NCBI GenBank assembly: GCA_016234845.1
Contig: JACRNP010000030.1
Coordinates: 1 to 64,000, forward strand
Direction of reading: 5' to 3'
DNA from: Deltaproteobacteria bacterium
Lineage (GTDB): Bacteria; Desulfobacterota; Deferrimicrobia; Deferrimicrobiales; Deferrimicrobiaceae
DNA length: 64,000 nt
The position numbers and the translations under genes are program-made. How positions within the stretch are numbered: the stretch's first letter is position 1; each line of letters opens with the position of its first letter. The notes beneath the pieces are model-generated. The model did no database searches. It was not told where the DNA came from and saw only the letters and a program-made list of their open reading frames with translations. Shown piece by piece: positions 1 to 64,000 of the stretch.

Positions 1-359
1 CCTACGAGCGGATCGAGGAGGAGCTCCCGCTGGTCGTCAAGCGGGACGGGCGCCGCGAGCCGTTCGACCGGCAGAAGATCCTGAACGGGATCATGAAGGC
101 GTGCGAGAAGCGGTCCGTGAGCTACGCCACCATCGAACACCTCGTCGAATCCCTCGAAATGGAGTTCCAGGCGTCGGCCGAGAAGGAGATCTCCTCCATC
201 CGGATCGGCGAGCGGGTCATGGAGAAACTTCTCCAGGTGGACGACGTCGCCTATGTCCGGTTCGCCTCCGTGTACCGGCAGTTCAAGGACGTAAGCCAGT
301 TCGTCGAGGAGATCAAGACGCTGATCACCGAGCCCGGCGACCGCCGCGGCCAGAAGTGA
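1..359 (+). CDS. nrdR: Transcriptional repressor NrdR (5'-truncated by window edge; C-terminal ATP-cone part)
   Basis: Translation ...KRDGRREPFDRQKILNGIMKACEKRSVSYATIEHLVESLEMEFQ...VYRQFKDVSQFVEEIK is typical NrdR; stop overlaps ribD start (TGATG). Confidence 0.85.
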   Translation, partial: YERIEEELPLVVKRDGRREPFDRQKILNGIMKACEKRSVSYATIEHLVESLEMEFQASAEKEISSIRIGERVMEKLLQVDDVAYVRFASVYRQFKDVSQFVEEIKTLITEPGDRRGQK

Positions 360-1374
360 TGGCACGCCCCCCGTTTCCGCACCCCGGGTTCATGCGGGAG
401 GCGGTTCGGCTGGCGAGGAAGGGGCTCGGGCGGACCGCGCCGAATCCGGCCGTCGGGGCGGTGGTCGTGCGCGCGGGTCGGATCGTCGGAAAGGGGTACC
501 ACCGGGCGGCGGGGATGCCCCACGCCGAGGTCGTGGCGTTGCTCCAGGCGGGGAGCGCCGCCCGCGGGGCGGACCTGTACGTGACGCTCGAACCGTGCGA
601 CCACCACGGGCGCACCGGGCCGTGCACGGCGGCGAGGCCGGCGTCACGGTCCACGAAGGGCTCCTTCAGGCGGCGGCGGCGGAAATCACCCGCGGGTTCC
701 GCCGATGGGTCGTGTCCGGGGCCCCGTTCGTGACGCTGAAGCTCGCGATATCCCTCGACGGACAGATCGCCTCGGCCGCGGGCGACTCCCGATGGATCTC
801 GGGCGAGCCGGCGAGGCATCGCGTCCACCGGATGCGGTCGGAGGCGGACGCCGTGATGGTGGGGGGCGGCACGGCGCGGCGGGACGACCCGCGGTTGACC
901 GCCCGTTATCCGGGAAGCCGGCAGCCGAAACGGGTGGTGCTGACCTCCCGCCCCGCCGAACTGCTCCAGCGGCGCATGCTCCGGGAGGAGGGCGGCGAGG
1001 TGATCGTCGCCTGCCCGACCGGGATCGGGAAGCGCGACGTGGAGGCGCTCCGGTCGCTGGGAGCCCGCGTCCTCCCGTTGCCTTCGCGCCAGGGGAAGGT
1101 GCGGGCGCGCGATTTCCTCGCCGCGCTGGGCGCGGAAGGCGTCACCTCCCTGCTGGTCGAGGGGGGAGGCGGGATCGCGGGGTGGCTCGCGGAGGAGGGA
1201 GCGGTCGACCGGTACGTCGTGTACGTCGCGCCGCTCCTGCTGGGAGAGGGCGTCCGCGCGGTTTCCGGGTGGGCGGCGAAATCCCCCGCCGCGGGGAAAC
1301 GCCTCGTTTTCACCTCCGTCCGCCGCGTCGGGCCCGACATCGAGATCACGGCGGAACCGGCGGAGGGACGATAA
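359..1374 (+). pseudogene. ribD: Riboflavin biosynthesis protein RibD (deaminase + reductase), reading frame interrupted: deaminase domain in one frame (359..~640), reductase in the +2 frame (595..1374); ~26-28 residues missing at the junction
   Basis: Frame-2 ORF reads MREAVRLARKGLGRTAPNPAVGAVVV...HAEVVAL...YVTLEPCDHHGRTGPCTAA then runs into nonsense. Frame-1 ORF resumes at GEAGVTVHEGLL...VTLKLAISLDGQIA (reductase). The segment corresponding to ~LIxAGVxRVVxAxxDPNPxVAGxG is absent. Confidence 0.6.
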
Positions 1375-2012
1375 TGTTCACCGGCATCGTGGAGGACATC
1401 GGCACCGTGGAGTCGCTCTCGCCGCTCCGCGCGGGGACGGCGTTGACGGTCGCGACGGGCCTTCCCGTGGGGGATTTCGCCATCGGGGAATCGATCGCGG
1501 TGTCCGGGGTGTGCCTGACCGTGACGGCGAAGGGGCGGGGGACGTTCACCGCGGACGTCTCGAAGGAGACGCTGTCGAAGAGCACGCTCGGCGCCGTCCG
1601 ACCGGGGGCGAAGGTGAACCTGGAGCGGTCCCTCACCCTCTCGGGCCGCCTCGGCGGTCACATCGTCTACGGGCACGTGGACGGGACCGGCGTCCTTCGG
1701 GAGATCCGCCCCATCGGGGAAGCGCGGGTATTCCATCTGCAGGCCGATCCTTCTATAATGAAGTTCGTGGTTTACAAGGGGGCGGTGGCCGTGGACGGCG
1801 TAAGCCTCACGGTCAGCGCCGTCCGCCAGGACGGATTCGAACTGGCCCTCATCCCGCTCACGCTCGACCGGACGACCCTCGGGGGCGCGCGTCCCGGAGA
1901 CCGGGTCAACCTGGAAGTCGACATCGTGGGGAAGTACGTCCTGTCGCACTTGGAGAGACGCGGCGAGGGAGGGGTGACGCTCGATTTTCTGAAAAAACAC
2001 GGTTTTTCGTGA
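1374..2012 (+). CDS. ribE: Riboflavin synthase alpha subunit
   Basis: [12 protein letters not shown]...GVCLTV...VDGVSLTV duplicated lumazine-binding halves; ATG overlaps ribD stop (TAATG). Confidence 0.9.
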
Positions 2013-2031
2013 GGAAGGACGAGGTAGGCGG

Positions 2032-3237
<1,206 letters not shown>

Positions 3238-3248
3238 GAGGCTATAGT

Positions 3249-3710
3249 ATGGCGCGCGTCATCGAAGGGGATCTGCAGGGACAGGGGGTCAAGGTCGCGA
3301 TCGTCGTGTCGCGATTCAACAGCTTCATCACCGAGCGCCTGCAGGACGGCGCGCTCGACGCCCTGCGGCGGCACGGCGTGGACGAGAAGGGGATCACCGT
3401 GATCAAGGTCCCGGGGGCGTTCGAGCTCCCCCTGGCGGTTCGCAAGGTCGCCGGCCAGAAGGTCGACGCCGTGATCGCGCTCGGGGCGCTCATCCGCGGC
3501 GGAACCCCGCACTTCGACTACCTGAGCGCCGAGGTGACCAAGGGCGTCGCGCAGGCGATGCTCGACACGGGGGTCCCGGTCTCGTTCGGCGTGCTCACCA
3601 CCGACACGGTGGAACAGGCGATCGAGCGGGCGGGAACCAAGGCCGGGAACAAGGGCGCCGAAGCGGCGCAGTCCGCGCTGGAGATGGTCAGCCTGCTCCG
3701 GAAGATGTAG
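3249..3710 (+). CDS. ribH: 6,7-dimethyl-8-ribityllumazine synthase
   Basis: [31 protein letters not shown]...VPGAFELP; 153 aa. Confidence 0.92.
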
Positions 3711-3740
3711 CCCCGGCGCACCGGGAGGAACTGGAACGCC

Positions 3741-4157
3741 GTGCGCAGGGAGTCCCGGGAGAAGGTTTTCCAGACGTTGTTCATGATGGACGTCCTGGGG
3801 GTTGGCCCCGACGAGGCCATCCCCCTTTTCGCATTGGCGTCGGCCCCGCCGTCCGACCCGGACTATTACAGGGAAACGGTCCACGGGGCCTGGGAGCGCC
3901 GGGAAGAGGTCGACGCCCTCATCCGCGAGGCGGCGGAGAACTGGCGGATCGAACGGATGGCGCTCGTGGACCGGAACATCCTGCGGTTGGGAGCGTACGA
4001 GATCCTGCACGGCCGCGACATCCCGTTCGCCGTCGCGATCAACGAGGCGGTCGATCTGGGGAAGCGGTTCGGGGCGGAGGAGTCCGGCGCGTTCGTGAAC
4101 GGAATTCTCGACCGGATCTCCGAGATGGCGCGGAAAAAGACGGAGGGAGCGCGGTGA
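3741..4157 (+). CDS. nusB: Transcription antitermination factor NusB
   Basis: 138 aa; ALVDRNILRLGAYEIL...FVNGILDRI motifs; classical position after ribH. Confidence 0.88.
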   Translation: MRRESREKVFQTLFMMDVLGVGPDEAIPLFALASAPPSDPDYYRETVHGAWERREEVDALIREAAENWRIERMALVDRNILRLGAYEILHGRDIPFAVAINEAVDLGKRFGAEESGAFVNGILDRISEMARKKTEGAR

Positions 4158-6733
4158 AGTACAGTCCCCGGGACATCGAAGGGAAGTGGCAGAAGGTCTG
4201 GGACGAGGCGGGAGTCTCCCGCTGCCCGGACACCCTCTCCGCGCCGAAATACTACTGCCTCGAGATGTTCCCGTACCCGTCGGGCCGGATCCACATGGGA
4301 CACGTCCGGGTCTACACCATCGGCGACCTCCTCGCCCGCTTCAAGCGGATGCGGGGATTCCAGGTGCTCCACCCGATCGGGTGGGACGCCTTCGGCCTCC
4401 CCGCGGAGAACGCCGCGTTCCGCCACGGGACGCACCCCGCCAAGTGGACGTGGGAGAACATCGCCTTCATGCGGGAGCAACTGAAGCAGATGGGGATCTC
4501 CTACGACTGGGACCGCGAATTCGCCACCTGCTCCCCGGACTACTACCGCTGGGAGCAGCTCTTTTTCCTCTGGATGATGAAGGACGGGCTGGCGTACCGG
4601 AAGCGCGCCACCCTCAACTGGTGCGGAGAGTGCCAGACGGTCCTCGCGAACGAGCAGGTGAACCGCGACGGCACCTGCTTCATCCACGACCAGACCCCGG
4701 TGACCCAGAAGGAGCTCGAGCAGTGGTTCGTCGGGATCACGAAGTACGCCGACGAACTGCTCGAAGGGCACCGCGAGCTCGCCGGCGGGTGGCCGGAGAA
4801 TATCCTCGAGATGCAGCGGAACTGGATCGGCCGCAGCGAGGGGGCCGAGATCCGGTTCCCGCTGGCGGACGGAGGCGGGGACATCACGGTCTTCACGACC
4901 CGGCCCGACACGCTGTACGGCGCCACCTTCATGAGCATGGCGCCGGAGCACCCGATGGCGATGGAGTTCGCCCGGAAGGCCGGCCGCGAGAAGGAGGTCG
5001 CGGAGTTCGTCGACCGGGTGACCCGTCAGGACCGGATCGCGCGCACGAGCGAAGAGCTGGTCAAGGAAGGGGTGTTCACCGGCGGGTATTGCGTGAACCC
5101 GGTCACGGGGAACCGGATCCCGGTCTACGCCGCCAACTTCGTCCTCTACGAATACGGCACCGGAGCCGTCATGGCGGTCCCGGCGCACGACCAGCGCGAC
5201 TTCGAGTTCGCCCGGAAGTACGGACTCCCGGTGGAGGTGGTCGTCCAGCCAGAAGGGGGTGATCCGCTCGACCCCGCGACCATGGCGGCGGCCCACGAGG
5301 GGGATGGCCGACTGGTCCGCTCCGGCCCCTTCGGCGGGCTGTCGAGCGAGGACGGGAAGAAGGAGATCACGAAGCACCTCGAGGGGAAGGGACTCGGGCG
5401 CGGAAAGGTCCAGTTCCGCCTGAGGGACTGGGGCGTCAGCCGCCAGCGGTACTGGGGATGTCCCATCCCGGTGATCCACTGCGAGGCGTGCGGCGTGGTG
5501 CCGGTCCCGGAGAAGGATCTTCCCGTGGTCCTGCCGGAAGACCTCCCGTACACGCGGGAGCGCGGGAACCCGCTGGTAGCGGCGGAGGAGTGGTGCCGGG
5601 TCCCGTGTCCCTCGTGCGGCCGCCCCGCCCGGCGGGAGACCGACACGTTCGACACCTTCTTCGAGTCGAGCTGGTACTTCCTGCGGTACATCGACCCGAA
5701 GAACGACCGGGCGCCCCTCGATCCGGAGAAGATGCGCCGTTTCGCGCCGGTGGACCAGTACGTCGGCGGCGTCGAGCACGCGTGCATGCACCTGATCTAC
5801 GCGCGGTTCTTCCACAGGTTCCTTCGCGACAAGGGGCTCGCCCCCGGGAACGAGCCGTTCGCGCGCCTCCTGTCCCAGGGGATGGTGTGCATGCAGACGA
5901 ACGAATGTCCCAAGCACGGCTGGCGGTATCCCGAGGAGGTCGACGAGAAGGGAGCGTGCCGGCAGTGCGGCGAGAAGGTCGACGTCGGCCGCTCGATGAA
6001 GATGTCGAAGTCCAAGCGGAACGTCGTCGAACCGTCCACGCTGATCGAGCGATACGGGGCGGACACGGCCCGCGTGTTCATCCTCTTCGCCGCGCCGCCC
6101 GAGAAGGACCTCGACTGGAACGAGCAGGGGGTGGAGGGAGCGTACCGGTTCCTCGGGCGGGTGCACCGGCTGATCGCCCAGCGGGCGAAGGAGATCGCCG
6201 CCGCCCCGCGCGACCGGATCGAATCGGAGGAGGTCCGTCGTGTCCGCCAGGTGACCCACCGGACCCTCATCAAGGTGACCGGCGACGTGGAGGAGCGGTT
6301 CCACTTCAACACCGCGATCTCCGCCATCATGGAGATGGTCAACTTCCTCTACCTCGTGGACGACGACGCCTGGAAGGGCGGCCCCGTCTCCGCCGCGCTC
6401 GCGGAGTCGGTGGAGATCCTCCTCCACATGCTGTTCCCGTTCGCCCCGCACCTGTCCGAGGAGCTGTGGTCCCGCATCGGCGGCGATGGGCTTCTCTGCC
6501 GCAGGCCGTGGCCCGTTCCGGACGCGGAAGTCGCCCGGGAGGACCAGGTCGAGGTGGTCGTCCAGGTGAACGGGAAGGTGCGCTCCAGGATGGTCGTGGG
6601 CGCGGGCGCCGGGGAGGCGGAGGTCGGCGCGATCGCGATGGCCGATCCGCGGGTCCGGGAGTACACCTCCGGGAAGACCATACGGAAAACCGTCTATGTC
6701 CAAGGCAAGCTCTACAGCATCGTCGCCACATGA
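4154..6733 (+). CDS. leuS: Leucine--tRNA ligase
   Basis: 859 aa; YCLEMFPYPSGRIHMGHVR (HIGH) and KMSKS motifs; GTG start overlaps nusB stop (GTGA). Confidence 0.95.
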   Translation: MKYSPRDIEGKWQKVWDEAGVSRCPDTLSAPKYYCLEMFPYPSGRIHMGHVRVYTIGDLLARFKRMRGFQVLHPIGWDAFGLPAENAAFRHGTHPAKWTWENIAFMREQLKQMGISYDWDREFATCSPDYYRWEQLFFLWMMKDGLAYRKRATLNWCGECQTVLANEQVNRDGTCFIHDQTPVTQKELEQWFVGITKYADELLEGHRELAGGWPENILEMQRNWIGRSEGAEIRFPLADGGGDITVFTTRPDTLYGATFMSMAPEHPMAMEFARKAGREKEVAEFVDRVTRQDRIARTSEELVKEGVFTGGYCVNPVTGNRIPVYAANFVLYEYGTGAVMAVPAHDQRDFEFARKYGLPVEVVVQPEGGDPLDPATMAAAHEGDGRLVRSGPFGGLSSEDGKKEITKHLEGKGLGRGKVQFRLRDWGVSRQRYWGCPIPVIHCEACGVVPVPEKDLPVVLPEDLPYTRERGNPLVAAEEWCRVPCPSCGRPARRETDTFDTFFESSWYFLRYIDPKNDRAPLDPEKMRRFAPVDQYVGGVEHACMHLIYARFFHRFLRDKGLAPGNEPFARLLSQGMVCMQTNECPKHGWRYPEEVDEKGACRQCGEKVDVGRSMKMSKSKRNVVEPSTLIERYGADTARVFILFAAPPEKDLDWNEQGVEGAYRFLGRVHRLIAQRAKEIAAAPRDRIESEEVRRVRQVTHRTLIKVTGDVEERFHFNTAISAIMEMVNFLYLVDDDAWKGGPVSAALAESVEILLHMLFPFAPHLSEELWSRIGGDGLLCRRPWPVPDAEVAREDQVEVVVQVNGKVRSRMVVGAGAGEAEVGAIAMADPRVREYTSGKTIRKTVYVQGKLYSIVAT

Positions 6734-6746
6734 GGCGTTCCGCCCC

Positions 6747-7265
6747 GTGACGCACCGAGCGGCGGCGATCCTCGTCGCGTTCGCCCTCGCGGCATCGGGG
6801 TGCGGGTACAGCCTCCAGCCGGTGGGGAAGAATCGTTTCTCCGACCCCTCGGTCCGGATCGACCTTTCCCCCTTCGCGAACTACACCCCCGAGGCCGATG
6901 CCGGCCCCTACATCGCCGCCCGCCTGCGCGAGGAGCTTCGCAGATCCGGATTCCGTGGCGCGTTCGATCCGTCCGCCGCCGACTTCCTCGTCGAGGGGAA
7001 GGTCCGCGAGGCGCGCGACGACGTCTTCTCCCACGGGACCGACCGGTTCGCGCTGGAGCATCGCCTGACCGTCGTGGCGGAAATCCGGGTGATCGAGGTC
7101 GTCCGAGGCGGGGTGCTGTGGAAGGACGCAGGGGTAAGCGAGACCGTTTCCTATTTTTCGGGCCCCGACGCCCAGTACAAGGAAGCAAACCGCCGCGCGG
7201 CGTTCGAGGAGGCGGTACGCCGCATGGTCCTCCGGATGGCCCAGACGCTCCGCGTGATCCTTTGA
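6747..7265 (+). CDS. lptE: LPS-assembly lipoprotein LptE (RlpB)
   Basis: Lipoprotein signal (V)THRAAAILVAFALAASGC with a lipobox; conserved leuS-lptE-holA synteny. The ORF could also start at 6696 (overlapping leuS), but GTG at 6747 gives a canonical signal peptide. Confidence 0.75.
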   Translation: MTHRAAAILVAFALAASGCGYSLQPVGKNRFSDPSVRIDLSPFANYTPEADAGPYIAARLREELRRSGFRGAFDPSAADFLVEGKVREARDDVFSHGTDRFALEHRLTVVAEIRVIEVVRGGVLWKDAGVSETVSYFSGPDAQYKEANRRAAFEEAVRRMVLRMAQTLRVIL

Positions 7266-8176
7266 AACGATCTTCTCCCTTCCGTATCTTCCAGGCGTGG
7301 ATCGACAGGGGGCCCGCTCCGGCGTACCTGCTCTACGGCGGAGGCGCCGGAATCGCCGGGCTTCTGGCCCACGAGTGGGAGCGGGTCTTGAGGGCGGAAG
7401 GGAAATCGGTGGAGACGTACGGGTGGACCGCCGCGGAGCTGGAGCGCGATTCCTCCTCGATCGCCTGGCGTTCCCCGTCGTTCTTCGCGTCCATGCGGAT
7501 CTACGTGCTCCCGGACCTGGCCGAAACGAAGAAGGCCGGACGGGACGCGGTCAAGTCGTACCTCGCGGCCCCCGAACCTTCGGCGATCCTGATCCTGCAC
7601 GGGACCGACTTCCGCCAGGCGAAGACGTTCTCCGCCGCCGCGAACCTTCCTTCGGCGGCGCCGGGCGAAGAGCAGGCGATCGACGCGTTGGCCGGCCACG
7701 CCGTCGCGGTCGCCCTCGAAGCGGGGCGACGGTTGTCGAAGGAGTCGGCCCTGTTCCTCGCCCGCTGGACGGGTGCGTCGTTCGAGGCGATGACGTCCGA
7801 GCTCGGGAAACTGCTCGCGTACTCGTCGGGAAAGGCGGAGATTTCGGAGGAGGACATCCGGGCCGTCTGCGTCTTCCGCGGAGACGTGAGCCCGTTCCAG
7901 CTCGCGGAAGCGCTGGTGCGGAAAGACCGTCCGGGGTGCCTGTCGCTCCTCCGACGCTTCGCGCAAAACGCCAAGGACGAGGAGTATCACCAGTTGATCG
8001 GCGCGGTCGCCTGGTACCTCCGGGACCGGATTCGCGGGAAAGGGGGAGCGGTGACGCCGGGGAGGGCGGCCGAACTCTTCGAGGCGCTGTCCCGGATCGA
8101 CCGCGATTTGAAGGGGGAGAGCAGGCTCCCCCCCGCGCAGGTTTTCGAGATCCGGGTGCTATCGGTGCTGGCGTAG
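7262..8176 (+). CDS. holA: DNA polymerase III subunit delta
   Basis: ...PAPAYLLYGGGAG... N-terminal motif and delta-subunit length (~304 aa); follows lptE as in many proteobacteria; TTG start overlapping lptE stop. Confidence 0.75.
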   Translation: MKRSSPFRIFQAWIDRGPAPAYLLYGGGAGIAGLLAHEWERVLRAEGKSVETYGWTAAELERDSSSIAWRSPSFFASMRIYVLPDLAETKKAGRDAVKSYLAAPEPSAILILHGTDFRQAKTFSAAANLPSAAPGEEQAIDALAGHAVAVALEAGRRLSKESALFLARWTGASFEAMTSELGKLLAYSSGKAEISEEDIRAVCVFRGDVSPFQLAEALVRKDRPGCLSLLRRFAQNAKDEEYHQLIGAVAWYLRDRIRGKGGAVTPGRAAELFEALSRIDRDLKGESRLPPAQVFEIRVLSVLA

Positions 8177-8189
8177 AGGGAGGGCGGCG

Positions 8190-8459
8190 CTACTTCTTCG
8201 CGGCCGCCTTGTGGACGGCTTTCGCCAACCGGGAGATCTTCCGGGCCGCGGTCTTCCTGTGCAGTACGCCCTTGGACCCCGCGCGCGCGATCGCCGACGC
8301 CGCCTTGCGGAGCAGTTCGGCGCTCTTCTCTCCCGCCTCTTCGATCTCCGCCCGTACGTCCTTCACGATGGACTTCACGGTCGAGCGGACGTGCCGGTTC
8401 CTCGCCCGGCGCTTCAGGCTCTGCTTGTGCCGCTTCACGGCCGACGCTAACTTCGCCAA
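8190..8459 (-). CDS. rpsT: 30S ribosomal protein S20
   Basis: MAKLASAVKRHKQSLKRRARNRHVRSTVKS...; 89 aa. Confidence 0.95.
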   Translation of the reverse strand: MAKLASAVKRHKQSLKRRARNRHVRSTVKSIVKDVRAEIEEAGEKSAELLRKAASAIARAGSKGVLHRKTAARKISRLAKAVHKAAAKK

Positions 8460-8525
8460 ACTGTGCCTCCTCGGGATTCATTCGGTACAATGGAAAGACA
8501 TTCATTTAATATCAGGAGGCATCAA

Positions 8526-9083
8526 ATGTCAAAAGGAAATCGGGCACCTTCCGGCGTCGCGGCGTCGCGGGGCGGGTTTCACCGTGCGGCCGTCGTCCGG
8601 GTCCCTTCCGGATTCGCGACCCTGGTTTTCCGGGACGGCAGGATCGCGGCCGTGTCGATGGAATCGTCGGAACGCCGTCTGCTCGCCGTGGTCCGGTCGC
8701 TCTTTCCCGGCGTGCGGCACACGACCCTGACCACGCATCCCGGGACGGCATCGCTTCGCCGGTACGCCGCCGGCAGCTTTCCTTCCCCGGGGGAAATCCT
8801 GGCGCTTCCGTTCGACTGGGAGGCCGTATCCCCCTTCGACCGCAGCGTGCTCGAGGCCGCCGCGTCCGTCCCCGCGGGGAAGACATCCTCCTACGGCGCG
8901 GTTGCCGCAGCTTCCGGACACCCGGGAGCGGCAAGGGCGGCGGGCGGGGCGCTCGGCCGCAATCCGTGGCCGGTGCTGATCCCGTGCCACCGCGTGATCG
9001 GCGCGGACGGACGGCTCACCGGGTACGGAAAAGGAGTGGCGGCGAAGAAACGCCTTCTCGATTTCGAATCGAATCGATCCTGA
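8526..9083 (+). CDS. ogt: Methylated-DNA--protein-cysteine methyltransferase
   Basis: C-terminal NPWPVLIPCHRVIGADG (PCHRV active site); AGGAGG 9 nt upstream of ATG 8526 (ORF extends to 8463 upstream). Confidence 0.85.
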   Translation: MSKGNRAPSGVAASRGGFHRAAVVRVPSGFATLVFRDGRIAAVSMESSERRLLAVVRSLFPGVRHTTLTTHPGTASLRRYAAGSFPSPGEILALPFDWEAVSPFDRSVLEAAASVPAGKTSSYGAVAAASGHPGAARAAGGALGRNPWPVLIPCHRVIGADGRLTGYGKGVAAKKRLLDFESNRS

Positions 9084-9207
9084 CGAATCCGGGTTGCACA
9101 TTTATCGGGCAATCCGTTGGGGGGGGCACTCCTGCGCGGACGGTCCAAATTTTCCACAGGGGAATCCACAGATACTCCACAAAGGGTGTGGAAAAAGAAG
9201 ACGGGGT

Positions 9208-9981
9208 TCACCCGATCGAATTCTTCGCCATCTCCCAGAGACGATCCAGGGTCCGCATGTCCGCCGTTTCGATGGAACTCCCCGTTTCCGATGCGATTTT
9301 TTCCATCTCACGGAAACGACGCTCGAACCGGTCGTTGGCCGCCATCATGGCGACCTCCGGGTTCAGATCGAGGAATCTCGCCAGGTTCACGACGGCCAGG
9401 AGGACATCCCCCAGTTCATGCTCCAGCCGCGCCGGATCCCCCTGTGCCATCTCGTTTTTCAGCTCCGCCAGTTCCTCTTCCACTTTTTCGAGGACCTGCT
9501 CCTTCCGCTCCCAGTCGAATCCCGCCCTCGCGGCCTTCCTGGACATCTTCGCCGCCCGCAACAGGGAGGGGAAATCCCTCGGGATTCCTCCGATGATCGA
9601 TCCCTCTCCGCGGTTTTCCACCGTGCGCTTTATGCGGTCCCACTGAAGGGAAACGGCCTCCGGGCTGTCGGCCCGGGTGTCGCCGAAAACGTGCGGGTGC
9701 CTGCGGATCATCTTCTCCGTGATGGACGATACGACGTCGGAAATGCCGAACTCCCCGTGTTCGCTGGCGATCTGGGCGTGAAACAGGATCTGGAGGAGCA
9801 GATCCCCCAGTTCCTCGCACAGGAGAGCGGGCTCTTTTTTCCGGATCGCGTCGACCACCTCGTGGGTTTCCTCGACGAGGTACTGCCGAAGCGACTCGTG
9901 GGACTGGGCGCGGTCCCACTCGCAACCGCCCTCGCCGCGGAGGCGGGCCATGATTTCCACGAGTTTCCCGAATTCGTCCAT
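9208..9981 (-). CDS. mazG: Nucleoside triphosphate pyrophosphohydrolase MazG
   Basis: 257 aa, tandem MazG domains (EETHEVVDAI...ELGDLLLQ; ...ELGDVLLAVVNLARF). Confidence 0.9.
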   Translation of the reverse strand: MDEFGKLVEIMARLRGEGGCEWDRAQSHESLRQYLVEETHEVVDAIRKKEPALLCEELGDLLLQILFHAQIASEHGEFGISDVVSSITEKMIRRHPHVFGDTRADSPEAVSLQWDRIKRTVENRGEGSIIGGIPRDFPSLLRAAKMSRKAARAGFDWERKEQVLEKVEEELAELKNEMAQGDPARLEHELGDVLLAVVNLARFLDLNPEVAMMAANDRFERRFREMEKIASETGSSIETADMRTLDRLWEMAKNSIG

Positions 9982-10050
9982 GGGTCCCCGATTCCCGGGA
10001 TGCTTTTGGAAACACCCCTTTTCCCCGGACTAATGTTAGCATAATCCTTT

Positions 10051-11961
10051 ATGGCCCGATGGTTTCCCAACCGGCCCCGGTCCTGCGCGTCGTTCGCAGC
10101 GCCGGTTCTCCTGTTCCTGCTCGTATCCGTTCCCTATCCGGCGGCTGCCGGCCGGTTCCCCGGCTACTCCGACGAGGTGCGGGCACAAGCGGAGACCGTT
10201 GTCGACGCGGCTCTTCCCGGAAAGGAGGAGACGCTCGAACGGGAGGTCCGGTCCCTGCGTCGGCTGATGTTCGACCACGGGATCCTGTCGATCAACGAAA
10301 TCCCGGACCGGATATTCGAGCGCGCCGCGCGCGAGGGGTGGAAACGCAGGGCCGGCAGCGTCCTGCGCCCGGTGACCCGCGTCGCCCCCTACTCGGTTCC
10401 CCTCTGGGCGTGGCTTCTCCGGGAGGACATCCCGGACCTGGCCCTCGACCGTGTATTGGAGGATTTCAGCGGGCTGGAAGGATCCCTTCGCCAGTTCGGT
10501 CCGGGGCTGCTCGGCTACGCCGCATGGCTGCTTCTTTTCTTCAGCGCGTCGGCGTGCTGGTTCGCGGTCTGGTCGTCGATCTCCCTGTTCCTGCGCGCCC
10601 GCCCCTCCCTCGCTTCCGACATCTCCAGGATCTTCTCGAGGTTTCCGCGGCCCGACGCATGGGCTTCCGCCGCGACGCTCTGCTGTTTCGTCGCCCCTCT
10701 CGTATCCGGGGCAGGGCTTGCGGTGGCGGCGGTGTTCTGGATCATGCTCTCCGCGGCGTACCTGCGCAGGAGGGAGCTGGTGATCGCGTCGGTGACGATC
10801 ATCCTCCTGTCCGGCGTGTACGTCGCCGGCGGCCTGTTCCGATCGATCTCGGGGGTTTCCGGAGAGGCGGGGCGGGGAGGATGGCTTGGAGTCGAGGGAT
10901 ACGCCCCCGCAGCGTGGCCGGAATCGAATCCATCGCCGGACAATCCGTTTTCCGGCCCCGGGTGGGAGGCGATGATCGGATACTCGCGGGCCCGGGCCGA
11001 GATGCAGTCGGGAAACCCTTCGCAGGCGGAGGCGATGTGGACGAATCTGCTCCCGATGGGCGGCGACCTGCCGGGGGTGTACAACAACCGCGGGATCGTC
11101 CGCGCCCGGCTCGGTAGAACCGAGGAGGCGCTGGCCGACTTCGAGGCCGCCATAACGTTCACCCCCGGGGGGGGGCCGGCGCACTGGAACGCCTACCAGT
11201 TGTACCTGCGGGAGTTCCGCCTGGAGCAGGCGGGGAAGATACAGGCGGCCGCCTGGTCCAGCCTGCGGGAGATGAAACCGTTCGACTTCCGCGCGGAGGA
11301 GATGACCCGCGGAGAGCTCGTCGCCTCGCCCCTCCGCGTGGGGGACGTCTGGCGGAGCATGTTCGCGCACCGGGGCGCGTGGTTTTCGAGCGGGAGGGAG
11401 AATCCGTTCCTCCCGCGGTTCTTCACCCCGCTTCCGTCATCGTGGATCCCGCTGTTTCTCGCCGCGGGATTGTTCTGGGCGACCTTGTGGAAGCTTCTTT
11501 CGCGCAAGATCTGGATGCACAACACATGCCGCGCCTGCGGGAGCCGCTCCCTGATCGTCGGAAGCCGCGAAACCACCGACATCTGCAACGCGTGCCGTGC
11601 GCAGGTCGGGGCCGGGGTGCGTCCCGGGGAGGAGCGCGAGAGGAGGCTCTTCGGCATCGGGATGCACCGACGTTTCGTGAGGGCCTGCTCGGTCCTGGTC
11701 CCCGGGGCGGGGGCGCTGTGGGCGGGCAAGGAGCTCCGGGCGATGATCTTCGGGGGGATCCTCTCGACCCCATTGGGAGCGTTCACCGTCTCCATCGGGG
11801 CGGGGAGGATGAACCACGCGCTGATCACCGACATGCAGACCAGCGTAACCGTGGCCGCCGCCGCCGCGACGGTGATCGTATGGGTAATCGGTGCGGTGTG
11901 GGGTTGGCGCTCGTTCGACGCGCTACAGGGCAAGTTCAACGTCGCGATCGAGGGGAAGTGA
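10051..11961 (+). CDS. Hypothetical polytopic membrane protein with TPR-like segment and CxxC-X17-CxxC zinc-ribbon
   Basis: 636 aa; several hydrophobic helices; TPR-like NRGIVRARLGRTEEALADFEAAI; HNTCRACG...CNACRAQ. No recognisable enzyme motif. Confidence 0.6.
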   Translation: MARWFPNRPRSCASFAAPVLLFLLVSVPYPAAAGRFPGYSDEVRAQAETVVDAALPGKEETLEREVRSLRRLMFDHGILSINEIPDRIFERAAREGWKRRAGSVLRPVTRVAPYSVPLWAWLLREDIPDLALDRVLEDFSGLEGSLRQFGPGLLGYAAWLLLFFSASACWFAVWSSISLFLRARPSLASDISRIFSRFPRPDAWASAATLCCFVAPLVSGAGLAVAAVFWIMLSAAYLRRRELVIASVTIILLSGVYVAGGLFRSISGVSGEAGRGGWLGVEGYAPAAWPESNPSPDNPFSGPGWEAMIGYSRARAEMQSGNPSQAEAMWTNLLPMGGDLPGVYNNRGIVRARLGRTEEALADFEAAITFTPGGGPAHWNAYQLYLREFRLEQAGKIQAAAWSSLREMKPFDFRAEEMTRGELVASPLRVGDVWRSMFAHRGAWFSSGRENPFLPRFFTPLPSSWIPLFLAAGLFWATLWKLLSRKIWMHNTCRACGSRSLIVGSRETTDICNACRAQVGAGVRPGEERERRLFGIGMHRRFVRACSVLVPGAGALWAGKELRAMIFGGILSTPLGAFTVSIGAGRMNHALITDMQTSVTVAAAAATVIVWVIGAVWGWRSFDALQGKFNVAIEGK

Positions 11962-12845
11962 CGGTGCAGGGGAAAATCGCCGATTTCAGCATCCCGGACA
12001 TCTTCCAGCTGGTCTCCTCGCAGCGGAAGAGCGGCTCCCTGGCGATTTCCGGGAACGACCGGGTCACCGTATTCCTCTTCTCGGACGGGAGGATCGTGGA
12101 CGTTCAGCCGGACCGGCGGGAGGCCCGGTCGCTGTTGGGCACGATGCTCCGGGATGCGGGGTACCTGACCGACGGGGAGCTCAGGCGGTATCTCGAATCG
12201 CAGGGAGGGGGAGGGAAAAAGCTCGGGGAGATCCTGGTCGAGAAGGGAAAGATCTCCGGAGAGCTCCTCGGGCGGTACCTCGCGCTCCAGATCAAGGAGT
12301 GCGTGTTCGACGTCCTGACCCTGCGCGACGGCGAGTACCGGTTCGAGGGGTTCCTCGTCCGCCCTCCCCCGTGGGCAGGCAAGGAGATCCGGCCGGACGT
12401 CCTGATGATGGAGGGGATGCAGTTCCTGGACGAATACCCCATCTACCGGCAGAAGTTTCCGTCCGGCGCGTTCCGTGTGAATCGGAAAAAGGGGGAGAAG
12501 GTGGATCCGTACGCCTTCTCCGAGGAGGAGCGGATCCTCTGGAAGGCGCTCGAATTTTCCGAGGAGCCGGACCGGGTTTTCCGGAAGGCCTGCCTCACGG
12601 GATTCGAGGGGATCAAGGCGCTCGCCGCGCTCCTGGAGCGCGGACTGATCGACATCGCCACCGCGCATCAGACGGTGGATCCGGCGAAGCGGCACCGGGA
12701 GGAAATGCGCTTCCGCCGGCATCTCGCGTGGGCGGAAGCCGGGCTCTGGGCCGGCGCGGCCGGGATCGCGGCCGTATGGATGCGCGAGGCGCTCCTGTCC
12801 ACGGACGTCGTGGCGGTATTCGCGGGGTGGGTCCATTTCTTCTGA
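11958..12845 (+). CDS. DUF4388-domain protein
   Basis: N-terminal GKIADFSIPDIFQLVSSQRKSGSLAI resembles the DUF4388 signature; GTG start overlaps upstream stop (GTGA). Confidence 0.6.
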   Translation: MTVQGKIADFSIPDIFQLVSSQRKSGSLAISGNDRVTVFLFSDGRIVDVQPDRREARSLLGTMLRDAGYLTDGELRRYLESQGGGGKKLGEILVEKGKISGELLGRYLALQIKECVFDVLTLRDGEYRFEGFLVRPPPWAGKEIRPDVLMMEGMQFLDEYPIYRQKFPSGAFRVNRKKGEKVDPYAFSEEERILWKALEFSEEPDRVFRKACLTGFEGIKALAALLERGLIDIATAHQTVDPAKRHREEMRFRRHLAWAEAGLWAGAAGIAAVWMREALLSTDVVAVFAGWVHFF

Positions 12846-12873
12846 AGGCGTTCCCGCGGGAGGTGGGAAGGCG

Positions 12874-13845
12874 TTGCCCGAGATGAAGAACGATATCGTG
12901 CGGTTCGAGGACCCGTCCGTTCTCCCGGAGCTGTTCGGGATCCACGATGCGCACCTGAGGGCGCTGGAGGGGGCGCTCGGCGTGGCGATCCGTCCGGGCG
13001 GGAACGAGGCGCACCTCTCCGGGGACCCGATCCAGGTGGAGCTCGCCGGAAAGGTGCTGACCGGCCTCTACCGCGTGCTGCGGCGGGGGATCCCGGTGAC
13101 GGGGAACGACGTGGCGGCCGCCGTCCGCGTGGTCACCAACGACCGGGGCGCCGACGTGTCCGAGGTGTTCCAGGACGTGGTCTTCAAGTCGTCCCGGAAC
13201 CGGATGATCACCCCGAAGAGCGTCGCGCAGAAGCGATACCTTGACGCGATCCGCGACCGCGACATCGTCTTCGGCGTGGGGCCCGCCGGAACCGGAAAGA
13301 CGTTCCTGGCGATGGCGATGGCGGTCGGCTACCTCCTCCGCAAGGAAGTGAAGCGGATCGTGCTGGCGCGCCCCGCCGTGGAGGCGGGGGAGAAACTCGG
13401 TTTCCTTCCGGGGGACATGGCGGACAAGGTGAACCCGTACCTGCGTCCGCTGCACGACGCCCTCTACACGATGCTCGAATACGAGCAGGCGGCGAAACTC
13501 ATGGAACGGGGCACCATCGAGGTCGCCCCCCTGGCGTTCATGCGGGGAAGGACCCTGAACGATTCCTTCGTCATCCTCGACGAGGCGCAGAACACGACCT
13601 CGGAGCAGATGAAGATGTTCCTCACCCGGATCGGCTTCGGGTCGAAGGCGGTGATCACCGGCGACATCACCCAGACCGACCTTCCTTCCGGGAGGGTGTC
13701 GGGATTGAACGAGGCGATCGCGATCCTCGACGGGGTCGACGGGATCCGGTTCTGCCGGTTCAGCGACATCGACGTGGTGCGCCACCCGATCGTGCAGGAG
13801 ATCATCAAGGCGTATGAGCGGTTCGAGAAACGGCAGCAGGGATAA
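12874..13845 (+). CDS. phoH: PhoH-family ATPase (PhoH/YbeZ)
   Basis: Walker A GVGPAGTGKTFLAMAMAV; PhoH C-terminal motifs; 323 aa. Confidence 0.92.
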   Translation: MPEMKNDIVRFEDPSVLPELFGIHDAHLRALEGALGVAIRPGGNEAHLSGDPIQVELAGKVLTGLYRVLRRGIPVTGNDVAAAVRVVTNDRGADVSEVFQDVVFKSSRNRMITPKSVAQKRYLDAIRDRDIVFGVGPAGTGKTFLAMAMAVGYLLRKEVKRIVLARPAVEAGEKLGFLPGDMADKVNPYLRPLHDALYTMLEYEQAAKLMERGTIEVAPLAFMRGRTLNDSFVILDEAQNTTSEQMKMFLTRIGFGSKAVITGDITQTDLPSGRVSGLNEAIAILDGVDGIRFCRFSDIDVVRHPIVQEIIKAYERFEKRQQG

Positions 13846-15322
13846 CGGCCACCGCGGGAGGCCTGCGACGCGCGGCGGCCGGTACGCGCGGCTGCTGGCG
13901 CTGAGCGTCGGGTCGGCCGCGGTGTTCGCGGTGCTCTTCTACCTGTGGGGGCAGGAGCTCCTCCCGCGGGCGGCGGGTCGCTGGGGGACGATGTTTCCCT
14001 TCGTGGGGGCGGTTTCCTTGACGCTCGCCGTCGCCCTGTTCCTCACGGAGTGGTTCGGCTTCGCCGGGCGGGAGGTTCGAAAGGTCCGCCTGGCCGCCCG
14101 CGACTTCGTCTTCCTCTGCACCCTCGCCCTCCTCCTGTTCTTCGCCGCCAAGGTGGTGATCGACATCCTCGCGCAGGCGCACTCCCCCGGCTACGCCGTC
14201 CCGCCGAGGGTGTACGCCTACCTGATTCCCCTCCCCGCGTTCGCCATGGTCGTCCGGATCCTGCTGAACTCCGAGACGGCGATCCTCTTCACCGTTGCCG
14301 CCTCGGTCCTCTCGGCGGCCGCCGCGTCGGGCAGGTGGCCCGCGATGCTGTTCCTCCTCCTGTGCGGAACGGCGGGCGCCTCGCGCTCCCGGAGGGTGCC
14401 CGACCGGTACCGGATGCTCTGGGTCGGAGTCCAGACCGCGCCCGTGTGCGCCATCGCGGCGGTCGCGTTGGAATACGCGTTTTACGGAGGCGGGGGGGTC
14501 GTCTGGGCGGGGATCTTCGGCGCGGTGAACGGGCTCCTCTCCGGGCCGATCGCTCTCGCGGTCCTTCCCGTCGCCGAGTACGCGTTCGGCTACACCAGCG
14601 ACATCCGGCTGATGGAGATGGCGAGCACGACCCACCCGCTCCTGACCCGCCTCATGGTCGAAGCCCCGGGAACGTTCCACCACAGCGTCGTGGTCGGTAC
14701 GATCGCGGAAGCCGGGGCGCAGGCGATCGGCGCGAACCCGGTGCTCTGCCGGGTCGCCGCCCTGTACCACGACATCGGGAAGATCGGGAAGTCGCAATAC
14801 TTCTCGGAGAACCAGGCGGGCGTGGGAAACGTCCACGATGGCCTGTCTCCGGGACTTTCCCGCACCGTGATCCTCTCCCACGTGAAGGAGGGGGCCAAGG
14901 CGGGCCGCGAGCATCGTCTCGGCGACCGCGTGGTGGAGATCATCGAGCAGCATCACGGCACCAGCCTCCTGTACTGTTTCCTCGACAAGGCGATGCCGCT
15001 CATCCGCGACCGGAAGGCGTCGGAGGAGATGTTCCGGTACCCCGGTCCCCGGCCGAGGACGCGGGAGGCGGCGATCGTGATGCTGGCGGACGCCGCCGAG
15101 GCGACGGTGCGAAGCCTGAACCATCCGACGGTGCAGGAGGTCGACGACGCCGTCGCATCGGTCGTCAACCGGGTCTACCTCGATGGGCAGCTCGACGAGT
15201 GCGACCTGACGCTGCGCGACCTGCACGCCGTCGGGCGCGCGATGCGCCAGCTCCTGACCGCCGTCGCGCACGGCCGGGTGGACTACCCCGCGAGCGGCAG
15301 GGGGGCGGCGGGCGCCCGTTGA
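13814..15322 (+). CDS. 7TM-receptor with intracellular HD hydrolase domain (PgpH/YqfF family; candidate c-di-AMP phosphodiesterase)
   Basis: Multiple TM helices then HD domain (HHSVVVGTIAEAGA...LYHDIGK...EQHHGTS); conserved phoH-7TMR_HD-ybeY order. Confidence 0.8.
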   Translation: MSGSRNGSRDNGHRGRPATRGGRYARLLALSVGSAAVFAVLFYLWGQELLPRAAGRWGTMFPFVGAVSLTLAVALFLTEWFGFAGREVRKVRLAARDFVFLCTLALLLFFAAKVVIDILAQAHSPGYAVPPRVYAYLIPLPAFAMVVRILLNSETAILFTVAASVLSAAAASGRWPAMLFLLLCGTAGASRSRRVPDRYRMLWVGVQTAPVCAIAAVALEYAFYGGGGVVWAGIFGAVNGLLSGPIALAVLPVAEYAFGYTSDIRLMEMASTTHPLLTRLMVEAPGTFHHSVVVGTIAEAGAQAIGANPVLCRVAALYHDIGKIGKSQYFSENQAGVGNVHDGLSPGLSRTVILSHVKEGAKAGREHRLGDRVVEIIEQHHGTSLLYCFLDKAMPLIRDRKASEEMFRYPGPRPRTREAAIVMLADAAEATVRSLNHPTVQEVDDAVASVVNRVYLDGQLDECDLTLRDLHAVGRAMRQLLTAVAHGRVDYPASGRGAAGAR

Positions 15323-15801
15323 CCCGCCCGGCGGATGCATACCGGGTGTCGGTCCGCCAGGACCTTCGTCCCGCGGCGGTTTCGGGCCGACGGGTGAAGC
15401 GGTTCGCGATCCGCGCCCTTTCGATTCTTCCCGCCGCGGGCGCCGACCTGCGCATCCGGATCGTCGGCGACGTCGCCATCGCCCGGTGGAACCGGGAGTT
15501 CCTCGGGCGCGACCGGCCGACGAACGTGATCTCCTTCCCCGACGAGGAGCGAGTTCCCGCCCGCGGAGGCATCGTCTCCGGCGACATCCTCGTATCCGCC
15601 CCCACCTGCCTCGCGCAGACGGAAGGGTGGAGGGAGACCCCGGAGGCGCGCGTCTTCTTCTTCGTCCTCCACGGCATCCTCCACCTTGCCGGGTACGACC
15701 ACGAGCCGGGGGGTGCCGACGCCCGAAGGATGCGCCGGCGGGAGCTCCAGCTGTACCGCCGTGTCCTGGCGGAAGACCGCAGACAGTCGGGTGCTGCGTG
15801 A
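15319..15801 (+). CDS. ybeY: Endoribonuclease YbeY (rRNA maturation factor)
   Basis: Metal-binding motif HGILHLAGYDH; start assigned to TTG at 15319 (GTG ~15346 is an alternative). Confidence 0.85.
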   Translation: MTRPADAYRVSVRQDLRPAAVSGRRVKRFAIRALSILPAAGADLRIRIVGDVAIARWNREFLGRDRPTNVISFPDEERVPARGGIVSGDILVSAPTCLAQTEGWRETPEARVFFFVLHGILHLAGYDHEPGGADARRMRRRELQLYRRVLAEDRRQSGAA

Positions 15802-15856
15802 TTGTCCGGTGCTCGGGCTCGCCCTATGCACAGAGCGCACGTGATATCGATGCAGG

Positions 15857-17431
15857 GTGAGCGATTGCATGGGTAGAATGCGGACGCTGCTCGCCGGCGG
15901 GCTGTTCGTCGCCGCGTACGTTCTCGGGACGCCGGGGTACGACGTGCCGGGGCTGCCGCTGCTGTGCATGGCGCCGTTTCTGGCGGTTGCCTCCGGCGCC
16001 GCATCGGTTCGGGCCGCCGCCTGGAGGGGATGGATCGCCGGGACCGCCGCGAGCGTCCCGCTCTACTACTGGATCGCGTACACGGTCGCCGTGGAGGGGA
16101 AGCTCGGGTGGCCCCTCGGCGCCCTCGCGGCTTTCCTCGTGTCCGCCTACATCGGCGCGTACTTTTCGGTCGCCGCCGCTGCCGCCCGGCGACTGGAGGA
16201 CCGCTTCGGAGAGCGCGGGCTGTGGGTGTTTCCGCTCGCGTGGACGGCGCTGGAGCTCGCGCGCACGTACCTTTTCACGGGATTTCCATGGATGCTCCTG
16301 GGGTACGCGCTCGCGGGAAGCCCGCCGTTTCGCCAGGCGGCGGACCTGGCCGGGGTTCTCGGCCTCTCGTTCCTCGCCTGCCTTTCGGGCACCGCCCTGT
16401 TCCTCGCCGGAAGACGGCTCTCCGCCGGCTCCGTACGCACCGCGGCGCTCGCGGTTCTGCCCGGGCTGGCCGTCGTCCTCTTTCTCGCCGGATACGGCCG
16501 CCTCGCCCTGGCGGATCGCGCGAAGGCGGGATCCGGCCGGGAGCCGCTCAAGGTCGCCATCGCGCAGGGCGGGATCGACCAGTCGGCCAAATGGGAGCCG
16601 GGGAACCAGGCGCGCACGCTGGACCTGTACGAGGAACTGACGGTCCGGGCGCGCGACGACGGGGCCCGGATCGTCGTGTGGCCGGAAACGGCGGCCCCCT
16701 TCTTCTACGGGTGGGAACGGGAGTTGACGCGCCGTCTCGACGGGATCGCCGCTCGCGTGGGGATCCCGCTCATCTTCGGGGCGCCGTGGTACGACCCGGC
16801 CGGCGGCGGGAAATATTACAACAGCGTCTTCCACATGGACGCGCGCGGGCTGGTCCTGGGACGATACGACAAGCGGCACCTCGTGCCGTTCGGCGAATAC
16901 ATCCCTCTCCGGACGATCCTCTTCTTCCTCCGCAAGCTGACGGTGGGGGACGAGGATTTCACCGCGGGGACGAGCTCCTCCCTGTTCCGGGTGGATGGCA
17001 CCCTGTTGTCGGCGTCGGTGTGCTACGAGGCGGTCTTCCCGGCGATCTCCCGGGAGGGGGTTCGGGACGGGGCGGGGTGGCTGGTGAACGTCACGAACGA
17101 CGCGTGGTTCGGCGACACGGTCGCGCCCCGGCAGCACCTGGCGATGGCCCGGCTGCGGTGCGTGGAGCTGCGGCGCCCGATGGTCCGCGCGGCCAACTCC
17201 GGCATCAGCGCCGTCGTGGACTCCGGCGGCGAAATCGTCGCGTCCGTCGGGCTTTTCCGCCGCGGTGTCGTCGTCGCGGAGGTCGCGCCGGGGATTGGGG
17301 AGACCCTGTACGCAAAAACTGGGGAAATATTTGGGTTTTCCTGTATTATAATCACCGTTTTGACGCTATTTTTCCCTATGAGAGGACCCCATGGCTTCCG
17401 GATTGCTGGTGGAAAAGACCGCGGCGCTTGA
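15857..17431 (+). CDS. lnt: Apolipoprotein N-acyltransferase
   Basis: 524 aa; N-terminal polytopic region plus C-terminal CN-hydrolase domain (VWPETA...VCYE). The 3' end overlaps the prfB start by ~40 nt. Confidence 0.9.
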
Positions 17432-18512
17432 GGCGCGTTTCCATGCGCTCCGGGGTTATCTTTGAAGTAGACGCCAAGATCGCCCGTCTGAAGGAGCTGG
17501 AAGCGGAGGTCGCCAGGGAAGGGTTCTGGGACGCTCCCGAGGCCGCGGAGCGCCTGCTGCGGGAACGGAAAGGTCTCGAGACGTTCCTGGTCCGGTGGGC
17601 GTCCCTGTCGTCCTCGGTCGGGGACCTGCGGGCGTACCTGGACCTCGCGGACGAGTCGGGGGACGAGTCGCTCTCCGACGAGATCGGCGGGCACATCGAG
17701 TCCGTCGCCGGTTCCCTGGATGCGGTCGAGCTGGAGCGCATGCTTTCGGGCGAGAACGACGCCAGGAACGCGATCGTCACCATCCATGCGGGCGCGGGGG
17801 GTACCGAGTCGCAGGACTGGGCGGAGATGCTCCTGCGGATGTACTCCCGGTTCGCGGACCGGAACGGTTTCGGAATGGAACTGGTGGAGCGGCAGGAGGG
17901 CGAGGAAGCGGGGATCAAGAGCGCGACCTTCGTCCTTTCGGGGGACCACCCGTACGGCTACCTGAAGGCGGAGAGCGGGGTGCACCGCCTGGTCCGGATC
18001 TCCCCGTTCGACGCGAACAAGCGGCGCCACACGTCGTTCGCCTCCGTGTTCGTTTCGCCCGAGATCGACGACGATGTGCAGATCCAGATCAACGAGTCGG
18101 ACCTGAAGGTCGACACCCTCCGCTCGGGGGGCGCCGGCGGGCAGCACGTGAACAAGGTGGAGTCCGCGGTCCGGTTCACCCACCTTCCCACCGGGATCGT
18201 CGTGCTCTGCCAGCAGGAGCGGTCCCAGGGGAAAAACCGGGCGCTCGCGATGAAGATCCTCCGGTCGAAACTATACGAGCTCGAGATGCGGCAGCGCGCG
18301 GAAAAGGCGATGGAGGCCCACAAGACGAAGAAGGACATCGCCTGGGGCTCTCAGATCCGCTCGTACGTCCTGGCGCCGTACCGGATGGTGAAGGACCACC
18401 GCACCGGGCACGAGACGGGGAACGTCGACGCCGTCCTCGACGGCGACATCCTCGAGTTCATTCGGAAATACCTGCTGGGCGGGGGGGCGGAAGGGGAAAT
18501 GGGAGGAGCGGC

Positions 18513-18516
<4 letters not shown>
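17391..18516 (+). CDS. prfB: Peptide chain release factor 2, with programmed +1 ribosomal frameshift (join 17391..17462,17464..18516)
   Basis: Frame 0: [24 protein letters not shown] then in-frame UGA (17463-17465). +1 frame continues [15 protein letters not shown]...[14 protein letters not shown]...[13 protein letters not shown] (GGQ motif). Slip site CUU UGA A preceded by GGGG SD-like element. Confidence 0.92.
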
Positions 18517-20000
<1,484 letters not shown>

Positions 20001-20003
20001 GGG

Positions 20004-21239
20004 TTGCGCGCCCCGGTCGAGCTGTACATCGCCAAGAAGTACCTCCTGGCGAAGCGGAAGCAGACCTTCATCTCGATCATCTCCTTCATCTCCGTCGGGG
20101 GGGTCGCGGTGGGCGTCATGGCGCTCATCATCGTGCTCGCGGTGATGAGCGGGTTCGAGCGGGAGCTCAAGGACCGGATCCTGGGGGCCACCGCCCACGC
20201 CCATGTGACGAGCCTGGACGGAAGCGTCCCGAAGCCGTTCGCCGTGGCCCGCGAGGTGGGCCGGGTGGAGGGGGTCGTCGCGGCGTCCCCGTACATCTTC
20301 AGCCCCATGATGATCTCCTCCGGCGGGAACTCGGTCGGGGGGGTGCTGCGCGGGGTCGACTCCGCCACGGTCGGCGAGGTGACCCGCCTGCCGCGGGACC
20401 TGCGCATCGGCAAGCTCGAGGATCTGGCCCGGAGGAGTCCGGACGCGCTTCCGGGAGTCATACTGGGCAAGGAGCTCGCGGGAAACCTCGGCGCGGGGGT
20501 CGGGGACGTGGTGGAGGTCCTCGTGCCGGGCGGCTCCATCACTCCGCTGGGAGCGTTTCCGAAGGCAGCCCGGTTCCGGCTGGTCGGCGTCTCGGAGTCG
20601 GGGATGTACGAGTACGACGCGACGTTCGCGTACGTCGCGTTCGAAGAGGCCGGAAGGCTTCTCGGCATGGAGGGGCGCGCCACCGGGATCGAGGTGAGGG
20701 TGCGCGACATCTACGCCGCCGCGGCGGTCGCGCAGCGGATCCGGACCTCCCTCGGTCACCCGTTCTGGGCGAAGGACTGGATGCAGAGCAACCGGAACCT
20801 CTTCTCGGCGCTCAAGCTCGAGAAGGTGGTGATGTTCGTCATCCTCGTCCTCATCGTCATGGTGGCCGCGTTCAACATCATCAGCACGCTGATCATGGTG
20901 GTCATGGAGAAGACCAAGGACATCGCGGTCCTGATGACGATGGGCGCCACGCGCCGCACGATTCGCCGGATCTTCGCCCTCGAGGGGCTGATCATCGGGG
21001 TGGCCGGCACCGCGGCCGGGACCGTCCTGGGCGCGGGGCTGTGCCAGCTCCTCCGGAAGTACCGGTTCATCCGCCTGCCGAGCGACGTCTACTACATCTC
21101 CACGCTCCCCGTATCCCTCGATCCGGGGACGGTGCTCCTCGTGGTCGCGAGCTCGATCCTCATCTGCTTCCTCGCGACGGTGTACCCCGCGTGGCAGGCG
21201 TCCCGCGTGGACCCCGCGGAGGCGATCCGGTATGAGTAG
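20004..21239 (+). CDS. lolE: Lipoprotein-releasing system permease LolC/LolE (FtsX family)
   Basis: 411 aa; N-terminal TM, periplasmic domain, C-terminal FtsX TM bundle; followed by lolD. Confidence 0.85.
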   Translation: MRAPVELYIAKKYLLAKRKQTFISIISFISVGGVAVGVMALIIVLAVMSGFERELKDRILGATAHAHVTSLDGSVPKPFAVAREVGRVEGVVAASPYIFSPMMISSGGNSVGGVLRGVDSATVGEVTRLPRDLRIGKLEDLARRSPDALPGVILGKELAGNLGAGVGDVVEVLVPGGSITPLGAFPKAARFRLVGVSESGMYEYDATFAYVAFEEAGRLLGMEGRATGIEVRVRDIYAAAAVAQRIRTSLGHPFWAKDWMQSNRNLFSALKLEKVVMFVILVLIVMVAAFNIISTLIMVVMEKTKDIAVLMTMGATRRTIRRIFALEGLIIGVAGTAAGTVLGAGLCQLLRKYRFIRLPSDVYYISTLPVSLDPGTVLLVVASSILICFLATVYPAWQASRVDPAEAIRYE

Positions 21240-21912
21240 CGCCGCCGCCCTTCGCGCGGAAGACGTGTGGAAGGTGTTCCGCCGCGACGGGTACGACATC
21301 GAGGTGCTCAAAGGGGTCTCCCTCTCGGTCGACCGCGGCGAGATGGTCGGGGTGGTCGGCGTGTCCGGAGCCGGGAAGACGACGCTCCTGCAGATCCTCG
21401 GAACGCTCGACCGCGCGACGTCGGGGAAGGTCCTGTACGACGGGAGGGACGTCACCGGGTTGTCCGACGAGGAGGTGGCGGCGTTCCGCAACCGCACCGT
21501 GGGATTCGTGTTCCAGTTCCACAACCTCCTCCCGGAGTTCACCGTGCTGGAGAACGTGATGCTCCCGTGCCGGATCGCCCGGATGGATCCGGAGCGCGCC
21601 CGCGAAAGGGCCGAGAAGCTGCTGTCCGATGTCGGTCTGGCCGGCAGGATCGCGCATCGCACCGGCGAGATCTCGGGGGGGGAGCAGCAGCGTGCGGCGA
21701 TCTGCCGGGCGCTCGCGATGGAACCGTCCGTCCTTCTCGCGGACGAGCCGACCGGAAATCTCGACCGGGGGACGGCGGCCGGCGTGGTGGACCTCCTGGT
21801 CGAGCTCAACCGGTCCCGCGGCCTGTCCATCCTGATGGTCACACACAACGACAAGGTCGCCTCCCGCCTCGACCGGGTGGTGACGATCGACGACGGGAGG
21901 ATCGCGTGGTGA
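21232..21912 (+). CDS. lolD: Lipoprotein-releasing system ATP-binding protein LolD
   Basis: Walker A GVSGAGKTT, signature ISGGEQQR, Walker [12 protein letters not shown]. Confidence 0.9.
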   Translation: MSSAAALRAEDVWKVFRRDGYDIEVLKGVSLSVDRGEMVGVVGVSGAGKTTLLQILGTLDRATSGKVLYDGRDVTGLSDEEVAAFRNRTVGFVFQFHNLLPEFTVLENVMLPCRIARMDPERARERAEKLLSDVGLAGRIAHRTGEISGGEQQRAAICRALAMEPSVLLADEPTGNLDRGTAAGVVDLLVELNRSRGLSILMVTHNDKVASRLDRVVTIDDGRIAW

Positions 21913-24194
21913 CCGCCCGCCGGATCGCCGCGACGCTGCTTGCGGGAATCCTGTGGGCGTCGCTCCTTGCCGCTCCGATTCGCGCGGAGGGATTTCGCGT
22001 CTCCGCCATCGAGGTCCGGGGGGCGAAGCGGGTGTCCCCCGACGCGGTCCTCAAGGCGATGACGACCCGGGCCGGCCAGGAGCTCGATTTCGCCAGGGTG
22101 CGGGAGGACGTCAAGGCGATCTACCGCCTGGGGTATTTCCGGGACGTGACGTTCGACGCCGAGGAGGTACCGGGGGGGTACCGGCTGACCGTAGTGGTGT
22201 CCGAGAAGCCGATCGTGGGCTCGATCGCCATCGAAGGGAACAAGGACGTCGAAACGACCGACCTTCGAGCCGCCGTCACGGTGAAGGAACGGTCCCTCTT
22301 CCAGGAGGAAAAGGTAAAGGAATCCGTCAAGAAATTACAGGAACTGTGCCAAAACAAAGGGTTTGTGGATTCTGTCGTTGAGGCTGCCGTGTCGGAGGAC
22401 GCCGAGGGGGCGCTCCGGGTTACGTTCCGGGTGACGGAAGGGCCGAAGCTGAAGATCGAGAAGATCGTTGTGACGGGCAGCCTCTTCTTCTCCCCGAAGC
22501 AGATCCGCAAGCAGATGGACACCTCCGAGAAGGGGTTCTTCTCCTTCATCACCGATTCCGGGACGTTCAAGAAGGACGTCCTGGAGAACGACATCCGGAA
22601 GATCGAGGCGCTCTATCAGAACAACGGGTTCCTCGAATCCAAGGTGTTCGACCCGGAGATCGCCCGGGGCGGGAAGGGACTGCTCCTCACCATCCGGGTG
22701 TTCGAGGGGAAGCAGTTCCGGATCGGCGAGATCCGGTTCGCCGGCGAATCGGGCATGACCGAGGAGAGGCTTCGTTCCTCCGTGAAGCTTTCGACCGGCG
22801 AGCTTTTCAACCGCGAAAAGCTCCTCTCCGACCTGCTCGCGTTGACCACGCTCGTGAACGACGAGGGGTACGCCCAGGCGCTGGTCTCCCCGGGGGTGGA
22901 GAAGCGGAAGGAGTACCCGGTCGCCGACGTCACCTACCGGTTCGAGCGGGGAGGGAAATTCCGGTTCGGCAAGGTGGAGGTCACCGGGAACACCAAGACC
23001 CTCGACCGCGTCGTCCGCCGGAACCTGGAGGTGTCCGACGGGCAGACGTACACCGCCACGGGCCTGAAGGAGAGCAAGGAGAACCTGACGCGGAGCTCCT
23101 ACTTCAAGGACGTGAAGATCAGCACGGCTCCGTCCGCGACTCCGGGCCTGATGGACGTGAAGGTCGACGTGCAGGAAGGGCCCACGGGCACCCTGTCGGG
23201 CGGGCTCGGATACAGCTCGCTCGACAAGATCTTCGGGGTGGTGCAGCTGACCGAGAACAACCTGTTCGGCCGCGGCTGGAAGGCGTCGCTCAACTCTCAG
23301 TTCGGCGCGCGCCGCACGACCTTCTCACTCGATTTCCGCGATCCGCACTTCCTCGACACCGACTTCTCGCTGCTGCTCTCCGCGTACAAGACGAAGGTGC
23401 GGTACAACGATTTCGAGAAGGACTCCCAGGGGGGAAGGGCCGGCATCGGGTACAACATCAGCCGCTTCACCAACGCGAGCATGAGCTTCCGGAGCGACTC
23501 CACGCGGATCCTGGGGATCTCCGGAACGGTGCCGACCCGGACGGTGGAGGACGAGATCGTGAAGGGGCTGCAGCGGACGCGGAGCGTGGCCTTCAACGTG
23601 ACCCGGAACAGCACCGACCGGTACATCGATCCCTCGAAGGGATCCCTGCAGGCCGCCACCCTGGAATACGCGGGCGGGCCGATGGGCGGGGACAGCGAGT
23701 TCGTGAAATATTTCCTGAACTCGAAGGCGTTCCACCCGGTCACCGCCTCCACGGTCTTCTCCTGGAACCTGCTGTGGGGGCACGTGATCCCCATGTACGG
23801 CGGCTGGGCCGGAGGAGAAGTGCCCCTGTTCGAACGGTTCTTCCTCGGAGGCCCCTACAGCGTCCGCGGCTTCCGCTCCCGGTCCCTCTCCCCGAAGGAC
23901 CGGAACACGGGGGAGCTGGTCGGAGGGAACAAGGAACTGATCATGAACCTGGAGTACCAGTTCCCGCTCGTCTCCGAGATCGGGTTCAAGGGCGTGCTGT
24001 TCGCCGACGCCGGGAACTCCTGGGTGCAGGGCGCGTGGCCCGCGAACGACGAGGGGCTGTGGATCGGGTACGGATTCGGCGTCCGGTGGTACTCCCCGAT
24101 GGGGCCGCTCCGGTTCGAGTGGGGCTGGAACCTGAACCGGCCGGCCGGGGAGCCGAAACGGGTGATGGAGTTCACGATCGGAACGGCATTTTAA
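21909..24194 (+). CDS. bamA: Outer membrane protein assembly factor BamA (Omp85)
   Basis: 761 aa; POTRA repeats then beta-barrel ending ...RFEWGWNL...FTIGTAF; GTG overlaps lolD stop. Confidence 0.93.
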   Translation: MTARRIAATLLAGILWASLLAAPIRAEGFRVSAIEVRGAKRVSPDAVLKAMTTRAGQELDFARVREDVKAIYRLGYFRDVTFDAEEVPGGYRLTVVVSEKPIVGSIAIEGNKDVETTDLRAAVTVKERSLFQEEKVKESVKKLQELCQNKGFVDSVVEAAVSEDAEGALRVTFRVTEGPKLKIEKIVVTGSLFFSPKQIRKQMDTSEKGFFSFITDSGTFKKDVLENDIRKIEALYQNNGFLESKVFDPEIARGGKGLLLTIRVFEGKQFRIGEIRFAGESGMTEERLRSSVKLSTGELFNREKLLSDLLALTTLVNDEGYAQALVSPGVEKRKEYPVADVTYRFERGGKFRFGKVEVTGNTKTLDRVVRRNLEVSDGQTYTATGLKESKENLTRSSYFKDVKISTAPSATPGLMDVKVDVQEGPTGTLSGGLGYSSLDKIFGVVQLTENNLFGRGWKASLNSQFGARRTTFSLDFRDPHFLDTDFSLLLSAYKTKVRYNDFEKDSQGGRAGIGYNISRFTNASMSFRSDSTRILGISGTVPTRTVEDEIVKGLQRTRSVAFNVTRNSTDRYIDPSKGSLQAATLEYAGGPMGGDSEFVKYFLNSKAFHPVTASTVFSWNLLWGHVIPMYGGWAGGEVPLFERFFLGGPYSVRGFRSRSLSPKDRNTGELVGGNKELIMNLEYQFPLVSEIGFKGVLFADAGNSWVQGAWPANDEGLWIGYGFGVRWYSPMGPLRFEWGWNLNRPAGEPKRVMEFTIGTAF

Positions 24195-24229
24195 GGGGCG
24201 AAAATACGGTGGTCCAAGGAGCGGGTGCG

Positions 24230-24784
24230 ATGCGGAAAACGGCGATTCCGGTGGTGCTGGCGCTGGCGGTGCTGTTCGCGGGAACGACCTTCGCGGAGGG
24301 GCTTCGCGTGGCGGTCATCGACGTGAACAGGATCCTGAACGAGTCGGAGGCCGGCCTTGCGGCGAAGAAGAAGATGGAGGCGCGCTACGAGGAGCTGAAG
24401 AAGAATCTCGAGGCCCGGCAGGACGAGGCGCGCAAGCTGAAGGACGAGCTCGACAAGCAGAAGGTGATGCTGGGGAAGGAGAAGCTGAAGGAGAAGGAGG
24501 ACGCGCTCCAGGCCAAGGTGAACGAGCTTCGGCAGCTGACCCAGGAAGGGGAGCGGGAGATGCAGGCGCGCCAGGGGGAGCTGACCCGGGACGTGCTGAA
24601 GCGGATCGAGGTGCAGGTCGACGCCGTGGTGAAGGCCGACAAGCTGGACCTCGTGCTGGAGCGGTCCAGCGGGGTGGTCCACTTCAACGATTCGATGGAC
24701 ATCACCGCCAAGGTCCTTGAGCTGGTGAACCGGAGCGACAAGGCGGCGGGGGCGAAAAAGGAGGGGGGCGGTGCCAAAAAGTAG
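24230..24784 (+). CDS. skp: Periplasmic chaperone Skp (OmpH)
   Basis: Signal peptide MRKTAIPVVLALAVLFAGTTFA plus K/E-rich coiled-coil; bamA-skp-lpxD order. Confidence 0.88.
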   Translation: MRKTAIPVVLALAVLFAGTTFAEGLRVAVIDVNRILNESEAGLAAKKKMEARYEELKKNLEARQDEARKLKDELDKQKVMLGKEKLKEKEDALQAKVNELRQLTQEGEREMQARQGELTRDVLKRIEVQVDAVVKADKLDLVLERSSGVVHFNDSMDITAKVLELVNRSDKAAGAKKEGGGAKK

Positions 24785-25587
24785 CCTTCCGCTCTCCGAG
24801 CTGGCCGCCCGGATCGGCGCGGTCCTGCGGGGGCCGGACTCCCCGGTGCGCGGGATCGCTCCGCTCGAGGAGGCGGGGCCGGGCCAGGTCGCGTTCCTGT
24901 CCAATCCCCGGTACGTCCGGCTGGCGCGGGAGACGAAGGCGTCCGCCCTGATCGTCCGGGAGCCGCTGGCCGGCGCCGCGTGCGCATTCCTCCTGTCTCC
25001 CAATCCGTACGATTCGTTCGCGCGCGCCCTGGAGATCTTCCACCCGCCGGTCCGCCCCGCGTCGGGCATCTCCCCGCAGGCGTGCGTCGACCCCGGGGCG
25101 TCCATCGGAAAGGACGTTTCCATCGGCCCGTTCGCCGTCGTCGAGAAGGGGGCGACGGTGGGAGACCGGACCTCCCTGTACGCGGGGGTATACGTCGGCA
25201 CGGGGGCCGCCGTCGGCGACGATTGCGTTCTGTACCCCCGCGTGACCCTGTACGAGGGGGTCCGCGTCGGGAACCGGGCGATCCTGCACGCCGGGTGCGT
25301 GATCGGCAGCGACGGGTTCGGCTTCGCGCCGTCCTCGAAGGGGTTCCGCAAGATCCCGCAGGGCGGGATTCGCGGGGCACATCGAGGTCGGCGACGGCGT
25401 GATGGTGGGGGCGCAGTCGGGGATCGCCGGGTCCGTCGACGCGTCGGAAACCCCGGCGTGGTCGGGGACCCCCGCGATGCCGCACAGGACCTGGCTGAAG
25501 ATGTCGGCGCTGCTGCCGAAGCTCCCGGAGCTGTTCCGCCGGGTGAGAAAGCTGGAAGAGAGAGAATCCGTGAAGGAGGAGGAGTGA
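24771..25587 (+). pseudogene. lpxD: UDP-3-O-acylglucosamine N-acyltransferase LpxD, internally deleted (~70 residues of the left-handed beta-helix missing) with frameshift; N-part in frame 0 (24771..~25375), C-part in +1 frame (..25587)
   Basis: Frame 0: ...HAGCVIGSDGFGFAPSSKGFRKIPQGGIRG then nonsense. +1 frame: GHIEVGDGVMVGAQSGIAGSVDASETPAWSG...LPELFRRVRKLEE (LpxD C-terminus). Total ~272 aa vs ~340 expected. Confidence 0.6.
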
Positions 25588-25588
25588 G

Positions 25589-26047
25589 GTGCTATCCGTC
25601 CAGGAGATCATGGAGCTGTTGCCGCACCGGTACCCGTTTCTCCTCGTGGACCGCATCGTCGAGGAGGAGCCCGGAAAACGGATCGTCGGGATCAAGAACG
25701 TGACGATCAACGAGGCGTTCTTCCAGGGACACTTCCCGGGGCACCCGATCATGCCCGGCGTCCTGGTGATCGAGGCGATCGCGCAGGCCGGCGGGATCCT
25801 CGCCCTCCGCGCGCTCGGGGGGAAGAAGCGGATCGCCTACTTCGCGGGGATCGACGGCTGCAAGTTCCGCCGTCCCGTGGTCCCCGGCGACCAGCTCCGG
25901 CTGGAAGTCACCGTCCTCGCCCACCGGGGCCCCGTGTGGAAGATGCACGGGGAAGCGACGGTCGACGGCGTCCTCGCGGCGAAGGGGGACGTGACCGCCA
26001 CCATCCCCGACGGGGTGGAGGTGCAGGAGCCGGGAGCGTCGATATGA
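25589..26047 (+). CDS. fabZ: 3-hydroxyacyl-[ACP] dehydratase FabZ
   Basis: LLPHRYPFLLVDRI...NEAFFQGHFPGHPIMPGVLVIEA hot-dog motifs. Confidence 0.93.
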   Translation: MLSVQEIMELLPHRYPFLLVDRIVEEEPGKRIVGIKNVTINEAFFQGHFPGHPIMPGVLVIEAIAQAGGILALRALGGKKRIAYFAGIDGCKFRRPVVPGDQLRLEVTVLAHRGPVWKMHGEATVDGVLAAKGDVTATIPDGVEVQEPGASI

Positions 26048-26826
26048 TCCATCCGACCGCCATCATCGACCCGGGAGCGGAGCTCGGGGTGGACGTGACG
26101 GTGGGGCCGTACGCCGTCATCGGCCCCCGGGTGACCATCGGGGACGGCAGCAGCGTCGGTTCCCACGCGGTCATCGAATCCCACGTCCGGATGGGGAAGG
26201 GGAACCGGATCCACTCCTTCGCCTCCGTGGGCGCGATCCCGCAGGACCTGAAGTACAAGGGCGAGGAGACGTGGGTGGAGATGGGCGACGGGAACATCGT
26301 CCGGGAATTCGCCACGGTCAACCGCGGGACGGCCGGAGGCGGGGGGGTGACCCGCATCGGGAGCAACACGCTGGTGATGGCGTACTGCCACCTCGCGCAC
26401 GACTGCATCGTGGGGAGCCGGGTGATCATGGCCAACGCCGCCACCCTGGCGGGCCACGTCACGGTGGAGGACGGAGCGATCGTCGGCGGATTGACCGCCG
26501 TCCACCAGTTCGTCCGGATCGGGAAGCACTGCATCATCGGGGGCCTCTCCGGGGTGGCGCAGGACGTCCCGCCGTACGTCACGGCGGTGGTGTCGAGACC
26601 CCAGCGCGGGTTCGCCCTGTACGGACTGAACCTGATCGGCCTCCGGCGGAACCGGTTCTCCGCGGAGACGATCGCGGCGCTGAAGGCCGCGTTCAAGCTG
26701 ATCTTCCGCGCGGAAGTGCCGATGAAGGAGGCGCTCGAACGCGCGGAGGCGGAGCTGCCGCCGCTGCCGGAGGTGAAGTACCTGATCGAATTCGTCCGGT
26801 CCAGCAAGCGGGGGGTGCTGCGGTAG
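26044..26826 (+). CDS. lpxA: Acyl-[ACP]--UDP-N-acetylglucosamine O-acyltransferase LpxA
   Basis: MIHPTAIIDPGAELG... hexapeptide repeats; ATGA overlap with fabZ. Confidence 0.93.
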   Translation: MIHPTAIIDPGAELGVDVTVGPYAVIGPRVTIGDGSSVGSHAVIESHVRMGKGNRIHSFASVGAIPQDLKYKGEETWVEMGDGNIVREFATVNRGTAGGGGVTRIGSNTLVMAYCHLAHDCIVGSRVIMANAATLAGHVTVEDGAIVGGLTAVHQFVRIGKHCIIGGLSGVAQDVPPYVTAVVSRPQRGFALYGLNLIGLRRNRFSAETIAALKAAFKLIFRAEVPMKEALERAEAELPPLPEVKYLIEFVRSSKRGVLR

Positions 26827-26837
26827 CGGGCGTGTCC

Positions 26838-27992
26838 ATGAAACCGGGCCAGAAGACCCTGTTCCTCCTCTGCGGGGAGCCGTCGGGGGAAGCGTACGCC
26901 GCCCGGGTGGCCCGGGAGTTCCGGCGCCGCCACCCCGGCGCGCCGATGGAGGGGATCGGCGGGGCGCGGCTCGCGGACGAGGGGGTGAAGCTCCTCCTGG
27001 ACTACGGCGGGATCTCGGTCGTCGGGGTGACGGAGGTCCTCACGCACCTCCCGGCGATCCGCTCCGCCCTCGCGGCCGCGACGGACCGCGTCCTGCGCCC
27101 GGACATCGGCGCCGTGGTGCTGGTGGATTACCCGGATTTCAATTTCCGGGTCGGACTTTCGGCGTGGAGGCGCGGCGTTCCCGTGATCTATTACATACCG
27201 CCGCAGGTGTGGGCCTGGCGCACGGGTCGCGCGAAGACCCTGGCGAAGTTCACGCGAGGGGCGGTCGTACTGTTCCCGTTCGAGGAGACCCTGTTGCGAA
27301 AGTTCGGCGTCAACGCGGTGTTCGCCGGCCACCCGCTCCTGGAGGAGCTTGCGCCGTTCCTCGACGCGGACCCCGATCCGGCGCGTTTCGGCCTGCCGGA
27401 GGGGAAGACGGTCGTGGGGCTGCTCCCGGGGAGCCGTCCCGGGGAGATCGAGGCGCACCTCCCGGTCCTCCTGTCCGCGGCGGAGGAGGTCGCACGGGAG
27501 CATCCGGATGTCCACTTCGCGCTGCCGGTGGCGCGCCCCGCGCTGCGGGAGCGGATCGCGCGCCGGCTGTCCGGAACTTCCCTTCCGCTGACCGTGGTGG
27601 ACGAGGGGAGACACCTGCTGTTCCGCGGAATGACCGCGGCGATGGCGGTGTCCGGAACGGTCACCCTCGAGCTCGCCCTGCTGGGGGTCCCGTCGGTCAT
27701 CGTCTATCGCACCTCCTGGGTGACCTACCAGATCGGCCGGCGCCTGGCGAAGGTCCAAAACGTCGGGTTGCCGAACATCGTCGCGGGGGAGCGGTTCCTC
27801 CCCGAGCTCATCCAGGACGACTGCACCGCGGGCCGGATCGCCGCGGCGCTGGGAGGAATGCTCTCCGACGGGCCGCGGCGTCTCGGGCTTCGCGCGCGGT
27901 GCCTCTCCCTGCGGGACCGGCTGCGCGGCCCGGGCCCCACGGGGGCCGTCGTGGACATGCTGGACCGGGAGGCGGCGGGCGCGTGGGCGTGA
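26838..27992 (+). CDS. lpxB: Lipid-A-disaccharide synthase LpxB
   Basis: MKPGQKTLFLLCGEPSGEAYAARV...IYYIPPQVWAWR; 384 aa. Confidence 0.9.
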   Translation: MKPGQKTLFLLCGEPSGEAYAARVAREFRRRHPGAPMEGIGGARLADEGVKLLLDYGGISVVGVTEVLTHLPAIRSALAAATDRVLRPDIGAVVLVDYPDFNFRVGLSAWRRGVPVIYYIPPQVWAWRTGRAKTLAKFTRGAVVLFPFEETLLRKFGVNAVFAGHPLLEELAPFLDADPDPARFGLPEGKTVVGLLPGSRPGEIEAHLPVLLSAAEEVAREHPDVHFALPVARPALRERIARRLSGTSLPLTVVDEGRHLLFRGMTAAMAVSGTVTLELALLGVPSVIVYRTSWVTYQIGRRLAKVQNVGLPNIVAGERFLPELIQDDCTAGRIAAALGGMLSDGPRRLGLRARCLSLRDRLRGPGPTGAVVDMLDREAAGAWA

Positions 27993-29749
27993 CCCTCTAC
28001 AAGCGGATGCTGGGGTACGTTCGTCCGTACGTCTCCCGGCTGCTGCTCGCGATGCTGCTGATGGTCGGCGTGTCGGCCCTGAGCGGATCCACGGCGTTCC
28101 TCGTCAAGCCGATCCTCGACGACATCTTCATCCGCAAGGACGCGACGCGGCTCACCTACATCCCGCTGCTGGTGCTGGCGATCTACCTCTCCCGCGGGTT
28201 CCTCGAATTCGCCCAGGCGTACCTGATGAGCGGGGCGGGGCAGCGGGTGGTTCGCGACATCCGGGACCACCTGTACCGGCACATGCAGTCGCTGTCGCTG
28301 TCGTTCTACCTGAAGAACTCCACCGGCGTGCTCATGTCGCGGGTCCTGAACGACGTCGCCCTCATGCAGAGCGCGATCACCGACGCCGCCACCGGACTCA
28401 TCAAGGACATCTTCACGGCCGCTTTCCTCGTCTTCGTCATCTTCTACCGCGACTGGCGGCTGGCGCTGGTCGCGCTGGTGGCGTTCCCGCTCGCGTTCTG
28501 GCCCATCGCCCGCTTCGGCCGCAGGCTGCGCAGGACCAGCACGCAGGCGCAGGAGATCACCGGGGGGCTTACGTCCCACCTGCAGGAAACGATCAGCGGC
28601 GCGAAGCTCGTGAAGTCGTTCGGCGCCGAGGGGTACGAGGTCGAGCGGTTCGCCACCCGCAACCAGGAGCTGTTCCGCCTCAGCATGAAGGTGGTGAAGG
28701 TGCAGGCGATGACCTCGCCGCTCTCCGAGACGTTCGCCGGCGTCGGGGCGGCGGCGGTGATCTATTACGGCGGGTACAGCGTCGTCTCGGGCCACAGCAC
28801 GCCGGGCAACTTCTTCTCCTTCATGACCGCGCTCTTCATGCTGTACGAGCCGGTCAAGCGTCTTTCGCGCATCAACAACGTCGTGCAGCAGGGGATCGCC
28901 GCGGGAACCCGCGTGTTCGAGGTGATCGACACGCTTCCGGAAGTCCGCGAGAAGGAGGACGCGGTCGAGCTGCCGCCGATCCGGGACGGGATCGAATTCT
29001 CGCACGTGGACTTCCGGTACGCGGAGGAGGGCGATCCGGTCCTCACGGACGTCGATTTCCGCGTCCCCGCGGGGACGATGGTCGCCATCGTCGGTTCGAG
29101 CGGCGCCGGGAAGACGACCCTGGTCGACCTCATTCCCCGATTCTACGATCCGAAGGCCGGTTCCATCCGGGTCGACGGGGTCGACATCCGGGACGCGACC
29201 GTTTCGTCCCTGCGCGCCCAGATCGCGGTCGTCAGCCAGCACACGATCCTGTTCAACGACACCGTGCGGAACAACATCGCCTACGGGATCCCCGACGCCC
29301 CGATGGAAAGGGTGGCGGAGGCGGCGCGCCGCGCGAACGCCCACGCGTTCGTCGAGCGGATGCCGGAGGGATACGAGACCGTGGTCGGAGAGCAGGGACT
29401 TCGCCTTTCCGGCGGCGAGCGGCAGCGCCTGGCGATCGCCCGCGCCCTCCTGAAGGACGCTCCGATCCTCATCCTCGACGAGGCGACCTCCGCGCTCGAC
29501 TCGGAGTCCGAACGCGTGGTCCAGGACGCCCTCGACACGCTGATGCGCGGGCGCACCACGTTCGTCATCGCCCACCGCCTCTCCACCGTGCGCAACGCCG
29601 ACGTGATCCTGGTGATCGAGGGGGGGAGGATCGTGGAGCGGGGGAGGCACGACGAACTGCTCGCGACGGAGTCGCGGTACCGCGCCTTCTACCACAAGCA
29701 GTTCGAGGAGAGAAGGAACGATCCGGCCACCGCGTCCGGGAAAGGGTGA
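27989..29749 (+). CDS. msbA: Lipid A export ATP-binding/permease MsbA
   Basis: 6-TM exporter domain plus NBD (GSSGAGKTT, LSGGERQR, ILILDEATSALD); GTGA overlap with lpxB. Confidence 0.9.
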   Translation: MTLYKRMLGYVRPYVSRLLLAMLLMVGVSALSGSTAFLVKPILDDIFIRKDATRLTYIPLLVLAIYLSRGFLEFAQAYLMSGAGQRVVRDIRDHLYRHMQSLSLSFYLKNSTGVLMSRVLNDVALMQSAITDAATGLIKDIFTAAFLVFVIFYRDWRLALVALVAFPLAFWPIARFGRRLRRTSTQAQEITGGLTSHLQETISGAKLVKSFGAEGYEVERFATRNQELFRLSMKVVKVQAMTSPLSETFAGVGAAAVIYYGGYSVVSGHSTPGNFFSFMTALFMLYEPVKRLSRINNVVQQGIAAGTRVFEVIDTLPEVREKEDAVELPPIRDGIEFSHVDFRYAEEGDPVLTDVDFRVPAGTMVAIVGSSGAGKTTLVDLIPRFYDPKAGSIRVDGVDIRDATVSSLRAQIAVVSQHTILFNDTVRNNIAYGIPDAPMERVAEAARRANAHAFVERMPEGYETVVGEQGLRLSGGERQRLAIARALLKDAPILILDEATSALDSESERVVQDALDTLMRGRTTFVIAHRLSTVRNADVILVIEGGRIVERGRHDELLATESRYRAFYHKQFEERRNDPATASGKG

Positions 29750-29753
29750 CCGG

Positions 29754-31088
29754 TTGGCCCGCCCGTTTCTCCCCGGGTGCCCCGGGCACGTCCTCTACAA
29801 CGCCGCCGTCGCGGTGGTCCTGACGGCGGGGGTCCCCCTGTGGCTCCCGTGGCTTCTCGTCTCGCGGAAACGACGCGTCAACTTCCCGGAACGGCTGGGG
29901 ATTCGCGGCGTGCCGGACGCCCGTCCGCGGGATGCCCGCCCCGCGGTCTGGGTGCACGCCGTCTCGGTGGGGGAGACGCTCGCGTCGGTTCCCCTGCTGC
30001 GGGAACTGCGGAGGGTCGTCCCCGATGCGCGGATCGCGCTCTCGAACGTGACGGTCACCGGGCGGGATACGGCGGAGAAGGCGCTTTCGGACGTCGTCGA
30101 CCAGAGGTTCTACTTCCCGTTCGACCTGCCCGGCCTCTGCGGAAAGTTCCTGGACCGCCTCCGGCCGGACGCGGTCGTCATCGTGGAAACGGAGATCTGG
30201 CCCAACTTCCTCGCGGAGTGCGCGCGGCGGGGAGTCCCCGTGGTGATCGTCAACGGTCGCCTCTCCGAACGCTCCTTCCGCGGGTACCTGCGTCTCCGCC
30301 GGTTTTTCGCGCCGGTGCTGCGCACGGTCCGGACGATCTCCGCCCAGTCGCGGGAAGACGCCGACCGGTTCATCGCCCTCGGCGCGCTGGAAGGGGCGGT
30401 GGAGGTAGGCGGAAATCTCAAGTTCGACGTTTCCCCGCCCCGGGGAGCGGCATCCACCCTTTCCGTGCTGCTCCAGTCGGAGAGGCGTTCCGGCACCCGC
30501 TGGATCGTCGCGGGATCCACGCACGAGGGGGAGGAGGCGGCGGTCCTCCGGTCATACCTCTCGGCGCGCGAGGCGAATCCCTCCCTCAAGCTCCTGCTGG
30601 CTCCCCGCCATCCCGAACGGTTCGAGCCGGTTTTCGCCCTGGCCCGCCAGGCCGGCGTGCGCGTCGCGCGCCGGACGGAGATCGCGGAAGGGGATACCGC
30701 GCTGGACGCGGAGGTGCTGCTGCTGGACACGGTGGGAGAACTCTCCAGCGCCTACGCGGCGGCGGGACTCGCGTTCGTCGGGGGGAGCCTCGTCCCGAAA
30801 GGCGGCCACAACGTGCTGGAGCCCGCGTGGCACGGGATCCCTACGGTGGTGGGGCCGCACATGGAGAATTTCCGGGAGATCGCGGCGGCGTTCCTGGCGG
30901 CAGGCGCACTGGTCCAGGTCCCGGACGAGGACGGCTTCGCCGCCGTCGTGGTCCGGTTCGCCTCCAATCCGTCCTCCTTCGAAGGTGTCGGGCGGAGAGG
31001 CCGCGAGCTTCTCGAGTCGTTCCGCGGCGCCACGGAGAAGAACGCGGCGGCGGTCCTCTCCGCGATCGGACGCGGGGGGCGAACGTGA
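29754..31088 (+). CDS. waaA: 3-deoxy-D-manno-octulosonic acid transferase (Kdo transferase)
   Basis: 444 aa; WVHAVSVGE...EIWPNF... typical KdtA. Confidence 0.88.
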   Translation: MARPFLPGCPGHVLYNAAVAVVLTAGVPLWLPWLLVSRKRRVNFPERLGIRGVPDARPRDARPAVWVHAVSVGETLASVPLLRELRRVVPDARIALSNVTVTGRDTAEKALSDVVDQRFYFPFDLPGLCGKFLDRLRPDAVVIVETEIWPNFLAECARRGVPVVIVNGRLSERSFRGYLRLRRFFAPVLRTVRTISAQSREDADRFIALGALEGAVEVGGNLKFDVSPPRGAASTLSVLLQSERRSGTRWIVAGSTHEGEEAAVLRSYLSAREANPSLKLLLAPRHPERFEPVFALARQAGVRVARRTEIAEGDTALDAEVLLLDTVGELSSAYAAAGLAFVGGSLVPKGGHNVLEPAWHGIPTVVGPHMENFREIAAAFLAAGALVQVPDEDGFAAVVVRFASNPSSFEGVGRRGRELLESFRGATEKNAAAVLSAIGRGGRT

Positions 31089-32074
31089 TCTTCGGCGCGG
31101 CGGCGCGCGTGCGAAGGAGGCTGTATTCCAGCGGATTCCTGCGTGGGGAGCGTCTTCCCCGCCCCGTGGTGAGCGTCGGGAACCTCTCCCTGGGAGGCGC
31201 GGGGAAGACCCCGCACGTGATCCACCTCGCGAGGTGGCTCACGGAAAGGGGACGCCGCGTCGCGATCCTTTCGCGGGGATACGGTAGGGCGACGCGGGGC
31301 GTTCGCTGGGTGTCGGACGGAGAGGGAAGGATCGGCGGATCGGCCGAATGCGGCGACGAACCGGTGCTGATGGCGCGGAGGCTCCCGGGGATCCCCGTCG
31401 CGGTCGGCGAATCGCGCGCGGCGGCCGGACGGGAGATCCTCGCCCGGCGGCCCGTGGATGTATTTCTCCTCGACGACGGGTTCCAGCACCTGCCGCTCCA
31501 AAGGGATTTCGACCTGCTGCTCGTCGATTGCCCGCGGGGGATTCGAGGCCATGGGACGGCGCCGTTCGGGCCGCTCCGGGAACCCCCGAGCCACGCGCGG
31601 TTCGCGGACGGGCTCGTCGTGACGAAGTGCCCGGACGCCGCGGCGGGAGAGGCGGTCGCCCGATCGGTGCCGGTTCGGGCCGGCTGCCCGTCGGCGACGT
31701 CGCGGTTCACGCCGGGGGAGATCGTCGGAGCGGCCGGCCGGGAGATTCCGGATTTTCCGCCGGGCGCCGAACTGTTCGGGTTCTCCGGCCTGGCGCGCAA
31801 CGGGCAGTTCCGCGAAACCCTTGCGGCCGCCGGATTCCGGGTCCGCGGGTTCATCGGATTTCCCGATCATCACGCCTACGGGCACCGGGACCTTGCGCGG
31901 ATCGCCCGGGAGTCCGCCGGGCTCCCGGTCCTCACCACGGAGAAGGACGCGGTCCGCCTCCCCGCGGACGTCCCGTTCCCGGTCGGCGCCCTGCGGGTGG
32001 AGGTCGAGTACCTTTCCGGATGGGAAGGGCTTTCGTGCGCGATCCTCGATCGGGTCGAAGGGGGCGGAGCGTGA
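31085..32074 (+). CDS. lpxK: Tetraacyldisaccharide 4'-kinase LpxK
   Basis: P-loop VVSVGNLSLGGAGKTP; ...DDGFQH...; GTGA overlap with waaA. Confidence 0.9.
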   Translation: MIFGAAARVRRRLYSSGFLRGERLPRPVVSVGNLSLGGAGKTPHVIHLARWLTERGRRVAILSRGYGRATRGVRWVSDGEGRIGGSAECGDEPVLMARRLPGIPVAVGESRAAAGREILARRPVDVFLLDDGFQHLPLQRDFDLLLVDCPRGIRGHGTAPFGPLREPPSHARFADGLVVTKCPDAAAGEAVARSVPVRAGCPSATSRFTPGEIVGAAGREIPDFPPGAELFGFSGLARNGQFRETLAAAGFRVRGFIGFPDHHAYGHRDLARIARESAGLPVLTTEKDAVRLPADVPFPVGALRVEVEYLSGWEGLSCAILDRVEGGGA

Positions 32075-32976
32075 AGGAGAAGCTGGCCCGCCTCCTGCTG
32101 CGGATCCTCGAGTCGGTGCCGCTCCCGCTGCTGGCGGTTTTCTGCGAGACGGTGATGCTCGCGGTCTGGCGGGCGGACCGGAAGCACCGGAGGATCGGAC
32201 GGATCAACCTGCGGATCGCGTTTCCGGAGATGGGGGACGCGGAGGCCGCGCGGATCATCCGGACCTGCTACGTCCGGATGGGCACCGCCGCCGCGGAGTT
32301 CATCCACATCCCGAGGATGGACGACGCTTACGTGCGGGAGCATTTCCGGATCGAGGGGGCAGGGCACGTCCGGGAATCGATGGAGGAGCGGAAGCAGCCC
32401 GCAATGGTCATGACCGGACACTTCGGGAACTGGGAGCTGCTCTCCCACGTCTACGGCCTGAACATCGCCCCCGTCGCGTTCATCGTCCGGCCGCTGAAAA
32501 GCGCGATCCTGGACCGGATCGTGACGGAGCGGAGGGAGTGGGGCGGCAACATCGTCATCCGCAAGGAGGAATCCGCGAAGTCCGTGGTGAAGATCCTGCG
32601 CAGGAACATCCTGGTGGGGATCCTGATCGACCAGAACGTGGACCGTCACAAGGGGGTCCTCGTGGATTTCTTCACGCGCAAGGCGTACACCACGGACGGA
32701 ATCGCGCGGCTGGCGCTGTCCATGCGCGCGGCCGTCCACACCGGATTCATCTTCCGGGATCCGGAGAGGAAATTCCACCACGTGCTCCGGTTCGGCCCAC
32801 CGGTCGCGATCGACTACGACGCTCCGAGGGACGACGAGGTGCTCCGCGTGACGCGGCGGTGCAACGAGGAGCTGGAGAAGGCGATCCGGGAGGCCCCGGA
32901 CCAGTGGCTCTGGTTCCATCGCCGCTGGAAGACGCGCCCCCCCGGGGAGCCGGACATCTACGGGGAGGCGCGTTGA
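32071..32976 (+). CDS. lpxL: Lipid A biosynthesis (Kdo)2-lipid IVA acyltransferase (LpxL/HtrB family)
   Basis: HFGNWE acyltransferase motif; ~300 aa; GTGA overlap with lpxK. Confidence 0.8.
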   Translation: MKEKLARLLLRILESVPLPLLAVFCETVMLAVWRADRKHRRIGRINLRIAFPEMGDAEAARIIRTCYVRMGTAAAEFIHIPRMDDAYVREHFRIEGAGHVRESMEERKQPAMVMTGHFGNWELLSHVYGLNIAPVAFIVRPLKSAILDRIVTERREWGGNIVIRKEESAKSVVKILRRNILVGILIDQNVDRHKGVLVDFFTRKAYTTDGIARLALSMRAAVHTGFIFRDPERKFHHVLRFGPPVAIDYDAPRDDEVLRVTRRCNEELEKAIREAPDQWLWFHRRWKTRPPGEPDIYGEAR

Positions 32977-33551
32977 AAGGGATCGTCTTCCTGGACCGGG
33001 ACGGGACGCTGATCGAGGAGACGGGGTACCTGCGCGACCCCGCCGCGGTCCGGATCCTGCCCGGTGCGGTGGAGGGGCTCCGGAGGCTCGCGGGGAAAGG
33101 GTATCTCCTCGCGGTGGTATCGAACCAGGCCGGACTCGCCCGGGGGAAATTCACCCGCGAGGAGATGGATTCCGTCCACCGGGCATTCCTTTCGGCGTTC
33201 CGCAAGGAGGGGGTCGCCTTCGACGCGTGGGAATACTGCCCGCACCACCCGGAGGGGGTGGTGCCGGAGCTGCGGGTGGCGTGCCCGTGCAGGAAACCCG
33301 GGACCGCGATGGCGGAGTCGATCCTTTTTCGCCTCGGGGTGCCGGAATCGTGCCCCCGGTTCATGGTCGGTGATAAAATGAGCGACATCGCGCTGGGCGC
33401 GCGGATCGGGGCGCGGACGGTCCTCGTGGCGACGGGGTACGGTCGCGAGGAGCGGGAGAAGGGGGAGCGGATGGGCGTCGCGCCGGATGTCTTCCTCCCG
33501 GGGATGCGGGAGGCGGCCTTGTGGATCACGGGCGGGGGCGTCCGGTCGTGA
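32973..33551 (+). CDS. gmhB: D,D-heptose 1,7-bisphosphate phosphatase GmhB (HAD superfamily)
   Basis: IVFLDRDGTLIEE (DxDGT), ...VVSNQ..., CPHHP...CRKP zinc motif, ...GDKMSD; TTGA overlap with lpxL. Confidence 0.88.
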   Translation: MKGIVFLDRDGTLIEETGYLRDPAAVRILPGAVEGLRRLAGKGYLLAVVSNQAGLARGKFTREEMDSVHRAFLSAFRKEGVAFDAWEYCPHHPEGVVPELRVACPCRKPGTAMAESILFRLGVPESCPRFMVGDKMSDIALGARIGARTVLVATGYGREEREKGERMGVAPDVFLPGMREAALWITGGGVRS

Positions 33552-34720
33552 GCCGGCGCGACGGGAGGGGACGCGAGGGCCGTCTTCGCCGGTGCCGGCC
33601 GCTGCTGCTGCTTCCGCTGCTGCTCGCACCCGGCTGTTTCCGCGGTGGCCGGGGAATCGAGGGCGGACCGCCTCCATCGCCGCCCGCGACGGTCCGCGCG
33701 GACGCTCCGGACAATGCCTCGAACTCGTGGATCGATCTCAATCCCGTCGTGGTACGACTCGCGGAACCGGAGGCCGATAACGCCGCGGTAGCGGTGCCGG
33801 CTGCCCCTCCCCCCGATGTCCCGGGGAGGATCCCGCCCGGGGCCCCCGCCGAGGCGAAAGAGGAGCCGGCCGTCACCGACGCTGCGCCCCCCGCGGCGGC
33901 GGAACCGTCGAAGGAAACGCTCCCCCCGGAGATCGGGGAAACCCCGTCGGCGGCACACCCCGTCGCGAAAAAACCGAAACCGCACCCTTCGACGCCGCCA
34001 CCGCCCGAGGCGAAGGGGGCTTCGCCGGCGGCCGGTCCGGCCTGGGCGAACGGGAGGGAGGAGCTCGTCTACCGGGTCGACTTCATCGGGATCACGATGG
34101 GGTACGCCCGCTTCCGCTACCAAGGAAAGGTCGCGGTCGGGGGCAAGGTCGCCTACCACCTGAACGTCCGCGCGTGGACGTCGGGGGTTCTGTCGTACAT
34201 CTACCCCGTGAACGAGACCATCGACTACTACCTCGACGCCGAAACGCTCGCGCCTCTCCGGCAGGAGTTCACCCAGCGGGCGAAGCTGCCGGACGACGTC
34301 GCCACATACGAGCAGGACACGGGGAAGATCACGTACCGGTACCGCCGGACCGGGGAGGTTCGCAAGCGCGTCAACGCCGTCCCGATGGTGTACGACCCGG
34401 TGAGCGCCGCCTACTACTTCCGTTGGCGCGATGTGGGAGGGGACGAGAAGTCGAGGAACGTCTACGCGGGACGAAAGGTGTGGCAGATCTCCGCGCGGGT
34501 GCTCGGCAAGGAGCGGATTCGCACGGAAAACGGCGAAATGGACACCGTCGTCATCCGGCCGGTGATCCGCCGGGACGGGAAGCTGGAGGACAAGGGGGAC
34601 CTGAAGATGTGGCTCTCCAGCGACGAACGACGCGTCCCGGTCCGGCTCTACGCGAAGTTCCGGAAAATCCGGGACTGGACGCTGGTCGGGGAACTGGTTC
34701 CGCAACGGGAGGGAGGGTAG
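33548..34720 (+). CDS. DUF3108-family lipoprotein with Pro/Ala-rich linker
   Basis: Lipoprotein signal ...LLLLPLLLAPGC; ~150-aa P/A/E-rich low-complexity linker; conserved C-terminal domain ELVYRVDFIGITMGYARFRYQ... resembling DUF3108. Confidence 0.65.
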   Translation: MSRRDGRGREGRLRRCRPLLLLPLLLAPGCFRGGRGIEGGPPPSPPATVRADAPDNASNSWIDLNPVVVRLAEPEADNAAVAVPAAPPPDVPGRIPPGAPAEAKEEPAVTDAAPPAAAEPSKETLPPEIGETPSAAHPVAKKPKPHPSTPPPPEAKGASPAAGPAWANGREELVYRVDFIGITMGYARFRYQGKVAVGGKVAYHLNVRAWTSGVLSYIYPVNETIDYYLDAETLAPLRQEFTQRAKLPDDVATYEQDTGKITYRYRRTGEVRKRVNAVPMVYDPVSAAYYFRWRDVGGDEKSRNVYAGRKVWQISARVLGKERIRTENGEMDTVVIRPVIRRDGKLEDKGDLKMWLSSDERRVPVRLYAKFRKIRDWTLVGELVPQREGG

Positions 34721-34723
34721 ACA

Positions 34724-34887
34724 TGGACAAGGAGCTGCTGGAGATCCTTGCGTGCCCGAAGTGCAAGGGGGAGCTCGTCCTCACCGCCGACGAATCGGAG
34801 CTGCGGTGCGCGACGTGCCGTCTCTCGTACCGGATCGACGACGGCATCCCCATCCTGCTGATCGACGAGGCGACCGCGTATGAATGA
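34724..34887 (+). CDS. Trm112/YcaR-family small zinc-ribbon protein (UPF0434)
   Basis: 54 aa MDKELLEILACPKCKGELVL...LRCATCRLSYRIDDGIPILLIDEA; ycaR neighbours lpxK/kdsB in E. coli. Confidence 0.8.
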
Positions 34888-35905
34888 CGTTTCCCCCCTG
34901 TCCCGTGCCGCCGGGCTGATCGCCCGGTTCCCGAAGTGCCGCGTGCTCGTGGTGGGCGACGTCATGCTCGACGAGTACGTGTTCGGGACGGTGGGAAGGA
35001 TCTCGCCGGAGGCGCCCGTACCCGTGGTGGCGGTCACGCGCGACGCGCGGATTCCCGGAGGGGCGGCGAACGTGGCGTTGAACCTGTCGGGACTCCGTGT
35101 CGGGGTGGAGCTGGCGGGCCTCGTGGGCGATGATGCGGCGGGGAGGGACGTGGCGCGGATGCTCCGCCGCCGGCGGGTCGGCGTTTCCGCGCTCGTGCCG
35201 GAACCCGACCGCCAGACCACGGTGAAGACGCGGGTGATCGCGCACAGCCAGCAGGTGGTGCGGGTCGACCGGGAACGGAACACCCCTCCCTCCCGAAAGA
35301 CGTGCGAGGCGCTCCGGAAGAAGGTGATGGGGATGCTCCCGCGGGTGCAGGGGGTGGTTTTTTCGGATTATCGGAAGGGGGCGCTGTCCGAGGATCTGGT
35401 CCGCGAGGTCACGGACGCCGCCCGGAAGGCGGGCCTGTTCGTGGCGGTGGATCCGAAGCGGAACGACTTCGCGTTCTATCGCGGCTGCACGCTGATCACC
35501 CCGAACAAGGGAGAGGCGCAGGCGGCCCTCGGGGGACGCGAGCTTCGATCCGACCTCGAGGTGTGGGAGGCGGGAAGGGAGCTGCTTCGCAGGAGCCGCT
35601 CCGCGGCGATCCTCATCACGCGCGGGGAGGAGGGGATGACCCTCGTCGAGCGCGGCAGGAACGCCTGCTTCCACGTCCCCGCGTTCGCGCGGGAGGTGTT
35701 CGACGTGACGGGAGCGGGGGACACGGTGATCGGGACCCTGGCCTCGTGCCTCGCCGCGGGCGCTTCGATGCGGGAGGCCGCCGTGCTGGCGAACGTGGCG
35801 GCGAGCGTTGTCGTCGGCGAGGTCGGCACCTCCCCGATCACCGCGGAGAAGCTCCTTCGGGCGGTCCGCGCGCGGGCGCTCGATCCGGACGTCGGTAAGC
35901 GGTGA
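34880..35905 (+). CDS. hldE: D-glycero-beta-D-manno-heptose-7-phosphate kinase (HldE/RfaE domain I only; PfkB family)
   Basis: VLVVGDVMLDEYVFGTVGRISPEAPVPVV...GGAANVALNL closely parallels E. coli HldE N-domain; C-terminal GAGDT motif. Confidence 0.85.
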   Translation: MNDVSPLSRAAGLIARFPKCRVLVVGDVMLDEYVFGTVGRISPEAPVPVVAVTRDARIPGGAANVALNLSGLRVGVELAGLVGDDAAGRDVARMLRRRRVGVSALVPEPDRQTTVKTRVIAHSQQVVRVDRERNTPPSRKTCEALRKKVMGMLPRVQGVVFSDYRKGALSEDLVREVTDAARKAGLFVAVDPKRNDFAFYRGCTLITPNKGEAQAALGGRELRSDLEVWEAGRELLRRSRSAAILITRGEEGMTLVERGRNACFHVPAFAREVFDVTGAGDTVIGTLASCLAAGASMREAAVLANVAASVVVGEVGTSPITAEKLLRAVRARALDPDVGKR

Positions 35906-36447
35906 GCGTCCGTTCGGCACCGGGCCCCGGAAGGATCGTCGTATCCGCGATCTATCGCGAGCCGAGGGCCTTCGAAGCGGCGATCCCGAGGATGGCGAAG
36001 CTCCTCGGGGAGATCCGGCCCGCGGGCGAACCCCTTCCGTTCGACTGGACCGACTACTACGCGGCCGAGATGGGGTCGCCGCTATCCCGTCGGTTCCTGG
36101 TCGCCGTCGACCCGGTCCGGAGGGACTCCCTGCCGGGGATCAAGGTGGGGCTCGAGGCGATCGAGCGAGAGCTGTCGGTGGCGGGCCGGCGGACGGTGAA
36201 CCTCGACCCGGGGCTGGTGACGCCGGAGAATTTCGTGCTGGCGACGGCGAAGAACTTCACGCACCGGGTGTACCTGGGCGAGGGGGTGTTCGCGGAGCTG
36301 ACGCTGGAGTATCGCGGCGGGGAGTTTCGCCCGCAGCCGTGGACGTACCCGGACTACGCATCGAACGAGGTCCGCGCGTTGCTTGCGTCGGTCCGGCGGG
36401 AGATGCTGTACGGCCGCGCGTCCGAAGGGAGCAGGACATGTGGATGA
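35902..36447 (+). CDS. Conserved hypothetical protein (possibly DUF4416-like)
   Basis: 181-aa ORF translationally coupled (GTGA) to hldE; no recognisable catalytic motif. Confidence 0.5.
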   Translation: MSVRSAPGPGRIVVSAIYREPRAFEAAIPRMAKLLGEIRPAGEPLPFDWTDYYAAEMGSPLSRRFLVAVDPVRRDSLPGIKVGLEAIERELSVAGRRTVNLDPGLVTPENFVLATAKNFTHRVYLGEGVFAELTLEYRGGEFRPQPWTYPDYASNEVRALLASVRREMLYGRASEGSRTCG

Positions 36448-37322
36448 GCATGACCGGGTTCGGCCGCGGGGAGCGGCATGGAGAGGAGGTCTCCGTCTCC
36501 GTGGACGTCCGCTCGGTGAACCACCGGTTCCTCGACGTGCACACCCGGTGTCCTTCCCGCTTTCTGTCCTGGGAGCCTCGACTGCGGGGAATGGCCCGGG
36601 ACGTCCTGCGCCGGGGGAAGGTGGACCTCCATGTGAACGTGCGGGAGTGGGGGAGGCTCGGCGCCGCGCTTCGCGTGAACCGGGGACTCCTTTCGGCGTT
36701 CCTCGACGAGGCGGCCCGGATCCGGAAGGAGTACGGGGTGGGGAGCGAGGTGACCGTCGGCGACCTGCTCGCCGTGCCGGACCTCTTCCAGGTGGCGCCG
36801 GACGGGGACGACCCGGCCGAGATCCTCTGGCCGCTTGCGGAGGGCGCCGCGAAAGACGCCCTTGCGATGCTCGCCGGATCGCGCGCCGGGGAGGGGGAAC
36901 GCCTCAAGGAGATCGTCCGGGCCAACGTTTCCCTCCTCGCCGCGATGGCCGGAGAGATCCGGTCGCTGGCGGAGGAAAACCGGTCCCTTGCCGCCGCCCG
37001 CTTCCGGGAACGGATCGCGGCGCTCTCCGGGGAGGCGGGGACCGATCCGGTCCGCGTCGCCCAGGAGGCGGCGATCCTGATCGACCGGCTCGACATCACG
37101 GAGGAGTGCGACCGGCTGGGCGTGCACCTGGCCGCCGCGGAAGCCCTCTTCCGGACGCCCGGCGACGCGGTGGGGAAGCGGTTCGACTTCCTCGTGCAGG
37201 AGATCTTCCGCGAGCTCAACACGGCCGGCGCCAAATCGGCGCACGCCGGGGTCTCCGCGCTGGTCGTCTCCGCGAAAACCGAGCTCGAGAAGGTCCGCGA
37301 GCAGATCCAGAACGTGGAGTGA
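36438..37322 (+). CDS. yicC: YicC-family stress-induced protein
   Basis: MWMSMTGFGRGE...SVNHRFLDV... N-domain and C-terminal helical domain; yicC-gmk-rpoZ-spoT synteny. Confidence 0.85.
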   Translation: MWMSMTGFGRGERHGEEVSVSVDVRSVNHRFLDVHTRCPSRFLSWEPRLRGMARDVLRRGKVDLHVNVREWGRLGAALRVNRGLLSAFLDEAARIRKEYGVGSEVTVGDLLAVPDLFQVAPDGDDPAEILWPLAEGAAKDALAMLAGSRAGEGERLKEIVRANVSLLAAMAGEIRSLAEENRSLAAARFRERIAALSGEAGTDPVRVAQEAAILIDRLDITEECDRLGVHLAAAEALFRTPGDAVGKRFDFLVQEIFRELNTAGAKSAHAGVSALVVSAKTELEKVREQIQNVE

Positions 37323-37324
37323 GC

Positions 37325-37936
37325 ATGGAGCGCGGCGACATCTTCGTGATATCGGCCCCTTCGGGGTCCGGAAAGACCACGATCTGCAGGGCCGTCCTGG
37401 ATCGCGTGGATCGGCTCTCCCTGTCCATCTCCTACACGACGCGCGGGAGAAAGCCCGGGGAGACCCACGGGGTGGATTATTATTTCGTGGATGAGCAGGA
37501 ATTTGATAAAATGGTGAAATCGAAAGAGTTTCTGGAATGGGCAGCCGTCTACGGGAATCGGTACGGGACCGCCCGTTCCACGGTCGACGCGATCGTCTCC
37601 CGCGGGGACGACGCGGTGCTCGAGATCGACGTCCAGGGAGGCCGATCCGTGAAGGCGGCCGTTCCGGGGGCGGTGCTGATCGGCATCCTCCCCCCCGACC
37701 GGGAGACGTTGCGGGAGCGGCTCTACGGACGCGGGAGGGACAGCCGGGAAGAGATGGAACGCCGGCTCGAGGCGGCGCGGAGGGAGATCGCCGAGCTGAA
37801 GGGGTACGACTACCTGGTGGTGAACGAGGAGCTCGAGACGGCGGTCCGGCAGGTCGAGTGGATCATCCGCGCGCGGCGGCTTCGCATGAAGCGGAAGGCC
37901 GCCGCCGTGGACCGGATTCTATCGGATAACGGGTAA
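37325..37936 (+). CDS. gmk: Guanylate kinase
   Basis: P-loop ISAPSGSGKTT; ...YTTRGRKPGE... Confidence 0.93.
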   Translation: MERGDIFVISAPSGSGKTTICRAVLDRVDRLSLSISYTTRGRKPGETHGVDYYFVDEQEFDKMVKSKEFLEWAAVYGNRYGTARSTVDAIVSRGDDAVLEIDVQGGRSVKAAVPGAVLIGILPPDRETLRERLYGRGRDSREEMERRLEAARREIAELKGYDYLVVNEELETAVRQVEWIIRARRLRMKRKAAAVDRILSDNG

Positions 37937-37964
37937 CGGATAACGGGAAAAGGAGAGTGACGGG

Positions 37965-38156
37965 ATGGCTCGCGTAACGGTGGAGGATTGTCTAAGGCAG
38001 GTCAACAGCCACTTCCAGCTCACGGTGGTCGCCGCGCGGCGCGCGAAGCAGCTCTATTCGGGCGCGGGCGCCACGATCGACACCACGGCGCGCAAGGAGA
38101 AGCCGACCGTCGTCGCGCTTCGCGAGATCGCCCAAGGGAAGGTCCGGGTAAAATAG
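37965..38156 (+). CDS. rpoZ: DNA-directed RNA polymerase subunit omega
   Basis: MARVTVEDCL...SHFQLTVVAARRAKQL. Confidence 0.92.
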   Translation: MARVTVEDCLRQVNSHFQLTVVAARRAKQLYSGAGATIDTTARKEKPTVVALREIAQGKVRVK

Positions 38157-38178
38157 CGCCGGGGCGGGCGGCGACGCT

Positions 38179-40323
38179 TTGCTCCGTCTCATGGACATCG
38201 TGGACCGGGTGCAGGCCGCCCGGCCTTCCGCCAACGTGGAGCTCATCCACAAGGCGTACGTTTTCACGGCGAAGGTCCACCACGGGCAGGTTCGCCAGTC
38301 CGGCGAGCCGTACCTGATCCACCCCCTGAACGTGGCGTACCTCCTCGCCGACTGGAACCTCGACGAGGAGACCGTCGCCACGGGCCTCCTCCACGACACC
38401 GTGGAGGACACCGTCGCCACCAACGAGGAGATCCGGGACCTCTTCGGGGAGTCGGTCGCCGTCCTCGTGGACGGCGTCACCAAGATCAGCCGGGTGGATC
38501 TCTCCGACGCCGCCGCCCAGAAGGCGGAGTCGCTGCGGAAGATGATCCTCGCGATGGGGAAGGACCTCCGGGTCATCCTCGTCAAGCTCGCCGACCGTCT
38601 CCACAACCTTCGGACCCTGAGACACCTTCCCCCCGAGAAGCAGGCGTCCATCGCCCGCGAGACGATCGAGATCTACTCCCCGATCGCGTCCCGGCTGGGG
38701 ATGTCCCGGATCCGCGCGGAGCTCGAGGACCGCTGCTTCGAGGTGCTCCACCCCGAGCAGTACGCCGTGCTCGCCCGCCAGGCCGACGAGCGGAAGCGGA
38801 ACCGCGAGGCGCACGTCCGCACGGTCATCGCGCTCCTCGAATCCAAGTGCCGGGAGGCCGGAATCGAGGCCTCGGTGACCGGCCGTTCGAAGCACCTGGC
38901 CGGCATCTTCCAGAAGATGAACCGGCAGGGGATCGACTTCGAGCACGTCTACGACTTCATCGGGTTCCGGATCATCACGAAGACGCTTCGGGAATGTTAC
39001 GAGGCGCTGGGGATCGTGCACAACCTGTGGAAGCCGGTGCCCGGGCGGTTCAAGGACTACATCGCGATGCCGAAGGCGAACCTGTACCAGTCGCTCCACA
39101 CGACGGTCTTCGGGCCCAATGCGGAGATGATGGAGATCCAGATCCGGACCGAGGAGATGCACGCGCTCGCCGAAAACGGCGTCGCGGCCCACTGGAAATA
39201 CAAGGAGGGACGCCGCACCGGCGACAAGGAAGACCAGATGTTCCTCTGGCTGCGCCAGATCCTCGAGCTGCAGCAGGACATGAAGGACCCCCGGGAGTTC
39301 CTGAACACCGTCAAGGTGGAGCTGTTTCCGGACGAGGTGTACGTCTTCACCCCGCGCGGAGACGTGAAGGAATTGCCGCGGGGCGCCACGCCGATCGACT
39401 TCGCCTACGCCATCCACACCGAGGTCGGGAACACGTGCGTGGGGGCCAAGGTGAACGGGCGGATGGTCCCGCTCCGGACGGGATTGAAGAACGGCGACGT
39501 CGTCGAGATCGTCACCCAGCCGTCCCACAAGCCGAGCAGGGACTGGCTCAAAGTCGCCAAGACCAGCCGGGCGCTGAACAAGATCCGCGCGGTGCTCCGG
39601 CAGGAGCAGATGGAACAGTCTCTCGACCTCGGGAAGCAGATCATCGAGAAGGAGTTCCGGAAATACTCCCTGAACCCGAACAAGGTGATGAAGGGTCCGG
39701 AATTCGCCGAGACGCTCGCGGAGAGCCGGTGCAGGACCGCGGAGGATTACCAGATGGCGCTGGGGTACGGGAAGGTTTCGATCCTTCCGCTTCTTCGCCG
39801 GCTGGTGCCCCCGGAGCAGCTCCAGGAGAAGACGAAGGAGTCCCGCCTCTCCACGCTCATCCGGAAGGTGGTGTCGCGGAAACCGAGCTCCATCGTGGTC
39901 AAGGGGATGGACGGGATCTTCATCCGGCTCGGCAACTGCTGCCACCCGGTGCCGGGGGACCCGATCGTCGGCTTCATCACCCGCGGCCGGGGCGTGACGA
40001 TCCATTCGAAGGAGTGCCCGAAGATCCTGGAGATCGATCCGGCCCGGGCGATCGAGGTGTCGTGGGAGGAGGGGACCAAAGCGGTCCACCCGGTGAAGCT
40101 CCGGGTGGTGTGCGCGGACAAGCCGGGCCTGCTGGCGGACATTTCCCGCACGATCACCACCAGCGACGTGGACATCCGGCGGGCGTCGGTCACCACCACG
40201 CGCGACAAGCGCGCGATCTGCAACTTCGAGGTGTCGGTCCACGACGCCGGCCACCTCTCCTCCCTGATCAAGTCGATCGGAAAGGTCCGGGGGGTCCACT
40301 CCGTGGAGAGAGGAAGGGGATGA
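38179..40323 (+). CDS. spoT: Bifunctional (p)ppGpp synthetase/hydrolase (RelA/SpoT homolog)
   Basis: 714 aa; HD hydrolase (HPLNVAYLLAD..LLHDTVEDT), synthetase (RIKTLRE-like region), TGS and ACT domains. Confidence 0.93.
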   Translation: MLRLMDIVDRVQAARPSANVELIHKAYVFTAKVHHGQVRQSGEPYLIHPLNVAYLLADWNLDEETVATGLLHDTVEDTVATNEEIRDLFGESVAVLVDGVTKISRVDLSDAAAQKAESLRKMILAMGKDLRVILVKLADRLHNLRTLRHLPPEKQASIARETIEIYSPIASRLGMSRIRAELEDRCFEVLHPEQYAVLARQADERKRNREAHVRTVIALLESKCREAGIEASVTGRSKHLAGIFQKMNRQGIDFEHVYDFIGFRIITKTLRECYEALGIVHNLWKPVPGRFKDYIAMPKANLYQSLHTTVFGPNAEMMEIQIRTEEMHALAENGVAAHWKYKEGRRTGDKEDQMFLWLRQILELQQDMKDPREFLNTVKVELFPDEVYVFTPRGDVKELPRGATPIDFAYAIHTEVGNTCVGAKVNGRMVPLRTGLKNGDVVEIVTQPSHKPSRDWLKVAKTSRALNKIRAVLRQEQMEQSLDLGKQIIEKEFRKYSLNPNKVMKGPEFAETLAESRCRTAEDYQMALGYGKVSILPLLRRLVPPEQLQEKTKESRLSTLIRKVVSRKPSSIVVKGMDGIFIRLGNCCHPVPGDPIVGFITRGRGVTIHSKECPKILEIDPARAIEVSWEEGTKAVHPVKLRVVCADKPGLLADISRTITTSDVDIRRASVTTTRDKRAICNFEVSVHDAGHLSSLIKSIGKVRGVHSVERGRG

Positions 40324-40324
40324 G

Positions 40325-40711
40325 ATGCGAACGACGGTGAAAACGGAAAAGGCCCCCGCGGCGATCGGGCCGTACTCCCAGGCGGTCCGGTGCGGGGGGT
40401 TCCTGTTCTGCTCCGGACAGATCCCGCTGGATCCCGCGACGGGAAAGATCGTGGAGGGGGGAATCGCGGAGCAGACGGAGAGGGTGCTGGCCAACCTTGC
40501 GGCGGTCCTGGCCGCCGGGGGGTCTTCGCCCGCCTCCGTGGTGAAGACGACCGTCTACCTTACCGACCTGGCGGAGTTTCCGGCGATGAACGAGGTCTAC
40601 AAGCGGTTTTTTCCCGGTGAGCCGCCGGCCAGGGCCACCGTGGAGGTTTCGAAGTTGCCGGCGGGGGCGCGTGTGGAGGTCGAGGCAATAGCAACAGTAG
40701 AGACTACATGA
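40325..40711 (+). CDS. ridA: RidA/YjgF-family reactive enamine/imine deaminase
   Basis: 128 aa ...APAAIGPYSQAV...PARATVEV..LP.GA.VE... Confidence 0.88.
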   Translation: MRTTVKTEKAPAAIGPYSQAVRCGGFLFCSGQIPLDPATGKIVEGGIAEQTERVLANLAAVLAAGGSSPASVVKTTVYLTDLAEFPAMNEVYKRFFPGEPPARATVEVSKLPAGARVEVEAIATVETT

Positions 40712-40801
40712 AACCGGGGGGGCATCCATGCCCGCCTCGACACTAGGCCATCCATGACTAAGCCATCCATGGCGGTCGTCGATGTCGCGATGGGAGGAAG
40801 T

Positions 40802-40990
40802 TCAGACGGCCTTGGCCACCTTTCCGGACTTGATGCACTGCGTGCAGACGTTCACGTGCCGGACGGTGCCGTTGGTGACCGCCTTTACCCGCTGGATGTT
40901 CGGACGCCACACCTTCGCCGTCCGGTTGTTGGCGTGGGAAACGTTGTGCCCGAAGCTCGGGCCCTTGCCGCAGATCGCGCACTTTGCCAT
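40802..40990 (-). CDS. rpmB: 50S ribosomal protein L28
   Basis: MAKCAICGKGPSFGHNVSHANNRTAKVWRPNIQRVK; 62 aa. Confidence 0.93.
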   Translation of the reverse strand: MAKCAICGKGPSFGHNVSHANNRTAKVWRPNIQRVKAVTNGTVRHVNVCTQCIKSGKVAKAV

Positions 40991-41034
40991 GGGAACCTCC
41001 GTGATATGAACCTTGAATATCTACCACTCCTTGC

Positions 41035-41643
41035 ATGAAAAAACAACCCCCCATTTTCGGCCGGAAAAGGGCCGGAGGCGCCGGCATCCTGCTGTGGACC
41101 GTCCTTTCGGCCGCGATCCTTCTGGTCCCCCCCGCCATCCCGCACCTCACGGCGTCGAGGATCCCCCGGCCGGCCTCACGGGCCGCCGATGCCGTGTTCG
41201 TCCTTTCGGGGGGGGAGGGCCGGATCCAGGAAGGGTACCGGGAATGGACGGAACGGGGGGCCGGAGAGCTCTACATCCTCGGGGCGGGCGTCGGAGTGGA
41301 ACTGACCCGCATCCTGCCGGAAGCTTCGGCGCTGCCGGCATCGTCACGCTCCCGGATCCACGTGGAGATGTGGTCCGAGAACACGCTGGAGAACGCCTTT
41401 TCGGCGAAGTCGGTCGTAGGGTCCCGCGGCTTCACCTCCGTGGTGGTCGTCACTTCCGACTACCATGTCCCAAGGGCGTACCTTGCGTTCCGGAAAGTCC
41501 TGTCCCCCGGCTTGGACCTCACCGTCCTGCCGGTGCGGTCCGAGCGGTGGGAGCGGCCGGGCGCCGCATGGAGGTGGGGGAGAAGGCGGTTTCTCGAGGG
41601 GTGGAAATACTGGGGGTACCGGGTCCTGCTCCGCTGGGAGTAG
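41035..41643 (+). CDS. DUF218/YdcF-SanA-family protein (envelope integrity)
   Basis: N-terminal TM, ...AVFVLSGGEGR...TSDYHVPRA... typical DUF218. Confidence 0.75.
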   Translation: MKKQPPIFGRKRAGGAGILLWTVLSAAILLVPPAIPHLTASRIPRPASRAADAVFVLSGGEGRIQEGYREWTERGAGELYILGAGVGVELTRILPEASALPASSRSRIHVEMWSENTLENAFSAKSVVGSRGFTSVVVVTSDYHVPRAYLAFRKVLSPGLDLTVLPVRSERWERPGAAWRWGRRRFLEGWKYWGYRVLLRWE

Positions 41644-41666
41644 AATCCCCCGTCCCCCGGCGGGCG

Positions 41667-42323
41667 TCAGGCGTCGGGGTTTCGCCGCGAAAAATCCGGG
41701 ATCTTCCCCGCGTCCCGTACCAGGACGCGCCGCCCCGACACGGTCAGCCTTCCTTCCAGGAACAGGCGGATCGCCATCGGGTAGATCCGGTGCTCCTCCT
41801 TGAGGATGCGCGCCGCGAGGGAATCGTCCGTGTCGTCCTCGTGCACCGGGACGACCGCCTGCACGATCACCGGCCCGGTGTCCACCCCCTCGTCGAGGAA
41901 GTGCACGGTGCACCCGGAGAAGCGGACCCCGTACCGGACCGCCTGGGCGGGGCCGTGCGTTCCGGGGAAGGACGGCAGCAGCGCCGGGTGGATGTTCAGG
42001 ATCCGGTGCGGGAACGCCCGGAGGAATACCGGCGTCACCACGCGCATGAATCCGGCCAGGCAGACGAGGGAAGCGCCGGAAGCGCGGAGGATCTCCACCA
42101 GGCGAGCGTCGAACGCCTCCCGGCTCTCGAAGGCGCGGTGGTCCACAACCTCCGTGGGGATCCCGTGGTTCCGGGCGCGCACCAGGCCGTAGGCGTCCGC
42201 CTTGTTGCTCACGACGATCCCGACGCGGCACGGGATCTCCCCGCGCTCCGACGCGTCGATGATGGCCTGCAGGTTCGATCCGCTCCCCGACACGAGGACG
42301 GCTATGACGGCACGGTCGCTCAT
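41667..42323 (-). CDS. purN: Phosphoribosylglycinamide formyltransferase
   Basis: AVLVSGSGSNLQAI...NIHPALLPSFPG; ATG at 42323 (the upstream-extended ORF in the track is spurious). Confidence 0.9.
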   Translation of the reverse strand: MSDRAVIAVLVSGSGSNLQAIIDASERGEIPCRVGIVVSNKADAYGLVRARNHGIPTEVVDHRAFESREAFDARLVEILRASGASLVCLAGFMRVVTPVFLRAFPHRILNIHPALLPSFPGTHGPAQAVRYGVRFSGCTVHFLDEGVDTGPVIVQAVVPVHEDDTDDSLAARILKEEHRIYPMAIRLFLEGRLTVSGRRVLVRDAGKIPDFSRRNPDA

Positions 42324-43372
42324 CGCTTCCCCCCGACCAGGGCGACGCGGGGCTCCCCGCGGCCCTTGCGGATCTCGCCGATCACGCAGGCCGGGAACCC
42401 CGACCGGCGGAAGTGCGAAACCGCGCGGTCCGCGTCCCCCGGCCGGACCACGATCACCATCCCGATCCCCATGTTGAACGTCCGGAAACGGTCCGGTTCC
42501 GGCAACCGCGCCGCCTCGCAGAGCGTGCGGAACACCGGCGGGGGTTCCCACGAATCGCGATCCACGACCGCCGCGGTTCCGCGCGGAAGGGACCGCGGAA
42601 GGTTCCCCGTGATTCCCCCGCCGGTGATGTGCGCCATCGCCAGGATGCTTCCCTTCCGCAGGTAGGAGAGGACCGGCCGGACGTAGATCCGCGTCGGGCG
42701 GAGGAGCTCCTCCGCGACCGTGGCGCCCCACTCCGGAACGCGCTGGCCGATCCTCTTTCCCATCACCTCGAACACGATCTTCCGGGCGAGGGAGTAGCCG
42801 TTGCTGTGGAGACCGGAGGAGGCGAGGCCCACGAGCGCGTCGCCGGGGCGAACCCCCGCTCCCGTGATGATCGCGTGCCGGTCGGCGGCTCCCACGGCGA
42901 ACCCGGCGAGGTCGAACTCCCCCCGGGAGTAGACCGACGGCATCTCGGCGGTTTCCCCTCCCAGGAGGGCGCACCCGGCCTGCCGGCACCCTTCGGCGAC
43001 GCCCGAAACCACGCGCGCGCCCTCGGCCGCGGACAGCTTCCCGGTGGCGTAGTAGTCGAGGAAGAAGAGCGGCTCGGCGCCGTGCACGAGGATGTCGTTC
43101 ACGCACATGGCGACCAGGTCGATCCCCACCGTGTCGAACTTCCCCGCCATCGCGGCCACCTTGACCTTGGTGCCGACCCCGTCGGTGCCGGAGACCAGGA
43201 CCGGGTCGCGGAACTTCCGCTTCGGGAAGCGGAAGAACCCGGCGAATCCGCCGATGTCTCCCAGGACTTCCTTCCGGTGCGTCGTCCGGACCATCGGGCG
43301 GATCAGGGAGACGAGGCGTTCCCCCTCGTCGATGTCGACGCCCGCGGTCTTGTAGGTGACGGGTTTTTTCAA
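42320..43372 (-). CDS. purM: Phosphoribosylformylglycinamidine cyclo-ligase (AIR synthetase)
   Basis: VTYKTAGVDIDEGERLV...GGFAG...; TTG start at 43372; the ORF-track extension upstream to 44515 is antisense noise. Confidence 0.88.
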   Translation of the reverse strand: MKKPVTYKTAGVDIDEGERLVSLIRPMVRTTHRKEVLGDIGGFAGFFRFPKRKFRDPVLVSGTDGVGTKVKVAAMAGKFDTVGIDLVAMCVNDILVHGAEPLFFLDYYATGKLSAAEGARVVSGVAEGCRQAGCALLGGETAEMPSVYSRGEFDLAGFAVGAADRHAIITGAGVRPGDALVGLASSGLHSNGYSLARKIVFEVMGKRIGQRVPEWGATVAEELLRPTRIYVRPVLSYLRKGSILAMAHITGGGITGNLPRSLPRGTAAVVDRDSWEPPPVFRTLCEAARLPEPDRFRTFNMGIGMVIVVRPGDADRAVSHFRRSGFPACVIGEIRKGRGEPRVALVGGKR

Positions 43373-43474
43373 CGTCGCGGCTCCGTTCCGTGCGTACCTA
43401 AACGGTAGCGATCCACGGACGTGGATGTCAATGATTTTCCCCCCTCGGGGAGGTAAGATAGGAAGATTCGAGTC

Positions 43475-44242
43475 ATGGAGGCACGCGTGGCGACGAAGGT
43501 CGGGATCGTCATCCTCGGGGACGAGGTGCTGAAGGGGGAGGTCCGCGAGGCCAACCTCGCCTACATGCTCCCGCTTCTCGCGGAGTGGGGTGCGGAGACG
43601 ACGCTGTGCGCGATCCTTCCCGACGACATCCCGGTCGTGGTTCGCCACCTGCGGGCGTACCTCAAGGAGGCGGACCTCCTGATCCTCACGGGAGGGATCG
43701 GCCCCACGCCGGACGACATCACCCGGGACGCGGTTGCGGAGGTCGCCGGCGTGCCGCTGGTCGTGGACGAGGAGACCCGGGCCGCGTTGGAGGCCAGGCC
43801 GTTCCAGGGGGGGAACCCGAAGTACCGGATGTTGATGGCGCACGTCCCGCAGGGGTCGACCCTGATTCCGAACCCGTACTCCCCGGCGCCGGGTTTCTAC
43901 GTCCACCGGATGGCGGCGTTCCCCGGCATCCCCCGGCTGCTGCAGGCGATGTTCGGCTGGGTCCGTCCGCTGGTGGAAGGGAGCCGGAAGACCCGGGTCA
44001 CCCTCTATTCGATGGCGCCCGAATCTTCCTACGCCGGGATCATGGGGGAGATGATCGCGGCGTACCCCGATGTCGGGATCGGATCGTACCCGGTCACCGA
44101 CGGGGAGTACAGGGTCCGCGTGGTGTTTCGCGGCCCGGGGTTCGCCCGGACCGCAGAGTGCGCCGCCCGGTTCGAGGAGAAGCTCGCCGGCATCGGGTAC
44201 AATGTCCTCCGCAGGCTGGAGGAGCGGGGGGACGATGCGTAA
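43475..44242 (+). CDS. CinA-like molybdopterin-binding (MoCF-biosynthesis-type) domain protein
   Basis: VGIVILGDEVLKGEVREANLAYMLP...LILTGGIGPTPDDITRDAV; 255 aa. Confidence 0.8.
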   Translation: MEARVATKVGIVILGDEVLKGEVREANLAYMLPLLAEWGAETTLCAILPDDIPVVVRHLRAYLKEADLLILTGGIGPTPDDITRDAVAEVAGVPLVVDEETRAALEARPFQGGNPKYRMLMAHVPQGSTLIPNPYSPAPGFYVHRMAAFPGIPRLLQAMFGWVRPLVEGSRKTRVTLYSMAPESSYAGIMGEMIAAYPDVGIGSYPVTDGEYRVRVVFRGPGFARTAECAARFEEKLAGIGYNVLRRLEERGDDA

Positions 44243-44927
44243 CGCATGCCGGAACGCCTTGATCCTGCTGGTGCTTCTTTCCGCGGCCGCGGTTCCCGAA
44301 GGCGTCCTCTCCGCGGAAGACGCGATGCGCGGCTGGAGGGAATCGACGTCGTCCGGGTTGTGGAGCCCAGCCCCCGAGAGGCGCGCCGGGTTCACCGACA
44401 ACGGCGTTTCCGTCGAGATGACGCTTCCCCCCGGGACGGGAGTCGCGTACTCCCGCTCCGGCCGGTTCATGCACGACAACGCGGCGATTCGCCTCGCCAC
44501 CGACAACGTGAACACGTCGGGGAACGAATATTATCCCGGAGAGGCGAACTTCCCGGTCGCGGTCACCTTCGTTTTCGGCGACGACTCGCTGAGGCTGGGG
44601 GTGAAGCAACGGGTGTGGCTCTTCTTCCGGCAGTTGTGGAACGGGTTCACCCCGTCCGGCATCCGCCTGACCTACGCCTGGGGAAACCGGCTCCCCGTGG
44701 GATCGATGTACCGCTTGTGGGAGGAGGAGACGGTGTTCGTCCTGGCCGGCCCCGACGAGGTCGGGAAGGCGGTCAACGCCGTCCGACGGATCCGGGACGA
44801 TTTCCGGGCGGCGTACGGCAGGCCGCCGAAAGGTCCCGTCACCGAGGTGAAGCTGCGGGCCGGAAGGCCGTCCGGGGAGAAGGGGTCGGCGCGCTCCGCC
44901 GCCACGGTGCGGTTTCCGGCCGATTGA
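44238..44927 (+). CDS. Secreted hypothetical protein (DUF3047-like)
   Basis: Signal peptide MRNACRNALILLVLLSAAAVPEG; no catalytic motif recognised. Confidence 0.55.
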   Translation, partial: RNACRNALILLVLLSAAAVPEGVLSAEDAMRGWRESTSSGLWSPAPERRAGFTDNGVSVEMTLPPGTGVAYSRSGRFMHDNAAIRLATDNVNTSGNEYYPGEANFPVAVTFVFGDDSLRLGVKQRVWLFFRQLWNGFTPSGIRLTYAWGNRLPVGSMYRLWEEETVFVLAGPDEVGKAVNAVRRIRDDFRAAYGRPPKGPVTEVKLRAGRPSGEKGSARSAATVRFPAD

Positions 44928-44949
44928 TCCGCCCGCGAACCCGAGAGTG

Positions 44950-46050
44950 CTATTTCGGCGAGGGGGAAGGCGATTCCTTCGGCGCCGGGGCGGGTGCGCC
45001 CGGAGCCTCTTTCTGCTGGGACTTCCGCGTCATCGCGATCTGCAGCCCGCGGGCGTATTCGGCCCTCGGATCCGATCCGATCGCCTTCACGAAATGGTCG
45101 ATCGCCGCGTCGTACTCCCCCCGATCGAGACGGATCTTGCCGATCTCGTTGTGGGCGGGCGCGAAACGGGGACGGGCCTGGACGGTCCTTTCGAACAGGG
45201 CCGTGGCCTCGGCCACCCGCTTCATTCGAAGCATCGTCAACCCTTCCGCGTACCAGATCTCATACCCTTTCCGGTACGCCGCGGAGACGAGCTCCGCGCG
45301 CCGCAGCTCCTTCAGCGCATCCTGCAGGTTGCCCGCCGTGAGGAATTCGACGCCGAGACGATAGCGTGCGTCGACGAAGCGCGGATCCAGCGCGATGGCC
45401 TTTCGATATTCCTCGACGGCGCGAGGGCGATCTCCCAGCCGGGAATACAGCTTCCCCGCCTGAAAATGCTCGAGCCGGGTGCGGATCGTCTTCAGGTTGA
45501 ACTTCGCGAACTCGTTGTTCGGATTCAGCTTGATCGCCCGGCGCATCTCGAAGATGGCGTCCTCGTAGTGCCGCTCGTAGTAATGCGCCAGCCCCAGGGC
45601 GTTGTACGCCTCGTCCAGGGCGGCTCCGCGCGGAGCGGACGCGATGCAGTTCCGCAGCACCGAGGCGGCCTCCTCGTTCCTGCCGCTCTTGACGAGGAGC
45701 CTCCCCAGCCCGACGCCCGACCGGAACAGCAGGTCGTCGCGCGTCTTCCCGCCGGATTTTCCGGCGACCTCCGGCATCCCCTGGTACAGCTCCTCCGCTT
45801 TCGAGTAGGTGTTGATATCGCGGGAGTACAGGTTCGCCAGCTGGAGGCGGGCCTCGCCGTGGACCGGGTGCTCCGCGATCGCCCGGGCGAACGCCGACCG
45901 GGCTTCCGCGTAATTTCCCGCGTTCACCAGGTCGCGCCCCCGGGAGTAGTGGGCGTCCGCCTCCGCCGCGCCGGAAATCGCGGGGCGAGGGCAGGCGACG
46001 ATCGACATTGCGAGGAGGGTCAGGGGGATGAGGGAGGTACCGTGCCGCAC
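44950..46050 (-). CDS. TPR-repeat lipoprotein
   Basis: Lipobox ...TLLAMSIVAC then >=7 TPR-like repeats (AEARSAFARAIAEHP..., YEDAIFEMRRAIKLNPNN..., AVEEYRKAIALDP...); C-terminal P/A/S-rich tail. Start set to GTG 46050 on signal-peptide grounds (ORF extends to 46107). Confidence 0.7.
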   Translation of the reverse strand: MRHGTSLIPLTLLAMSIVACPRPAISGAAEADAHYSRGRDLVNAGNYAEARSAFARAIAEHPVHGEARLQLANLYSRDINTYSKAEELYQGMPEVAGKSGGKTRDDLLFRSGVGLGRLLVKSGRNEEAASVLRNCIASAPRGAALDEAYNALGLAHYYERHYEDAIFEMRRAIKLNPNNEFAKFNLKTIRTRLEHFQAGKLYSRLGDRPRAVEEYRKAIALDPRFVDARYRLGVEFLTAGNLQDALKELRRAELVSAAYRKGYEIWYAEGLTMLRMKRVAEATALFERTVQARPRFAPAHNEIGKIRLDRGEYDAAIDHFVKAIGSDPRAEYARGLQIAMTRKSQQKEAPGAPAPAPKESPSPSPK

Positions 46051-46112
46051 AGCCACCCCGGCGAACGGACAGCGATGAACATCCTTCGTTGTGCTACTAT
46101 ACGTCACAAACG

Positions 46113-47561
46113 ATGCGGCGGGTATGGAAATCTTCCATCGCGCCCCTGCTGTTCTTCGCGGCGGCCGCGATCCTGACCGGGGAACCTTCCCACGGAGCGG
46201 AACGCCCGGTCAACCCGCACCGGTCCTTCCCCTGCAAGGATTGCCACGCCCGGATCCCCGACAAGGGGAAAAGCTCCGCGTCCGAGGTCCTGTCCGGCCT
46301 GTTGAAGTCTCCGGTGGAACTGTGCCGGGGTTGCCACTCCGACGCCGAGACCACCCACCATCCGGTCGTGAAGCGGACGGCACGCCGCCTTCCGGAAGGG
46401 CTTCCCTTGAGCGCCGGCGGCGAGGTGATCTGCTCGACCTGCCACGACGTCCACCAGGAGAAACCGGCCGTGTTCCTGCTCCGCGGCTACGACACCGGCA
46501 GGTACTCCGTCCGGATGGACATGTGCCTCGACTGCCACGGGGAGGAGTTCCGCGCCATCAACCCGCACCACGCCGGAGCGGAGACCGAAAAGTGCCACAC
46601 GTGCCACCTGGGGCGGCCCGGCGATCCCGACGGGCCTTCCGTGAAGATCCAGGAGAACCTCGAGCGGATCTGCGACTTCTGCCACGACGTGCGTTCCCGG
46701 GCGCATCCCGGGAACGTGGATGCGCTGAAGAAGCTTCCGGAATCGCTCCCCAGGGGGAAGAACGGCGAGACGATGTGCGGGACGTGCCACGACCCGCACG
46801 GGGCGCCGGACACCATCCACTTCCTCCGGATACCGTACGTGGAGGCGCTGGAGCGCGGACGATACGCCAACCCCCACGGGAAGGTCGACTACACCTCCTG
46901 CATGGGGTGCCACCTCGGGGTGTCCGTCCGGAAGGAGGAGATGCGGACGAACCTCCGGTACGGCGGGGACGACATGCGGATCTGCCACTCTTGCCACGGC
47001 GCGATGGACGCCTGCCACCCGGTGCTGGTGAACCTGCCGGAGAGCATGAACCCGGGGAAGGACCTCCCGCTCTCCTCCGACGGCAAGATCAAGTGCCTGA
47101 CGTGCCACGACCCGATGCCGGAGACCGGGAGCGGAGTCGCGGTCCGGAGGAAGGAGAAAGGGGAGCCGAGGAATGCGCTCTGCTACCGGTGCCACGACAA
47201 GGAGGACCTGTCCGGGAGAAATCCGCACGCGTCGATGACGAACCGGGAGACGTGCAAATTCTGCCACGACACGATGACCGATCCCACAAACGAGGAAGCG
47301 GGGCAGATCTCGTTCATCTCCAACACCCGGCTGATCTGCCTCCGCTGCCACTCCCAGGACCGCCACCCTTCCGGAGTCGACCACATGGTGACGCCGCGCC
47401 TGGCCGTCCCCGAGCCGTTCAAGGTTGATTCCCGGGGACGCCTTACGTGCACGACGTGCCACAATCCGCACATCGACGTGCGGGGGGAGGGGAAGGCGAA
47501 GGGGCGTTTCGTGACCGAAGGGGAGGGGCGGGCGATCTGCTCCAACTGCCACCGCAGGTAG
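46113..47561 (+). CDS. Multiheme c-type cytochrome (15 CxxCH motifs)
   Basis: Signal peptide [23 protein letters not shown]; 15 CxxCH motifs (CKDCH, CRGCH, CSTCH, CLDCH, CHTCH, CDFCH, CGTCH, CMGCH, CHSCH, CLTCH, CYRCH, CKFCH, CLRCH, CTTCH, CSNCH). Confidence 0.9.
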
Positions 47562-47565
47562 GCCG

Positions 47566-48792
47566 CTACTCGTACCGGAGCGCCTCGATCGGGTCCATCC
47601 GGGACGCCTTCCTCGCCGGGTAGAATCCGAAGAAGATCCCCACCGCCGCGGAGAATCCGAACGCCAGGACCACCGCGCCGGGGGAGATGACGGTGGACCA
47701 CCCCGCGTAGCGGGAAGTGAGCAGAGCGCCGCCGGCCCCCAGGCCGATCCCGACCGCACCCCCGGTCGCGGCCAGAAGCACCGCCTCGATCAGGAACTGG
47801 GAAAGGATGTCCCGCTCGCGCGCCCCGACCGCCATCCGGATCCCGATCTCCCGGGTCCTCTCCGTGACCGACACGAGCATGATGTTCATGATCCCGATCC
47901 CCCCGACGATCAGGGACACGGAGGCGATCCCGCCCAGGAGGAGGCTCATGATCTTCGTGGCGGATTCCGCCAGCGCGAGCATCTCGGAGAGGTTCCGGAC
48001 CGAGAAGTCGTCGTCCTGGCCCGGCCCGATCCGGTGCCGCTGTCGCAGCAGCGCGGCGATCTGTCGCTCGGCCTCCTTTACGCTTTCCGCGTCGACCGCC
48101 TGCGCCATGACGACACCGACGGTGCCGGCATGGGCGCTGGCGTAGAGCTTCTTCTGGAGCGTCGTGATCGGCAGGATCACCGTGTCGTCCTGGTCCTGCC
48201 CCTGGGGCGACTGCCCCTTCCGCTCCAGCACCCCGACCACGGTGAACGGGGACCGCTTGATCCGGACGATCTTCCCGACCGGGTCCTCGGAGCCGAACAG
48301 GGAATCCGCCACCGTCTGCCCCAGGAGGCACACCTTGGAGGCCGCCTCCAACTCCTGCGCCGTGAAGTTCCGCCCCGACACGGTGTTCCACTCGCGCATC
48401 TCGAGGTAGTCCGTCCCCGTCCCCTGGACGATGGTGCTCCAGTTCTGGTTTCCGTAGACCACGGGGGCGCTGGTCCGGACCGAGGGGGAGGACAGGCGCA
48501 CCGCGGAGAGCTCCTTTCCGATCGCCCGGGCGTCCGCCATCGTGAGCGTCGGGGTGCCGCCGAACCCGGAGCGCAACCCACCCGATGTGGTGCTCCCCGG
48601 GAGGATGAGCAGGAGATTCGATCCGATCGAGGAGATCTGGGCGGATATCCGCTCGTTTGCCCCCTCTCCGATGGCGACCATCACGATGACCGCGGCGACG
48701 CCGATGATCATACCGAGCATCGTCAGCACCGAGCGCATCTTGTTGGCGCGCAGGGAGCGGAAGGACACCTTCGCGGCGGAGTAGAGGTTCAC
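47566..48792 (-). CDS. MacB-type ABC transporter permease (FtsX family)
   Basis: 408 aa; N-TM, ~220-aa periplasmic domain, C-terminal FtsX TM bundle ending ...DPIEALRYE. Confidence 0.88.
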
Positions 48793-49523
48793 GCTTCCGC
48801 CGCCGGTGGGGGCGACGCCGCACGGCGCCGGTTATGGACGGGCAGGTCCTCCACGATCCGACCGTCGCGGAAACGGACGATCCTTCGCGCGTACCCGGAG
48901 ATGTCCGGCTCGTGCGTCACCAGGACGAGGGTGATCCCGCGCTCCTCGTTCAGCTGCTGGAAAATTCCCAGGATCTCGTCGCTCGTCGCGGAGTCGAGGT
49001 TTCCCGTCGGCTCGTCCGCCAGGAGGAGGGCCGGGGTGTTGACGATCGCGCGGGCGATGGCCACGCGCTGCTGCTGCCCTCCCGAGAGCTGGCTCGGGAG
49101 ATGGTGGGAGCGTTCCTCGAGCCCGACGGCGGAGAGCGCGGCGGACGCCCTGTCCCGCCGGACGGCGGTCGGCGTTCCGTCGTAGATCATCGGCAGCTCG
49201 ACGTTCTCCCGCGCGGAGAGCCTCGGCAGGAGGTTGAATCCCTGGAAGACGAAGCCGATCCGGTTCCGCCGGAGGACCGCCCGCGCGTCGCGCGAGAGGC
49301 CCGCCACCTCCTCTCCGTCGAGCCGGTAGCTTCCCGACGTGGGGCGGTCGAGGCATCCGAGGATGTTCATCAGGGTGGATTTCCCCGATCCGGAGGCGCC
49401 CATCACCGCGACGAAATCCCCCGCCAGGATGGACAGGTCCACCCCCTTCAGCGCCTCGACGCGGACGTCTCCCAGAAGGTACGTCTTCACGAGTCCGCCG
49501 ATCTCGATCGCCGCGGTGCCCAT
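48789..49523 (-). CDS. MacB-type ABC transporter ATP-binding protein
   Basis: [35 protein letters not shown]. Confidence 0.9.
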
Positions 49524-49529
49524 CGCGCG

Positions 49530-50726
49530 CTACCGGATCCCCCCGAATCCCATTCCGGGGGGGCTGCCGCCGCCGTTCTTTTTCTGGCCGGTCTCGCCCG
49601 TCACGAGCGCATCGCCGTCCTTCAGGGGGCCGTCCAGCAGCTGCGTGAACGTCCCGTTCGACACCCCGGTGCGGATCGTCACGGGGGCCGGCCTGCCGTC
49701 CTTGCCCAAGATGTAGACCTTCTGGCCGGCCGGCTCCTTCTCCCGTTCCCGCTTCTTCCCTTCGGCCCTCTCCTTCGAGTCCGCAGGGCGGTACCGCAGC
49801 GCGGCGTTGGGGATCTTCAGGACGTCCTCGTACTTTTTCACCTCGATCGTCACGTTGGCGGTCATCCCGGGTTTCAGGGAAAGATCCCGGTTGTCGACCC
49901 GGACGACGACGTTGTACGTGACCACGTTCTGGGTGACGATCGGCGAGTTGCGGACCTGCTCCACCCTCCCCGAGAACACCTTCTCCGGGTACGCATCCAC
50001 GGTGAAGGTCGCGGTCTGCCCCGGGATCGCCCGGCCGATGTCCGACTCGTCCACGTTCGTGTCGATCTGCATCTTCGTCAGGTCCTGCGCGATGGAGAAG
50101 AGGGTCGGCGTCTGGAAGCTCGCCGCCACCGTCTGGCCGACGTCCACGCTGCGCGAGATGACGATCCCGTCCACCGGGGAGCGGATGGTGGCGTACTCCA
50201 GGTTGGTCTGCGCGGTGTTCCGGGACGCCTCCGCCTGGCGGAGCGCCGCCTCGGCGCTCCGTTTCTGGGCGAGCGCCTGCTCGTAGGCGGTCTGCGCCGA
50301 ATCGACGTCGGCCTGCGCCACGAACCCGCTCCGGATCAGCTCCTGGTTCCTCCGGTACGTCCGATCCGTGTCGATCACCCCCACCTGCGCCCTCTCGAGG
50401 GATGCCTTGGCGTTTTCGACCGCCGCCTGCGCCTGGACCAGCGCCGACTCGAGGAGTCGCGGATCGACCTGCGCGATCACCTGTCCCTTCCGCACCCGCG
50501 AGTTGAAGTCGACGAAGATCTGCTGGATCGTTCCGGAGATCTGGCTTCCGACCGACACGGTGGTCACCGCGTTGATGTTCCCCGTGGCCGTGATCGCGTC
50601 GATGATCACGCCCTTCTCGACCTTCGCGGTCCGGAACACCGATCCCTGGGGCGACTTCGTAAACCAGGCGTACGCGCCGGCGGAAATCGCCAGGGCGATC
50701 GCAACGGCGACCGCTGCCTTCCTCAT
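49530..50726 (-). CDS. Periplasmic adaptor (membrane fusion protein, HlyD/MacA family)
   Basis: N-terminal TM MRKAAVAVAIALAISAGAYA, coiled-coil, beta-barrel/MP domains; ATGA overlap with upstream tolC. Confidence 0.88.
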   Translation of the reverse strand: MRKAAVAVAIALAISAGAYAWFTKSPQGSVFRTAKVEKGVIIDAITATGNINAVTTVSVGSQISGTIQQIFVDFNSRVRKGQVIAQVDPRLLESALVQAQAAVENAKASLERAQVGVIDTDRTYRRNQELIRSGFVAQADVDSAQTAYEQALAQKRSAEAALRQAEASRNTAQTNLEYATIRSPVDGIVISRSVDVGQTVAASFQTPTLFSIAQDLTKMQIDTNVDESDIGRAIPGQTATFTVDAYPEKVFSGRVEQVRNSPIVTQNVVTYNVVVRVDNRDLSLKPGMTANVTIEVKKYEDVLKIPNAALRYRPADSKERAEGKKREREKEPAGQKVYILGKDGRPAPVTIRTGVSNGTFTQLLDGPLKDGDALVTGETGQKKNGGGSPPGMGFGGIR

Positions 50727-52228
50727 CGGGTTCCCTTCCGCGCCTTCGATGCGATCGATTTTCCTTCGACCGCCAGGTTGTGCCGGTCGAGCAGTTCCCC
50801 CGTGCTCCGGTAGAACTCGGTCACCGCGACCTGGTAATCCGCCAGGGCGCCTACCAGCCCCTCCTTCGCCGCCACCAGCTGCGATTCGGCGTCCAGCAGA
50901 TCTTTCGTCGTGGCCAGCCCGAGCTTCTGCCGCTTCTCGTACGACTCGAACCGGACGCCGGCGACGGCGACCCCCTTCCGGGCCACCTCGATCTGCCGGT
51001 ACCGCGTTTCGAGGGCGCGGAGGGCCGTCCGGACCTCGAGCGCCACCGACTCCTCGACGGACCGCAGCGTCACCCGGGCCTGCCCGGCCTTCAGCCGGTT
51101 CGCCTCCAGCTCCGCCAGGGCGGATGAGTTTCCGATGGGAAAGGAGAAGTTGAGGGCGACCGACCAGTTCGGGTACTTCCCGGAAGCCATGTCCTCGAAC
51201 CCTTCTCCGTACGATTTCCCAAGCCCGGTCACGCCGACCGTTCCCGCGAGCGAGAGGGAGGGGAGCGCCAGGTTTCGGGAGACCTTCTCCGAGAACTCGC
51301 CGCTGTGGACGCCGACGCGCGCCCTGACCAGCTCCGGGCGTTTCCGGAGCGCGACGGCGATCGCCGCCTCCTCCGTCGTGTCGATCCGCTCGGCGACCGA
51401 CCCCACGACGGGAACGATCTCTCCCGGTTCCTTCCGCTGCAGGAAGACCCCGAGGCCGTCGGCCGCCTCCCGGCGCGCCCGCTCCGACGCGAGCAGGTCC
51501 GTCTCGCGCGACAGGACCCCCAGCTCGGAGTCCAGGAGCTGAAACGACGCGAGTACGCCCGCCTTCACCCGCGCCTCGTTCTCCTCGTGGATCCTCCGCG
51601 CGACGGCCAGGGACGCCCTGCGCGTCTCCAGGTTCTCCCGCGCCTTGTACAGGTCGTAGAATCGGCCGCTGGCGGCGGACGCCGTGCTCTCCGCCTTCTG
51701 CCGCCAATCCGCCAGCGAGACGTCGGCGGAGTCCTGGGCGAGCGTGATCCCCCGCTCGGTCACTTCGCGTCCCCACCCCTGGAGGACCGGCTGGGTGAAC
51801 GAGAAGGAGAGCTGGGGATTGGCGTACCTCGAGAAGGAGGTCCCCTGGTTGTCGGCGAACCAGGCGTTGTTGACGGAAACGGACGCGGTCCCGCCGGTGG
51901 GGACCAGCCTCTGGACGCCGGCGTCGAAGTCGAAGAACCGCTGCCGGTCGGCCGTCGCCGACCCGGGCGCGACCTGGGCGTCCTTTCCCCTGTGGTCCAG
52001 CAGCGCGGTCAGCCGCGTGTCGTATATGCCCCGGGCGCCCCGGATGCCCGCCTCCGCGATCGCGGGGGAAAAGGTCTGCACCTGGAGGTCCAGGTTGTTC
52101 TCCACCGCCAACCGGATGGCGTCCTCCACCGCCACCGCGACCTCGCCGGCGCGGACGTCGGAGGAAGCGAACAGCGGCAGGGAAAGTAGAAGCGCCAGCA
52201 GGGTCCGCACCGTCCTCATGGAAACCAT
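50723..52228 (-). CDS. TolC-family outer membrane efflux protein
   Basis: Signal peptide ...LLSLPLFASSDVRA; two repeated halves with helical-hairpin heptads typical of OEP. Confidence 0.85.
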   Translation of the reverse strand: MVSMRTVRTLLALLLSLPLFASSDVRAGEVAVAVEDAIRLAVENNLDLQVQTFSPAIAEAGIRGARGIYDTRLTALLDHRGKDAQVAPGSATADRQRFFDFDAGVQRLVPTGGTASVSVNNAWFADNQGTSFSRYANPQLSFSFTQPVLQGWGREVTERGITLAQDSADVSLADWRQKAESTASAASGRFYDLYKARENLETRRASLAVARRIHEENEARVKAGVLASFQLLDSELGVLSRETDLLASERARREAADGLGVFLQRKEPGEIVPVVGSVAERIDTTEEAAIAVALRKRPELVRARVGVHSGEFSEKVSRNLALPSLSLAGTVGVTGLGKSYGEGFEDMASGKYPNWSVALNFSFPIGNSSALAELEANRLKAGQARVTLRSVEESVALEVRTALRALETRYRQIEVARKGVAVAGVRFESYEKRQKLGLATTKDLLDAESQLVAAKEGLVGALADYQVAVTEFYRSTGELLDRHNLAVEGKSIASKARKGTR

Positions 52229-52299
52229 CCGTCAGGTTGATATCCGTGCATTATATAATCAGACGAAGTCCGGCACTCATTTCATACAAGGGGGTTCCG

Positions 52300-52890
52300 A
52301 TGCGCAAGCTGCTCATCGCCGCGGGAGCGTTCCTGCTCTTCTGCGGGGCGGCGTCCGGCGCGGACACCGCCCGCAAAGGGGGCAAGCCCGTGGTTACCAT
52401 GACGACGAGCCTGGGGGTCATCAAGCTGGAACTGTACCCGGAAAAGGCGCCGGTCACCGTCGCCAACTTCCTCGCGTACGCGAAGGAGGGCCACTACGAC
52501 GGCCTGATCTTCCACAGGGTCATCGGGAACTTCATGATCCAGGGCGGCGGCTTCACGCCCGACATGAAGGAGCGGGGGACGAAGCGGCCCCCGATCAAGA
52601 ACGAGGCGGACAACGGCCTTGCGAACGACCGTGGCACGATCGCGATGGCGCGGACCATGGTCGTGGATTCGGCCACCGCACAGTTCTTCATCAATACGGT
52701 GAACAACCCCCCCTTGAACCATCGTTCGAAGACCCGGGAAGGGTACGGCTACGCCGTCTTCGGGAAGGTGATCGAGGGGATGGACGTGGTCGACAAGATC
52801 CGCGCGGTCCCCACCGGCTCGGTCGGGATGTTCCAGGACGTGCCGAAGAAGCCGGTGACGATCCAGAAAGTGACGGTCGCCGAAAAGTAG
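52300..52890 (+). CDS. ppiA: Peptidyl-prolyl cis-trans isomerase (cyclophilin type), periplasmic
   Basis: Signal peptide MRKLLIAAGAFLLFCGAASGA; ...FHRVIGNFMIQGGGF...TIAMAR...SQFFIN. Confidence 0.9.
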   Translation: MRKLLIAAGAFLLFCGAASGADTARKGGKPVVTMTTSLGVIKLELYPEKAPVTVANFLAYAKEGHYDGLIFHRVIGNFMIQGGGFTPDMKERGTKRPPIKNEADNGLANDRGTIAMARTMVVDSATAQFFINTVNNPPLNHRSKTREGYGYAVFGKVIEGMDVVDKIRAVPTGSVGMFQDVPKKPVTIQKVTVAEK

Positions 52891-52896
52891 GCCGGG

Positions 52897-52925
52897 GCCG
52901 CCCCCGGTTCACCGCCGGGGGCGGC
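52897..52925. terminator. GC-rich perfect hairpin between convergent ppiA and uspA (putative bidirectional terminator)
   Basis: GCCGCCCCCGG-ttcaccg-CCGGGGGCGGC (11-bp stem); only a weak T-run on the uspA side. Confidence 0.45.
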
Positions 52926-52931
52926 ATCGAC

Positions 52932-53417
52932 TCACGGTACGTTCAGGTACCATTCGTCGCCGCGGTGCTCCGGGACGGCGGACCGCTCGGGCTTGACCAG
53001 CATCAACGTCCGCCGCGAGGCGTGCAGCACGCTCTCCGCAACGCTCCCCATGACCAGCCGTGAGATGCCGCTCCTGCCGTGGGTGCTCATCACGATCAGG
53101 TCGGCGTCCTCCATCTCGGCCGTGTGGAGGATCGCGTCGGCGGGGGGACGGTCGTCCACACGGATCCGCACGGCGATCCCCGCCTTTCGGAGGGGAGAGG
53201 CGGTCCGCTCGAGGTACTCCGAAGCGCTCCGCATCGCCTCCTGCAGGATCCTTGCGTCCGCCACGAGGACCGCTTCGGGGACGACCGGCATCGGCATGCC
53301 GACGGCCTGCAGGAGGAGGATCTCGGCGCCGGAAGCCCGGGCGATCTCCTCGGCGTGGGGGACGGCCCGCTCCGCGAGGGCGGAGCCGTCCAGCGGAACA
53401 AGCACCTTCCTGTACAT
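52932..53417 (-). CDS. uspA: Universal stress protein (UspA family)
   Basis: MYRKVLVPLDGS...VMSTHGRSG...; GGGGGA RBS before ATG 53417 (ORF-track start 53468 less likely). Confidence 0.85.
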   Translation of the reverse strand: MYRKVLVPLDGSALAERAVPHAEEIARASGAEILLLQAVGMPMPVVPEAVLVADARILQEAMRSASEYLERTASPLRKAGIAVRIRVDDRPPADAILHTAEMEDADLIVMSTHGRSGISRLVMGSVAESVLHASRRTLMLVKPERSAVPEHRGDEWYLNVP

Positions 53418-53497
53418 GGCGGTATCCCCCTTTCCGGTTGGAGAAGATCCGGGTTGACGGGACGACACCCCTGTTTGGGTACAGTATACTTCCGGGC

Positions 53498-54403
53498 ATG
53501 CGGAGAGACCAGATCTTCCGGGTGGAGGGGGAGGAGTCGGGGAGGCGTCTCGACCGGGTCCTGCGGGACCGCTTCCCCGGATTGCCGGCGCGGAGCCTGC
53601 GGTTCGCCTTCGACGCCGGGGCGATCCGGGTGGGAGGGATTCCCGCCCCGAAGGGCCGCCCGCTCCGGGAGGGAGAGGTGGTGTCCGCGGACGCCCTCGC
53701 GGAACCGGAGGACTGGCTGCCCGTCCCGTGCGACCTGCCCGGCGCTTCGGTCGCCTACGAGGACGCGGAGGTCGCCGTCCTGTGCAAGCCTCCGGACGTC
53801 CACACGGAGCCGCAGCGGCCGAACGAATCCGGGACCCTCGCCGGGTTCCTGCTCCGGCGGTTCCCCGGGGTGGCCGGAATCTCGCCGGAGCCCGGTCTGA
53901 CGCTCCTCACGCGGCTGGATTACGCGACCAGCGGTGCGGTCCCCGCCGCTCTGACCGAAGCCTCGCTGGATTTCCTGCGTCGCGAGCGGGAGAAGGGGCG
54001 GGTCGTCAAGGGATACCTGTGCATGGTCCGGGGAGAGGTCGCCGCACCGATGTCGATTCCGTGGGAGATCCGCGCGGAAGGGGGGGAAGCTGTCCGGGTG
54101 CTTCGCGGCCGTGACGATCCCGACCCGCACCGGTGGACCGCGATCGCACCGATACGGACCGGGAACGGGTGGACGCTGCTTCGGGCGACGATTTCCCGCG
54201 GGAAACGGCACCAGATCCGTGCCCATCTGGCCGCCGCGGGATACCCGATCGTGGGAGACCGGCGGTACTCCGCCGTCCCGGCGTCCGGTCCGGGGAAGAG
54301 CCGCCTGATGCTGCACGCGTGGGAGGTGTCGTTCCGGCATCCGGCAACGGGGGAGACGCTGCGGGTGTCATGCCCCGCTCCCGAGGAGTTCGGGGCTACC
54401 TGA
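53498..54403 (+). CDS. RluA-family pseudouridine synthase
   Basis: ...RLDYATSGAV... catalytic Asp motif and ...GKRHQIRAHL... motif. Confidence 0.82.
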   Translation: MRRDQIFRVEGEESGRRLDRVLRDRFPGLPARSLRFAFDAGAIRVGGIPAPKGRPLREGEVVSADALAEPEDWLPVPCDLPGASVAYEDAEVAVLCKPPDVHTEPQRPNESGTLAGFLLRRFPGVAGISPEPGLTLLTRLDYATSGAVPAALTEASLDFLRREREKGRVVKGYLCMVRGEVAAPMSIPWEIRAEGGEAVRVLRGRDDPDPHRWTAIAPIRTGNGWTLLRATISRGKRHQIRAHLAAAGYPIVGDRRYSAVPASGPGKSRLMLHAWEVSFRHPATGETLRVSCPAPEEFGAT

Positions 54404-54914
54404 CGGAAGGTGCGCCGGATTCAAGCTCCCGGAGCCGCTCGCGGTCGCCCGGAAGCTCTTCGCTGTATTTCTTGTACAACTCGAGGTCTTCCTGTGAAAC
54501 GAACCGGTTTCCCAGGGGATTCAGTATCTGGGACCGCTTGTTGTCGACCTTTTCGAGGAACCGTTCCTTCGCATCGATCTTGGCCCGTAGAGATTCCGCC
54601 TGCCGGGACGGGTCGTCCCCGACCGGCAGGGTGACCCGGTCTCCCAGAGAGGTGTCGTTCGAAGGGGCGGATGCGCCGTTGACCCCGCCGGGAGAAGGGA
54701 GCGTTGGGCTTCCGACGGTGGACAGGGACGGTTTTCCCGGGATCGGCGGCTCCTTGAGGATCGGCTGTATCTTTCCGCGGAGATGCTCCGGTATCGCGGA
54801 CGGGTTGTCGGTGAAGTGGATGACCCCTCGCTCGTCCTCCCACCGGTAGATGTCGGCATCCGCCGGGGCCGCGCAAGGGAACAGCGCCACGGCCGCCAAC
54901 GCGGCGAGCGACAT
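54396..54914 (-). CDS. DUF4124-domain secreted protein
   Basis: Signal peptide MSLAALAAVALFPCAAPADA then IYRWEDERGVIHFTDNP (DUF4124 signature); C-terminal coiled-coil. Confidence 0.7.
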   Translation of the reverse strand: MSLAALAAVALFPCAAPADADIYRWEDERGVIHFTDNPSAIPEHLRGKIQPILKEPPIPGKPSLSTVGSPTLPSPGGVNGASAPSNDTSLGDRVTLPVGDDPSRQAESLRAKIDAKERFLEKVDNKRSQILNPLGNRFVSQEDLELYKKYSEELPGDRERLRELESGAPSVR

Positions 54915-54973
54915 CGTCAGGTACCGTCCCCGGTTCGTCGTTCCGGACCGATCGGCCATGCTTTGATAGTACA

Positions 54974-55183
54974 ATGAAGCGATCCGCGCTGGCAATGAAA
55001 GGGGTCCCGTTGGGCAAGGCCGCCGTACTCCTGTTCCTGGCCGCGTTCTCGTGGCCGTTCCTGGGCGTGATCGACGCTCCCGCGACGATCCTCGGGATCC
55101 CGTCGTTTCTCGCGGGAATATTCCTGTTCTGGGCCGTCCTCGTCTACGCGCTCTTCACGGCGAGCCGCCGGACGGACGGGTAG
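54974..55183 (+). CDS. Small 2-TM membrane protein preceding an SSS-domain gene (DUF3311/YjcH-like accessory)
   Basis: 69 aa, two hydrophobic helices; immediately upstream of the SSS-domain kinase, as small accessory proteins often are for SSS transporters. Confidence 0.55.
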   Translation: MKRSALAMKGVPLGKAAVLLFLAAFSWPFLGVIDAPATILGIPSFLAGIFLFWAVLVYALFTASRRTDG

Positions 55184-55198
55184 GGAGGCGGGGCGCCG

Positions 55199-58100
55199 TT
55201 GCCGGGGACGCTGTTCCAGGGGGGATTCGTCCTCGCGGTGCTGACCGGGTACCTGCTGCTCCTCTTCGGGATCGGGTACCTCGGCGAGCGGAAATTCGAC
55301 GCGATCCGCGCGCGCGGACTCGACCGGTACGTCTACGTGTTCGCGGCGGGAGTCTACTGCACCTCCTGGACCTTCTACGGATGCATCGGCAACGCGGCGC
55401 AGAACGGCCCGTCGTTCCTCGCCCTCTTCATCGGACCCTCGGTCTTCGCCCTGACCTGGTGGACGGTCCTCCGCAAGCTCGTGCGGTTCTGCCGGGCCCA
55501 CAACGTCACATCCGTTCCCGACCTCCTGAGCGTCCGGTACGGCGGGACCCCGTGGCTGGGGGCGTTGGCGACCCTCTTCCTCGTCCTGGGAAGCGTTCCG
55601 TACATCTCCCTTCAGCTGCGCGCCGTCGGGCTCACGTACGACGCCATCTCGGGCGGCGGGGGCTTCGCGGCCGCGATCGACCCGATGCTCGTCGTCGCGC
55701 TGTTCCTGGGCGCCTTCGCGCTCTTCTTCGGGGGGCGGTACCTGGACTTCACCCGTCCCCAGGGGGGAGTCCTGACCGCCGTCGCGACGGAATCGGTGGT
55801 CAAGCTCGTCATCCTGGTGGCCGCCGGAGTCTTCGTCTGCTACGGGCTGTTCGACGGAATCGGGGACGTCTACGCCCGCTTCCGGTCCCACCCGGAGTGG
55901 GGGAAGCTCACCGGCCTCTCGGGCGCCCCGGGCAACGGGTTCGCCCGCTGGACCGCGTACTTCGTCATCGCCGTGATCGATGTCCTTCTGCTCCCGCGCC
56001 AGTTCCACGTCTTCGTCGTCCAGAACGGGGACGAATCGCACATCCGGACCGCGATGTGGATGTTCCCGCTCTATCTCCTCCTCATCAACCTGTTCGTGAT
56101 CCCGATCGCGTTCGGCGGACTTCTGCTGGGGCTGCCGGCCTCGGCGGGAGACAACTTCATCCTCGCCATTCCGATGCTGTCCGGGCAGAAGGGATTGAGC
56201 CTCCTCATCTTCATCGGAGGCTTCTCCGCCGCCACCGCGATGGTGCTGGTCTCCTCCGTCGCGCTCGGCAAGATGGTGGCGAACAACCTGGTCATCCCCG
56301 GAATCCTCCGGGCCCGGAGGGGGTTTCACGCATACGGGTACCTGCTGGCGGCCACGCGGGCGTCGATCCTGGCGGTCATCGGGCTGGGGTACGTGTACGC
56401 GCGCTGGATGTCCGGGAACGCCGCGCTCATGGAGATCGGCGTGATCTCGTTCGTGGCGGTGGCGCAGTTCGGGCCGCCGGTCTTCGGCGGCATGTACTGG
56501 AAGGGGGGGACCGCCGGAGGCGCGGTCCTGGGGCTGTGCGCCGGCTTCACCGCCTGGTTCTACACCCTGATCCTGCCGGCGGCGGCCAAGGCCGGGTTTC
56601 TCGATCCCTCCTTCGTGGCGAACGGGCCGTTCGGGATCGCCCTTCTGCGCCCCGCGGACCTCCTCTCCGCCGGGATCGGCGATCCGGTGGGCAACGCCGT
56701 TTTCTGGTCCCTCTTCCTGAACGTCCTCGGGTACGCCGCGGGGTCGCACCTGTTCGCCGCGGCGGGCGCCGCCGTCCCCGGAGTCCACCCCGGCGGCGCG
56801 GAGGTCCCCGTCCCCGGGTCCCCCCCCGGGAGGGGCGCGCATTATCCGTCCCTCGAGGACATCGAGGCGGTGATGACACGGTACGCAGGACACGAGAAGG
56901 AGAAGGAGGTCGGGGAGGTCGTCCGCGAGATCCGCGAGATCAAGAGCCGCGGCCAGACCCGCGAGGCGGTGATCCGGCAGATGGAGCTCCCGGCGCGCCT
57001 CGAGAGGATCCTCACCGGCTCCATCGGCGTCCTTTCCGCCCGGAGCGTCCTGCGCGACATGCTGCCGCTGACGCTGGCGGACGCCCGGACGCTGGTCGAG
57101 TCGTTCCGGGAGATGGAGAAGGATCTGGCGTCCACCCGGGAGGCGGTGTCCCACAAGGAGGAGCAGATCCGCGCGCGGGAGCGGCTGCTGGCGAGCGTGG
57201 TCCACAGCATCGACGACGGGATCGTCGCGTTCGACGCGGGGGGGAGGATCACCGCCGTGAACGAAGGCGGGTGCCGCCTCTTCGGGCGGCCGGAACGGGC
57301 GATGATCGGGGAGGGGTTCCAGCTCCTCATCCGGGACACGCCGTACCGGGAGAAGCAGCGGATCATCGCCCGCTCCACCTACCGCCACGGCCGGTGGCGG
57401 GGAGAGGTGGATTTCGTCCGCGGGGACGGCACGCAGACGGCGGGGCTGGTCTCCACGGCGCGGATCAACGACGAGCGCGGCCGCGCGGCGGGATTCGTCG
57501 CTTCGTTCAAGGACCTCTCGGAGATCAAGGCGATGCAGAACAAGATGATCCAGAGCGAAAAACTCGCCTCGCTGGGGCAGATGGCGGCGGGGGTGGCGCA
57601 CGAGATCCGCACCCCGCTGGGGTCGATCAAGATGAGCACGCGCCTCCTTCGGGAGGAGGCGGCGGGTTCCGAGGCCTCCGAGATGCTCGGGACGATCCGG
57701 GACGCCGTCGCGTCGATGGAGGTGATCGTCAACGAGCTGCTCGACTACACCCGGGACATCGCCCTGCAGCTCGACGACTACGACCTGGTCTCGATCGCCC
57801 GATCGTCGGTCTTCGGCCTGGAGGACGAGTGGCGCCGCCGGGGCGTCTCGGTCGGCGTGGAGTCCGGGGAAGGCCCTGTGAGCGCGATCGTGGACGGCGT
57901 GCGGATCAAGCAGGTGCTGACGAACATCGTGAAGAACGCGGTGGAGGCGGCCCCGGACGTCCGGGGCCGGGTCACCGTCCGGCTCGCGGGGGGCAACGGG
58001 GCCGTACGCATCACGGTCGAGGACAACGGCCCGGGGATGACGCCGGAGGAGCTGGGGAACGTCTTCCAGCCGTTCTACACCAACAAGGCGCAGGGGACGG

Positions 58101-58240
58101 GGCTCGGGATGTCGATCGTGAAGCGGCTGGTGGAGCTCCACGGCGGGGAGGTGCGGATCGATTCGGCCGCCGGGCGGGGCACGACCGTTTCGGTGGACCT
58201 GCCGGGCACCCCCTTCGCCGGGACGGGGAGGGCGCAATGA
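55199..58240 (+). CDS. CbrA-like hybrid sensor: sodium:solute symporter (SSS) domain - STAC - PAS - HisKA - HATPase_c histidine kinase
   Basis: 1013 aa: ~13 TM SSS permease (res 1-~480), STAC-like helical linker, PAS, H-box AHEIRTPLGSIKMS, N/G boxes ...GTGLGMSIVKRLVELHGGEV. Confidence 0.85.
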   Translation: MPGTLFQGGFVLAVLTGYLLLLFGIGYLGERKFDAIRARGLDRYVYVFAAGVYCTSWTFYGCIGNAAQNGPSFLALFIGPSVFALTWWTVLRKLVRFCRAHNVTSVPDLLSVRYGGTPWLGALATLFLVLGSVPYISLQLRAVGLTYDAISGGGGFAAAIDPMLVVALFLGAFALFFGGRYLDFTRPQGGVLTAVATESVVKLVILVAAGVFVCYGLFDGIGDVYARFRSHPEWGKLTGLSGAPGNGFARWTAYFVIAVIDVLLLPRQFHVFVVQNGDESHIRTAMWMFPLYLLLINLFVIPIAFGGLLLGLPASAGDNFILAIPMLSGQKGLSLLIFIGGFSAATAMVLVSSVALGKMVANNLVIPGILRARRGFHAYGYLLAATRASILAVIGLGYVYARWMSGNAALMEIGVISFVAVAQFGPPVFGGMYWKGGTAGGAVLGLCAGFTAWFYTLILPAAAKAGFLDPSFVANGPFGIALLRPADLLSAGIGDPVGNAVFWSLFLNVLGYAAGSHLFAAAGAAVPGVHPGGAEVPVPGSPPGRGAHYPSLEDIEAVMTRYAGHEKEKEVGEVVREIREIKSRGQTREAVIRQMELPARLERILTGSIGVLSARSVLRDMLPLTLADARTLVESFREMEKDLASTREAVSHKEEQIRARERLLASVVHSIDDGIVAFDAGGRITAVNEGGCRLFGRPERAMIGEGFQLLIRDTPYREKQRIIARSTYRHGRWRGEVDFVRGDGTQTAGLVSTARINDERGRAAGFVASFKDLSEIKAMQNKMIQSEKLASLGQMAAGVAHEIRTPLGSIKMSTRLLREEAAGSEASEMLGTIRDAVASMEVIVNELLDYTRDIALQLDDYDLVSIARSSVFGLEDEWRRRGVSVGVESGEGPVSAIVDGVRIKQVLTNIVKNAVEAAPDVRGRVTVRLAGGNGAVRITVEDNGPGMTPEELGNVFQPFYTNKAQGTGLGMSIVKRLVELHGGEVRIDSAAGRGTTVSVDLPGTPFAGTGRAQ

Positions 58241-59625
58241 AGCGGAAGATCCTGCTGGTGGACGACGAGGAGATCTTCCTGCGCCCGCTGGCGCGCACCA
58301 TCACCTCCTCCGGGTACCTCGTGGAAACGGCGGGAAACGCGGCAGAGGCGAAGGAGAAGCTGAAGAAGGGAGAATTCGACCTGGTGATCAGCGACGTCCG
58401 CATGCCGGGGACCGACGGCATCGCCTTCACCCGGTCGATCCGCGAGGAGTTCGGCGACCTGCCGGTGATCCTCATGACCGCGTACGGGAGCATCCGGACC
58501 GCCGTGGACGCGATGAAGGCGGGCGCGCACGACTACCTGCTGAAGCCGTTCGAGCCGGACGAGATCCTGCTTCACGTGCGCCGCACGCTGGAGATCCAGG
58601 ACCTGCGGACGGCGGACCGGTTCCGCACCGCCCGGAACCAGGAGACGTTCGACCTGCGGAAGACGCTGGTGTGGGAGAGCCCCGCGATGAGCCGTCTCCA
58701 GCGGGACATGGCCGACGTCCTGCCGCTCGACACCACGGTGCTCCTGACCGGAGAGACGGGGACGGGGAAGCAGCTGATCGCGCGCGCGCTCCACTACAAC
58801 GGGCCGCGCCGCGACGGGCCGCTGATCGAGGTCAACTGCGCGGCGATCCCGGAGACCCTCTTCGAGACGGAGCTGTTCGGGCACGTCCGCGGGGCGTTCA
58901 CCGGCGCGGTGTCCGACCGGAAGGGGATGTTCCAGCTCGCCCACGGAGGGACCCTGTTCCTGGACGAGATCGGGGAGGTCCCGCTGCCGCTGCAGCCGAA
59001 GCTCCTGACCGCGATCCAGGACAGGACGTTCCTGCGCGTCGGCGGGGCGCGGCAGATCGACGTGGACGTGCGGATCATCGCGGCGACCAACAAGTCGCTC
59101 GAGGAGGAGGTGGCGGCGGGGAGGTTCCGCAACGACCTCTTCTTCCGCCTGTCCGTCTACCCGCTCAAGGTGCCGCCGCTCCGGGAGCGGGCCGAGGACA
59201 TCCCGGTGCTGGCCGACTTCTTCCTGCGGCGGTTCGCCCGGAAGTGCGGAAAGAAGATCGCGCAACTTTCCGTCGCGGATGTCGACGCCCTGCGGGCGTA
59301 CGACTGGCCGGGCAACGTCCGGGAACTGGAGAACTTCGTCGAGCGGGCGGTGATCCGGGCGTCCGGGGAGCGGGTGGATTTCGCCTCGGTGCTCTCCGGG
59401 ACTCCGAGGAAAGGCGTTTCGGAGGGAGTGCCGCTCCACCCGGAACTTCCGTTCCGCGACGCCAAGGAGAAGGTCGTCTCCGCCTTCGAAAGGGGGTACA
59501 TCCGCGAGTCGCTGCGAAAGGCGGACGGCAAGCTGACGGAGGCCGCGCGGATCGCCGGGATGGACAACAAGAACTTTTCCGAGAAGATGAAGCGGCATGG
59601 GCTGACGCTCGATAATTTTTGGTAG
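58237..59625 (+). CDS. Sigma-54-dependent NtrC-family response regulator (CbrB-like)
   Basis: Receiver (KILLVDDEE...DLVISDVRMPG...), AAA+ sigma54-interaction (GETGTGKQL, GAFTGA, ...ESELFGH.. equivalents), C-terminal Fis-type HTH; ATGA overlap with kinase. Confidence 0.92.
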   Translation: MKRKILLVDDEEIFLRPLARTITSSGYLVETAGNAAEAKEKLKKGEFDLVISDVRMPGTDGIAFTRSIREEFGDLPVILMTAYGSIRTAVDAMKAGAHDYLLKPFEPDEILLHVRRTLEIQDLRTADRFRTARNQETFDLRKTLVWESPAMSRLQRDMADVLPLDTTVLLTGETGTGKQLIARALHYNGPRRDGPLIEVNCAAIPETLFETELFGHVRGAFTGAVSDRKGMFQLAHGGTLFLDEIGEVPLPLQPKLLTAIQDRTFLRVGGARQIDVDVRIIAATNKSLEEEVAAGRFRNDLFFRLSVYPLKVPPLRERAEDIPVLADFFLRRFARKCGKKIAQLSVADVDALRAYDWPGNVRELENFVERAVIRASGERVDFASVLSGTPRKGVSEGVPLHPELPFRDAKEKVVSAFERGYIRESLRKADGKLTEAARIAGMDNKNFSEKMKRHGLTLDNFW

Positions 59626-59656
59626 TTTTACCAAACCAGCGCTTTCCTGTTTGGTA
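59619..59656. promoter_or_regulatory. Putative enhancer (UAS): TACCAAAC-N12-GTTTGGTA perfect inverted repeat plus an extra TTGGTA half-site
   Basis: tTTGGTAgtttTACCAAACcagcgctttcctGTTTGGTAtaaa; lies ~70-90 bp upstream of the -24/-12 element, overlapping the 3' end of the regulator gene. Confidence 0.55.
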
Positions 59657-59707
59657 TAAACACCCTCCCTCCGCACCTCCACCCCTTTACAAACAGCGGT
59701 TTGAAAA

Positions 59708-59722
59708 TGGCACGGGGATTGC
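59708..59722 (+). promoter_or_regulatory. Sigma-54 (-24/-12) promoter
   Basis: TGGCAC-ggggA-TTGC matches consensus TGGCAC-N5-TTGCW; 35 nt upstream of the livG-like ATG; directly downstream of a sigma54 activator gene. Confidence 0.75.
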
Positions 59723-59756
59723 GTCATTCAGACCGAATATCGTCCAGGGAGACTTT

Positions 59757-60548
59757 ATGCCGCTGCTGCGCATCGACGACGTGCACCTGTCCTTCGGCGG
59801 GGTCAAGGCGATCAACGGGGTCTCGATCAACGTGGAGAAGGGGACGATCCACGCGATCATCGGGCCCAACGGCGCCGGGAAGACCTCCGTCTTCAACTGC
59901 ATCTCTTCCGTGTACCGGCCGCAGCGCGGGGCGGTCTACTTCGAGGACCGCAAGGTCACCGGGATGAAACCCGACCACGTGACCGCCCTGGGGATCGCCC
60001 GCACCTTCCAGAACATCGCCCTGTTCCACCACATGACCGTGCTCGACAACCTGATGCTGGGCCGCCACCTGTTCCTGAAGAGGGGCGCCCTCGCCGGCGG
60101 GATCTTCCTCGGACCCGCGCGCACGGAGGAGATCGAGAACCGGAAGGTGGTCGAGGATATCGTCGACTTCCTCGAGATCGAGAACATCCGCAAGAAGCCG
60201 GTCGGGACGCTCGCGTACGGCCTTCGAAAGCGCGTCGAGCTCGGCCGCGCCCTGGCGCTCAAGCCCAAGCTCCTCCTCCTCGACGAGCCGATGGCGGGGA
60301 TGAACCTCGAGGAGAAGGAGGACATGGCCCGTTTCGTCCTCGACATCAACGAGGAGTGGGGGGTGACGACGCTCCTCATCGAGCACGACCTGGGCGTCGT
60401 GATGGACGTAAGCCACAGGGTGAGCGTGCTGGACTTCGGGGTGAAGATCGCCGAGGGGACGCCCTCGGAGGTCGCCAACGACCCGCACGTGATCAAGGCG
60501 TACATCGGGGAGGAAGACGACTTCCTGCGGGAAATGGAGGCGCGCTGA
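59757..60548 (+). CDS. Branched-chain-amino-acid-type (Liv/HAAT family) ABC transporter ATP-binding protein
   Basis: GPNGAGKTS, ...LAYGLRKRVELGRAL.., LLLLDEPMAGMN; GGGAG RBS. Confidence 0.88.
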   Translation: MPLLRIDDVHLSFGGVKAINGVSINVEKGTIHAIIGPNGAGKTSVFNCISSVYRPQRGAVYFEDRKVTGMKPDHVTALGIARTFQNIALFHHMTVLDNLMLGRHLFLKRGALAGGIFLGPARTEEIENRKVVEDIVDFLEIENIRKKPVGTLAYGLRKRVELGRALALKPKLLLLDEPMAGMNLEEKEDMARFVLDINEEWGVTTLLIEHDLGVVMDVSHRVSVLDFGVKIAEGTPSEVANDPHVIKAYIGEEDDFLREMEAR

Positions 60549-60552
60549 CCCG

Positions 60553-62460
60553 ATGAAGGAGATCCTGAAAACCCACGGCACCTTCCCGCGGCTGCTCTCC
60601 CGCAACGCGGAGCTCTTCGGCGACCGGAAGGTCGCCATGCGCGAGAAGGAGTTCGGCATCTGGCAGGAGTACAGCTGGAAGGAGTACCACGACCACGTGA
60701 AGTACTTCTCCCTCGGGATGGTCTCGCTGGGCCTCTCCCGCGGCGACAAGGTGGCGATCATCGGCGACAACCGCCCCGAATGGGTGTGGGCCGAGGTCGC
60801 GGCGCAGGCAGCCGGCGCGGTGCCGCTGGGGCTGTACCAGGACTCGACGCTGAAGGAGGTCTCCTACGTCATCGACCATTCCGACGCCTCGTTCGTCGTG
60901 GCGGAGGACCAGGAGCAGGTCGACAAGATCCTCGACATGAAGGAGCAGCTTCCCAAGGTCCGCTACATCATCTACAGCGACCCGCGGGGGATGCGGGGGT
61001 ACAAGGAGCCGTTCCTCCTCGACTTCAAGGAGGTCGAGAATTTCGGCCGCGACCTCGAGCAGCGGGAGCCGGGGCTGTACGCCGCGAACGTCGAGGCCAC
61101 GAAGTACGAGGACCTCGCGCTCATCTGCTACACCTCCGGGACCACCGGTTTCCCGAAGGGGGCGATGCTGTCGTTCCGCAACCTGCTGAGCATGGCGGCC
61201 AACCTGATGGAGGTGGACTCGAAGGTCGGGAAGGACGAATTCGTCTCCTTCCTTCCGCTGGCGTGGATCGGAGAGCAGATGATGTGCCTCTCCAGCGCGC
61301 TGCTCACCGGGTTCACGGTGAACTTCCCCGAGAAGCCGGAGACGGTGCAGGAGAACATCCGCGAGATCGGCCCCACCATCATGTTCTCCCCGCCCCGGAT
61401 CTGGGAGAACATGACCTCCACCGTGCAGGTGAAGGTCATGGACGCCTCCGCGCTCAAGCGGAGGATGTACGGGTGGGCGCTCCCGGTCGGGTACGAATAC
61501 GCCGACGCCGTCTTCCGGAAGCAGGCGATTCCCGCGTCCCTCCGGTTCCGGTACCGGCTCGCGTACGCGCTGGTCTTCCGGGCGCTGAAGGACCGCCTGG
61601 GCCTTCTCCGCATCCGGTCGGCCTCCACCGGCGGGGCCGCGCTGGGGCCCGACGTCTTCAAGTTCTTCAACGCGATGGGAGTCAACCTGAAGCAGATCTA
61701 CGGCCAGACCGAGATCTCCGGCATCTCGTGCATCCACCGGGAGGGGGACATCAACTTCGACTCGGTGGGGAAGCCGATCCCCGAGACGGAGATCCGGCTG
61801 TCTGCGAGCGGAGAGATCCTCTCGCGCTCCCCGTCGGTGTTCCTCGGGTACTACAAGAACCCGGAGGAGACGGAGAAGGCCTTGAGCGACGGCTGGCTCC
61901 ACTCGGGCGACGCGGGGTACTTCACGGAGGACGGCCACCTGATCGTCATCGACCGGGTGAAGGACGTCATGCACCTGAACGACGCCACCCGGTTCTCGCC
62001 GCAGTTCATCGAGAACAAGCTGAAATTCTCCCCCTACATCAAGGAGTGCGTCTGCCTGGGCGACAAGCGCGACTTCATCGCCTCCATGCTCTGCATCGAC
62101 TACCCGAACGTCGGGAAGTGGGCGGAGAGCCGCCGGATCTCCTACACCACCTACACCGACCTGGCGGCGAAGCCCGAGGTGCTGGAACTGCTGGCGAAGG
62201 AGGTGGAGAAGGTGAACGCCACGCTCCCGGAGACGACGCGGATAAAGAAGATCGTCCCGCTCTACAAGGAGCTGGACGCGGACGACGACGAGCTGACCCG
62301 CACGCGGAAGGTCCGCCGGGCGTTCGTCGGGGACCGGTACCGGCACGTGATCGAGGGGATGTACGACGGGGCCATGGAGATCCCGATCGACGCCGTCATC
62401 AAGTACCAGGACGGGAAGACGTCCAACATCAAGACGACGCTCGGCGTCCGGAACCTGTGA
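60553..62460 (+). CDS. AMP-dependent synthetase/ligase (long-chain/aromatic acyl-CoA ligase) embedded in ABC transporter operon
   Basis: 635 aa; AMP-binding motif YTSGTTGFPKGAMLS; ...GYGQTE...; ...GWLHSGDAGY... Confidence 0.85.
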   Translation: MKEILKTHGTFPRLLSRNAELFGDRKVAMREKEFGIWQEYSWKEYHDHVKYFSLGMVSLGLSRGDKVAIIGDNRPEWVWAEVAAQAAGAVPLGLYQDSTLKEVSYVIDHSDASFVVAEDQEQVDKILDMKEQLPKVRYIIYSDPRGMRGYKEPFLLDFKEVENFGRDLEQREPGLYAANVEATKYEDLALICYTSGTTGFPKGAMLSFRNLLSMAANLMEVDSKVGKDEFVSFLPLAWIGEQMMCLSSALLTGFTVNFPEKPETVQENIREIGPTIMFSPPRIWENMTSTVQVKVMDASALKRRMYGWALPVGYEYADAVFRKQAIPASLRFRYRLAYALVFRALKDRLGLLRIRSASTGGAALGPDVFKFFNAMGVNLKQIYGQTEISGISCIHREGDINFDSVGKPIPETEIRLSASGEILSRSPSVFLGYYKNPEETEKALSDGWLHSGDAGYFTEDGHLIVIDRVKDVMHLNDATRFSPQFIENKLKFSPYIKECVCLGDKRDFIASMLCIDYPNVGKWAESRRISYTTYTDLAAKPEVLELLAKEVEKVNATLPETTRIKKIVPLYKELDADDDELTRTRKVRRAFVGDRYRHVIEGMYDGAMEIPIDAVIKYQDGKTSNIKTTLGVRNL

Positions 62461-62471
62461 GGGAACAAGGC

Positions 62472-63368
62472 ATGACGACGCAATACCTTCTTCAGCTCGT
62501 CATCAGCGGACTCGTCGTGGGGAGCATCTACGCCGCCGTCGCGCTGGGCTTCACGATCATCTACAAGGCGACACGGGTGGTCAACTTCGCGCAGGGCGAG
62601 TTCCTGATGACGGGGGCGTACGTCTGCTACGCCTTCGTCGTGCAGATGCACGTCCCGTTCTGGGCGGCGCTCCTGCTCACGATCCTCTTCTCGCTGGTGA
62701 TGGCGGTGCTCCTCGAACGGATCGTGCTGCGGCCGATGATCGGCGAGCCGATCATCTCCATCATCATGGTCACCATCGGGCTTTCGCTCATCATGCGGTC
62801 CCTCGTCACCGCGATCTGGGGGAACGACATCCTCGTGTACGAACCGAAGCTCTTCCCGCAGGAAACCGTGTCGCTGGGCGGCGTCCCCGTCTCCCAGGAG
62901 TTCATCTGGTGCTTCGTCCTGTCGATGGTCCTCCTGGCGATCTTCTCCGCCTTCTTCAAGTATTCGAAGGCCGGGGTGGCGATGCGGGCCACGGCGTTCA
63001 ACCAGCAGGCCGCGCAGTCGATGGGGATCTCGGTCAAGCACATCTTCGCCCTGTCGTGGATCATCTCCGCCGTCGTATCCGGGATCGGCGGGGTCCTGAT
63101 CGGCAACATCAACGGGATCAACAGCTCCCTCTACCATTTCGGCCTCAAGGTCTTCCCCGCGACGATCCTCGGCGGGCTCGACTCGATCCTCGGGGCCGCC
63201 CTCGGGGGGCTGATCATCGGGCTGCTCGAGAACCTCTCGGACGGCCTCTGCAAGGCGTACCTCGACCTGAGCGGCGTGAAGGAGGTCGCCCCGTACGTCA
63301 TCCTGGTCGTCATCCTCATGATCAAGCCGTACGGGCTGTTCGGCACGAAAGAAATCGAGCGGGTCTGA
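62472..63368 (+). CDS. Liv/HAAT-family ABC transporter permease (LivH-like)
   Basis: 298 aa, 8-10 TM; ...GFTIIYKATRVVNFAQGEF... typical LivH. Confidence 0.88.
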   Translation: MTTQYLLQLVISGLVVGSIYAAVALGFTIIYKATRVVNFAQGEFLMTGAYVCYAFVVQMHVPFWAALLLTILFSLVMAVLLERIVLRPMIGEPIISIIMVTIGLSLIMRSLVTAIWGNDILVYEPKLFPQETVSLGGVPVSQEFIWCFVLSMVLLAIFSAFFKYSKAGVAMRATAFNQQAAQSMGISVKHIFALSWIISAVVSGIGGVLIGNINGINSSLYHFGLKVFPATILGGLDSILGAALGGLIIGLLENLSDGLCKAYLDLSGVKEVAPYVILVVILMIKPYGLFGTKEIERV

Positions 63369-63402
63369 AGGACCGGCGGGGCGGGAAAAGGAGAACCACG
63401 GG

Positions 63403-64000
63403 ATGCAGTATTGCGGCGACTTCCGGACCACCTACGAATCGGACGTCAAGATCTTCCAGACGCCCTTCATCAAGGTCTGCATGGGGTTCTTCGGCGTCGC
63501 CCTCCTCGTGCTGCCGTTCCTGATCAAGGGGGAGTACCTCTGGATCGTCCTGCAGATCCTGATCGCGGTCATCGGGGCGGTCGGACTCAACATCCTCACC
63601 GGGTTCACCGGGCAGATCTCGCTCGGGCAGGGGGCGTTCCTCGGGGTGGGAGCGTACACCTCGGCGTACCTCACGACGAAGCTGGGGCTCTCCTTCTGGA
63701 TCGGCGTTCCGGCGGCGGGGATTTTGACCGCCATGGCGGGGATGGTCTTCGGCGTCCCGTCGCTGCGCCTCAAGGGGCTCTACCTCGCCATCGCCACGCT
63801 GGCCTCCCAGTTCATCCTCGAATGGATCTTCCTCCGGTGGGAACCGGTGACCGGGGGAAGCTACGGCATCGCGATCCCGCGCCCGGCGATCGGGGGATAC
63901 TCCTTCGAGTCGGACCGCTCCTACTACTACATCGTCCTCGCCTTCGCGGTGGTGATGACCCTGTTCGCGACGAACCTGATCCGGACGAAGACGGGGCGCG
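63403..64000 (+). CDS. Liv/HAAT-family ABC transporter permease (LivM-like), 3'-truncated by window edge
   Basis: ATG 63403 after GGAG RBS; open frame to window end; ...TGFTGQISLGQGAFLGVGAYTSAYL... typical LivM. Confidence 0.8.
   Translation, partial: MQYCGDFRTTYESDVKIFQTPFIKVCMGFFGVALLVLPFLIKGEYLWIVLQILIAVIGAVGLNILTGFTGQISLGQGAFLGVGAYTSAYLTTKLGLSFWIGVPAAGILTAMAGMVFGVPSLRLKGLYLAIATLASQFILEWIFLRWEPVTGGSYGIAIPRPAIGGYSFESDRSYYYIVLAFAVVMTLFATNLIRTKTGR

Follow-up and report, generated by a model that had tools for sequence, protein, structure and literature searches.

The window analysed here, a whole stretch of 64,000 nucleotides of a MAG contig, carries a ribD gene whose deaminase and reductase parts lie in different reading frames, with 88 nt absent between them in comparison with the closest intact relative. 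We put the probability that this gap arose through faulty local assembly or scaffolding of an uncurated MAG contig at roughly 0.68, a judgement based on the analogy with a comparable gap in lpxD and on signatures of selection. The ribD of the organism is most likely an ordinary, uninterrupted bifunctional deaminase/reductase gene of about 366 aa, and the evidence points to a data-quality problem rather than to biology.

Reading frames and size of the ribD gap

The gene order at the beginning of the window is nrdR-ribD-ribE-ribBA-ribH-nusB-leuS. The features that bear on ribD and its neighbours are as follows:

stop codon at 357-359: nrdR, the window beginning inside the gene
359-634, + strand: ribD deaminase part in its native frame, 92 codons, with the HAE and PCxxC zinc motifs, ending ...GPCTAA (632-634)
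633-636, + strand: junction of the ribD gap, 88 nt absent relative to the intact relative, position ambiguous by 1-4 nt
635-733, + strand: continuation of the deaminase reading past the junction, out of frame, up to TGA 731-733
634-1374, + strand: ribD linker and RibD_C reductase part, shifted +1 relative to the deaminase part, with its TAA (1372-1374) overlapping the ribE ATG
730-1374, + strand: open reading frame recorded as "RibD family protein" (MBI5904437.1, 214 aa), its GTG (730-732) overlapping the upstream TGA (731-733)
1374-2012, + strand: ribE (riboflavin synthase), intact
2032-3237, + strand: ribBA, intact
3249-3710, + strand: ribH, intact, with an identical protein in Logan contigs L085 and L086

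The split in ribD is located at window 634/635. The start codon at 359 overlaps the nrdR stop, and the N-terminus that follows (MAAPPFPHPGFMR) is shared with RJP17817.1, the RibD of the closest intact relative. From this ATG the frame reads MARPPFPHPGFMREAV...HAE...LEPCDHHGRTGPCTAA and then continues out of frame as RPASRSTKGSFRRRRR... until the TGA at 731-733. The frame of the open reading frame 595-1374 reads ...GGEAGVTVHEGLLQ... and contains the whole reductase domain, in the order ...G-G-EAGVTVHEGLLQ..., the linker and a complete RibD_C domain. Both zinc-binding motifs of the deaminase, H-A-E and P-C-x-x-C, are present in 359-634 as PHAEV and EPCDHHGRTGPC.

Profile searches gave the same picture. 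Pfam located dCMP_cyt_deam_1 (PF00383, E=1.6e-16) in the first piece and RibD_C (PF01872, E=6.5e-48, profile positions 1-195 of 197) in the second. The NCBIfam profile TIGR00326 (eubact_ribD) was matched at positions 1-81 by the first piece and at positions 111-342 by the second, with 29 positions (82-110) missing. The two pieces scored 124.8 and 149.3 bits against TIGR00326, each below the family cutoff of 156 bits, and the reductase piece scored 155.5 bits against TIGR00227, above the cutoff of that family. A bifunctional RibD is a single uninterrupted open reading frame of about 355-380 aa (353-380 aa in the relatives). In the window it occupies two frames, with a complete C-terminal reductase and a deaminase core that lacks the counterpart of residues I82-R110.

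These translations and profile matches bear out the sequence-only reading, which had described a deaminase frame from ATG 359 that keeps its zinc ligands and then turns into nonsense, and a reductase that resumes in another frame within 595-1374. The absence of a segment known from E. coli, also proposed there, was confirmed by alignment and corresponds to LIAAGVARVVASMQDPNPQVAGRGLYRLQ. Its estimate of a 3n+/-1 deletion of about 80 nt, with about 26-28 residues missing, holds for the loss itself, its position at the deaminase/reductase boundary and its type (3n+1), but the size is 88 nt, or about 29 residues by profile and alignment. Downstream, ribE, ribBA and ribH are intact, as that reading had stated, with 95.8-98.8% amino acid identity to the closest intact relative and no gaps.

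Intact relatives and the missing segment

The closest intact relative (L001) is a 17.5-kb contig from JGI 3300007351 (Ga0104751_1004752), also present at NCBI, and its RibD is P0001/RJP17817.1. Window 1-635 aligns with L001 9610-10244 without gaps at 93.2% identity, and window 635-1360 aligns with L001 10332-11057, again without gaps, at 90.5%. Since the two gap-free alignments flank L001 10244/10332, the gap amounts to exactly 88 nt (29 codons plus 1 nt), present in L001 and absent from the window. At the protein level, the deaminase part is 92.4% and the reductase part 93.8% identical to the RibD of L001, with no gaps.

The removed residues are I82-R110 of P0001 (ILEAGIARVAYAVRDPNPKVRGGGAARLR). 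According to the alignment to 2B3Z and to E. coli RibD, they comprise the last part of the helix that follows PCxxC, then strand beta4, the D-P-N-P loop and helix alphaD. In the lost loop, D and N are the equivalents of Asp101 and Asn103 of BsRibG, two residues in contact with the hydroxyl groups of the substrate's ribose (PMC8256712). Because the missing segment holds the equivalents of these residues, a real deletion would leave the deaminase dead, as judged from the sequence.

As to whether sister genomes carry the intact sequence, a question raised by the sequence-only reading, the segment is kept in all 6 of the 6 aligned homologues. The best 120 RibD homologues listed are all full length or nearly so, and the gap is unique to this contig among all relatives found. 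Protein searches with stitched ribD queries returned nothing closer than P0001 (86% amino acid identity to the stitched query). A ribD from the same strain was not found by exact look-ups of the window's RibE, RibBA, NusB and the three possible broken ribD products, nor among the Logan assemblies. Only RibH is on record, in Logan L085/L086, and those contigs extend leftward to window 2514 and do not reach ribD. No other indexed assembly has a record of the frameshift products (124, 214, 259 and 310 aa). Among JGI metagenome contigs, neither the junction 36-mer nor the left-flank pattern had a match; the left-flank scan did not recover L001 either, which shows that the collection has gaps for this purpose. 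Among named relatives, the nearest are MAGs of Candidatus Deferrimicrobium (L019, about 83% nucleotide identity), a genus that belongs to the candidate phylum MBNT15 (PMC9386147).

That the arrangement works as it stands, through a programmed frameshift or as a split deaminase and reductase, is barely conceivable. Separate deaminase and reductase genes do occur in other lineages, and stop and start overlap in the GTGA at 730-733. However, 29 conserved residues of the cytidine-deaminase core are physically missing and not just out of frame, so that recoding could not restore ribD. Furthermore, no slippery site or Shine-Dalgarno sequence is found at 595, 622 or 730, and the architecture is seen in none of the best 120 homologues listed. 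A regulatory RNA was considered as well and rejected, since Rfam matched nothing in either the window or L001; no promoter- or terminator-like sites were detected in window 1-1500.

The junction between ribD and ribE was considered separately. L001 has 231 nt between the two genes (11069-11299) that are absent from the window. The spacer measures 0-2 nt in L002, L003, L005, L006 and L007, with a likewise tight stop/start overlap in the window (1372-1376), and 165-231 nt in L001, L004, L008 (3793-4005), L019 (268-434) and L047. A third lesion was therefore rejected at this site: the spacer is polymorphic in the clade (5 relatives without it, 5 with it), and its absence reflects this natural polymorphism. 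The spacers of L008 and L019 share long G/C-rich inverted repeats (GGGGGGTTCCACG...GTGGAAGCCCCCC) with no Rfam match, and may represent some small element, mobile or structured.

A second gap, in lpxD

Across the whole window, the codon-usage frame plot contains two same-strand frame switches inside genes, only those of ribD and lpxD. The lpxD features are as follows:

24771-25368, + strand: lpxD N-terminal part (NF002060 positions 3-204)
25362-25369, + strand: lpxD junction, 218 nt absent relative to L082, L083 and L084, with CAGG microhomology and an imperfect CGGGAT repeat
25369-25587, + strand: lpxD C-terminal part in the other frame (NF002060 positions 276-342)

Profile positions 205-275 of lpxD are missing and the gene is frameshifted. 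The lpxD lesion of similar kind mentioned in the sequence-only reading is thus real, with two frames by NF002060 coverage and a gap of 218 nt. The genes around it (skp, fabZ, lpxA, lpxB, msbA, kdtA, lpxK and lpxL) are intact, and lpxD is normally essential in Gram-negative bacteria.

In contrast to ribD, near-identical sequences from other assemblies span the lpxD junction. Logan contig L084 (SRR12113396, 6,480 nt) matches the window at 99.5% identity on the left side of the junction and at 99.94% on the right side; for L082 (SRR12113394, 1,141 nt) the two values are 99.1% and 99.6%, respectively. Each encodes an intact LpxD of 344 aa; the 218-nt segment is identical in both and is the sole structural difference from the window. 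L083, which is 95-96% identical, also keeps the segment. Given that L082 and L084 differ from the window by 0.06-0.9% SNPs, they represent a sister haplotype and not the MAG's own reads.

No other gene-internal gap was found against L001 (window 1-5714) or against L083, a 21-kb syntenic relative (window 14764-35584), and the profile coverage of 30 further window proteins revealed no comparable internal gap. The partial profile matches among them (for example holA and the CinA N-terminal domain) look like weak similarity or single-domain architectures. In the case of the CinA-like gene, window 43487-44927 matches only the N-terminal domain (positions 2-238) of the 414-aa CinA profile, followed after 175 nt by a 169-aa open reading frame in another frame without an NCBIfam match; a naturally single-domain gene is the probable reading. 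At window 15782-15879, an intergenic indel of about 86 nt was observed relative to the 95%-identical L083, with the extra sequence in the window, between two genes.

Selection and divergence

The dN/dS values between the window and L001, calculated by the Nei-Gojobori method, were as follows:

ribD deaminase part: 0.139
ribD reductase part: 0.115
nrdR: 0.061
ribE: 0.119
ribBA: 0.092
ribH: 0.100
nusB: 0.179
leuS: 0.089

Over 1,361 aligned nucleotides, ribD has a single gap and no extra stop or indel. This lone lesion, together with dN/dS values like those of the neighbours, indicates that purifying selection acted on ribD during practically the whole of its divergence. If it is real at all, the lesion must be extremely recent.

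These values also bear on long-term relaxed selection, the other cause offered by the sequence-only reading, in which ribD would be a pseudogene (e.g. through riboflavin cross-feeding) in a genome whose erosion includes lpxD. Two broken biosynthetic genes in 64 kb are what such erosion has in its favour. We nevertheless consider it very improbable: the dN/dS of both ribD halves (0.115-0.139) falls within the 0.06-0.18 of the intact neighbours, a second ribD lesion is lacking, the remaining rib and lpx operon genes are intact, and the near-identical haplotype has an intact lpxD.

The divergence from L001 is uneven along the contig. Nucleotide identity is 88-95% over nrdR-ribD-ribE (window 1-1800) and 97-99% from ribBA to leuS (1800-5714). 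Correspondingly, dS is 0.30 in ribD, 0.18-0.21 in nrdR and ribE, and 0.07-0.09 from ribBA to leuS. The uneven dS marks the left 1.8 kb of the window as a strain-variable or recombinant tract, and is suggestive of either recombination or a consensus mixed from several strains at the contig end.

Repeats at the junctions and the case for a recent deletion

The repeat search of the window around the ribD junction found none that is relevant. In this respect the statement of the sequence-only reading that no repeats explain the break is true for the window itself, but the intact L001 has a direct repeat of 7-10 nt, GCGGCGA(GGC), at the left edge of the segment and again 78 nt downstream as GCGGCGAGGC, so that the repeats flank 78 of the 88 missing nt. 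The microhomology at the junction is 1 nt relative to L001. More distant relatives read CTG CGC GAC GCC GGC at the right edge of the missing segment, and since they carry this CGC codon, the ancestor of the window may have had it too, which would give a junction microhomology of 3-4 nt, up to GCGA.

Such repeats would fit a real and very recent 88-nt deletion, carried by the strain or part of the population and produced by replication slippage or microhomology. It would remove beta4, the D-P-N-P loop and alphaD and destroy the deaminase fold, and the cell would depend on riboflavin or 5-amino-6-ribitylaminouracil from outside, or on a second deaminase. A stand-alone reductase might arise by reinitiation at the GTGA at 730-733. 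In addition to the repeats in L001 and the plausible 3-4 nt microhomology if the ancestor had CTG CGC GAG, this explanation is favoured by the inactivating nature of the loss, by the position of the TGA/GTG overlap just upstream of an essentially complete RibD_C, by the existence of stand-alone reductases of about 220 aa (e.g. 2AZN), and by the lack of any intact ribD found from the same strain. The microhomology of about 4 nt at both junctions (CAGG in lpxD, possible in ribD) is typical of genuine slippage deletion and is not obviously expected from a blind scaffold join; by rough estimate, chance alone would give at least 4 nt of microhomology in only about 3% of random junctions.

A real deletion is nonetheless rather unlikely in our view. 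Against it stand the single lesion in a gene whose dN/dS is not raised, the intact ribE, ribBA and ribH, and a lesion of the same type in the normally essential lpxD that is absent from contigs 99.1-99.9% identical. Moreover, two fresh inactivations among about 63 genes would imply about 100 genome-wide, yet other signs of decay are lacking. The 30 window proteins scanned against NCBIfam, a partial check, included no member of a riboflavin transporter family. In its more specific form, a real recent loss of the RibD deaminase in a groundwater relative of Candidatus Deferrimicrobium (MBNT15), with a reductase-only product made through the GTGA at 730-733, would be distinctly unlikely. If true, it would describe a fresh riboflavin-pathway auxotroph reliant on cross-feeding, possibly a sub-population that also carries the lpxD deletion.

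Assembly error as the preferred explanation

A local assembly error would account for both gaps. In this proposal, the assembly graph breaks up over nrdR-ribD-ribE, a strain-variable stretch near a contig end; two pieces would have been joined there without the intervening 88 nt, and the same kind of join in lpxD would have lost 218 nt. Several observations favour this explanation. First, near-identical assemblies made independently from two other runs do not have the lpxD gap; this holds for lpxD only, the intact relative available for ribD being 90-93% identical. Second, two fresh frameshifting gaps occur in about 63 genes, one of them normally essential, with no other sign of decay. Third, ribD lies in a tract where assemblers struggle: it is about 0.4-2.2 kb from the contig end (the contig has 65,616 nt and the window 64,000), two other MAG contigs (L019 and L047) begin inside ribD at nearly the same codon (equivalent to window 1108-1117), and Logan contigs L085 and L086, assembled from different runs, share the same starting point in ribBA (window 2514). 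The sequence-only reading had likewise named assembly or consensus problems as a cause; the intact lpxD of L082, L083 and L084 and the count of two frame breaks in 64 kb make this the favoured one, with a recent real deletion as the lesser possibility.

Two more specific routes to such an error were considered. No shared k-mer of at least 20 nt able to explain a de Bruijn mis-join was found, which counts against an error, as does the lack of Ns in the window. Loss of coverage from extreme GC content or secondary structure was rejected, as the missing segments have a GC content of 0.69-0.73 and folding energies that resemble those of their flanks.

To judge by the style of its accession, the MAG of the window may belong to a northern-California groundwater study. 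The pipeline of that study used MEGAHIT followed by IDBA-UD scaffolding, with no error curation (PMC7906910). Local assembly errors, defined by the absence of perfect support from any read and by paired reads with anomalous insert sizes, have been documented in uncurated MAG scaffolds, where they corrupt protein-coding sequences (PMC7111523). The example genome given there has 13 local errors in 1.13 Mb, about 1 per 87 kb, so two lesions in 64 kb are unremarkable.

Database records and consequences

Both lesions are present in public protein records from a GenBank contig labelled "MAG: Deltaproteobacteria bacterium" (locus tags HZB86_). MBI5904437.1 ("MAG: RibD family protein", 214 aa) equals window 730-1374 exactly, and MBI5904460.1 ("MAG: hypothetical protein HZB86_02750", 310 aa) equals window 24771-25703 exactly, including about 110 out-of-frame residues. 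These exact matches mean that the ribD lesion is already public and annotated as if it were a reductase-only gene; MBI5904437.1 clusters with intact RibD sequences at the 90% protein level. Two misleading database entries have thus been produced. Read literally, the contig would point to an uncultured groundwater bacterium that is auxotrophic for riboflavin and defective in lipid A. The value of the present result lies mainly in caution: this MAG should not be used as evidence of either riboflavin auxotrophy or LPS loss. A genuine deletion would amount to an ordinary case of recent gene loss by short-repeat deletion.

Comparison with known systems

The ribD of the window shares with bifunctional RibD/RibG proteins (TIGR00326; 2B3Z of B. 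subtilis, 2G6V/2O7P of E. coli) the HAE and PCxxC motifs, the linker and the complete RibD_C, as well as the operon nrdR-ribD-ribE-ribBA-ribH-nusB, and is 86-94% identical to an intact relative. It differs in lacking positions 82-110 (beta4, the D-P-N-P loop and alphaD) and in having its domains in different frames. Stand-alone pyrimidine reductases, such as 2AZN of M. jannaschii (TIGR01508), resemble MBI5904437.1 (214 aa) in their full RibD_C and similar length. Unlike them, MBI5904437.1 is a fragment of a bifunctional gene, with the deaminase half still conserved upstream and no ribosome-binding site of its own.

Deletions at microhomologies or short repeats that make bacterial pseudogenes are alike in the loss of tens to hundreds of nucleotides, in GC-rich direct-repeat ends and in the resulting frameshift. 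Real pseudogenes, however, usually display other signs of relaxed constraint or are shared clone-wide, whereas here the signatures of selection are normal and lpxD is intact in the sister haplotype. The local assembly errors described by Chen, Anantharaman, Shaiber, Eren and Banfield (2020, Genome Res; PMC7111523) differ from the present case in that junction microhomology is not their described hallmark, and the window contains no Ns. The likeness to them lies in a short stretch of consensus that is missing or wrong in an otherwise good contig and corrupts a gene, at a rate on the order of one per 100 kb, tied to strain variation and scaffolding, and in the passage of such errors into public databases.

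Follow-up and report, generated by a model that had tools for sequence, protein, structure and literature searches.

The lpxD gene of the window (the whole 64,000-nt stretch of DNA that was analysed) lacks 218 nt of its coding region, and what remains of its 3′ part is read in a different frame. It is likely that this gap is a local assembly or scaffold-join error in a short-read MAG and not biology. An artefact is the most likely explanation because four independent assemblies contradict the deletion and because ribD, which lies 24 kb from lpxD, is broken in the same way. The main value of the observation is a data-quality flag on the deposited annotation MBI5904460.1.

The window comes from an NCBI MAG contig of 65,616 bp, which is labelled 'Deltaproteobacteria bacterium' and is related to Deferrimicrobium. 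In the list of open reading frames and the three-frame translations, the lpxD frame is opened by a GTG codon at 24771 and stays in frame to approximately 25362. This 5′ frame reads ...FRKIPQGGIRG and ...GSDGFGFAPSSKGFRKIPQGGIRG, followed by arginine-rich nonsense up to 25703. The C-terminal part of LpxD (GHIEVGDGVMVGAQSGIAGSVDA...KLEERESVKEEE) is found in the +1 frame, where the true C-terminus of the protein (GHIEVGDGVMVGAQSGIAGSVDASETPAWSGTPAMPHRTWLKMSALLPKLPELFRRVRKLEERESVKEEE) ends at a stop codon at 25587, two bases before fabZ. The features of the broken gene are as follows:

24771 to 25362, forward strand: 5′ part of lpxD in the original frame, codons 1-197, encoding the uridine-binding domain and the initial turns of the LbetaH domain (PRK00892 positions 3-204 of 345)
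25362 to 25363, forward strand: deletion junction, at which 218 nt of the intact alleles (L001 3164-3381) are absent
25363 to 25587, forward strand: 3′ part of lpxD, shifted to the +1 frame with respect to the 5′ part and comprising codons ~271-344 and the stop codon (PRK00892 positions 275-342 of 345)
25363 to 25703, forward strand: out-of-frame tail of the 310-aa protein MBI5904460.1 (HZB86_02750; ORF 24771 to 25703), which extends 115 nt into fabZ

The size of the loss was obtained by alignment to the intact allele on contig L001. The window equals L001 up to position 3163 and then again from position 3382 on, so exactly 218 nt (3n+2) are lost, corresponding to codons ~198-270 and to profile positions 205-274 of 345. 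The missing stretch comprises approximately 73 residues of the LbetaH domain, including the 'GHN' histidine turn. The internal deletion and frameshift put forward in the original prediction are hence borne out by both the frame structure and the alignment; its estimate of a ~215-nt loss at ~25370-25378 was right in kind and approximately 10 nt off in place, the actual values being 218 nt at 25362/25363. Recoding was also considered and rejected, since the +1 shift is fully explained by the 3n+2 loss relative to alleles of 99.5-99.9% identity, and a programmed frameshift is not needed.

In GenBank, the broken lpxD is annotated as a 310-aa hypothetical protein and carries no pseudogene label. 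The ORF translation exactly matches NCBI protein MBI5904460.1 ('MAG: hypothetical protein HZB86_02750 [Deltaproteobacteria bacterium]'), which consists of 197 true LpxD residues and approximately 113 last residues out of frame. This product is the sole member of its cluster and is on record only from the MAG, that is, the deletion allele was not found in more than one independent data set. The intact product falls into a cluster with members from three other assemblies.

Profile searches show how much of the family is left. The curated cut-offs for LpxD are 207 bits for NCBIfam NF002060 PRK00892 and 242.5 bits for TIGR01853. The N-terminal part scores 196.4 and 161.7 bits, and the C-terminal part 51.4 and 46.9 bits, against PRK00892 and TIGR01853, respectively, so that both fragments lie below both cut-offs; the intact allele of L001 scores 407 and 359 bits. 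The N-terminal uridine-binding domain is present (precomputed Pfam PF04613 match), as is the skp-lpxD-fabZ-lpxA context. Profile positions 205-274 are absent from the window, and a continuous left-handed beta-helix with the catalytic His is not found there. In the intact allele, the lost segment holds the motif 'QVGHNVAIG', which aligns with 'IAHNVQIG' of Pseudomonas aeruginosa LpxD (3PMO) and forms the turn with the catalytic histidine (E. coli H239). The LpxD product as deposited would be inactive.

Using the window's exact FabZ protein and the members of the LpxD cluster, the same locus was found in Logan assemblies of four SRA runs (SRR12113393-96) at 99.5-99.9% nucleotide identity; these runs represent a population of that identity with strain variation and may not be the MAG's own source. 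Contig L001 (SRR12113396, 6480 nt), carries bamA'-skp-lpxD-fabZ-lpxA-lpxB-msbA' and matches the window over 22200-25369 at 99.5% and over 25362-28461 at 99.94%, with the 218 nt between the two blocks missing from the window. A continuous lpxD of 1035 nt and 344 aa is present in L001, L003 (SRR12113394), and L004 (SRR12113393); the fourth contig, L002 (SRR12113395), starts inside the missing segment, covering its 3′ part, and crosses the right junction. L004 agrees with the window at three of the four SNPs in lpxD, to the left as well as to the right of the gap; otherwise, only the junction base and a single additional SNP separate the two. Therefore, an intact form of the window's haplotype exists, and relative to it the window shows no extra substitutions. 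The original prediction had named a continuous full-length lpxD at this locus as the finding that would speak against it, and this was nearly what was seen, in sibling assemblies rather than in reads.

With regard to more distant sequences, the nearest named relatives are Candidatus Deferrimicrobium/Deferrimicrobiaceae MAGs with approximately 70% LpxD identity. A scan of GTDB representative genomes returned LpxD relatives of at most 72% identity and did not return the window's own MAG. Exact-protein look-ups for further sibling contigs with the window's Skp, RibE, and RibBA gave no record.

Two side observations concern the variation around the locus. Between the window and L001, 15 sites differ in the 3.2 kb to the left of the lpxD junction (the junction base excluded) and two in the 3.1 kb to its right. 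This drop in SNP density may be a weak hint that contigs from different strains were joined; bamA may simply vary more, and L004 shows the window's haplotype on both sides. In addition, the Logan contigs of three of the four runs (L002, L003, and L004; SRR12113393-95) span only ~1.1 kb around lpxD. Their ends lie at L001 positions 2492/2520, 3256, and 3632/3645, none of which coincides with the deletion boundaries, and these breaks indicate strain-level branching around lpxD.

The junction itself was compared with the intact alleles base by base. Position 3164 of L001 is a T in every intact allele that covers it (L001, L003, and L004), and the G found in the window at 25363 derives from the right-hand copy of an imperfect repeat at the breakpoints, whose left copy is CAGG[T]CGGGAT and whose right copy is CAGGCGGGAT. 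The junction had been predicted to lie between two similar hexapeptide-repeat units, and this is supported as far as the in-register match goes (10/16, P~0.002); the exact microhomology amounts to 1 nt (one G, P=0.46), no better than chance. No Ns are present at the junction, and the lpxD region has 68% G+C with imperfect repeats. The junction string has no match in JGI metagenome contigs, a collection to which the source sample probably does not belong.

The accompanying suggestion of an assembly collapse of the repeat had to be given up in its simplest form. For repeat collapse in a k-mer graph, the lost segment would have to be flanked by an exact direct repeat no shorter than the smallest k (~21). 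Exact direct repeats in intact lpxD reach 12 nt at most, the longer ones are not used by the deletion, and 1 nt is common to both sides of the junction; k-mer collapse is thereby excluded. With repeats this short, a de Bruijn assembler could not have made the junction by itself, and an artefact therefore requires chimeric reads or a step of scaffolding or gap closing.

The neighbouring envelope genes are annotated as follows:

22032 to 24784, forward strand: bamA and skp, intact (BamA, TIGR03303 positions 15-741 of 741; skp, Pfam OmpH matches on L001 and L006); 22032 is the first in-frame start at or after 21925 chosen by script and may not be the real gene start
25589 to 33551, forward strand: fabZ, lpxA, lpxB, msbA, waaA (kdtA), lpxK, an lpxL-like acyltransferase gene, and gmhB, all full length by NCBIfam profiles

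The claim of an otherwise intact lipid A operon holds, as nine envelope proteins (BamA, FabZ, LpxA, LpxB, MsbA, WaaA, LpxK, the LpxL-like acyltransferase, and GmhB) match their NCBIfam profiles essentially end to end. Skp has no NCBIfam match and was identified solely by precomputed Pfam OmpH matches on the orthologous loci. The segment 25589 to 33551 is collinear with L001 and with L006 (GCA_003598145.1), with no out-of-frame indel, and over approximately 26 kb compared with relatives of ~95% identity such as L006, all other indels are multiples of three or intergenic. One length difference was recorded near the ybeY/lnt boundary, where the window has ~96 nt (15783-15878) and L006, a ~95% relative, has 10 nt (1095-1104). 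Searched by tblastn with the intact protein, the window gave matches to the two lpxD fragments and, at 28% identity, to LpxA, and none to a second lpxD.

When GC3 was plotted by frame over all of the window, one other unexplained frame change stood out, at ~660 in ribD, and no further frame breaks were seen. Downstream of gmhB, the GC3 phase is shifted by the long N-terminal region of a DUF3108-family protein (33521-34720), which is rich in Pro and Ala and of low complexity; the frame change seen there was dismissed as an appearance of the plot, the gene being a single ORF. The lesion in ribD has the following layout:

392 to 1374, forward strand: ribD with an internal out-of-frame deletion, N-terminal part at 392-634 and C-terminal part at 634-1374 in another frame, junction at ~634

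Positions 1-81 and 111-342 of TIGR00326 are present in ribD, and positions 82-110 are missing. By tblastn and blastn, the gene lacks 88 nt (L005 10245-10332), out of frame; the only reference for this deletion is P0124/L005 (JGI 3300007351), the nearest intact relative, with 93% aa identity. At the ribD junction, the microhomology is at most 1 nt and there is no repeat; the junction string, like that of lpxD, was searched for in JGI metagenome contigs, a set that probably does not hold the source sample, and gave no match. The window (~1360-1374) also lacks the 231-nt ribD-ribE spacer of L005 (11058-11289), a 93-96% relative, and the ribD stop overlaps the ribE ATG. No Rfam element was found in this spacer, the absence of which may represent a third lost segment or a natural indel. 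In ribD, the assembly thus contains a second lesion similar to that of lpxD.

Other explanations for the lpxD gap differ mainly in where the junction would have arisen. One strain of the population could truly have lost the segment, and only very recently, through slipped mispairing or microhomology-mediated joining at CAGG(T)CGGGAT / CAGGCGGGAT, so that an lpxD-null variant, lipid A deficient or complemented, coexists with intact strains. A short imperfect direct repeat at the junction (the 10/16 match) is what a slipped-strand deletion would use, and a multi-strain population is indicated by the SNPs among L001-L004 and the window and by the short, fragmented Logan contigs. In a few bacteria, e.g., Acinetobacter baumannii and Neisseria meningitidis, lpxA, lpxC or lpxD null mutants are viable, which also speaks for such an allele. 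However, the exact microhomology is at chance level, the longer exact repeats in the gene were left unused, and the deletion is missing from the four other assemblies and from the JGI contigs (with the reservation on their sampling given above). Furthermore, the catalytic His turn is gone and yet the nine other envelope genes are full length, the unrelated ribD has the same type of lesion within 64 kb, and no substitutions have been added relative to intact L004. A recent allele is accordingly regarded as unlikely. The stronger statement, that an uncultured Deferrimicrobium-like groundwater strain has just lost the catalytic core of LpxD and kept the rest of its lipid A/outer-membrane assembly cluster, is more doubtful still; if true, wild-type strains would be living side by side with a natural variant that either is lipid A deficient or depends on a paralog.

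The junction could instead have been made at the bench, if the polymerase switched templates or chimeras formed while GC-rich hexapeptide-repeat DNA was amplified for the library. In that case, real junction-bearing reads would have been produced and then followed by the assembler. The 68% G+C content with imperfect repeats is favourable to this process, and a de Bruijn assembler without scaffolding would need junction-bearing reads. Nevertheless, such chimeras are rare per locus and must outnumber the true reads at both lpxD and ribD, and the ribD junction is free of any repeat, which makes this origin very improbable. Least credible, to the point of being nearly negligible, is genuine reductive decay with many pseudogenes, in which a paralog or a partner organism would provide the lost function. 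The presence of two broken genes within 64 kb could be read in this way, but outside the deletions lpxD and ribD match intact relatives at 93-99.9% identity, every other gene that was examined has its full length, coding density and GC3 signal are normal, and the window contains no second lpxD. Gene decay accounts far less well than a local assembly error for a pair of frameshifting deletions that hit genes normally indispensable and brought no added substitutions; the same holds for the near absence of exact microhomology at both junctions, the MAG origin, and the intact forms of the haplotype in sibling assemblies.

Three features of a local assembly error, namely the MAG origin, the disagreement of independent assemblies, and the recurrent lesion, are present. 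The original prediction had left the choice between an assembly artefact and a real lesion covered by a paralog; the artefact branch is the one favoured, given the MAG contig, the three continuous assemblies together with the fourth that covers the 3′ segment and the right junction, and the ribD lesion. We infer that software, rather than an event in a cell, gave rise to the junction, and, because a k-mer graph alone cannot make it, that scaffolding or gap handling was the responsible step. Most likely, two contig ends would have been wrongly joined in a region fragmented by strain variation, with which the short ~1.1-kb Logan contigs are compatible. The organism's real lpxD would then be the continuous 344-aa gene of the other assemblies, and the deposited 310-aa hypothetical protein would be an annotation consequence of the error. 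According to Chen et al. (2020, Genome Res 30:315, PMC7111523), MAG scaffolds commonly contain local assembly errors, through which wrong protein sequences are passed on to databases; the authors suspected IDBA-UD output to be especially affected and found 13 such errors in one 1.13-Mb genome. MEGAHIT followed by IDBA-UD scaffolding was used for a groundwater MAG set with similar-looking accessions (He et al. 2021, PMC7906910), and our guess is that the same pipeline stands behind this MAG. By way of that study, neither SRR12113393-96 nor the locus tag HZB86 could be matched to BioProject PRJNA640378.

Metabolic reconstructions built on the MAG would mistake both lipid A synthesis and, through ribD, riboflavin synthesis for incomplete pathways. 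Were the deletion true, an environmental diderm would have lost an early step of lipid A synthesis, of which natural examples are rare; the evidence speaks against this view.

Compared with known LpxD proteins (PRK00892/TIGR01853; PDB 3PMO and 3EH0), the fragments in the window jointly cover the uridine-binding domain, the first and last LbetaH turns, and the C-terminal helix, and the gene sits in the canonical bamA-skp-lpxD-fabZ-lpxA-lpxB order. It differs from the family in lacking ~73 LbetaH residues, including the His of the conserved 'HN' motif, and in that its remainder is frameshifted and both fragments fall under the curated score. The lipid A-deficient lpxA/lpxC/lpxD mutants of A. baumannii and N. 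meningitidis, which are isolates obtained by selection or engineering and confirmed by sequencing and chemistry, resemble the window in that an early lipid A gene is deleted and the remainder of the pathway is intact, whereas the lesion in the window is a MAG consensus contradicted by sibling assemblies. The errors described by Chen et al. (PMC7111523) were defined by no read perfectly supporting the consensus, and the lesion in the window differs from them in being known from assemblies alone and in having a junction without Ns. It is like them in that a short stretch of the window disagrees with independent assemblies and has placed an incorrect protein in a public database, and in that such errors occur roughly once per tens of kb, in a strain-heterogeneous region.

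Follow-up and report, generated by a model that had tools for sequence, protein, structure and literature searches.

The locus at the end of the 64,000-nucleotide stretch of DNA analyzed here (the window) is probably a stand-alone two-component module of the SLC5/STAC family that works through sigma-54 and serves to import a carboxylic acid and activate it with CoA. On the plus strand it encodes, in order, a 62-aa two-helix peptide, a sensor kinase, a sigma-54 activator, a promoter, livG, an acyl-CoA ligase, livH and livM, and from the sequence it appears most likely that the kinase and activator switch on the adjoining importer/CoA-ligase operon. Every sequence feature listed in the initial annotation of this DNA was present in the window. 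The host of the locus is an uncultivated iron-reducing bacterium. We compared the locus with 11 orthologous loci from the uncultivated MBNT15/Deferrimicrobium lineage (PMC9386147), in which kinase identity is 51–98%, and our analysis supports the earlier claim that the system is uncharacterized in this lineage. In the 11 loci, the small ORF, kinase and regulator come first; livG, the ligase gene, livH and livM follow, and the binding protein, livF, the PaaK-like ligase and DUF169 come last.

Sensor kinase, small membrane peptide and response regulator

Pfam, a profile match and a fold search together identified the 1013-aa product of 55199–58240 (plus strand, TTG start) as an SLC5/STAC sensor histidine kinase. 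It consists of an SLC5 domain (approximately aa 1–520, nt 55199–56758), a STAC domain (approximately aa 552–639, nt 56852–57115) and, as assigned by Pfam, a PAS domain (aa 663–775, nt 57185–57523), a HisKA domain containing H801 (aa 792–852, nt 57572–57754) and an HATPase domain (aa 899–1003, nt 57893–58207). The kinase retains intact H, N, G1 and G2 boxes, and Pfam found no receiver domain in it. Pfam and NCBIfam did not detect an SLC5/SSS domain on the kinase sequence itself, even at E = 10. We considered the domain confirmed because residues 6–629 matched the CbrA SLC5-STAC structure 10ed in a profile search (E 1.4e-79), because the top 33 PDB matches in a Foldseek search with an AlphaFold model of aa 1–640 (pLDDT 81, pTM 0.83) were all SLC5 transporters, and because PF00474 gave faint matches on homologues of the kinase. 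The CbrA-type architecture described previously was thus borne out, with 28% identity to CbrA across the SLC5-STAC region by blastp. AtoS was the best-scoring named NCBIfam model for the cytoplasmic portion of the kinase (247 bits against a cut-off of 646).

Using CbrA pocket positions taken from PMC13022988, we found that Y53, T55, W57, T58, F73, F418 and K202 of the window kinase align with Y51, S53, W55, A56, F71, F406 and K196 of CbrA, and that these residues are invariant in 55–57 family members covering both target types (importer/ligase and acetate-type). Since distant relatives of the system adjoin genes for acetyl-CoA synthetase or an acetate-permease-like protein, and since the pocket does not vary between the two groups, the kinase probably responds to a small monocarboxylate or to some related metabolic cue. 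The initial annotation proposed that the SLC5 domain senses or co-transports the substrate of the operon, which it may do; in CbrA this domain has been reported to be non-essential for signal perception (PMC9100948).

The small membrane peptide ahead of the kinase (62 aa, 54995–55183, plus strand) begins at a conserved ATG at 54995, with an alternative upstream ATG at 54974 that would extend the ORF to 54974–55183. In loci with a gene call or translated match, the ORF is conserved at 60–74 aa and ends 1–15 nt before the kinase start or overlaps it. Its alignment contains two hydrophobic segments, in agreement with the two membrane helices annotated earlier, along with invariant P28, G41, P43, W53 and R66. 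No PDB chain matched it in sequence. By position and topology the peptide corresponds to CbrX, which is bound to the SLC5 domain of CbrA in a 2026 cryo-EM preprint (PMC13022988).

Downstream of the kinase, 58237–59625 (plus strand) encodes a 462-aa NtrC-family sigma-54 enhancer-binding response regulator with Pfam REC, Sigma54_activat, AAA lid and HTH_8 domains. It carries D53 in REC, a Walker A motif (172–178), GAFTGA (219–224) and a Fis-type HTH (436–455), and its start overlaps the kinase stop as ATGA, as expected from the translational coupling proposed for this pair. Its best NCBIfam match, AtoC, reached 436 bits where the cut-off is 714, so the regulator does not count as an equivalog of a named one.

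Promoter and tandem palindromes upstream of livG

We located a predicted sigma-54 promoter, TGGCAC-gggga-TTGC (TGGCACGGGGATTGC), at 59708–59722 on the plus strand (-24 GG at 59709–59710, -12 GC at 59721–59722). Nothing else in the window matches it when one mismatch is allowed. It ends 34 nt before the livG ATG, and the consensus places the transcription start near 59734. TGGCAY-N5-TTG[CT] is kept 29–41 nt before the livG ATG in 11 of 11 orthologous loci, showing that the near-consensus -24/-12 element annotated ahead of the Liv/ligase operon is genuine. No rpoN gene was found within the 64-kb window.

Two putative activator sites lie upstream of this promoter. Site 1 (59619–59634) is a perfect 16-bp palindrome, TTGGTA-gttt-TACCAA, which overlaps the regulator stop codon (59623–59625) and is centered at approximately -107 from the predicted start. 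It was the only match to TTGGYA-N4-TRCCAA in the window within 2 mismatches, was picked up independently as inverted repeat I2, and recurs in each of the 11 orthologous loci with 10–12 of the 12 specified positions matching. Site 2 (59651–59666), TTGGTA-taaa-CACCCT, has a perfect left half and a degenerate right half (9/12); it is 32 bp away from site 1, with its center at approximately -75, and is supported by a direct repeat of TTTGGTA with 32-bp spacing. A second palindrome was found 32–33 bp from the first in every one of the 11 loci, matching 11–12 of 12 positions in L002, L005, L007, L009, L169 and L170. In most orthologues the site centers are 121–160 bp upstream of the -24 element, so that the sites in the window are unusually close to their promoter.

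The initial annotation had described this region as a CbrB-like upstream activating sequence in which TACCAAAC-N12-GTTTGGTA forms the recognition palindrome. That palindrome exists: it is exact at 59629–59656 and unique in the window, where the number of chance matches expected is 0.02 even at up to 3 mismatches. It corresponds to the two inner half-sites of the tandem N4 palindromes, and conservation alone gives no ground for dismissing the pairing, because these are the best conserved half-sites among the 11 loci (perfect in 10/11 and 9/11, compared with 4/11 for the outer right half). A single dimer might accordingly read TACCAAAC-N12-GTTTGGTA as CbrB reads its F1-R1 subsites, with the outer TTGGTA as an auxiliary third subsite; the published CbrB consensus, TGTTAC-N12-14-GTAACA-N15-19-GTAACA, likewise has three subsites with gaps of 12–19 nt (PMC8871633). 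We consider this improbable, as the gap between the inner 6-mer half-sites is 16 nt in 5 loci and 17 nt in 6, whereas the N4 spacer never varies, and six orthologues have two near-perfect N4 palindromes. In the distant locus L010, both N4 palindromes remain perfect with a gap of 6 nt between the inner half-sites, and the distant locus L008 has its two strong half-sites arranged as direct rather than inverted repeats. The bases also differ from those of the CbrB consensus, which is itself absent from the window. The proposed half-site-N12-half-site geometry, and with it the likeness to CbrB sites, was therefore not supported. The unit that is invariant across the 11 orthologous loci is TTGGYA-N4-TRCCAA, present twice, and the predicted enhancer is a tandem pair of these palindromes with NtrC-like geometry.

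The sequence following the regulator stop codon can also be drawn as a 44-bp hyphenated inverted repeat (16-nt arms, 81% complementary, 12-nt loop), which might fold into a hairpin in the RNA, terminating or stabilizing the two-component transcript, instead of serving as a protein-binding enhancer, and a weak terminator-like feature is present at 59598–59611. We regard this as very improbable. The repeat has no T-tract after it, and terminator-like matches in the region show no excess over shuffled sequence (3 versus 2.8). The half-sites vary independently and without compensation, as in TTGGCA...TACCAA of L169. Moreover, in L009 and L169 additional genes separate the regulator from livG while the sites and promoter remain with livG, from which we concluded that the sites belong to the promoter and not to the 3′ end of the regulator gene.

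Between the tandem sites and the promoter is another palindrome, CAAAC-agcg-GTTTG (59690–59703), which is unique in the window and abuts the -24 element (approximately -44 to -31). It fits the PsrA operator consensus C/GAAAC-N2-4-GTTTG/C (PMC13104628). It is exact in L001 and L002, recognizable in L003, L009, L169, L171 and L172, and absent in L005 and L007, and it was not found upstream of cassettes lacking the two-component system.

Although the sigma-54 promoter and both TTGGYA-N4-TRCCAA palindromes were found in all 11 orthologous loci, neither was present upstream of approximately 70 homologous transporter/ligase cassettes without the two-component system. Both are likewise missing from the close cassette relatives L089 and L090, whose ligases are 85–86% identical. 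The two-component system, sites and sigma-54 promoter are thus inherited together. Among the more distant relatives, L010 has an acetate-CoA ligase (1076 bits, cut-off 657) and an aliphatic amidase preceded by a sigma-54 promoter and by two perfect TGGTA-aatt-TACCA palindromes, L008 has DUF4212 and an SSF symporter (acetate-permease-like) beside the system, and L173 and L174 have acetyl-CoA synthetase directly downstream. No recognizable sigma-54 promoter or palindrome was found in L173 and L174, and therefore adjacency does not always mean this wiring. These two loci could indicate that the system is global or acts mainly elsewhere, with another enhancer-binding protein serving the promoter or with the operon as a minor target; CbrAB controls many targets via small RNAs (PMC8871633), and the search for further sites covered only 64 kb of the genome. 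We think such a role is quite unlikely here, given the co-inheritance in 11 of 11 loci, the recurrence of the same palindrome after a homologous regulator in the distant lineage of L010, and the fact that no Rfam family, CrcZ-type RNAs included, reached threshold in the window.

Importer/ligase operon and its probable substrate class

The operon begins with a LivG-type ABC ATPase (263 aa, 59757–60548, plus strand; Pfam ABC_tran and BCA_ABC_TP_C), which scored 259 bits against the 362-bit NCBIfam LivG cut-off. Between livG and livH is an AMP-forming acyl-CoA ligase (635 aa, 60553–62460, plus strand; Pfam AMP-binding and AMP-binding_C_3), with FadD11 as its best NCBIfam match (308 bits against a cut-off of 950) and generic fatty-acyl, feruloyl and luciferase-type ligases as its PDB matches. 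The LivH-type permease (298 aa, 62472–63368, plus strand; Pfam BPD_transp_2) matched NCBIfam UrtB and LivH, both below cut-off, and is followed by the N-terminal 199 codons of a LivM-type permease (63403–64000, plus strand), an open frame from ATG 63403 that runs off the window. The ATPase, the 635-aa ligase and the two permeases were therefore all found as annotated; the feature as first delimited ends at 63400, just short of the livM start. Past livM (BPD_transp_2, 348 aa), inspection of the orthologous loci revealed the anticipated substrate-binding protein (Peripla_BP_6) and livF (ABC_tran), followed by a PaaK-like ligase (AMP-binding, approximately 425 aa) and DUF169.

No family model or solved structure identified the substrate, and all transporter and ligase matches were below curated cut-offs. 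The best named matches are nonetheless LivG-, LivH- and LivJ-type models, and the 11 liv-type clusters carried by MBNT15 genomes have been interpreted as amino-acid importers (PMC9386147), which would make the transporter a true LIV-I type importer of branched-chain or hydrophobic amino acids, the ligases passengers, and the module a regulator of amino-acid uptake. This is unlikely in our view: the orthologue binding protein matched LivJ/LivK structures only at E ~1e-6, its best match being the uncharacterized 3eaf, and in nearly all of approximately 80 metagenome loci livG adjoins the ligase gene (usually in the order livG-ligase-livH), often with a second, PaaK-like ligase after. Furthermore, the comparable binding proteins of Rhodopseudomonas palustris that are labeled "branched-chain amino acid" bind mostly aromatic, fatty or dicarboxylic acids, rarely take Leu, Ile or Val, and are encoded beside CoA ligases (PMC3223731). 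We infer instead that the operon acts on a carboxylic acid, through HAAT-type ABC import and CoA-thioester trapping.

Proposed mechanism and comparison with known systems

While the domains, motifs, promoter and sites, with their conservation and co-inheritance, can be read directly from sequence and comparison, we infer phosphotransfer, DNA binding by the regulator, sigma-54 dependence and the substrate class. The membrane sensor would be a 13-helix SLC5 (LeuT-fold) domain followed by a four-helix STAC bundle, PAS and a HisKA/HATPase core, probably in complex with the two-helix peptide, as CbrX is with CbrA. The kinase would autophosphorylate at H801 and pass the phosphate to D53 of the adjoining activator, whose phosphorylated dimers would bind the two palindromes three helical turns apart and form an active AAA+ ring, with the GAFTGA loops remodeling the sigma-54 holoenzyme at TGGCAC-N5-TTGC. 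This would turn on livG, the acyl-CoA ligase, livH and livM, then the binding protein, livF, PaaK-like ligase and DUF169, the products of which may import the acid and trap it as a CoA thioester.

At glnAp2, which is controlled by NtrB/NtrC, a -24/-12 promoter is likewise preceded by paired dyad-symmetric activator sites with a spacing of approximately three helical turns. AtoS and AtoC of E. coli, which control short-chain fatty-acid catabolism, provide the best-scoring named models for the kinase cytoplasmic part and the regulator, but with scores far under the equivalog cut-offs (247 vs 646 and 436 vs 714). Unlike NtrB and AtoS, the kinase described here has an SLC5 transporter domain as its sensor module, and the recognition sequence also differs. 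Among HAAT importers located with CoA ligases for aromatic, fatty and dicarboxylic acids, those of the R. palustris cou and pim regions similarly link a Liv-like ABC transporter and Peripla_BP_6 to acyl-CoA ligases (PMC3223731), whereas here the ligase gene is embedded in the transporter operon, flanked by livG and livH, a second, PaaK-like ligase comes later together with DUF169, and the closest structural relative of the binding protein is 3eaf.

CrbR, the partner of CrbS, is not known to be a sigma-54 activator. CrbS/CrbR (Vibrio, Pseudomonas; acetate) and RpuS/RpuR (Sinorhizobium; pyruvate) resemble the present system in that an SLC5/STAC sensor turns on carboxylate CoA activation (acs) or uptake (symporter mctP), respectively (PMC5715377, PMC9100948), and distant relatives of our locus adjoin acs or DUF4212 with an SSF symporter. 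CrbS has been described as a hybrid kinase (PMC5715377), whereas the kinase here has no receiver, its output would run through a sigma-54 enhancer-binding protein, and the system is predicted to act on an ABC importer and two acyl-CoA ligases. CbrX-CbrA-CbrB of Pseudomonas and Azotobacter shares the gene order of small hairpin peptide, kinase and regulator, the SLC5-STAC-PAS-HisKA-HATPase layout without a receiver, an NtrC-family sigma-54 activator as kinase partner, the Na2-site lysine (K196 in CbrA, K202 here) and much of the aromatic pocket (PMC13022988). It differs in belonging to another phylum, with no more than 28% identity across SLC5-STAC, in four pocket positions (S53 to T, A56 to T, Y75 to F and F248 to A), in the sequence and geometry of the binding site, and in its target, which here would be the adjoining transporter/ligase operon and not a crcZ-type RNA. 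We read the locus as a new, clearly delimited member of a regulator family that is already known (CbrAB, CrbSR, RpuSR) and not as a new kind of system.

Genes of the locus and architecture of the sensor kinase

The locus opens on the forward strand with a small ORF of 62 aa, which encodes two hydrophobic helices as the initial annotation had described, although its conserved ATG lies at 54995 rather than at the start of 54974 given there. Next comes the histidine kinase gene (55199-58240, 1013 aa, with a TTG start preceded by GGGAGG), whose TGA stop overlaps the ATG of the response regulator gene (58237-59625, 462 aa) as ATGA. A relatively AT-rich spacer of 131 bp (49.6% G+C vs. 67.8% for the whole window) separates the regulator gene from livG (59757-60548), which is followed, again on the forward strand, by genes for an AMP-forming acyl-CoA ligase (60553-62460, 635 aa), LivH (62472-63368), and LivM, which starts at 63403 and inside which the window ends.

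The upstream neighborhood (about 44000-54960, by synteny with three orthologous loci, L001, L002, and L003) is conserved across MBNT15 loci and encodes a pseudouridine synthase, a peptidyl-prolyl isomerase, a MacAB/TolC-like efflux operon, and a multihaem cytochrome. In these loci a divergent DUF4124 gene starts 14-35 nt from the small ORF, so that a promoter of the kinase-regulator operon would have almost no space except within the DUF4124 coding sequence. At the extreme end of the regulator gene (59598-59611) we also noted a weak terminator-like hairpin with a ATAATTTTTG tail; terminator-like features in this region were no commoner than in shuffled sequence.

Pfam identified PAS, HisKA, and HATPase domains in the kinase, and no receiver domain (Response_reg). 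The transmitter is that of SLC5/STAC kinases, with the catalytic motifs intact: H801, N909 in the N box, DNGPG at 942, and GTGLG at 966 (G1 and G2 boxes). The regulator carries Response_reg, Sigma54_activat, AAA_lid_14, and HTH_8 domains, with the acceptor Asp (D53) in the receiver, Walker A (GETGTGK at 172), GAFTGA (219-224), and Walker B (LFLDE at 240) in the AAA+ domain, and a C-terminal Fis-type HTH (436-455), as in NtrC-family enhancer-binding regulators. Within the 64-kb window, no rpoN gene came up when we looked for the RpoN box.

Kinase residues 1-640 matched no Pfam or NCBIfam model, SSF included, even at E = 10, and no match to the Pfam STAC model was obtained. Many kinase homologues gave faint or weak matches to PF00474 (SSF), and a profile of seven N-terminal sequences matched a single solved chain, 10ed_A (“histidine kinase,” 606 aa), with an E-value of 1.4e-79 over residues 6-629; the alignment extends across the STAC region as far as chain residue 594, at a pairwise identity of 28% for the window kinase. 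The chain seems to come from the cryo-EM structure described for the SLC5-STAC domains of Pseudomonas CbrA in a 2026 preprint (PMC13022988), since the residue numbers in the paper land on the expected residues of the chain. With the full-length kinase model, the best 50 Foldseek matches listed were solely histidine kinases, and we hence modeled residues 1-640 separately with AlphaFold (pLDDT 81, pTM 0.83). The best 33 matches of this model in the PDB were all SLC5 transporters (NIS, SGLT1/2, SiaT, SMCT1, CHT1, DUR3, and vSGLT; target-normalized TM-scores about 0.52-0.76), in keeping with an N-terminal SLC5/SSS domain of the LeuT fold with about 13 TM helices. Behind it, after a disordered linker, the model places four helices (552-583, 587-609, 611-621, and 626-639) where a STAC bundle is expected, between transporter and signaling domains. 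From the PF00474 matches in homologues, the 10ed profile match, and the AlphaFold and Foldseek results, we therefore assign the architecture SLC5-STAC-PAS-HisKA-HATPase, just as the initial annotation had proposed.

CbrX, a small peptide whose gene lies upstream of cbrA, folds into a helical hairpin on TM3 and TM8 of the SLC5 domain (PMC13022988). The small ORF described here resembles CbrX in position, size, and topology, and it is conserved in the aligned relatives, down to 34% identity. A profile of the small ORF found no meaningful match among PDB chains, so this search did not demonstrate sequence homology to CbrX.

Predicted promoter and paired palindromes ahead of livG

Two elements previously noted in the spacer are indeed present, each once in the 64-kb window: TACCAAAC-N12-GTTTGGTA, exact at 59629-59656, and a -24/-12 promoter, TGGCACGGGGATTGC at 59708-59722, which is an exact sigma-54 consensus. 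We aligned the intergenic regions of 11 orthologous loci, anchored on the promoter and the repeats, and found TGGCAY-N5-TTG[CT] 29-41 nt ahead of the livG ATG in every one of them. The GG-N10-GC core, its suitable distance from the gene, and its conservation among orthologues mark this as a predicted sigma-54 promoter. Ahead of it, all 11 loci carry two 16-bp palindromes, TTGGYA-N4-TRCCAA, with centers 32 or 33 bp apart, the first matching at 10-12 and the second at 9-12 of the 12 specified positions. In the window, site 1 (59619-59634, TTGGTAgtttTACCAA) overlaps the TAG stop of the regulator gene, and the right half of site 2 (59651-59666, TTGGTAtaaaCACCCT) is degenerate, which is why three half-sites had been seen at first. 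A repeat search recovered both elements independently, and no further TTGGYA-N4-TRCCAA site occurs elsewhere within the 64-kb window.

The half-sites could be paired in two ways. The initial annotation had joined the two inner ones into a CbrB-like half-site-N12-half-site geometry, and these are the best conserved half-sites, which, taken alone, favors that pairing. However, the gap between them is 16 nt in five of the orthologous loci and 17 nt in the other six, while the N4 spacer of both palindromes is constant across the 11. Two more distant loci were informative here: L010 (bin HR37), whose regulator is 49% identical, carries a pair of perfect TGGTAaattTACCA palindromes spaced by only 22 bp, with an inner gap of 6 nt, and in L008 two TACCAA half-sites recur in direct orientation at a distance of 22 bp. 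The sole element common to the orthologues, L010, and L008 is the N4-palindrome unit, spaced by two or three helical turns, and on this sequence comparison the two distant loci decide for N4 palindromes as the predicted binding units. Dyad units spaced in this way are the arrangement that NtrC classically uses at glnAp2. They differ from the pattern published for CbrB, TGTTAC-N12-14-GTAACA-N15-19-GTAACA (PMC8871633), which has no match in the 64-kb window, with or without its third half-site. The site centers lie at about -107 and -75 from a predicted start near 59734, in the window as in L001; in most orthologues the sites are about 73-78 bp further upstream.

In two orthologous loci, L009 and L169, the regulator gene and livG are separated by extra genes, yet the sites and the promoter remain beside livG. 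The inserted genes in L009 (12117-14090) span about 2 kb of internally repetitive DNA, and the insert in L169 (10764-11864) encodes a single 366-aa protein with no Pfam match. Searching metagenome contigs with the ligase, we recovered 80 loci of the livG/ligase/livHM cassette (47-86% identity), none of which was linked to the two-component system, and roughly 70 with readable upstream sequence contained no sigma-54 promoter. Two of the cassettes, L089 (1-590) and L090 (1-500), have ligases 85-86% identical to that of the window and lack an upstream kinase or regulator gene, a sigma-54 promoter, and the palindromes; the cassette is therefore under different control in close relatives. In L010, too, the palindrome follows the homologous regulator gene. 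The inserts in L009 and L169, the cassettes lacking the system, and the L010 palindrome together link the predicted enhancer sites to the adjacent regulator.

Abutting the -24 element is another palindrome, CAAAC-agcg-GTTTG (59690-59703), which is exact in L001 (14492) and L002 (14699), recognizable in five more loci, absent in two, and degenerate in the more distant orthologues. It fits the operator consensus of PsrA, a fatty-acid-responsive TetR regulator (C/GAAAC-N2-4-GTTTG/C; PMC13104628), although the motif is short, with only 10 specified bases, and no TetR gene that might be its partner was found. Its absence from about 70 cassettes without the two-component system weakens the idea of a cassette-specific operator; it accompanies the two-component/sigma-54 loci and not the cassette. 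It could serve as the operator of a second regulator, as a third, weak site for the activator, or in bending, and because it is short and tied to those loci rather than to the cassette, we assign it no firm role.

The operon and its relatives

The closest proteins to the kinase came from “Deltaproteobacteria” MAGs (98% identity, GCA_003598145.1), and the one close species-level genome match was Candidatus Deferrimicrobium (81%). The lineage is MBNT15/Deferrimicrobiota, an uncultivated phylum of predicted iron-reducing organotrophs with 11 liv-type clusters (PMC9386147). The 11 orthologous loci (kinase identity 51-98%) share the gene order of the window and continue it: small ORF, kinase, regulator, livG, ligase (about 635 aa), livH, livM, Peripla_BP_6 protein, livF, PaaK-like ligase (about 425 aa), and DUF169. 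Of the parts of a HAAT (LIV-type) importer, the window contains LivG, LivH, and the start of LivM, and the binding protein and LivF were seen solely in the orthologous loci.

Every named NCBIfam match of the transporter and ligase proteins fell below its curated cut-off: LivG for the ATPase (259, cut-off 362), LivH for the permease (119, cut-off 379), FadD11 for the 635-aa ligase (308, cut-off 950), and PaaK for the second ligase, found in L003 (192-208, cut-offs 646-700). The best solved relative of the binding protein is the uncharacterized 3eaf, and LivJ/LivK matched it only at an E-value of about 1e-6; neither the PDB nor NCBIfam allowed a substrate to be assigned to the binding protein or the ligases. 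In about 80 loci the ligase gene lies within the transporter operon, a placement that argues for uptake and subsequent CoA trapping of a carboxylic acid. A literature search on the livG/ligase cassette under sigma-54 control returned nothing relevant, and the functional statements made here on the locus are computational predictions throughout.

The SLC5/STAC sensor domain itself is very widespread, with at least 592 matching stretches in species-representative genomes. A scan of the genome collection, from which 80 loci were kept, yielded one species-level relative of the MBNT15 clade (L009) and 79 distant family members with other outputs. Many family loci appear to encode hybrid kinases with a receiver-like segment straight after the kinase core, and several lie near DUF294 and DUF4212 + SSF genes. 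The TGGCAAAGATGCCA palindrome is identical in three Thalassospira species, where it lies about 5.2 kb upstream of the SLC5/STAC kinase gene (L032, 4786; L035, 4846; L065, 4798).

Relatives at 41-44% identity form a branch that shares the small ORF, kinase, and sigma-54 regulator with the window but differs in its downstream genes. L010 encodes an acetate-CoA ligase (1076 bits vs. a cut-off of 657) followed by an aliphatic amidase, and looks like an acetate/acetamide module; its palindromes lie at 14340-14375, its sigma-54 promoter at 14516-14530, and the two genes at 14580-17609. In L173 and L174 an acetate-CoA ligase (acetyl-CoA synthetase) gene directly follows the regulator gene, and in L008 DUF4212 and an SSF symporter lie downstream. 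Neither a -24/-12 promoter nor a palindrome was recognizable in the spacers of L173 (11371-11660) and L174 (11419-11500), so the wiring is not uniform across the branch. The L173 spacer contains a direct repeat of about 90 bp. DUF169 recurs with this two-component family (L003, 22853-23105; L006, 15224-15464; L008, 5451-7295; L173, 2534-4390; L174, 4357-6201): it closes the MBNT15 operon, and in three distant relatives it is a DUF169-URO-D fusion that lies upstream of the system and divergent to it.

We mapped the histidine-pocket residues of CbrA (PMC13022988) to the window kinase through the profile alignment. CbrA Y51, S53, W55, A56, F71, and F406, together with K196 of the Na2 site, correspond to Y53, T55, W57, T58, F73, F418, and K202, at positions that are invariant across 55-57 family members, and Y75 (F77 in the window kinase) and F248 (A258) fall at variable ones. 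Since this invariant set does not differ between members wired to an acetyl-CoA synthetase or symporter and members wired to the ABC cassette, we infer that the ligand is small and similar throughout the family, a short monocarboxylate being the simplest candidate. For CbrA, the SLC5 domain has been reported to be non-essential for signal perception (PMC9100948).

These observations can be joined into one reading, which we offer tentatively and consider, as a whole, rather doubtful. The locus may be one member of a sigma-54-output branch of SLC5/STAC sensors, large and undescribed, that includes uncultivated lineages labeled Rokubacteria/Methylomirabilota, Eisenbacteria, and MBNT15 as well as the thermophile-associated bin HR37 and that would act as a short-chain-carboxylate switch through a conserved TGGYA-N4-TRCCA enhancer. 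In MBNT15 an ABC importer with built-in acyl-CoA ligases, which would couple uptake to CoA trapping, may have replaced an acetyl-CoA synthetase and an acetate-permease-like symporter as the target of the switch, and the promoter may also have a second operator abutting its -24 element.

Comparison with characterized SLC5/STAC systems

The likeness to CbrA/CbrB noted in the initial annotation held for the architecture of the kinase and its sigma-54 partner, but it did not extend to orthology or to the CbrB site. A CbrAB orthologue is ruled out by the lack of crcZ, the different phylum, the low identity to CbrA, and the different DNA site; the cbrX-cbrA-cbrB-crcZ synteny is absent, and a scan of the whole window found no Rfam family at threshold. 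The locus is not of the CrbS/CrbR type either, because CrbS-type kinases are hybrids with a C-terminal receiver, whereas the kinase here has none and its partner is a sigma-54 activator with Sigma54_activat and GAFTGA. CrbR, the partner of CrbS, is not known to be a sigma-54 activator.

At the time of the 2022 RpuS/R paper, the only characterized SLC5/STAC “transceptor” systems were CbrAB, CrbSR, and RpuSR, all in Proteobacteria. We would file the locus as a new member of this two-component family with a new and directly adjacent target. It does not reveal a new mechanism, and we see its value as moderate. [quoted passage not shown] CbrAB has been described as unique to the Pseudomonadaceae (PMC8871633), a statement that the sigma-54-output branch, if real, would contradict for the CbrAB-type design. 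Judged by its sequence, the locus is built like CbrXAB and would work like it, with a small hairpin peptide, an SLC5-STAC kinase, and a sigma-54 activator, and it would extend this design beyond the Pseudomonadaceae into an uncultivated iron-reducing phylum.
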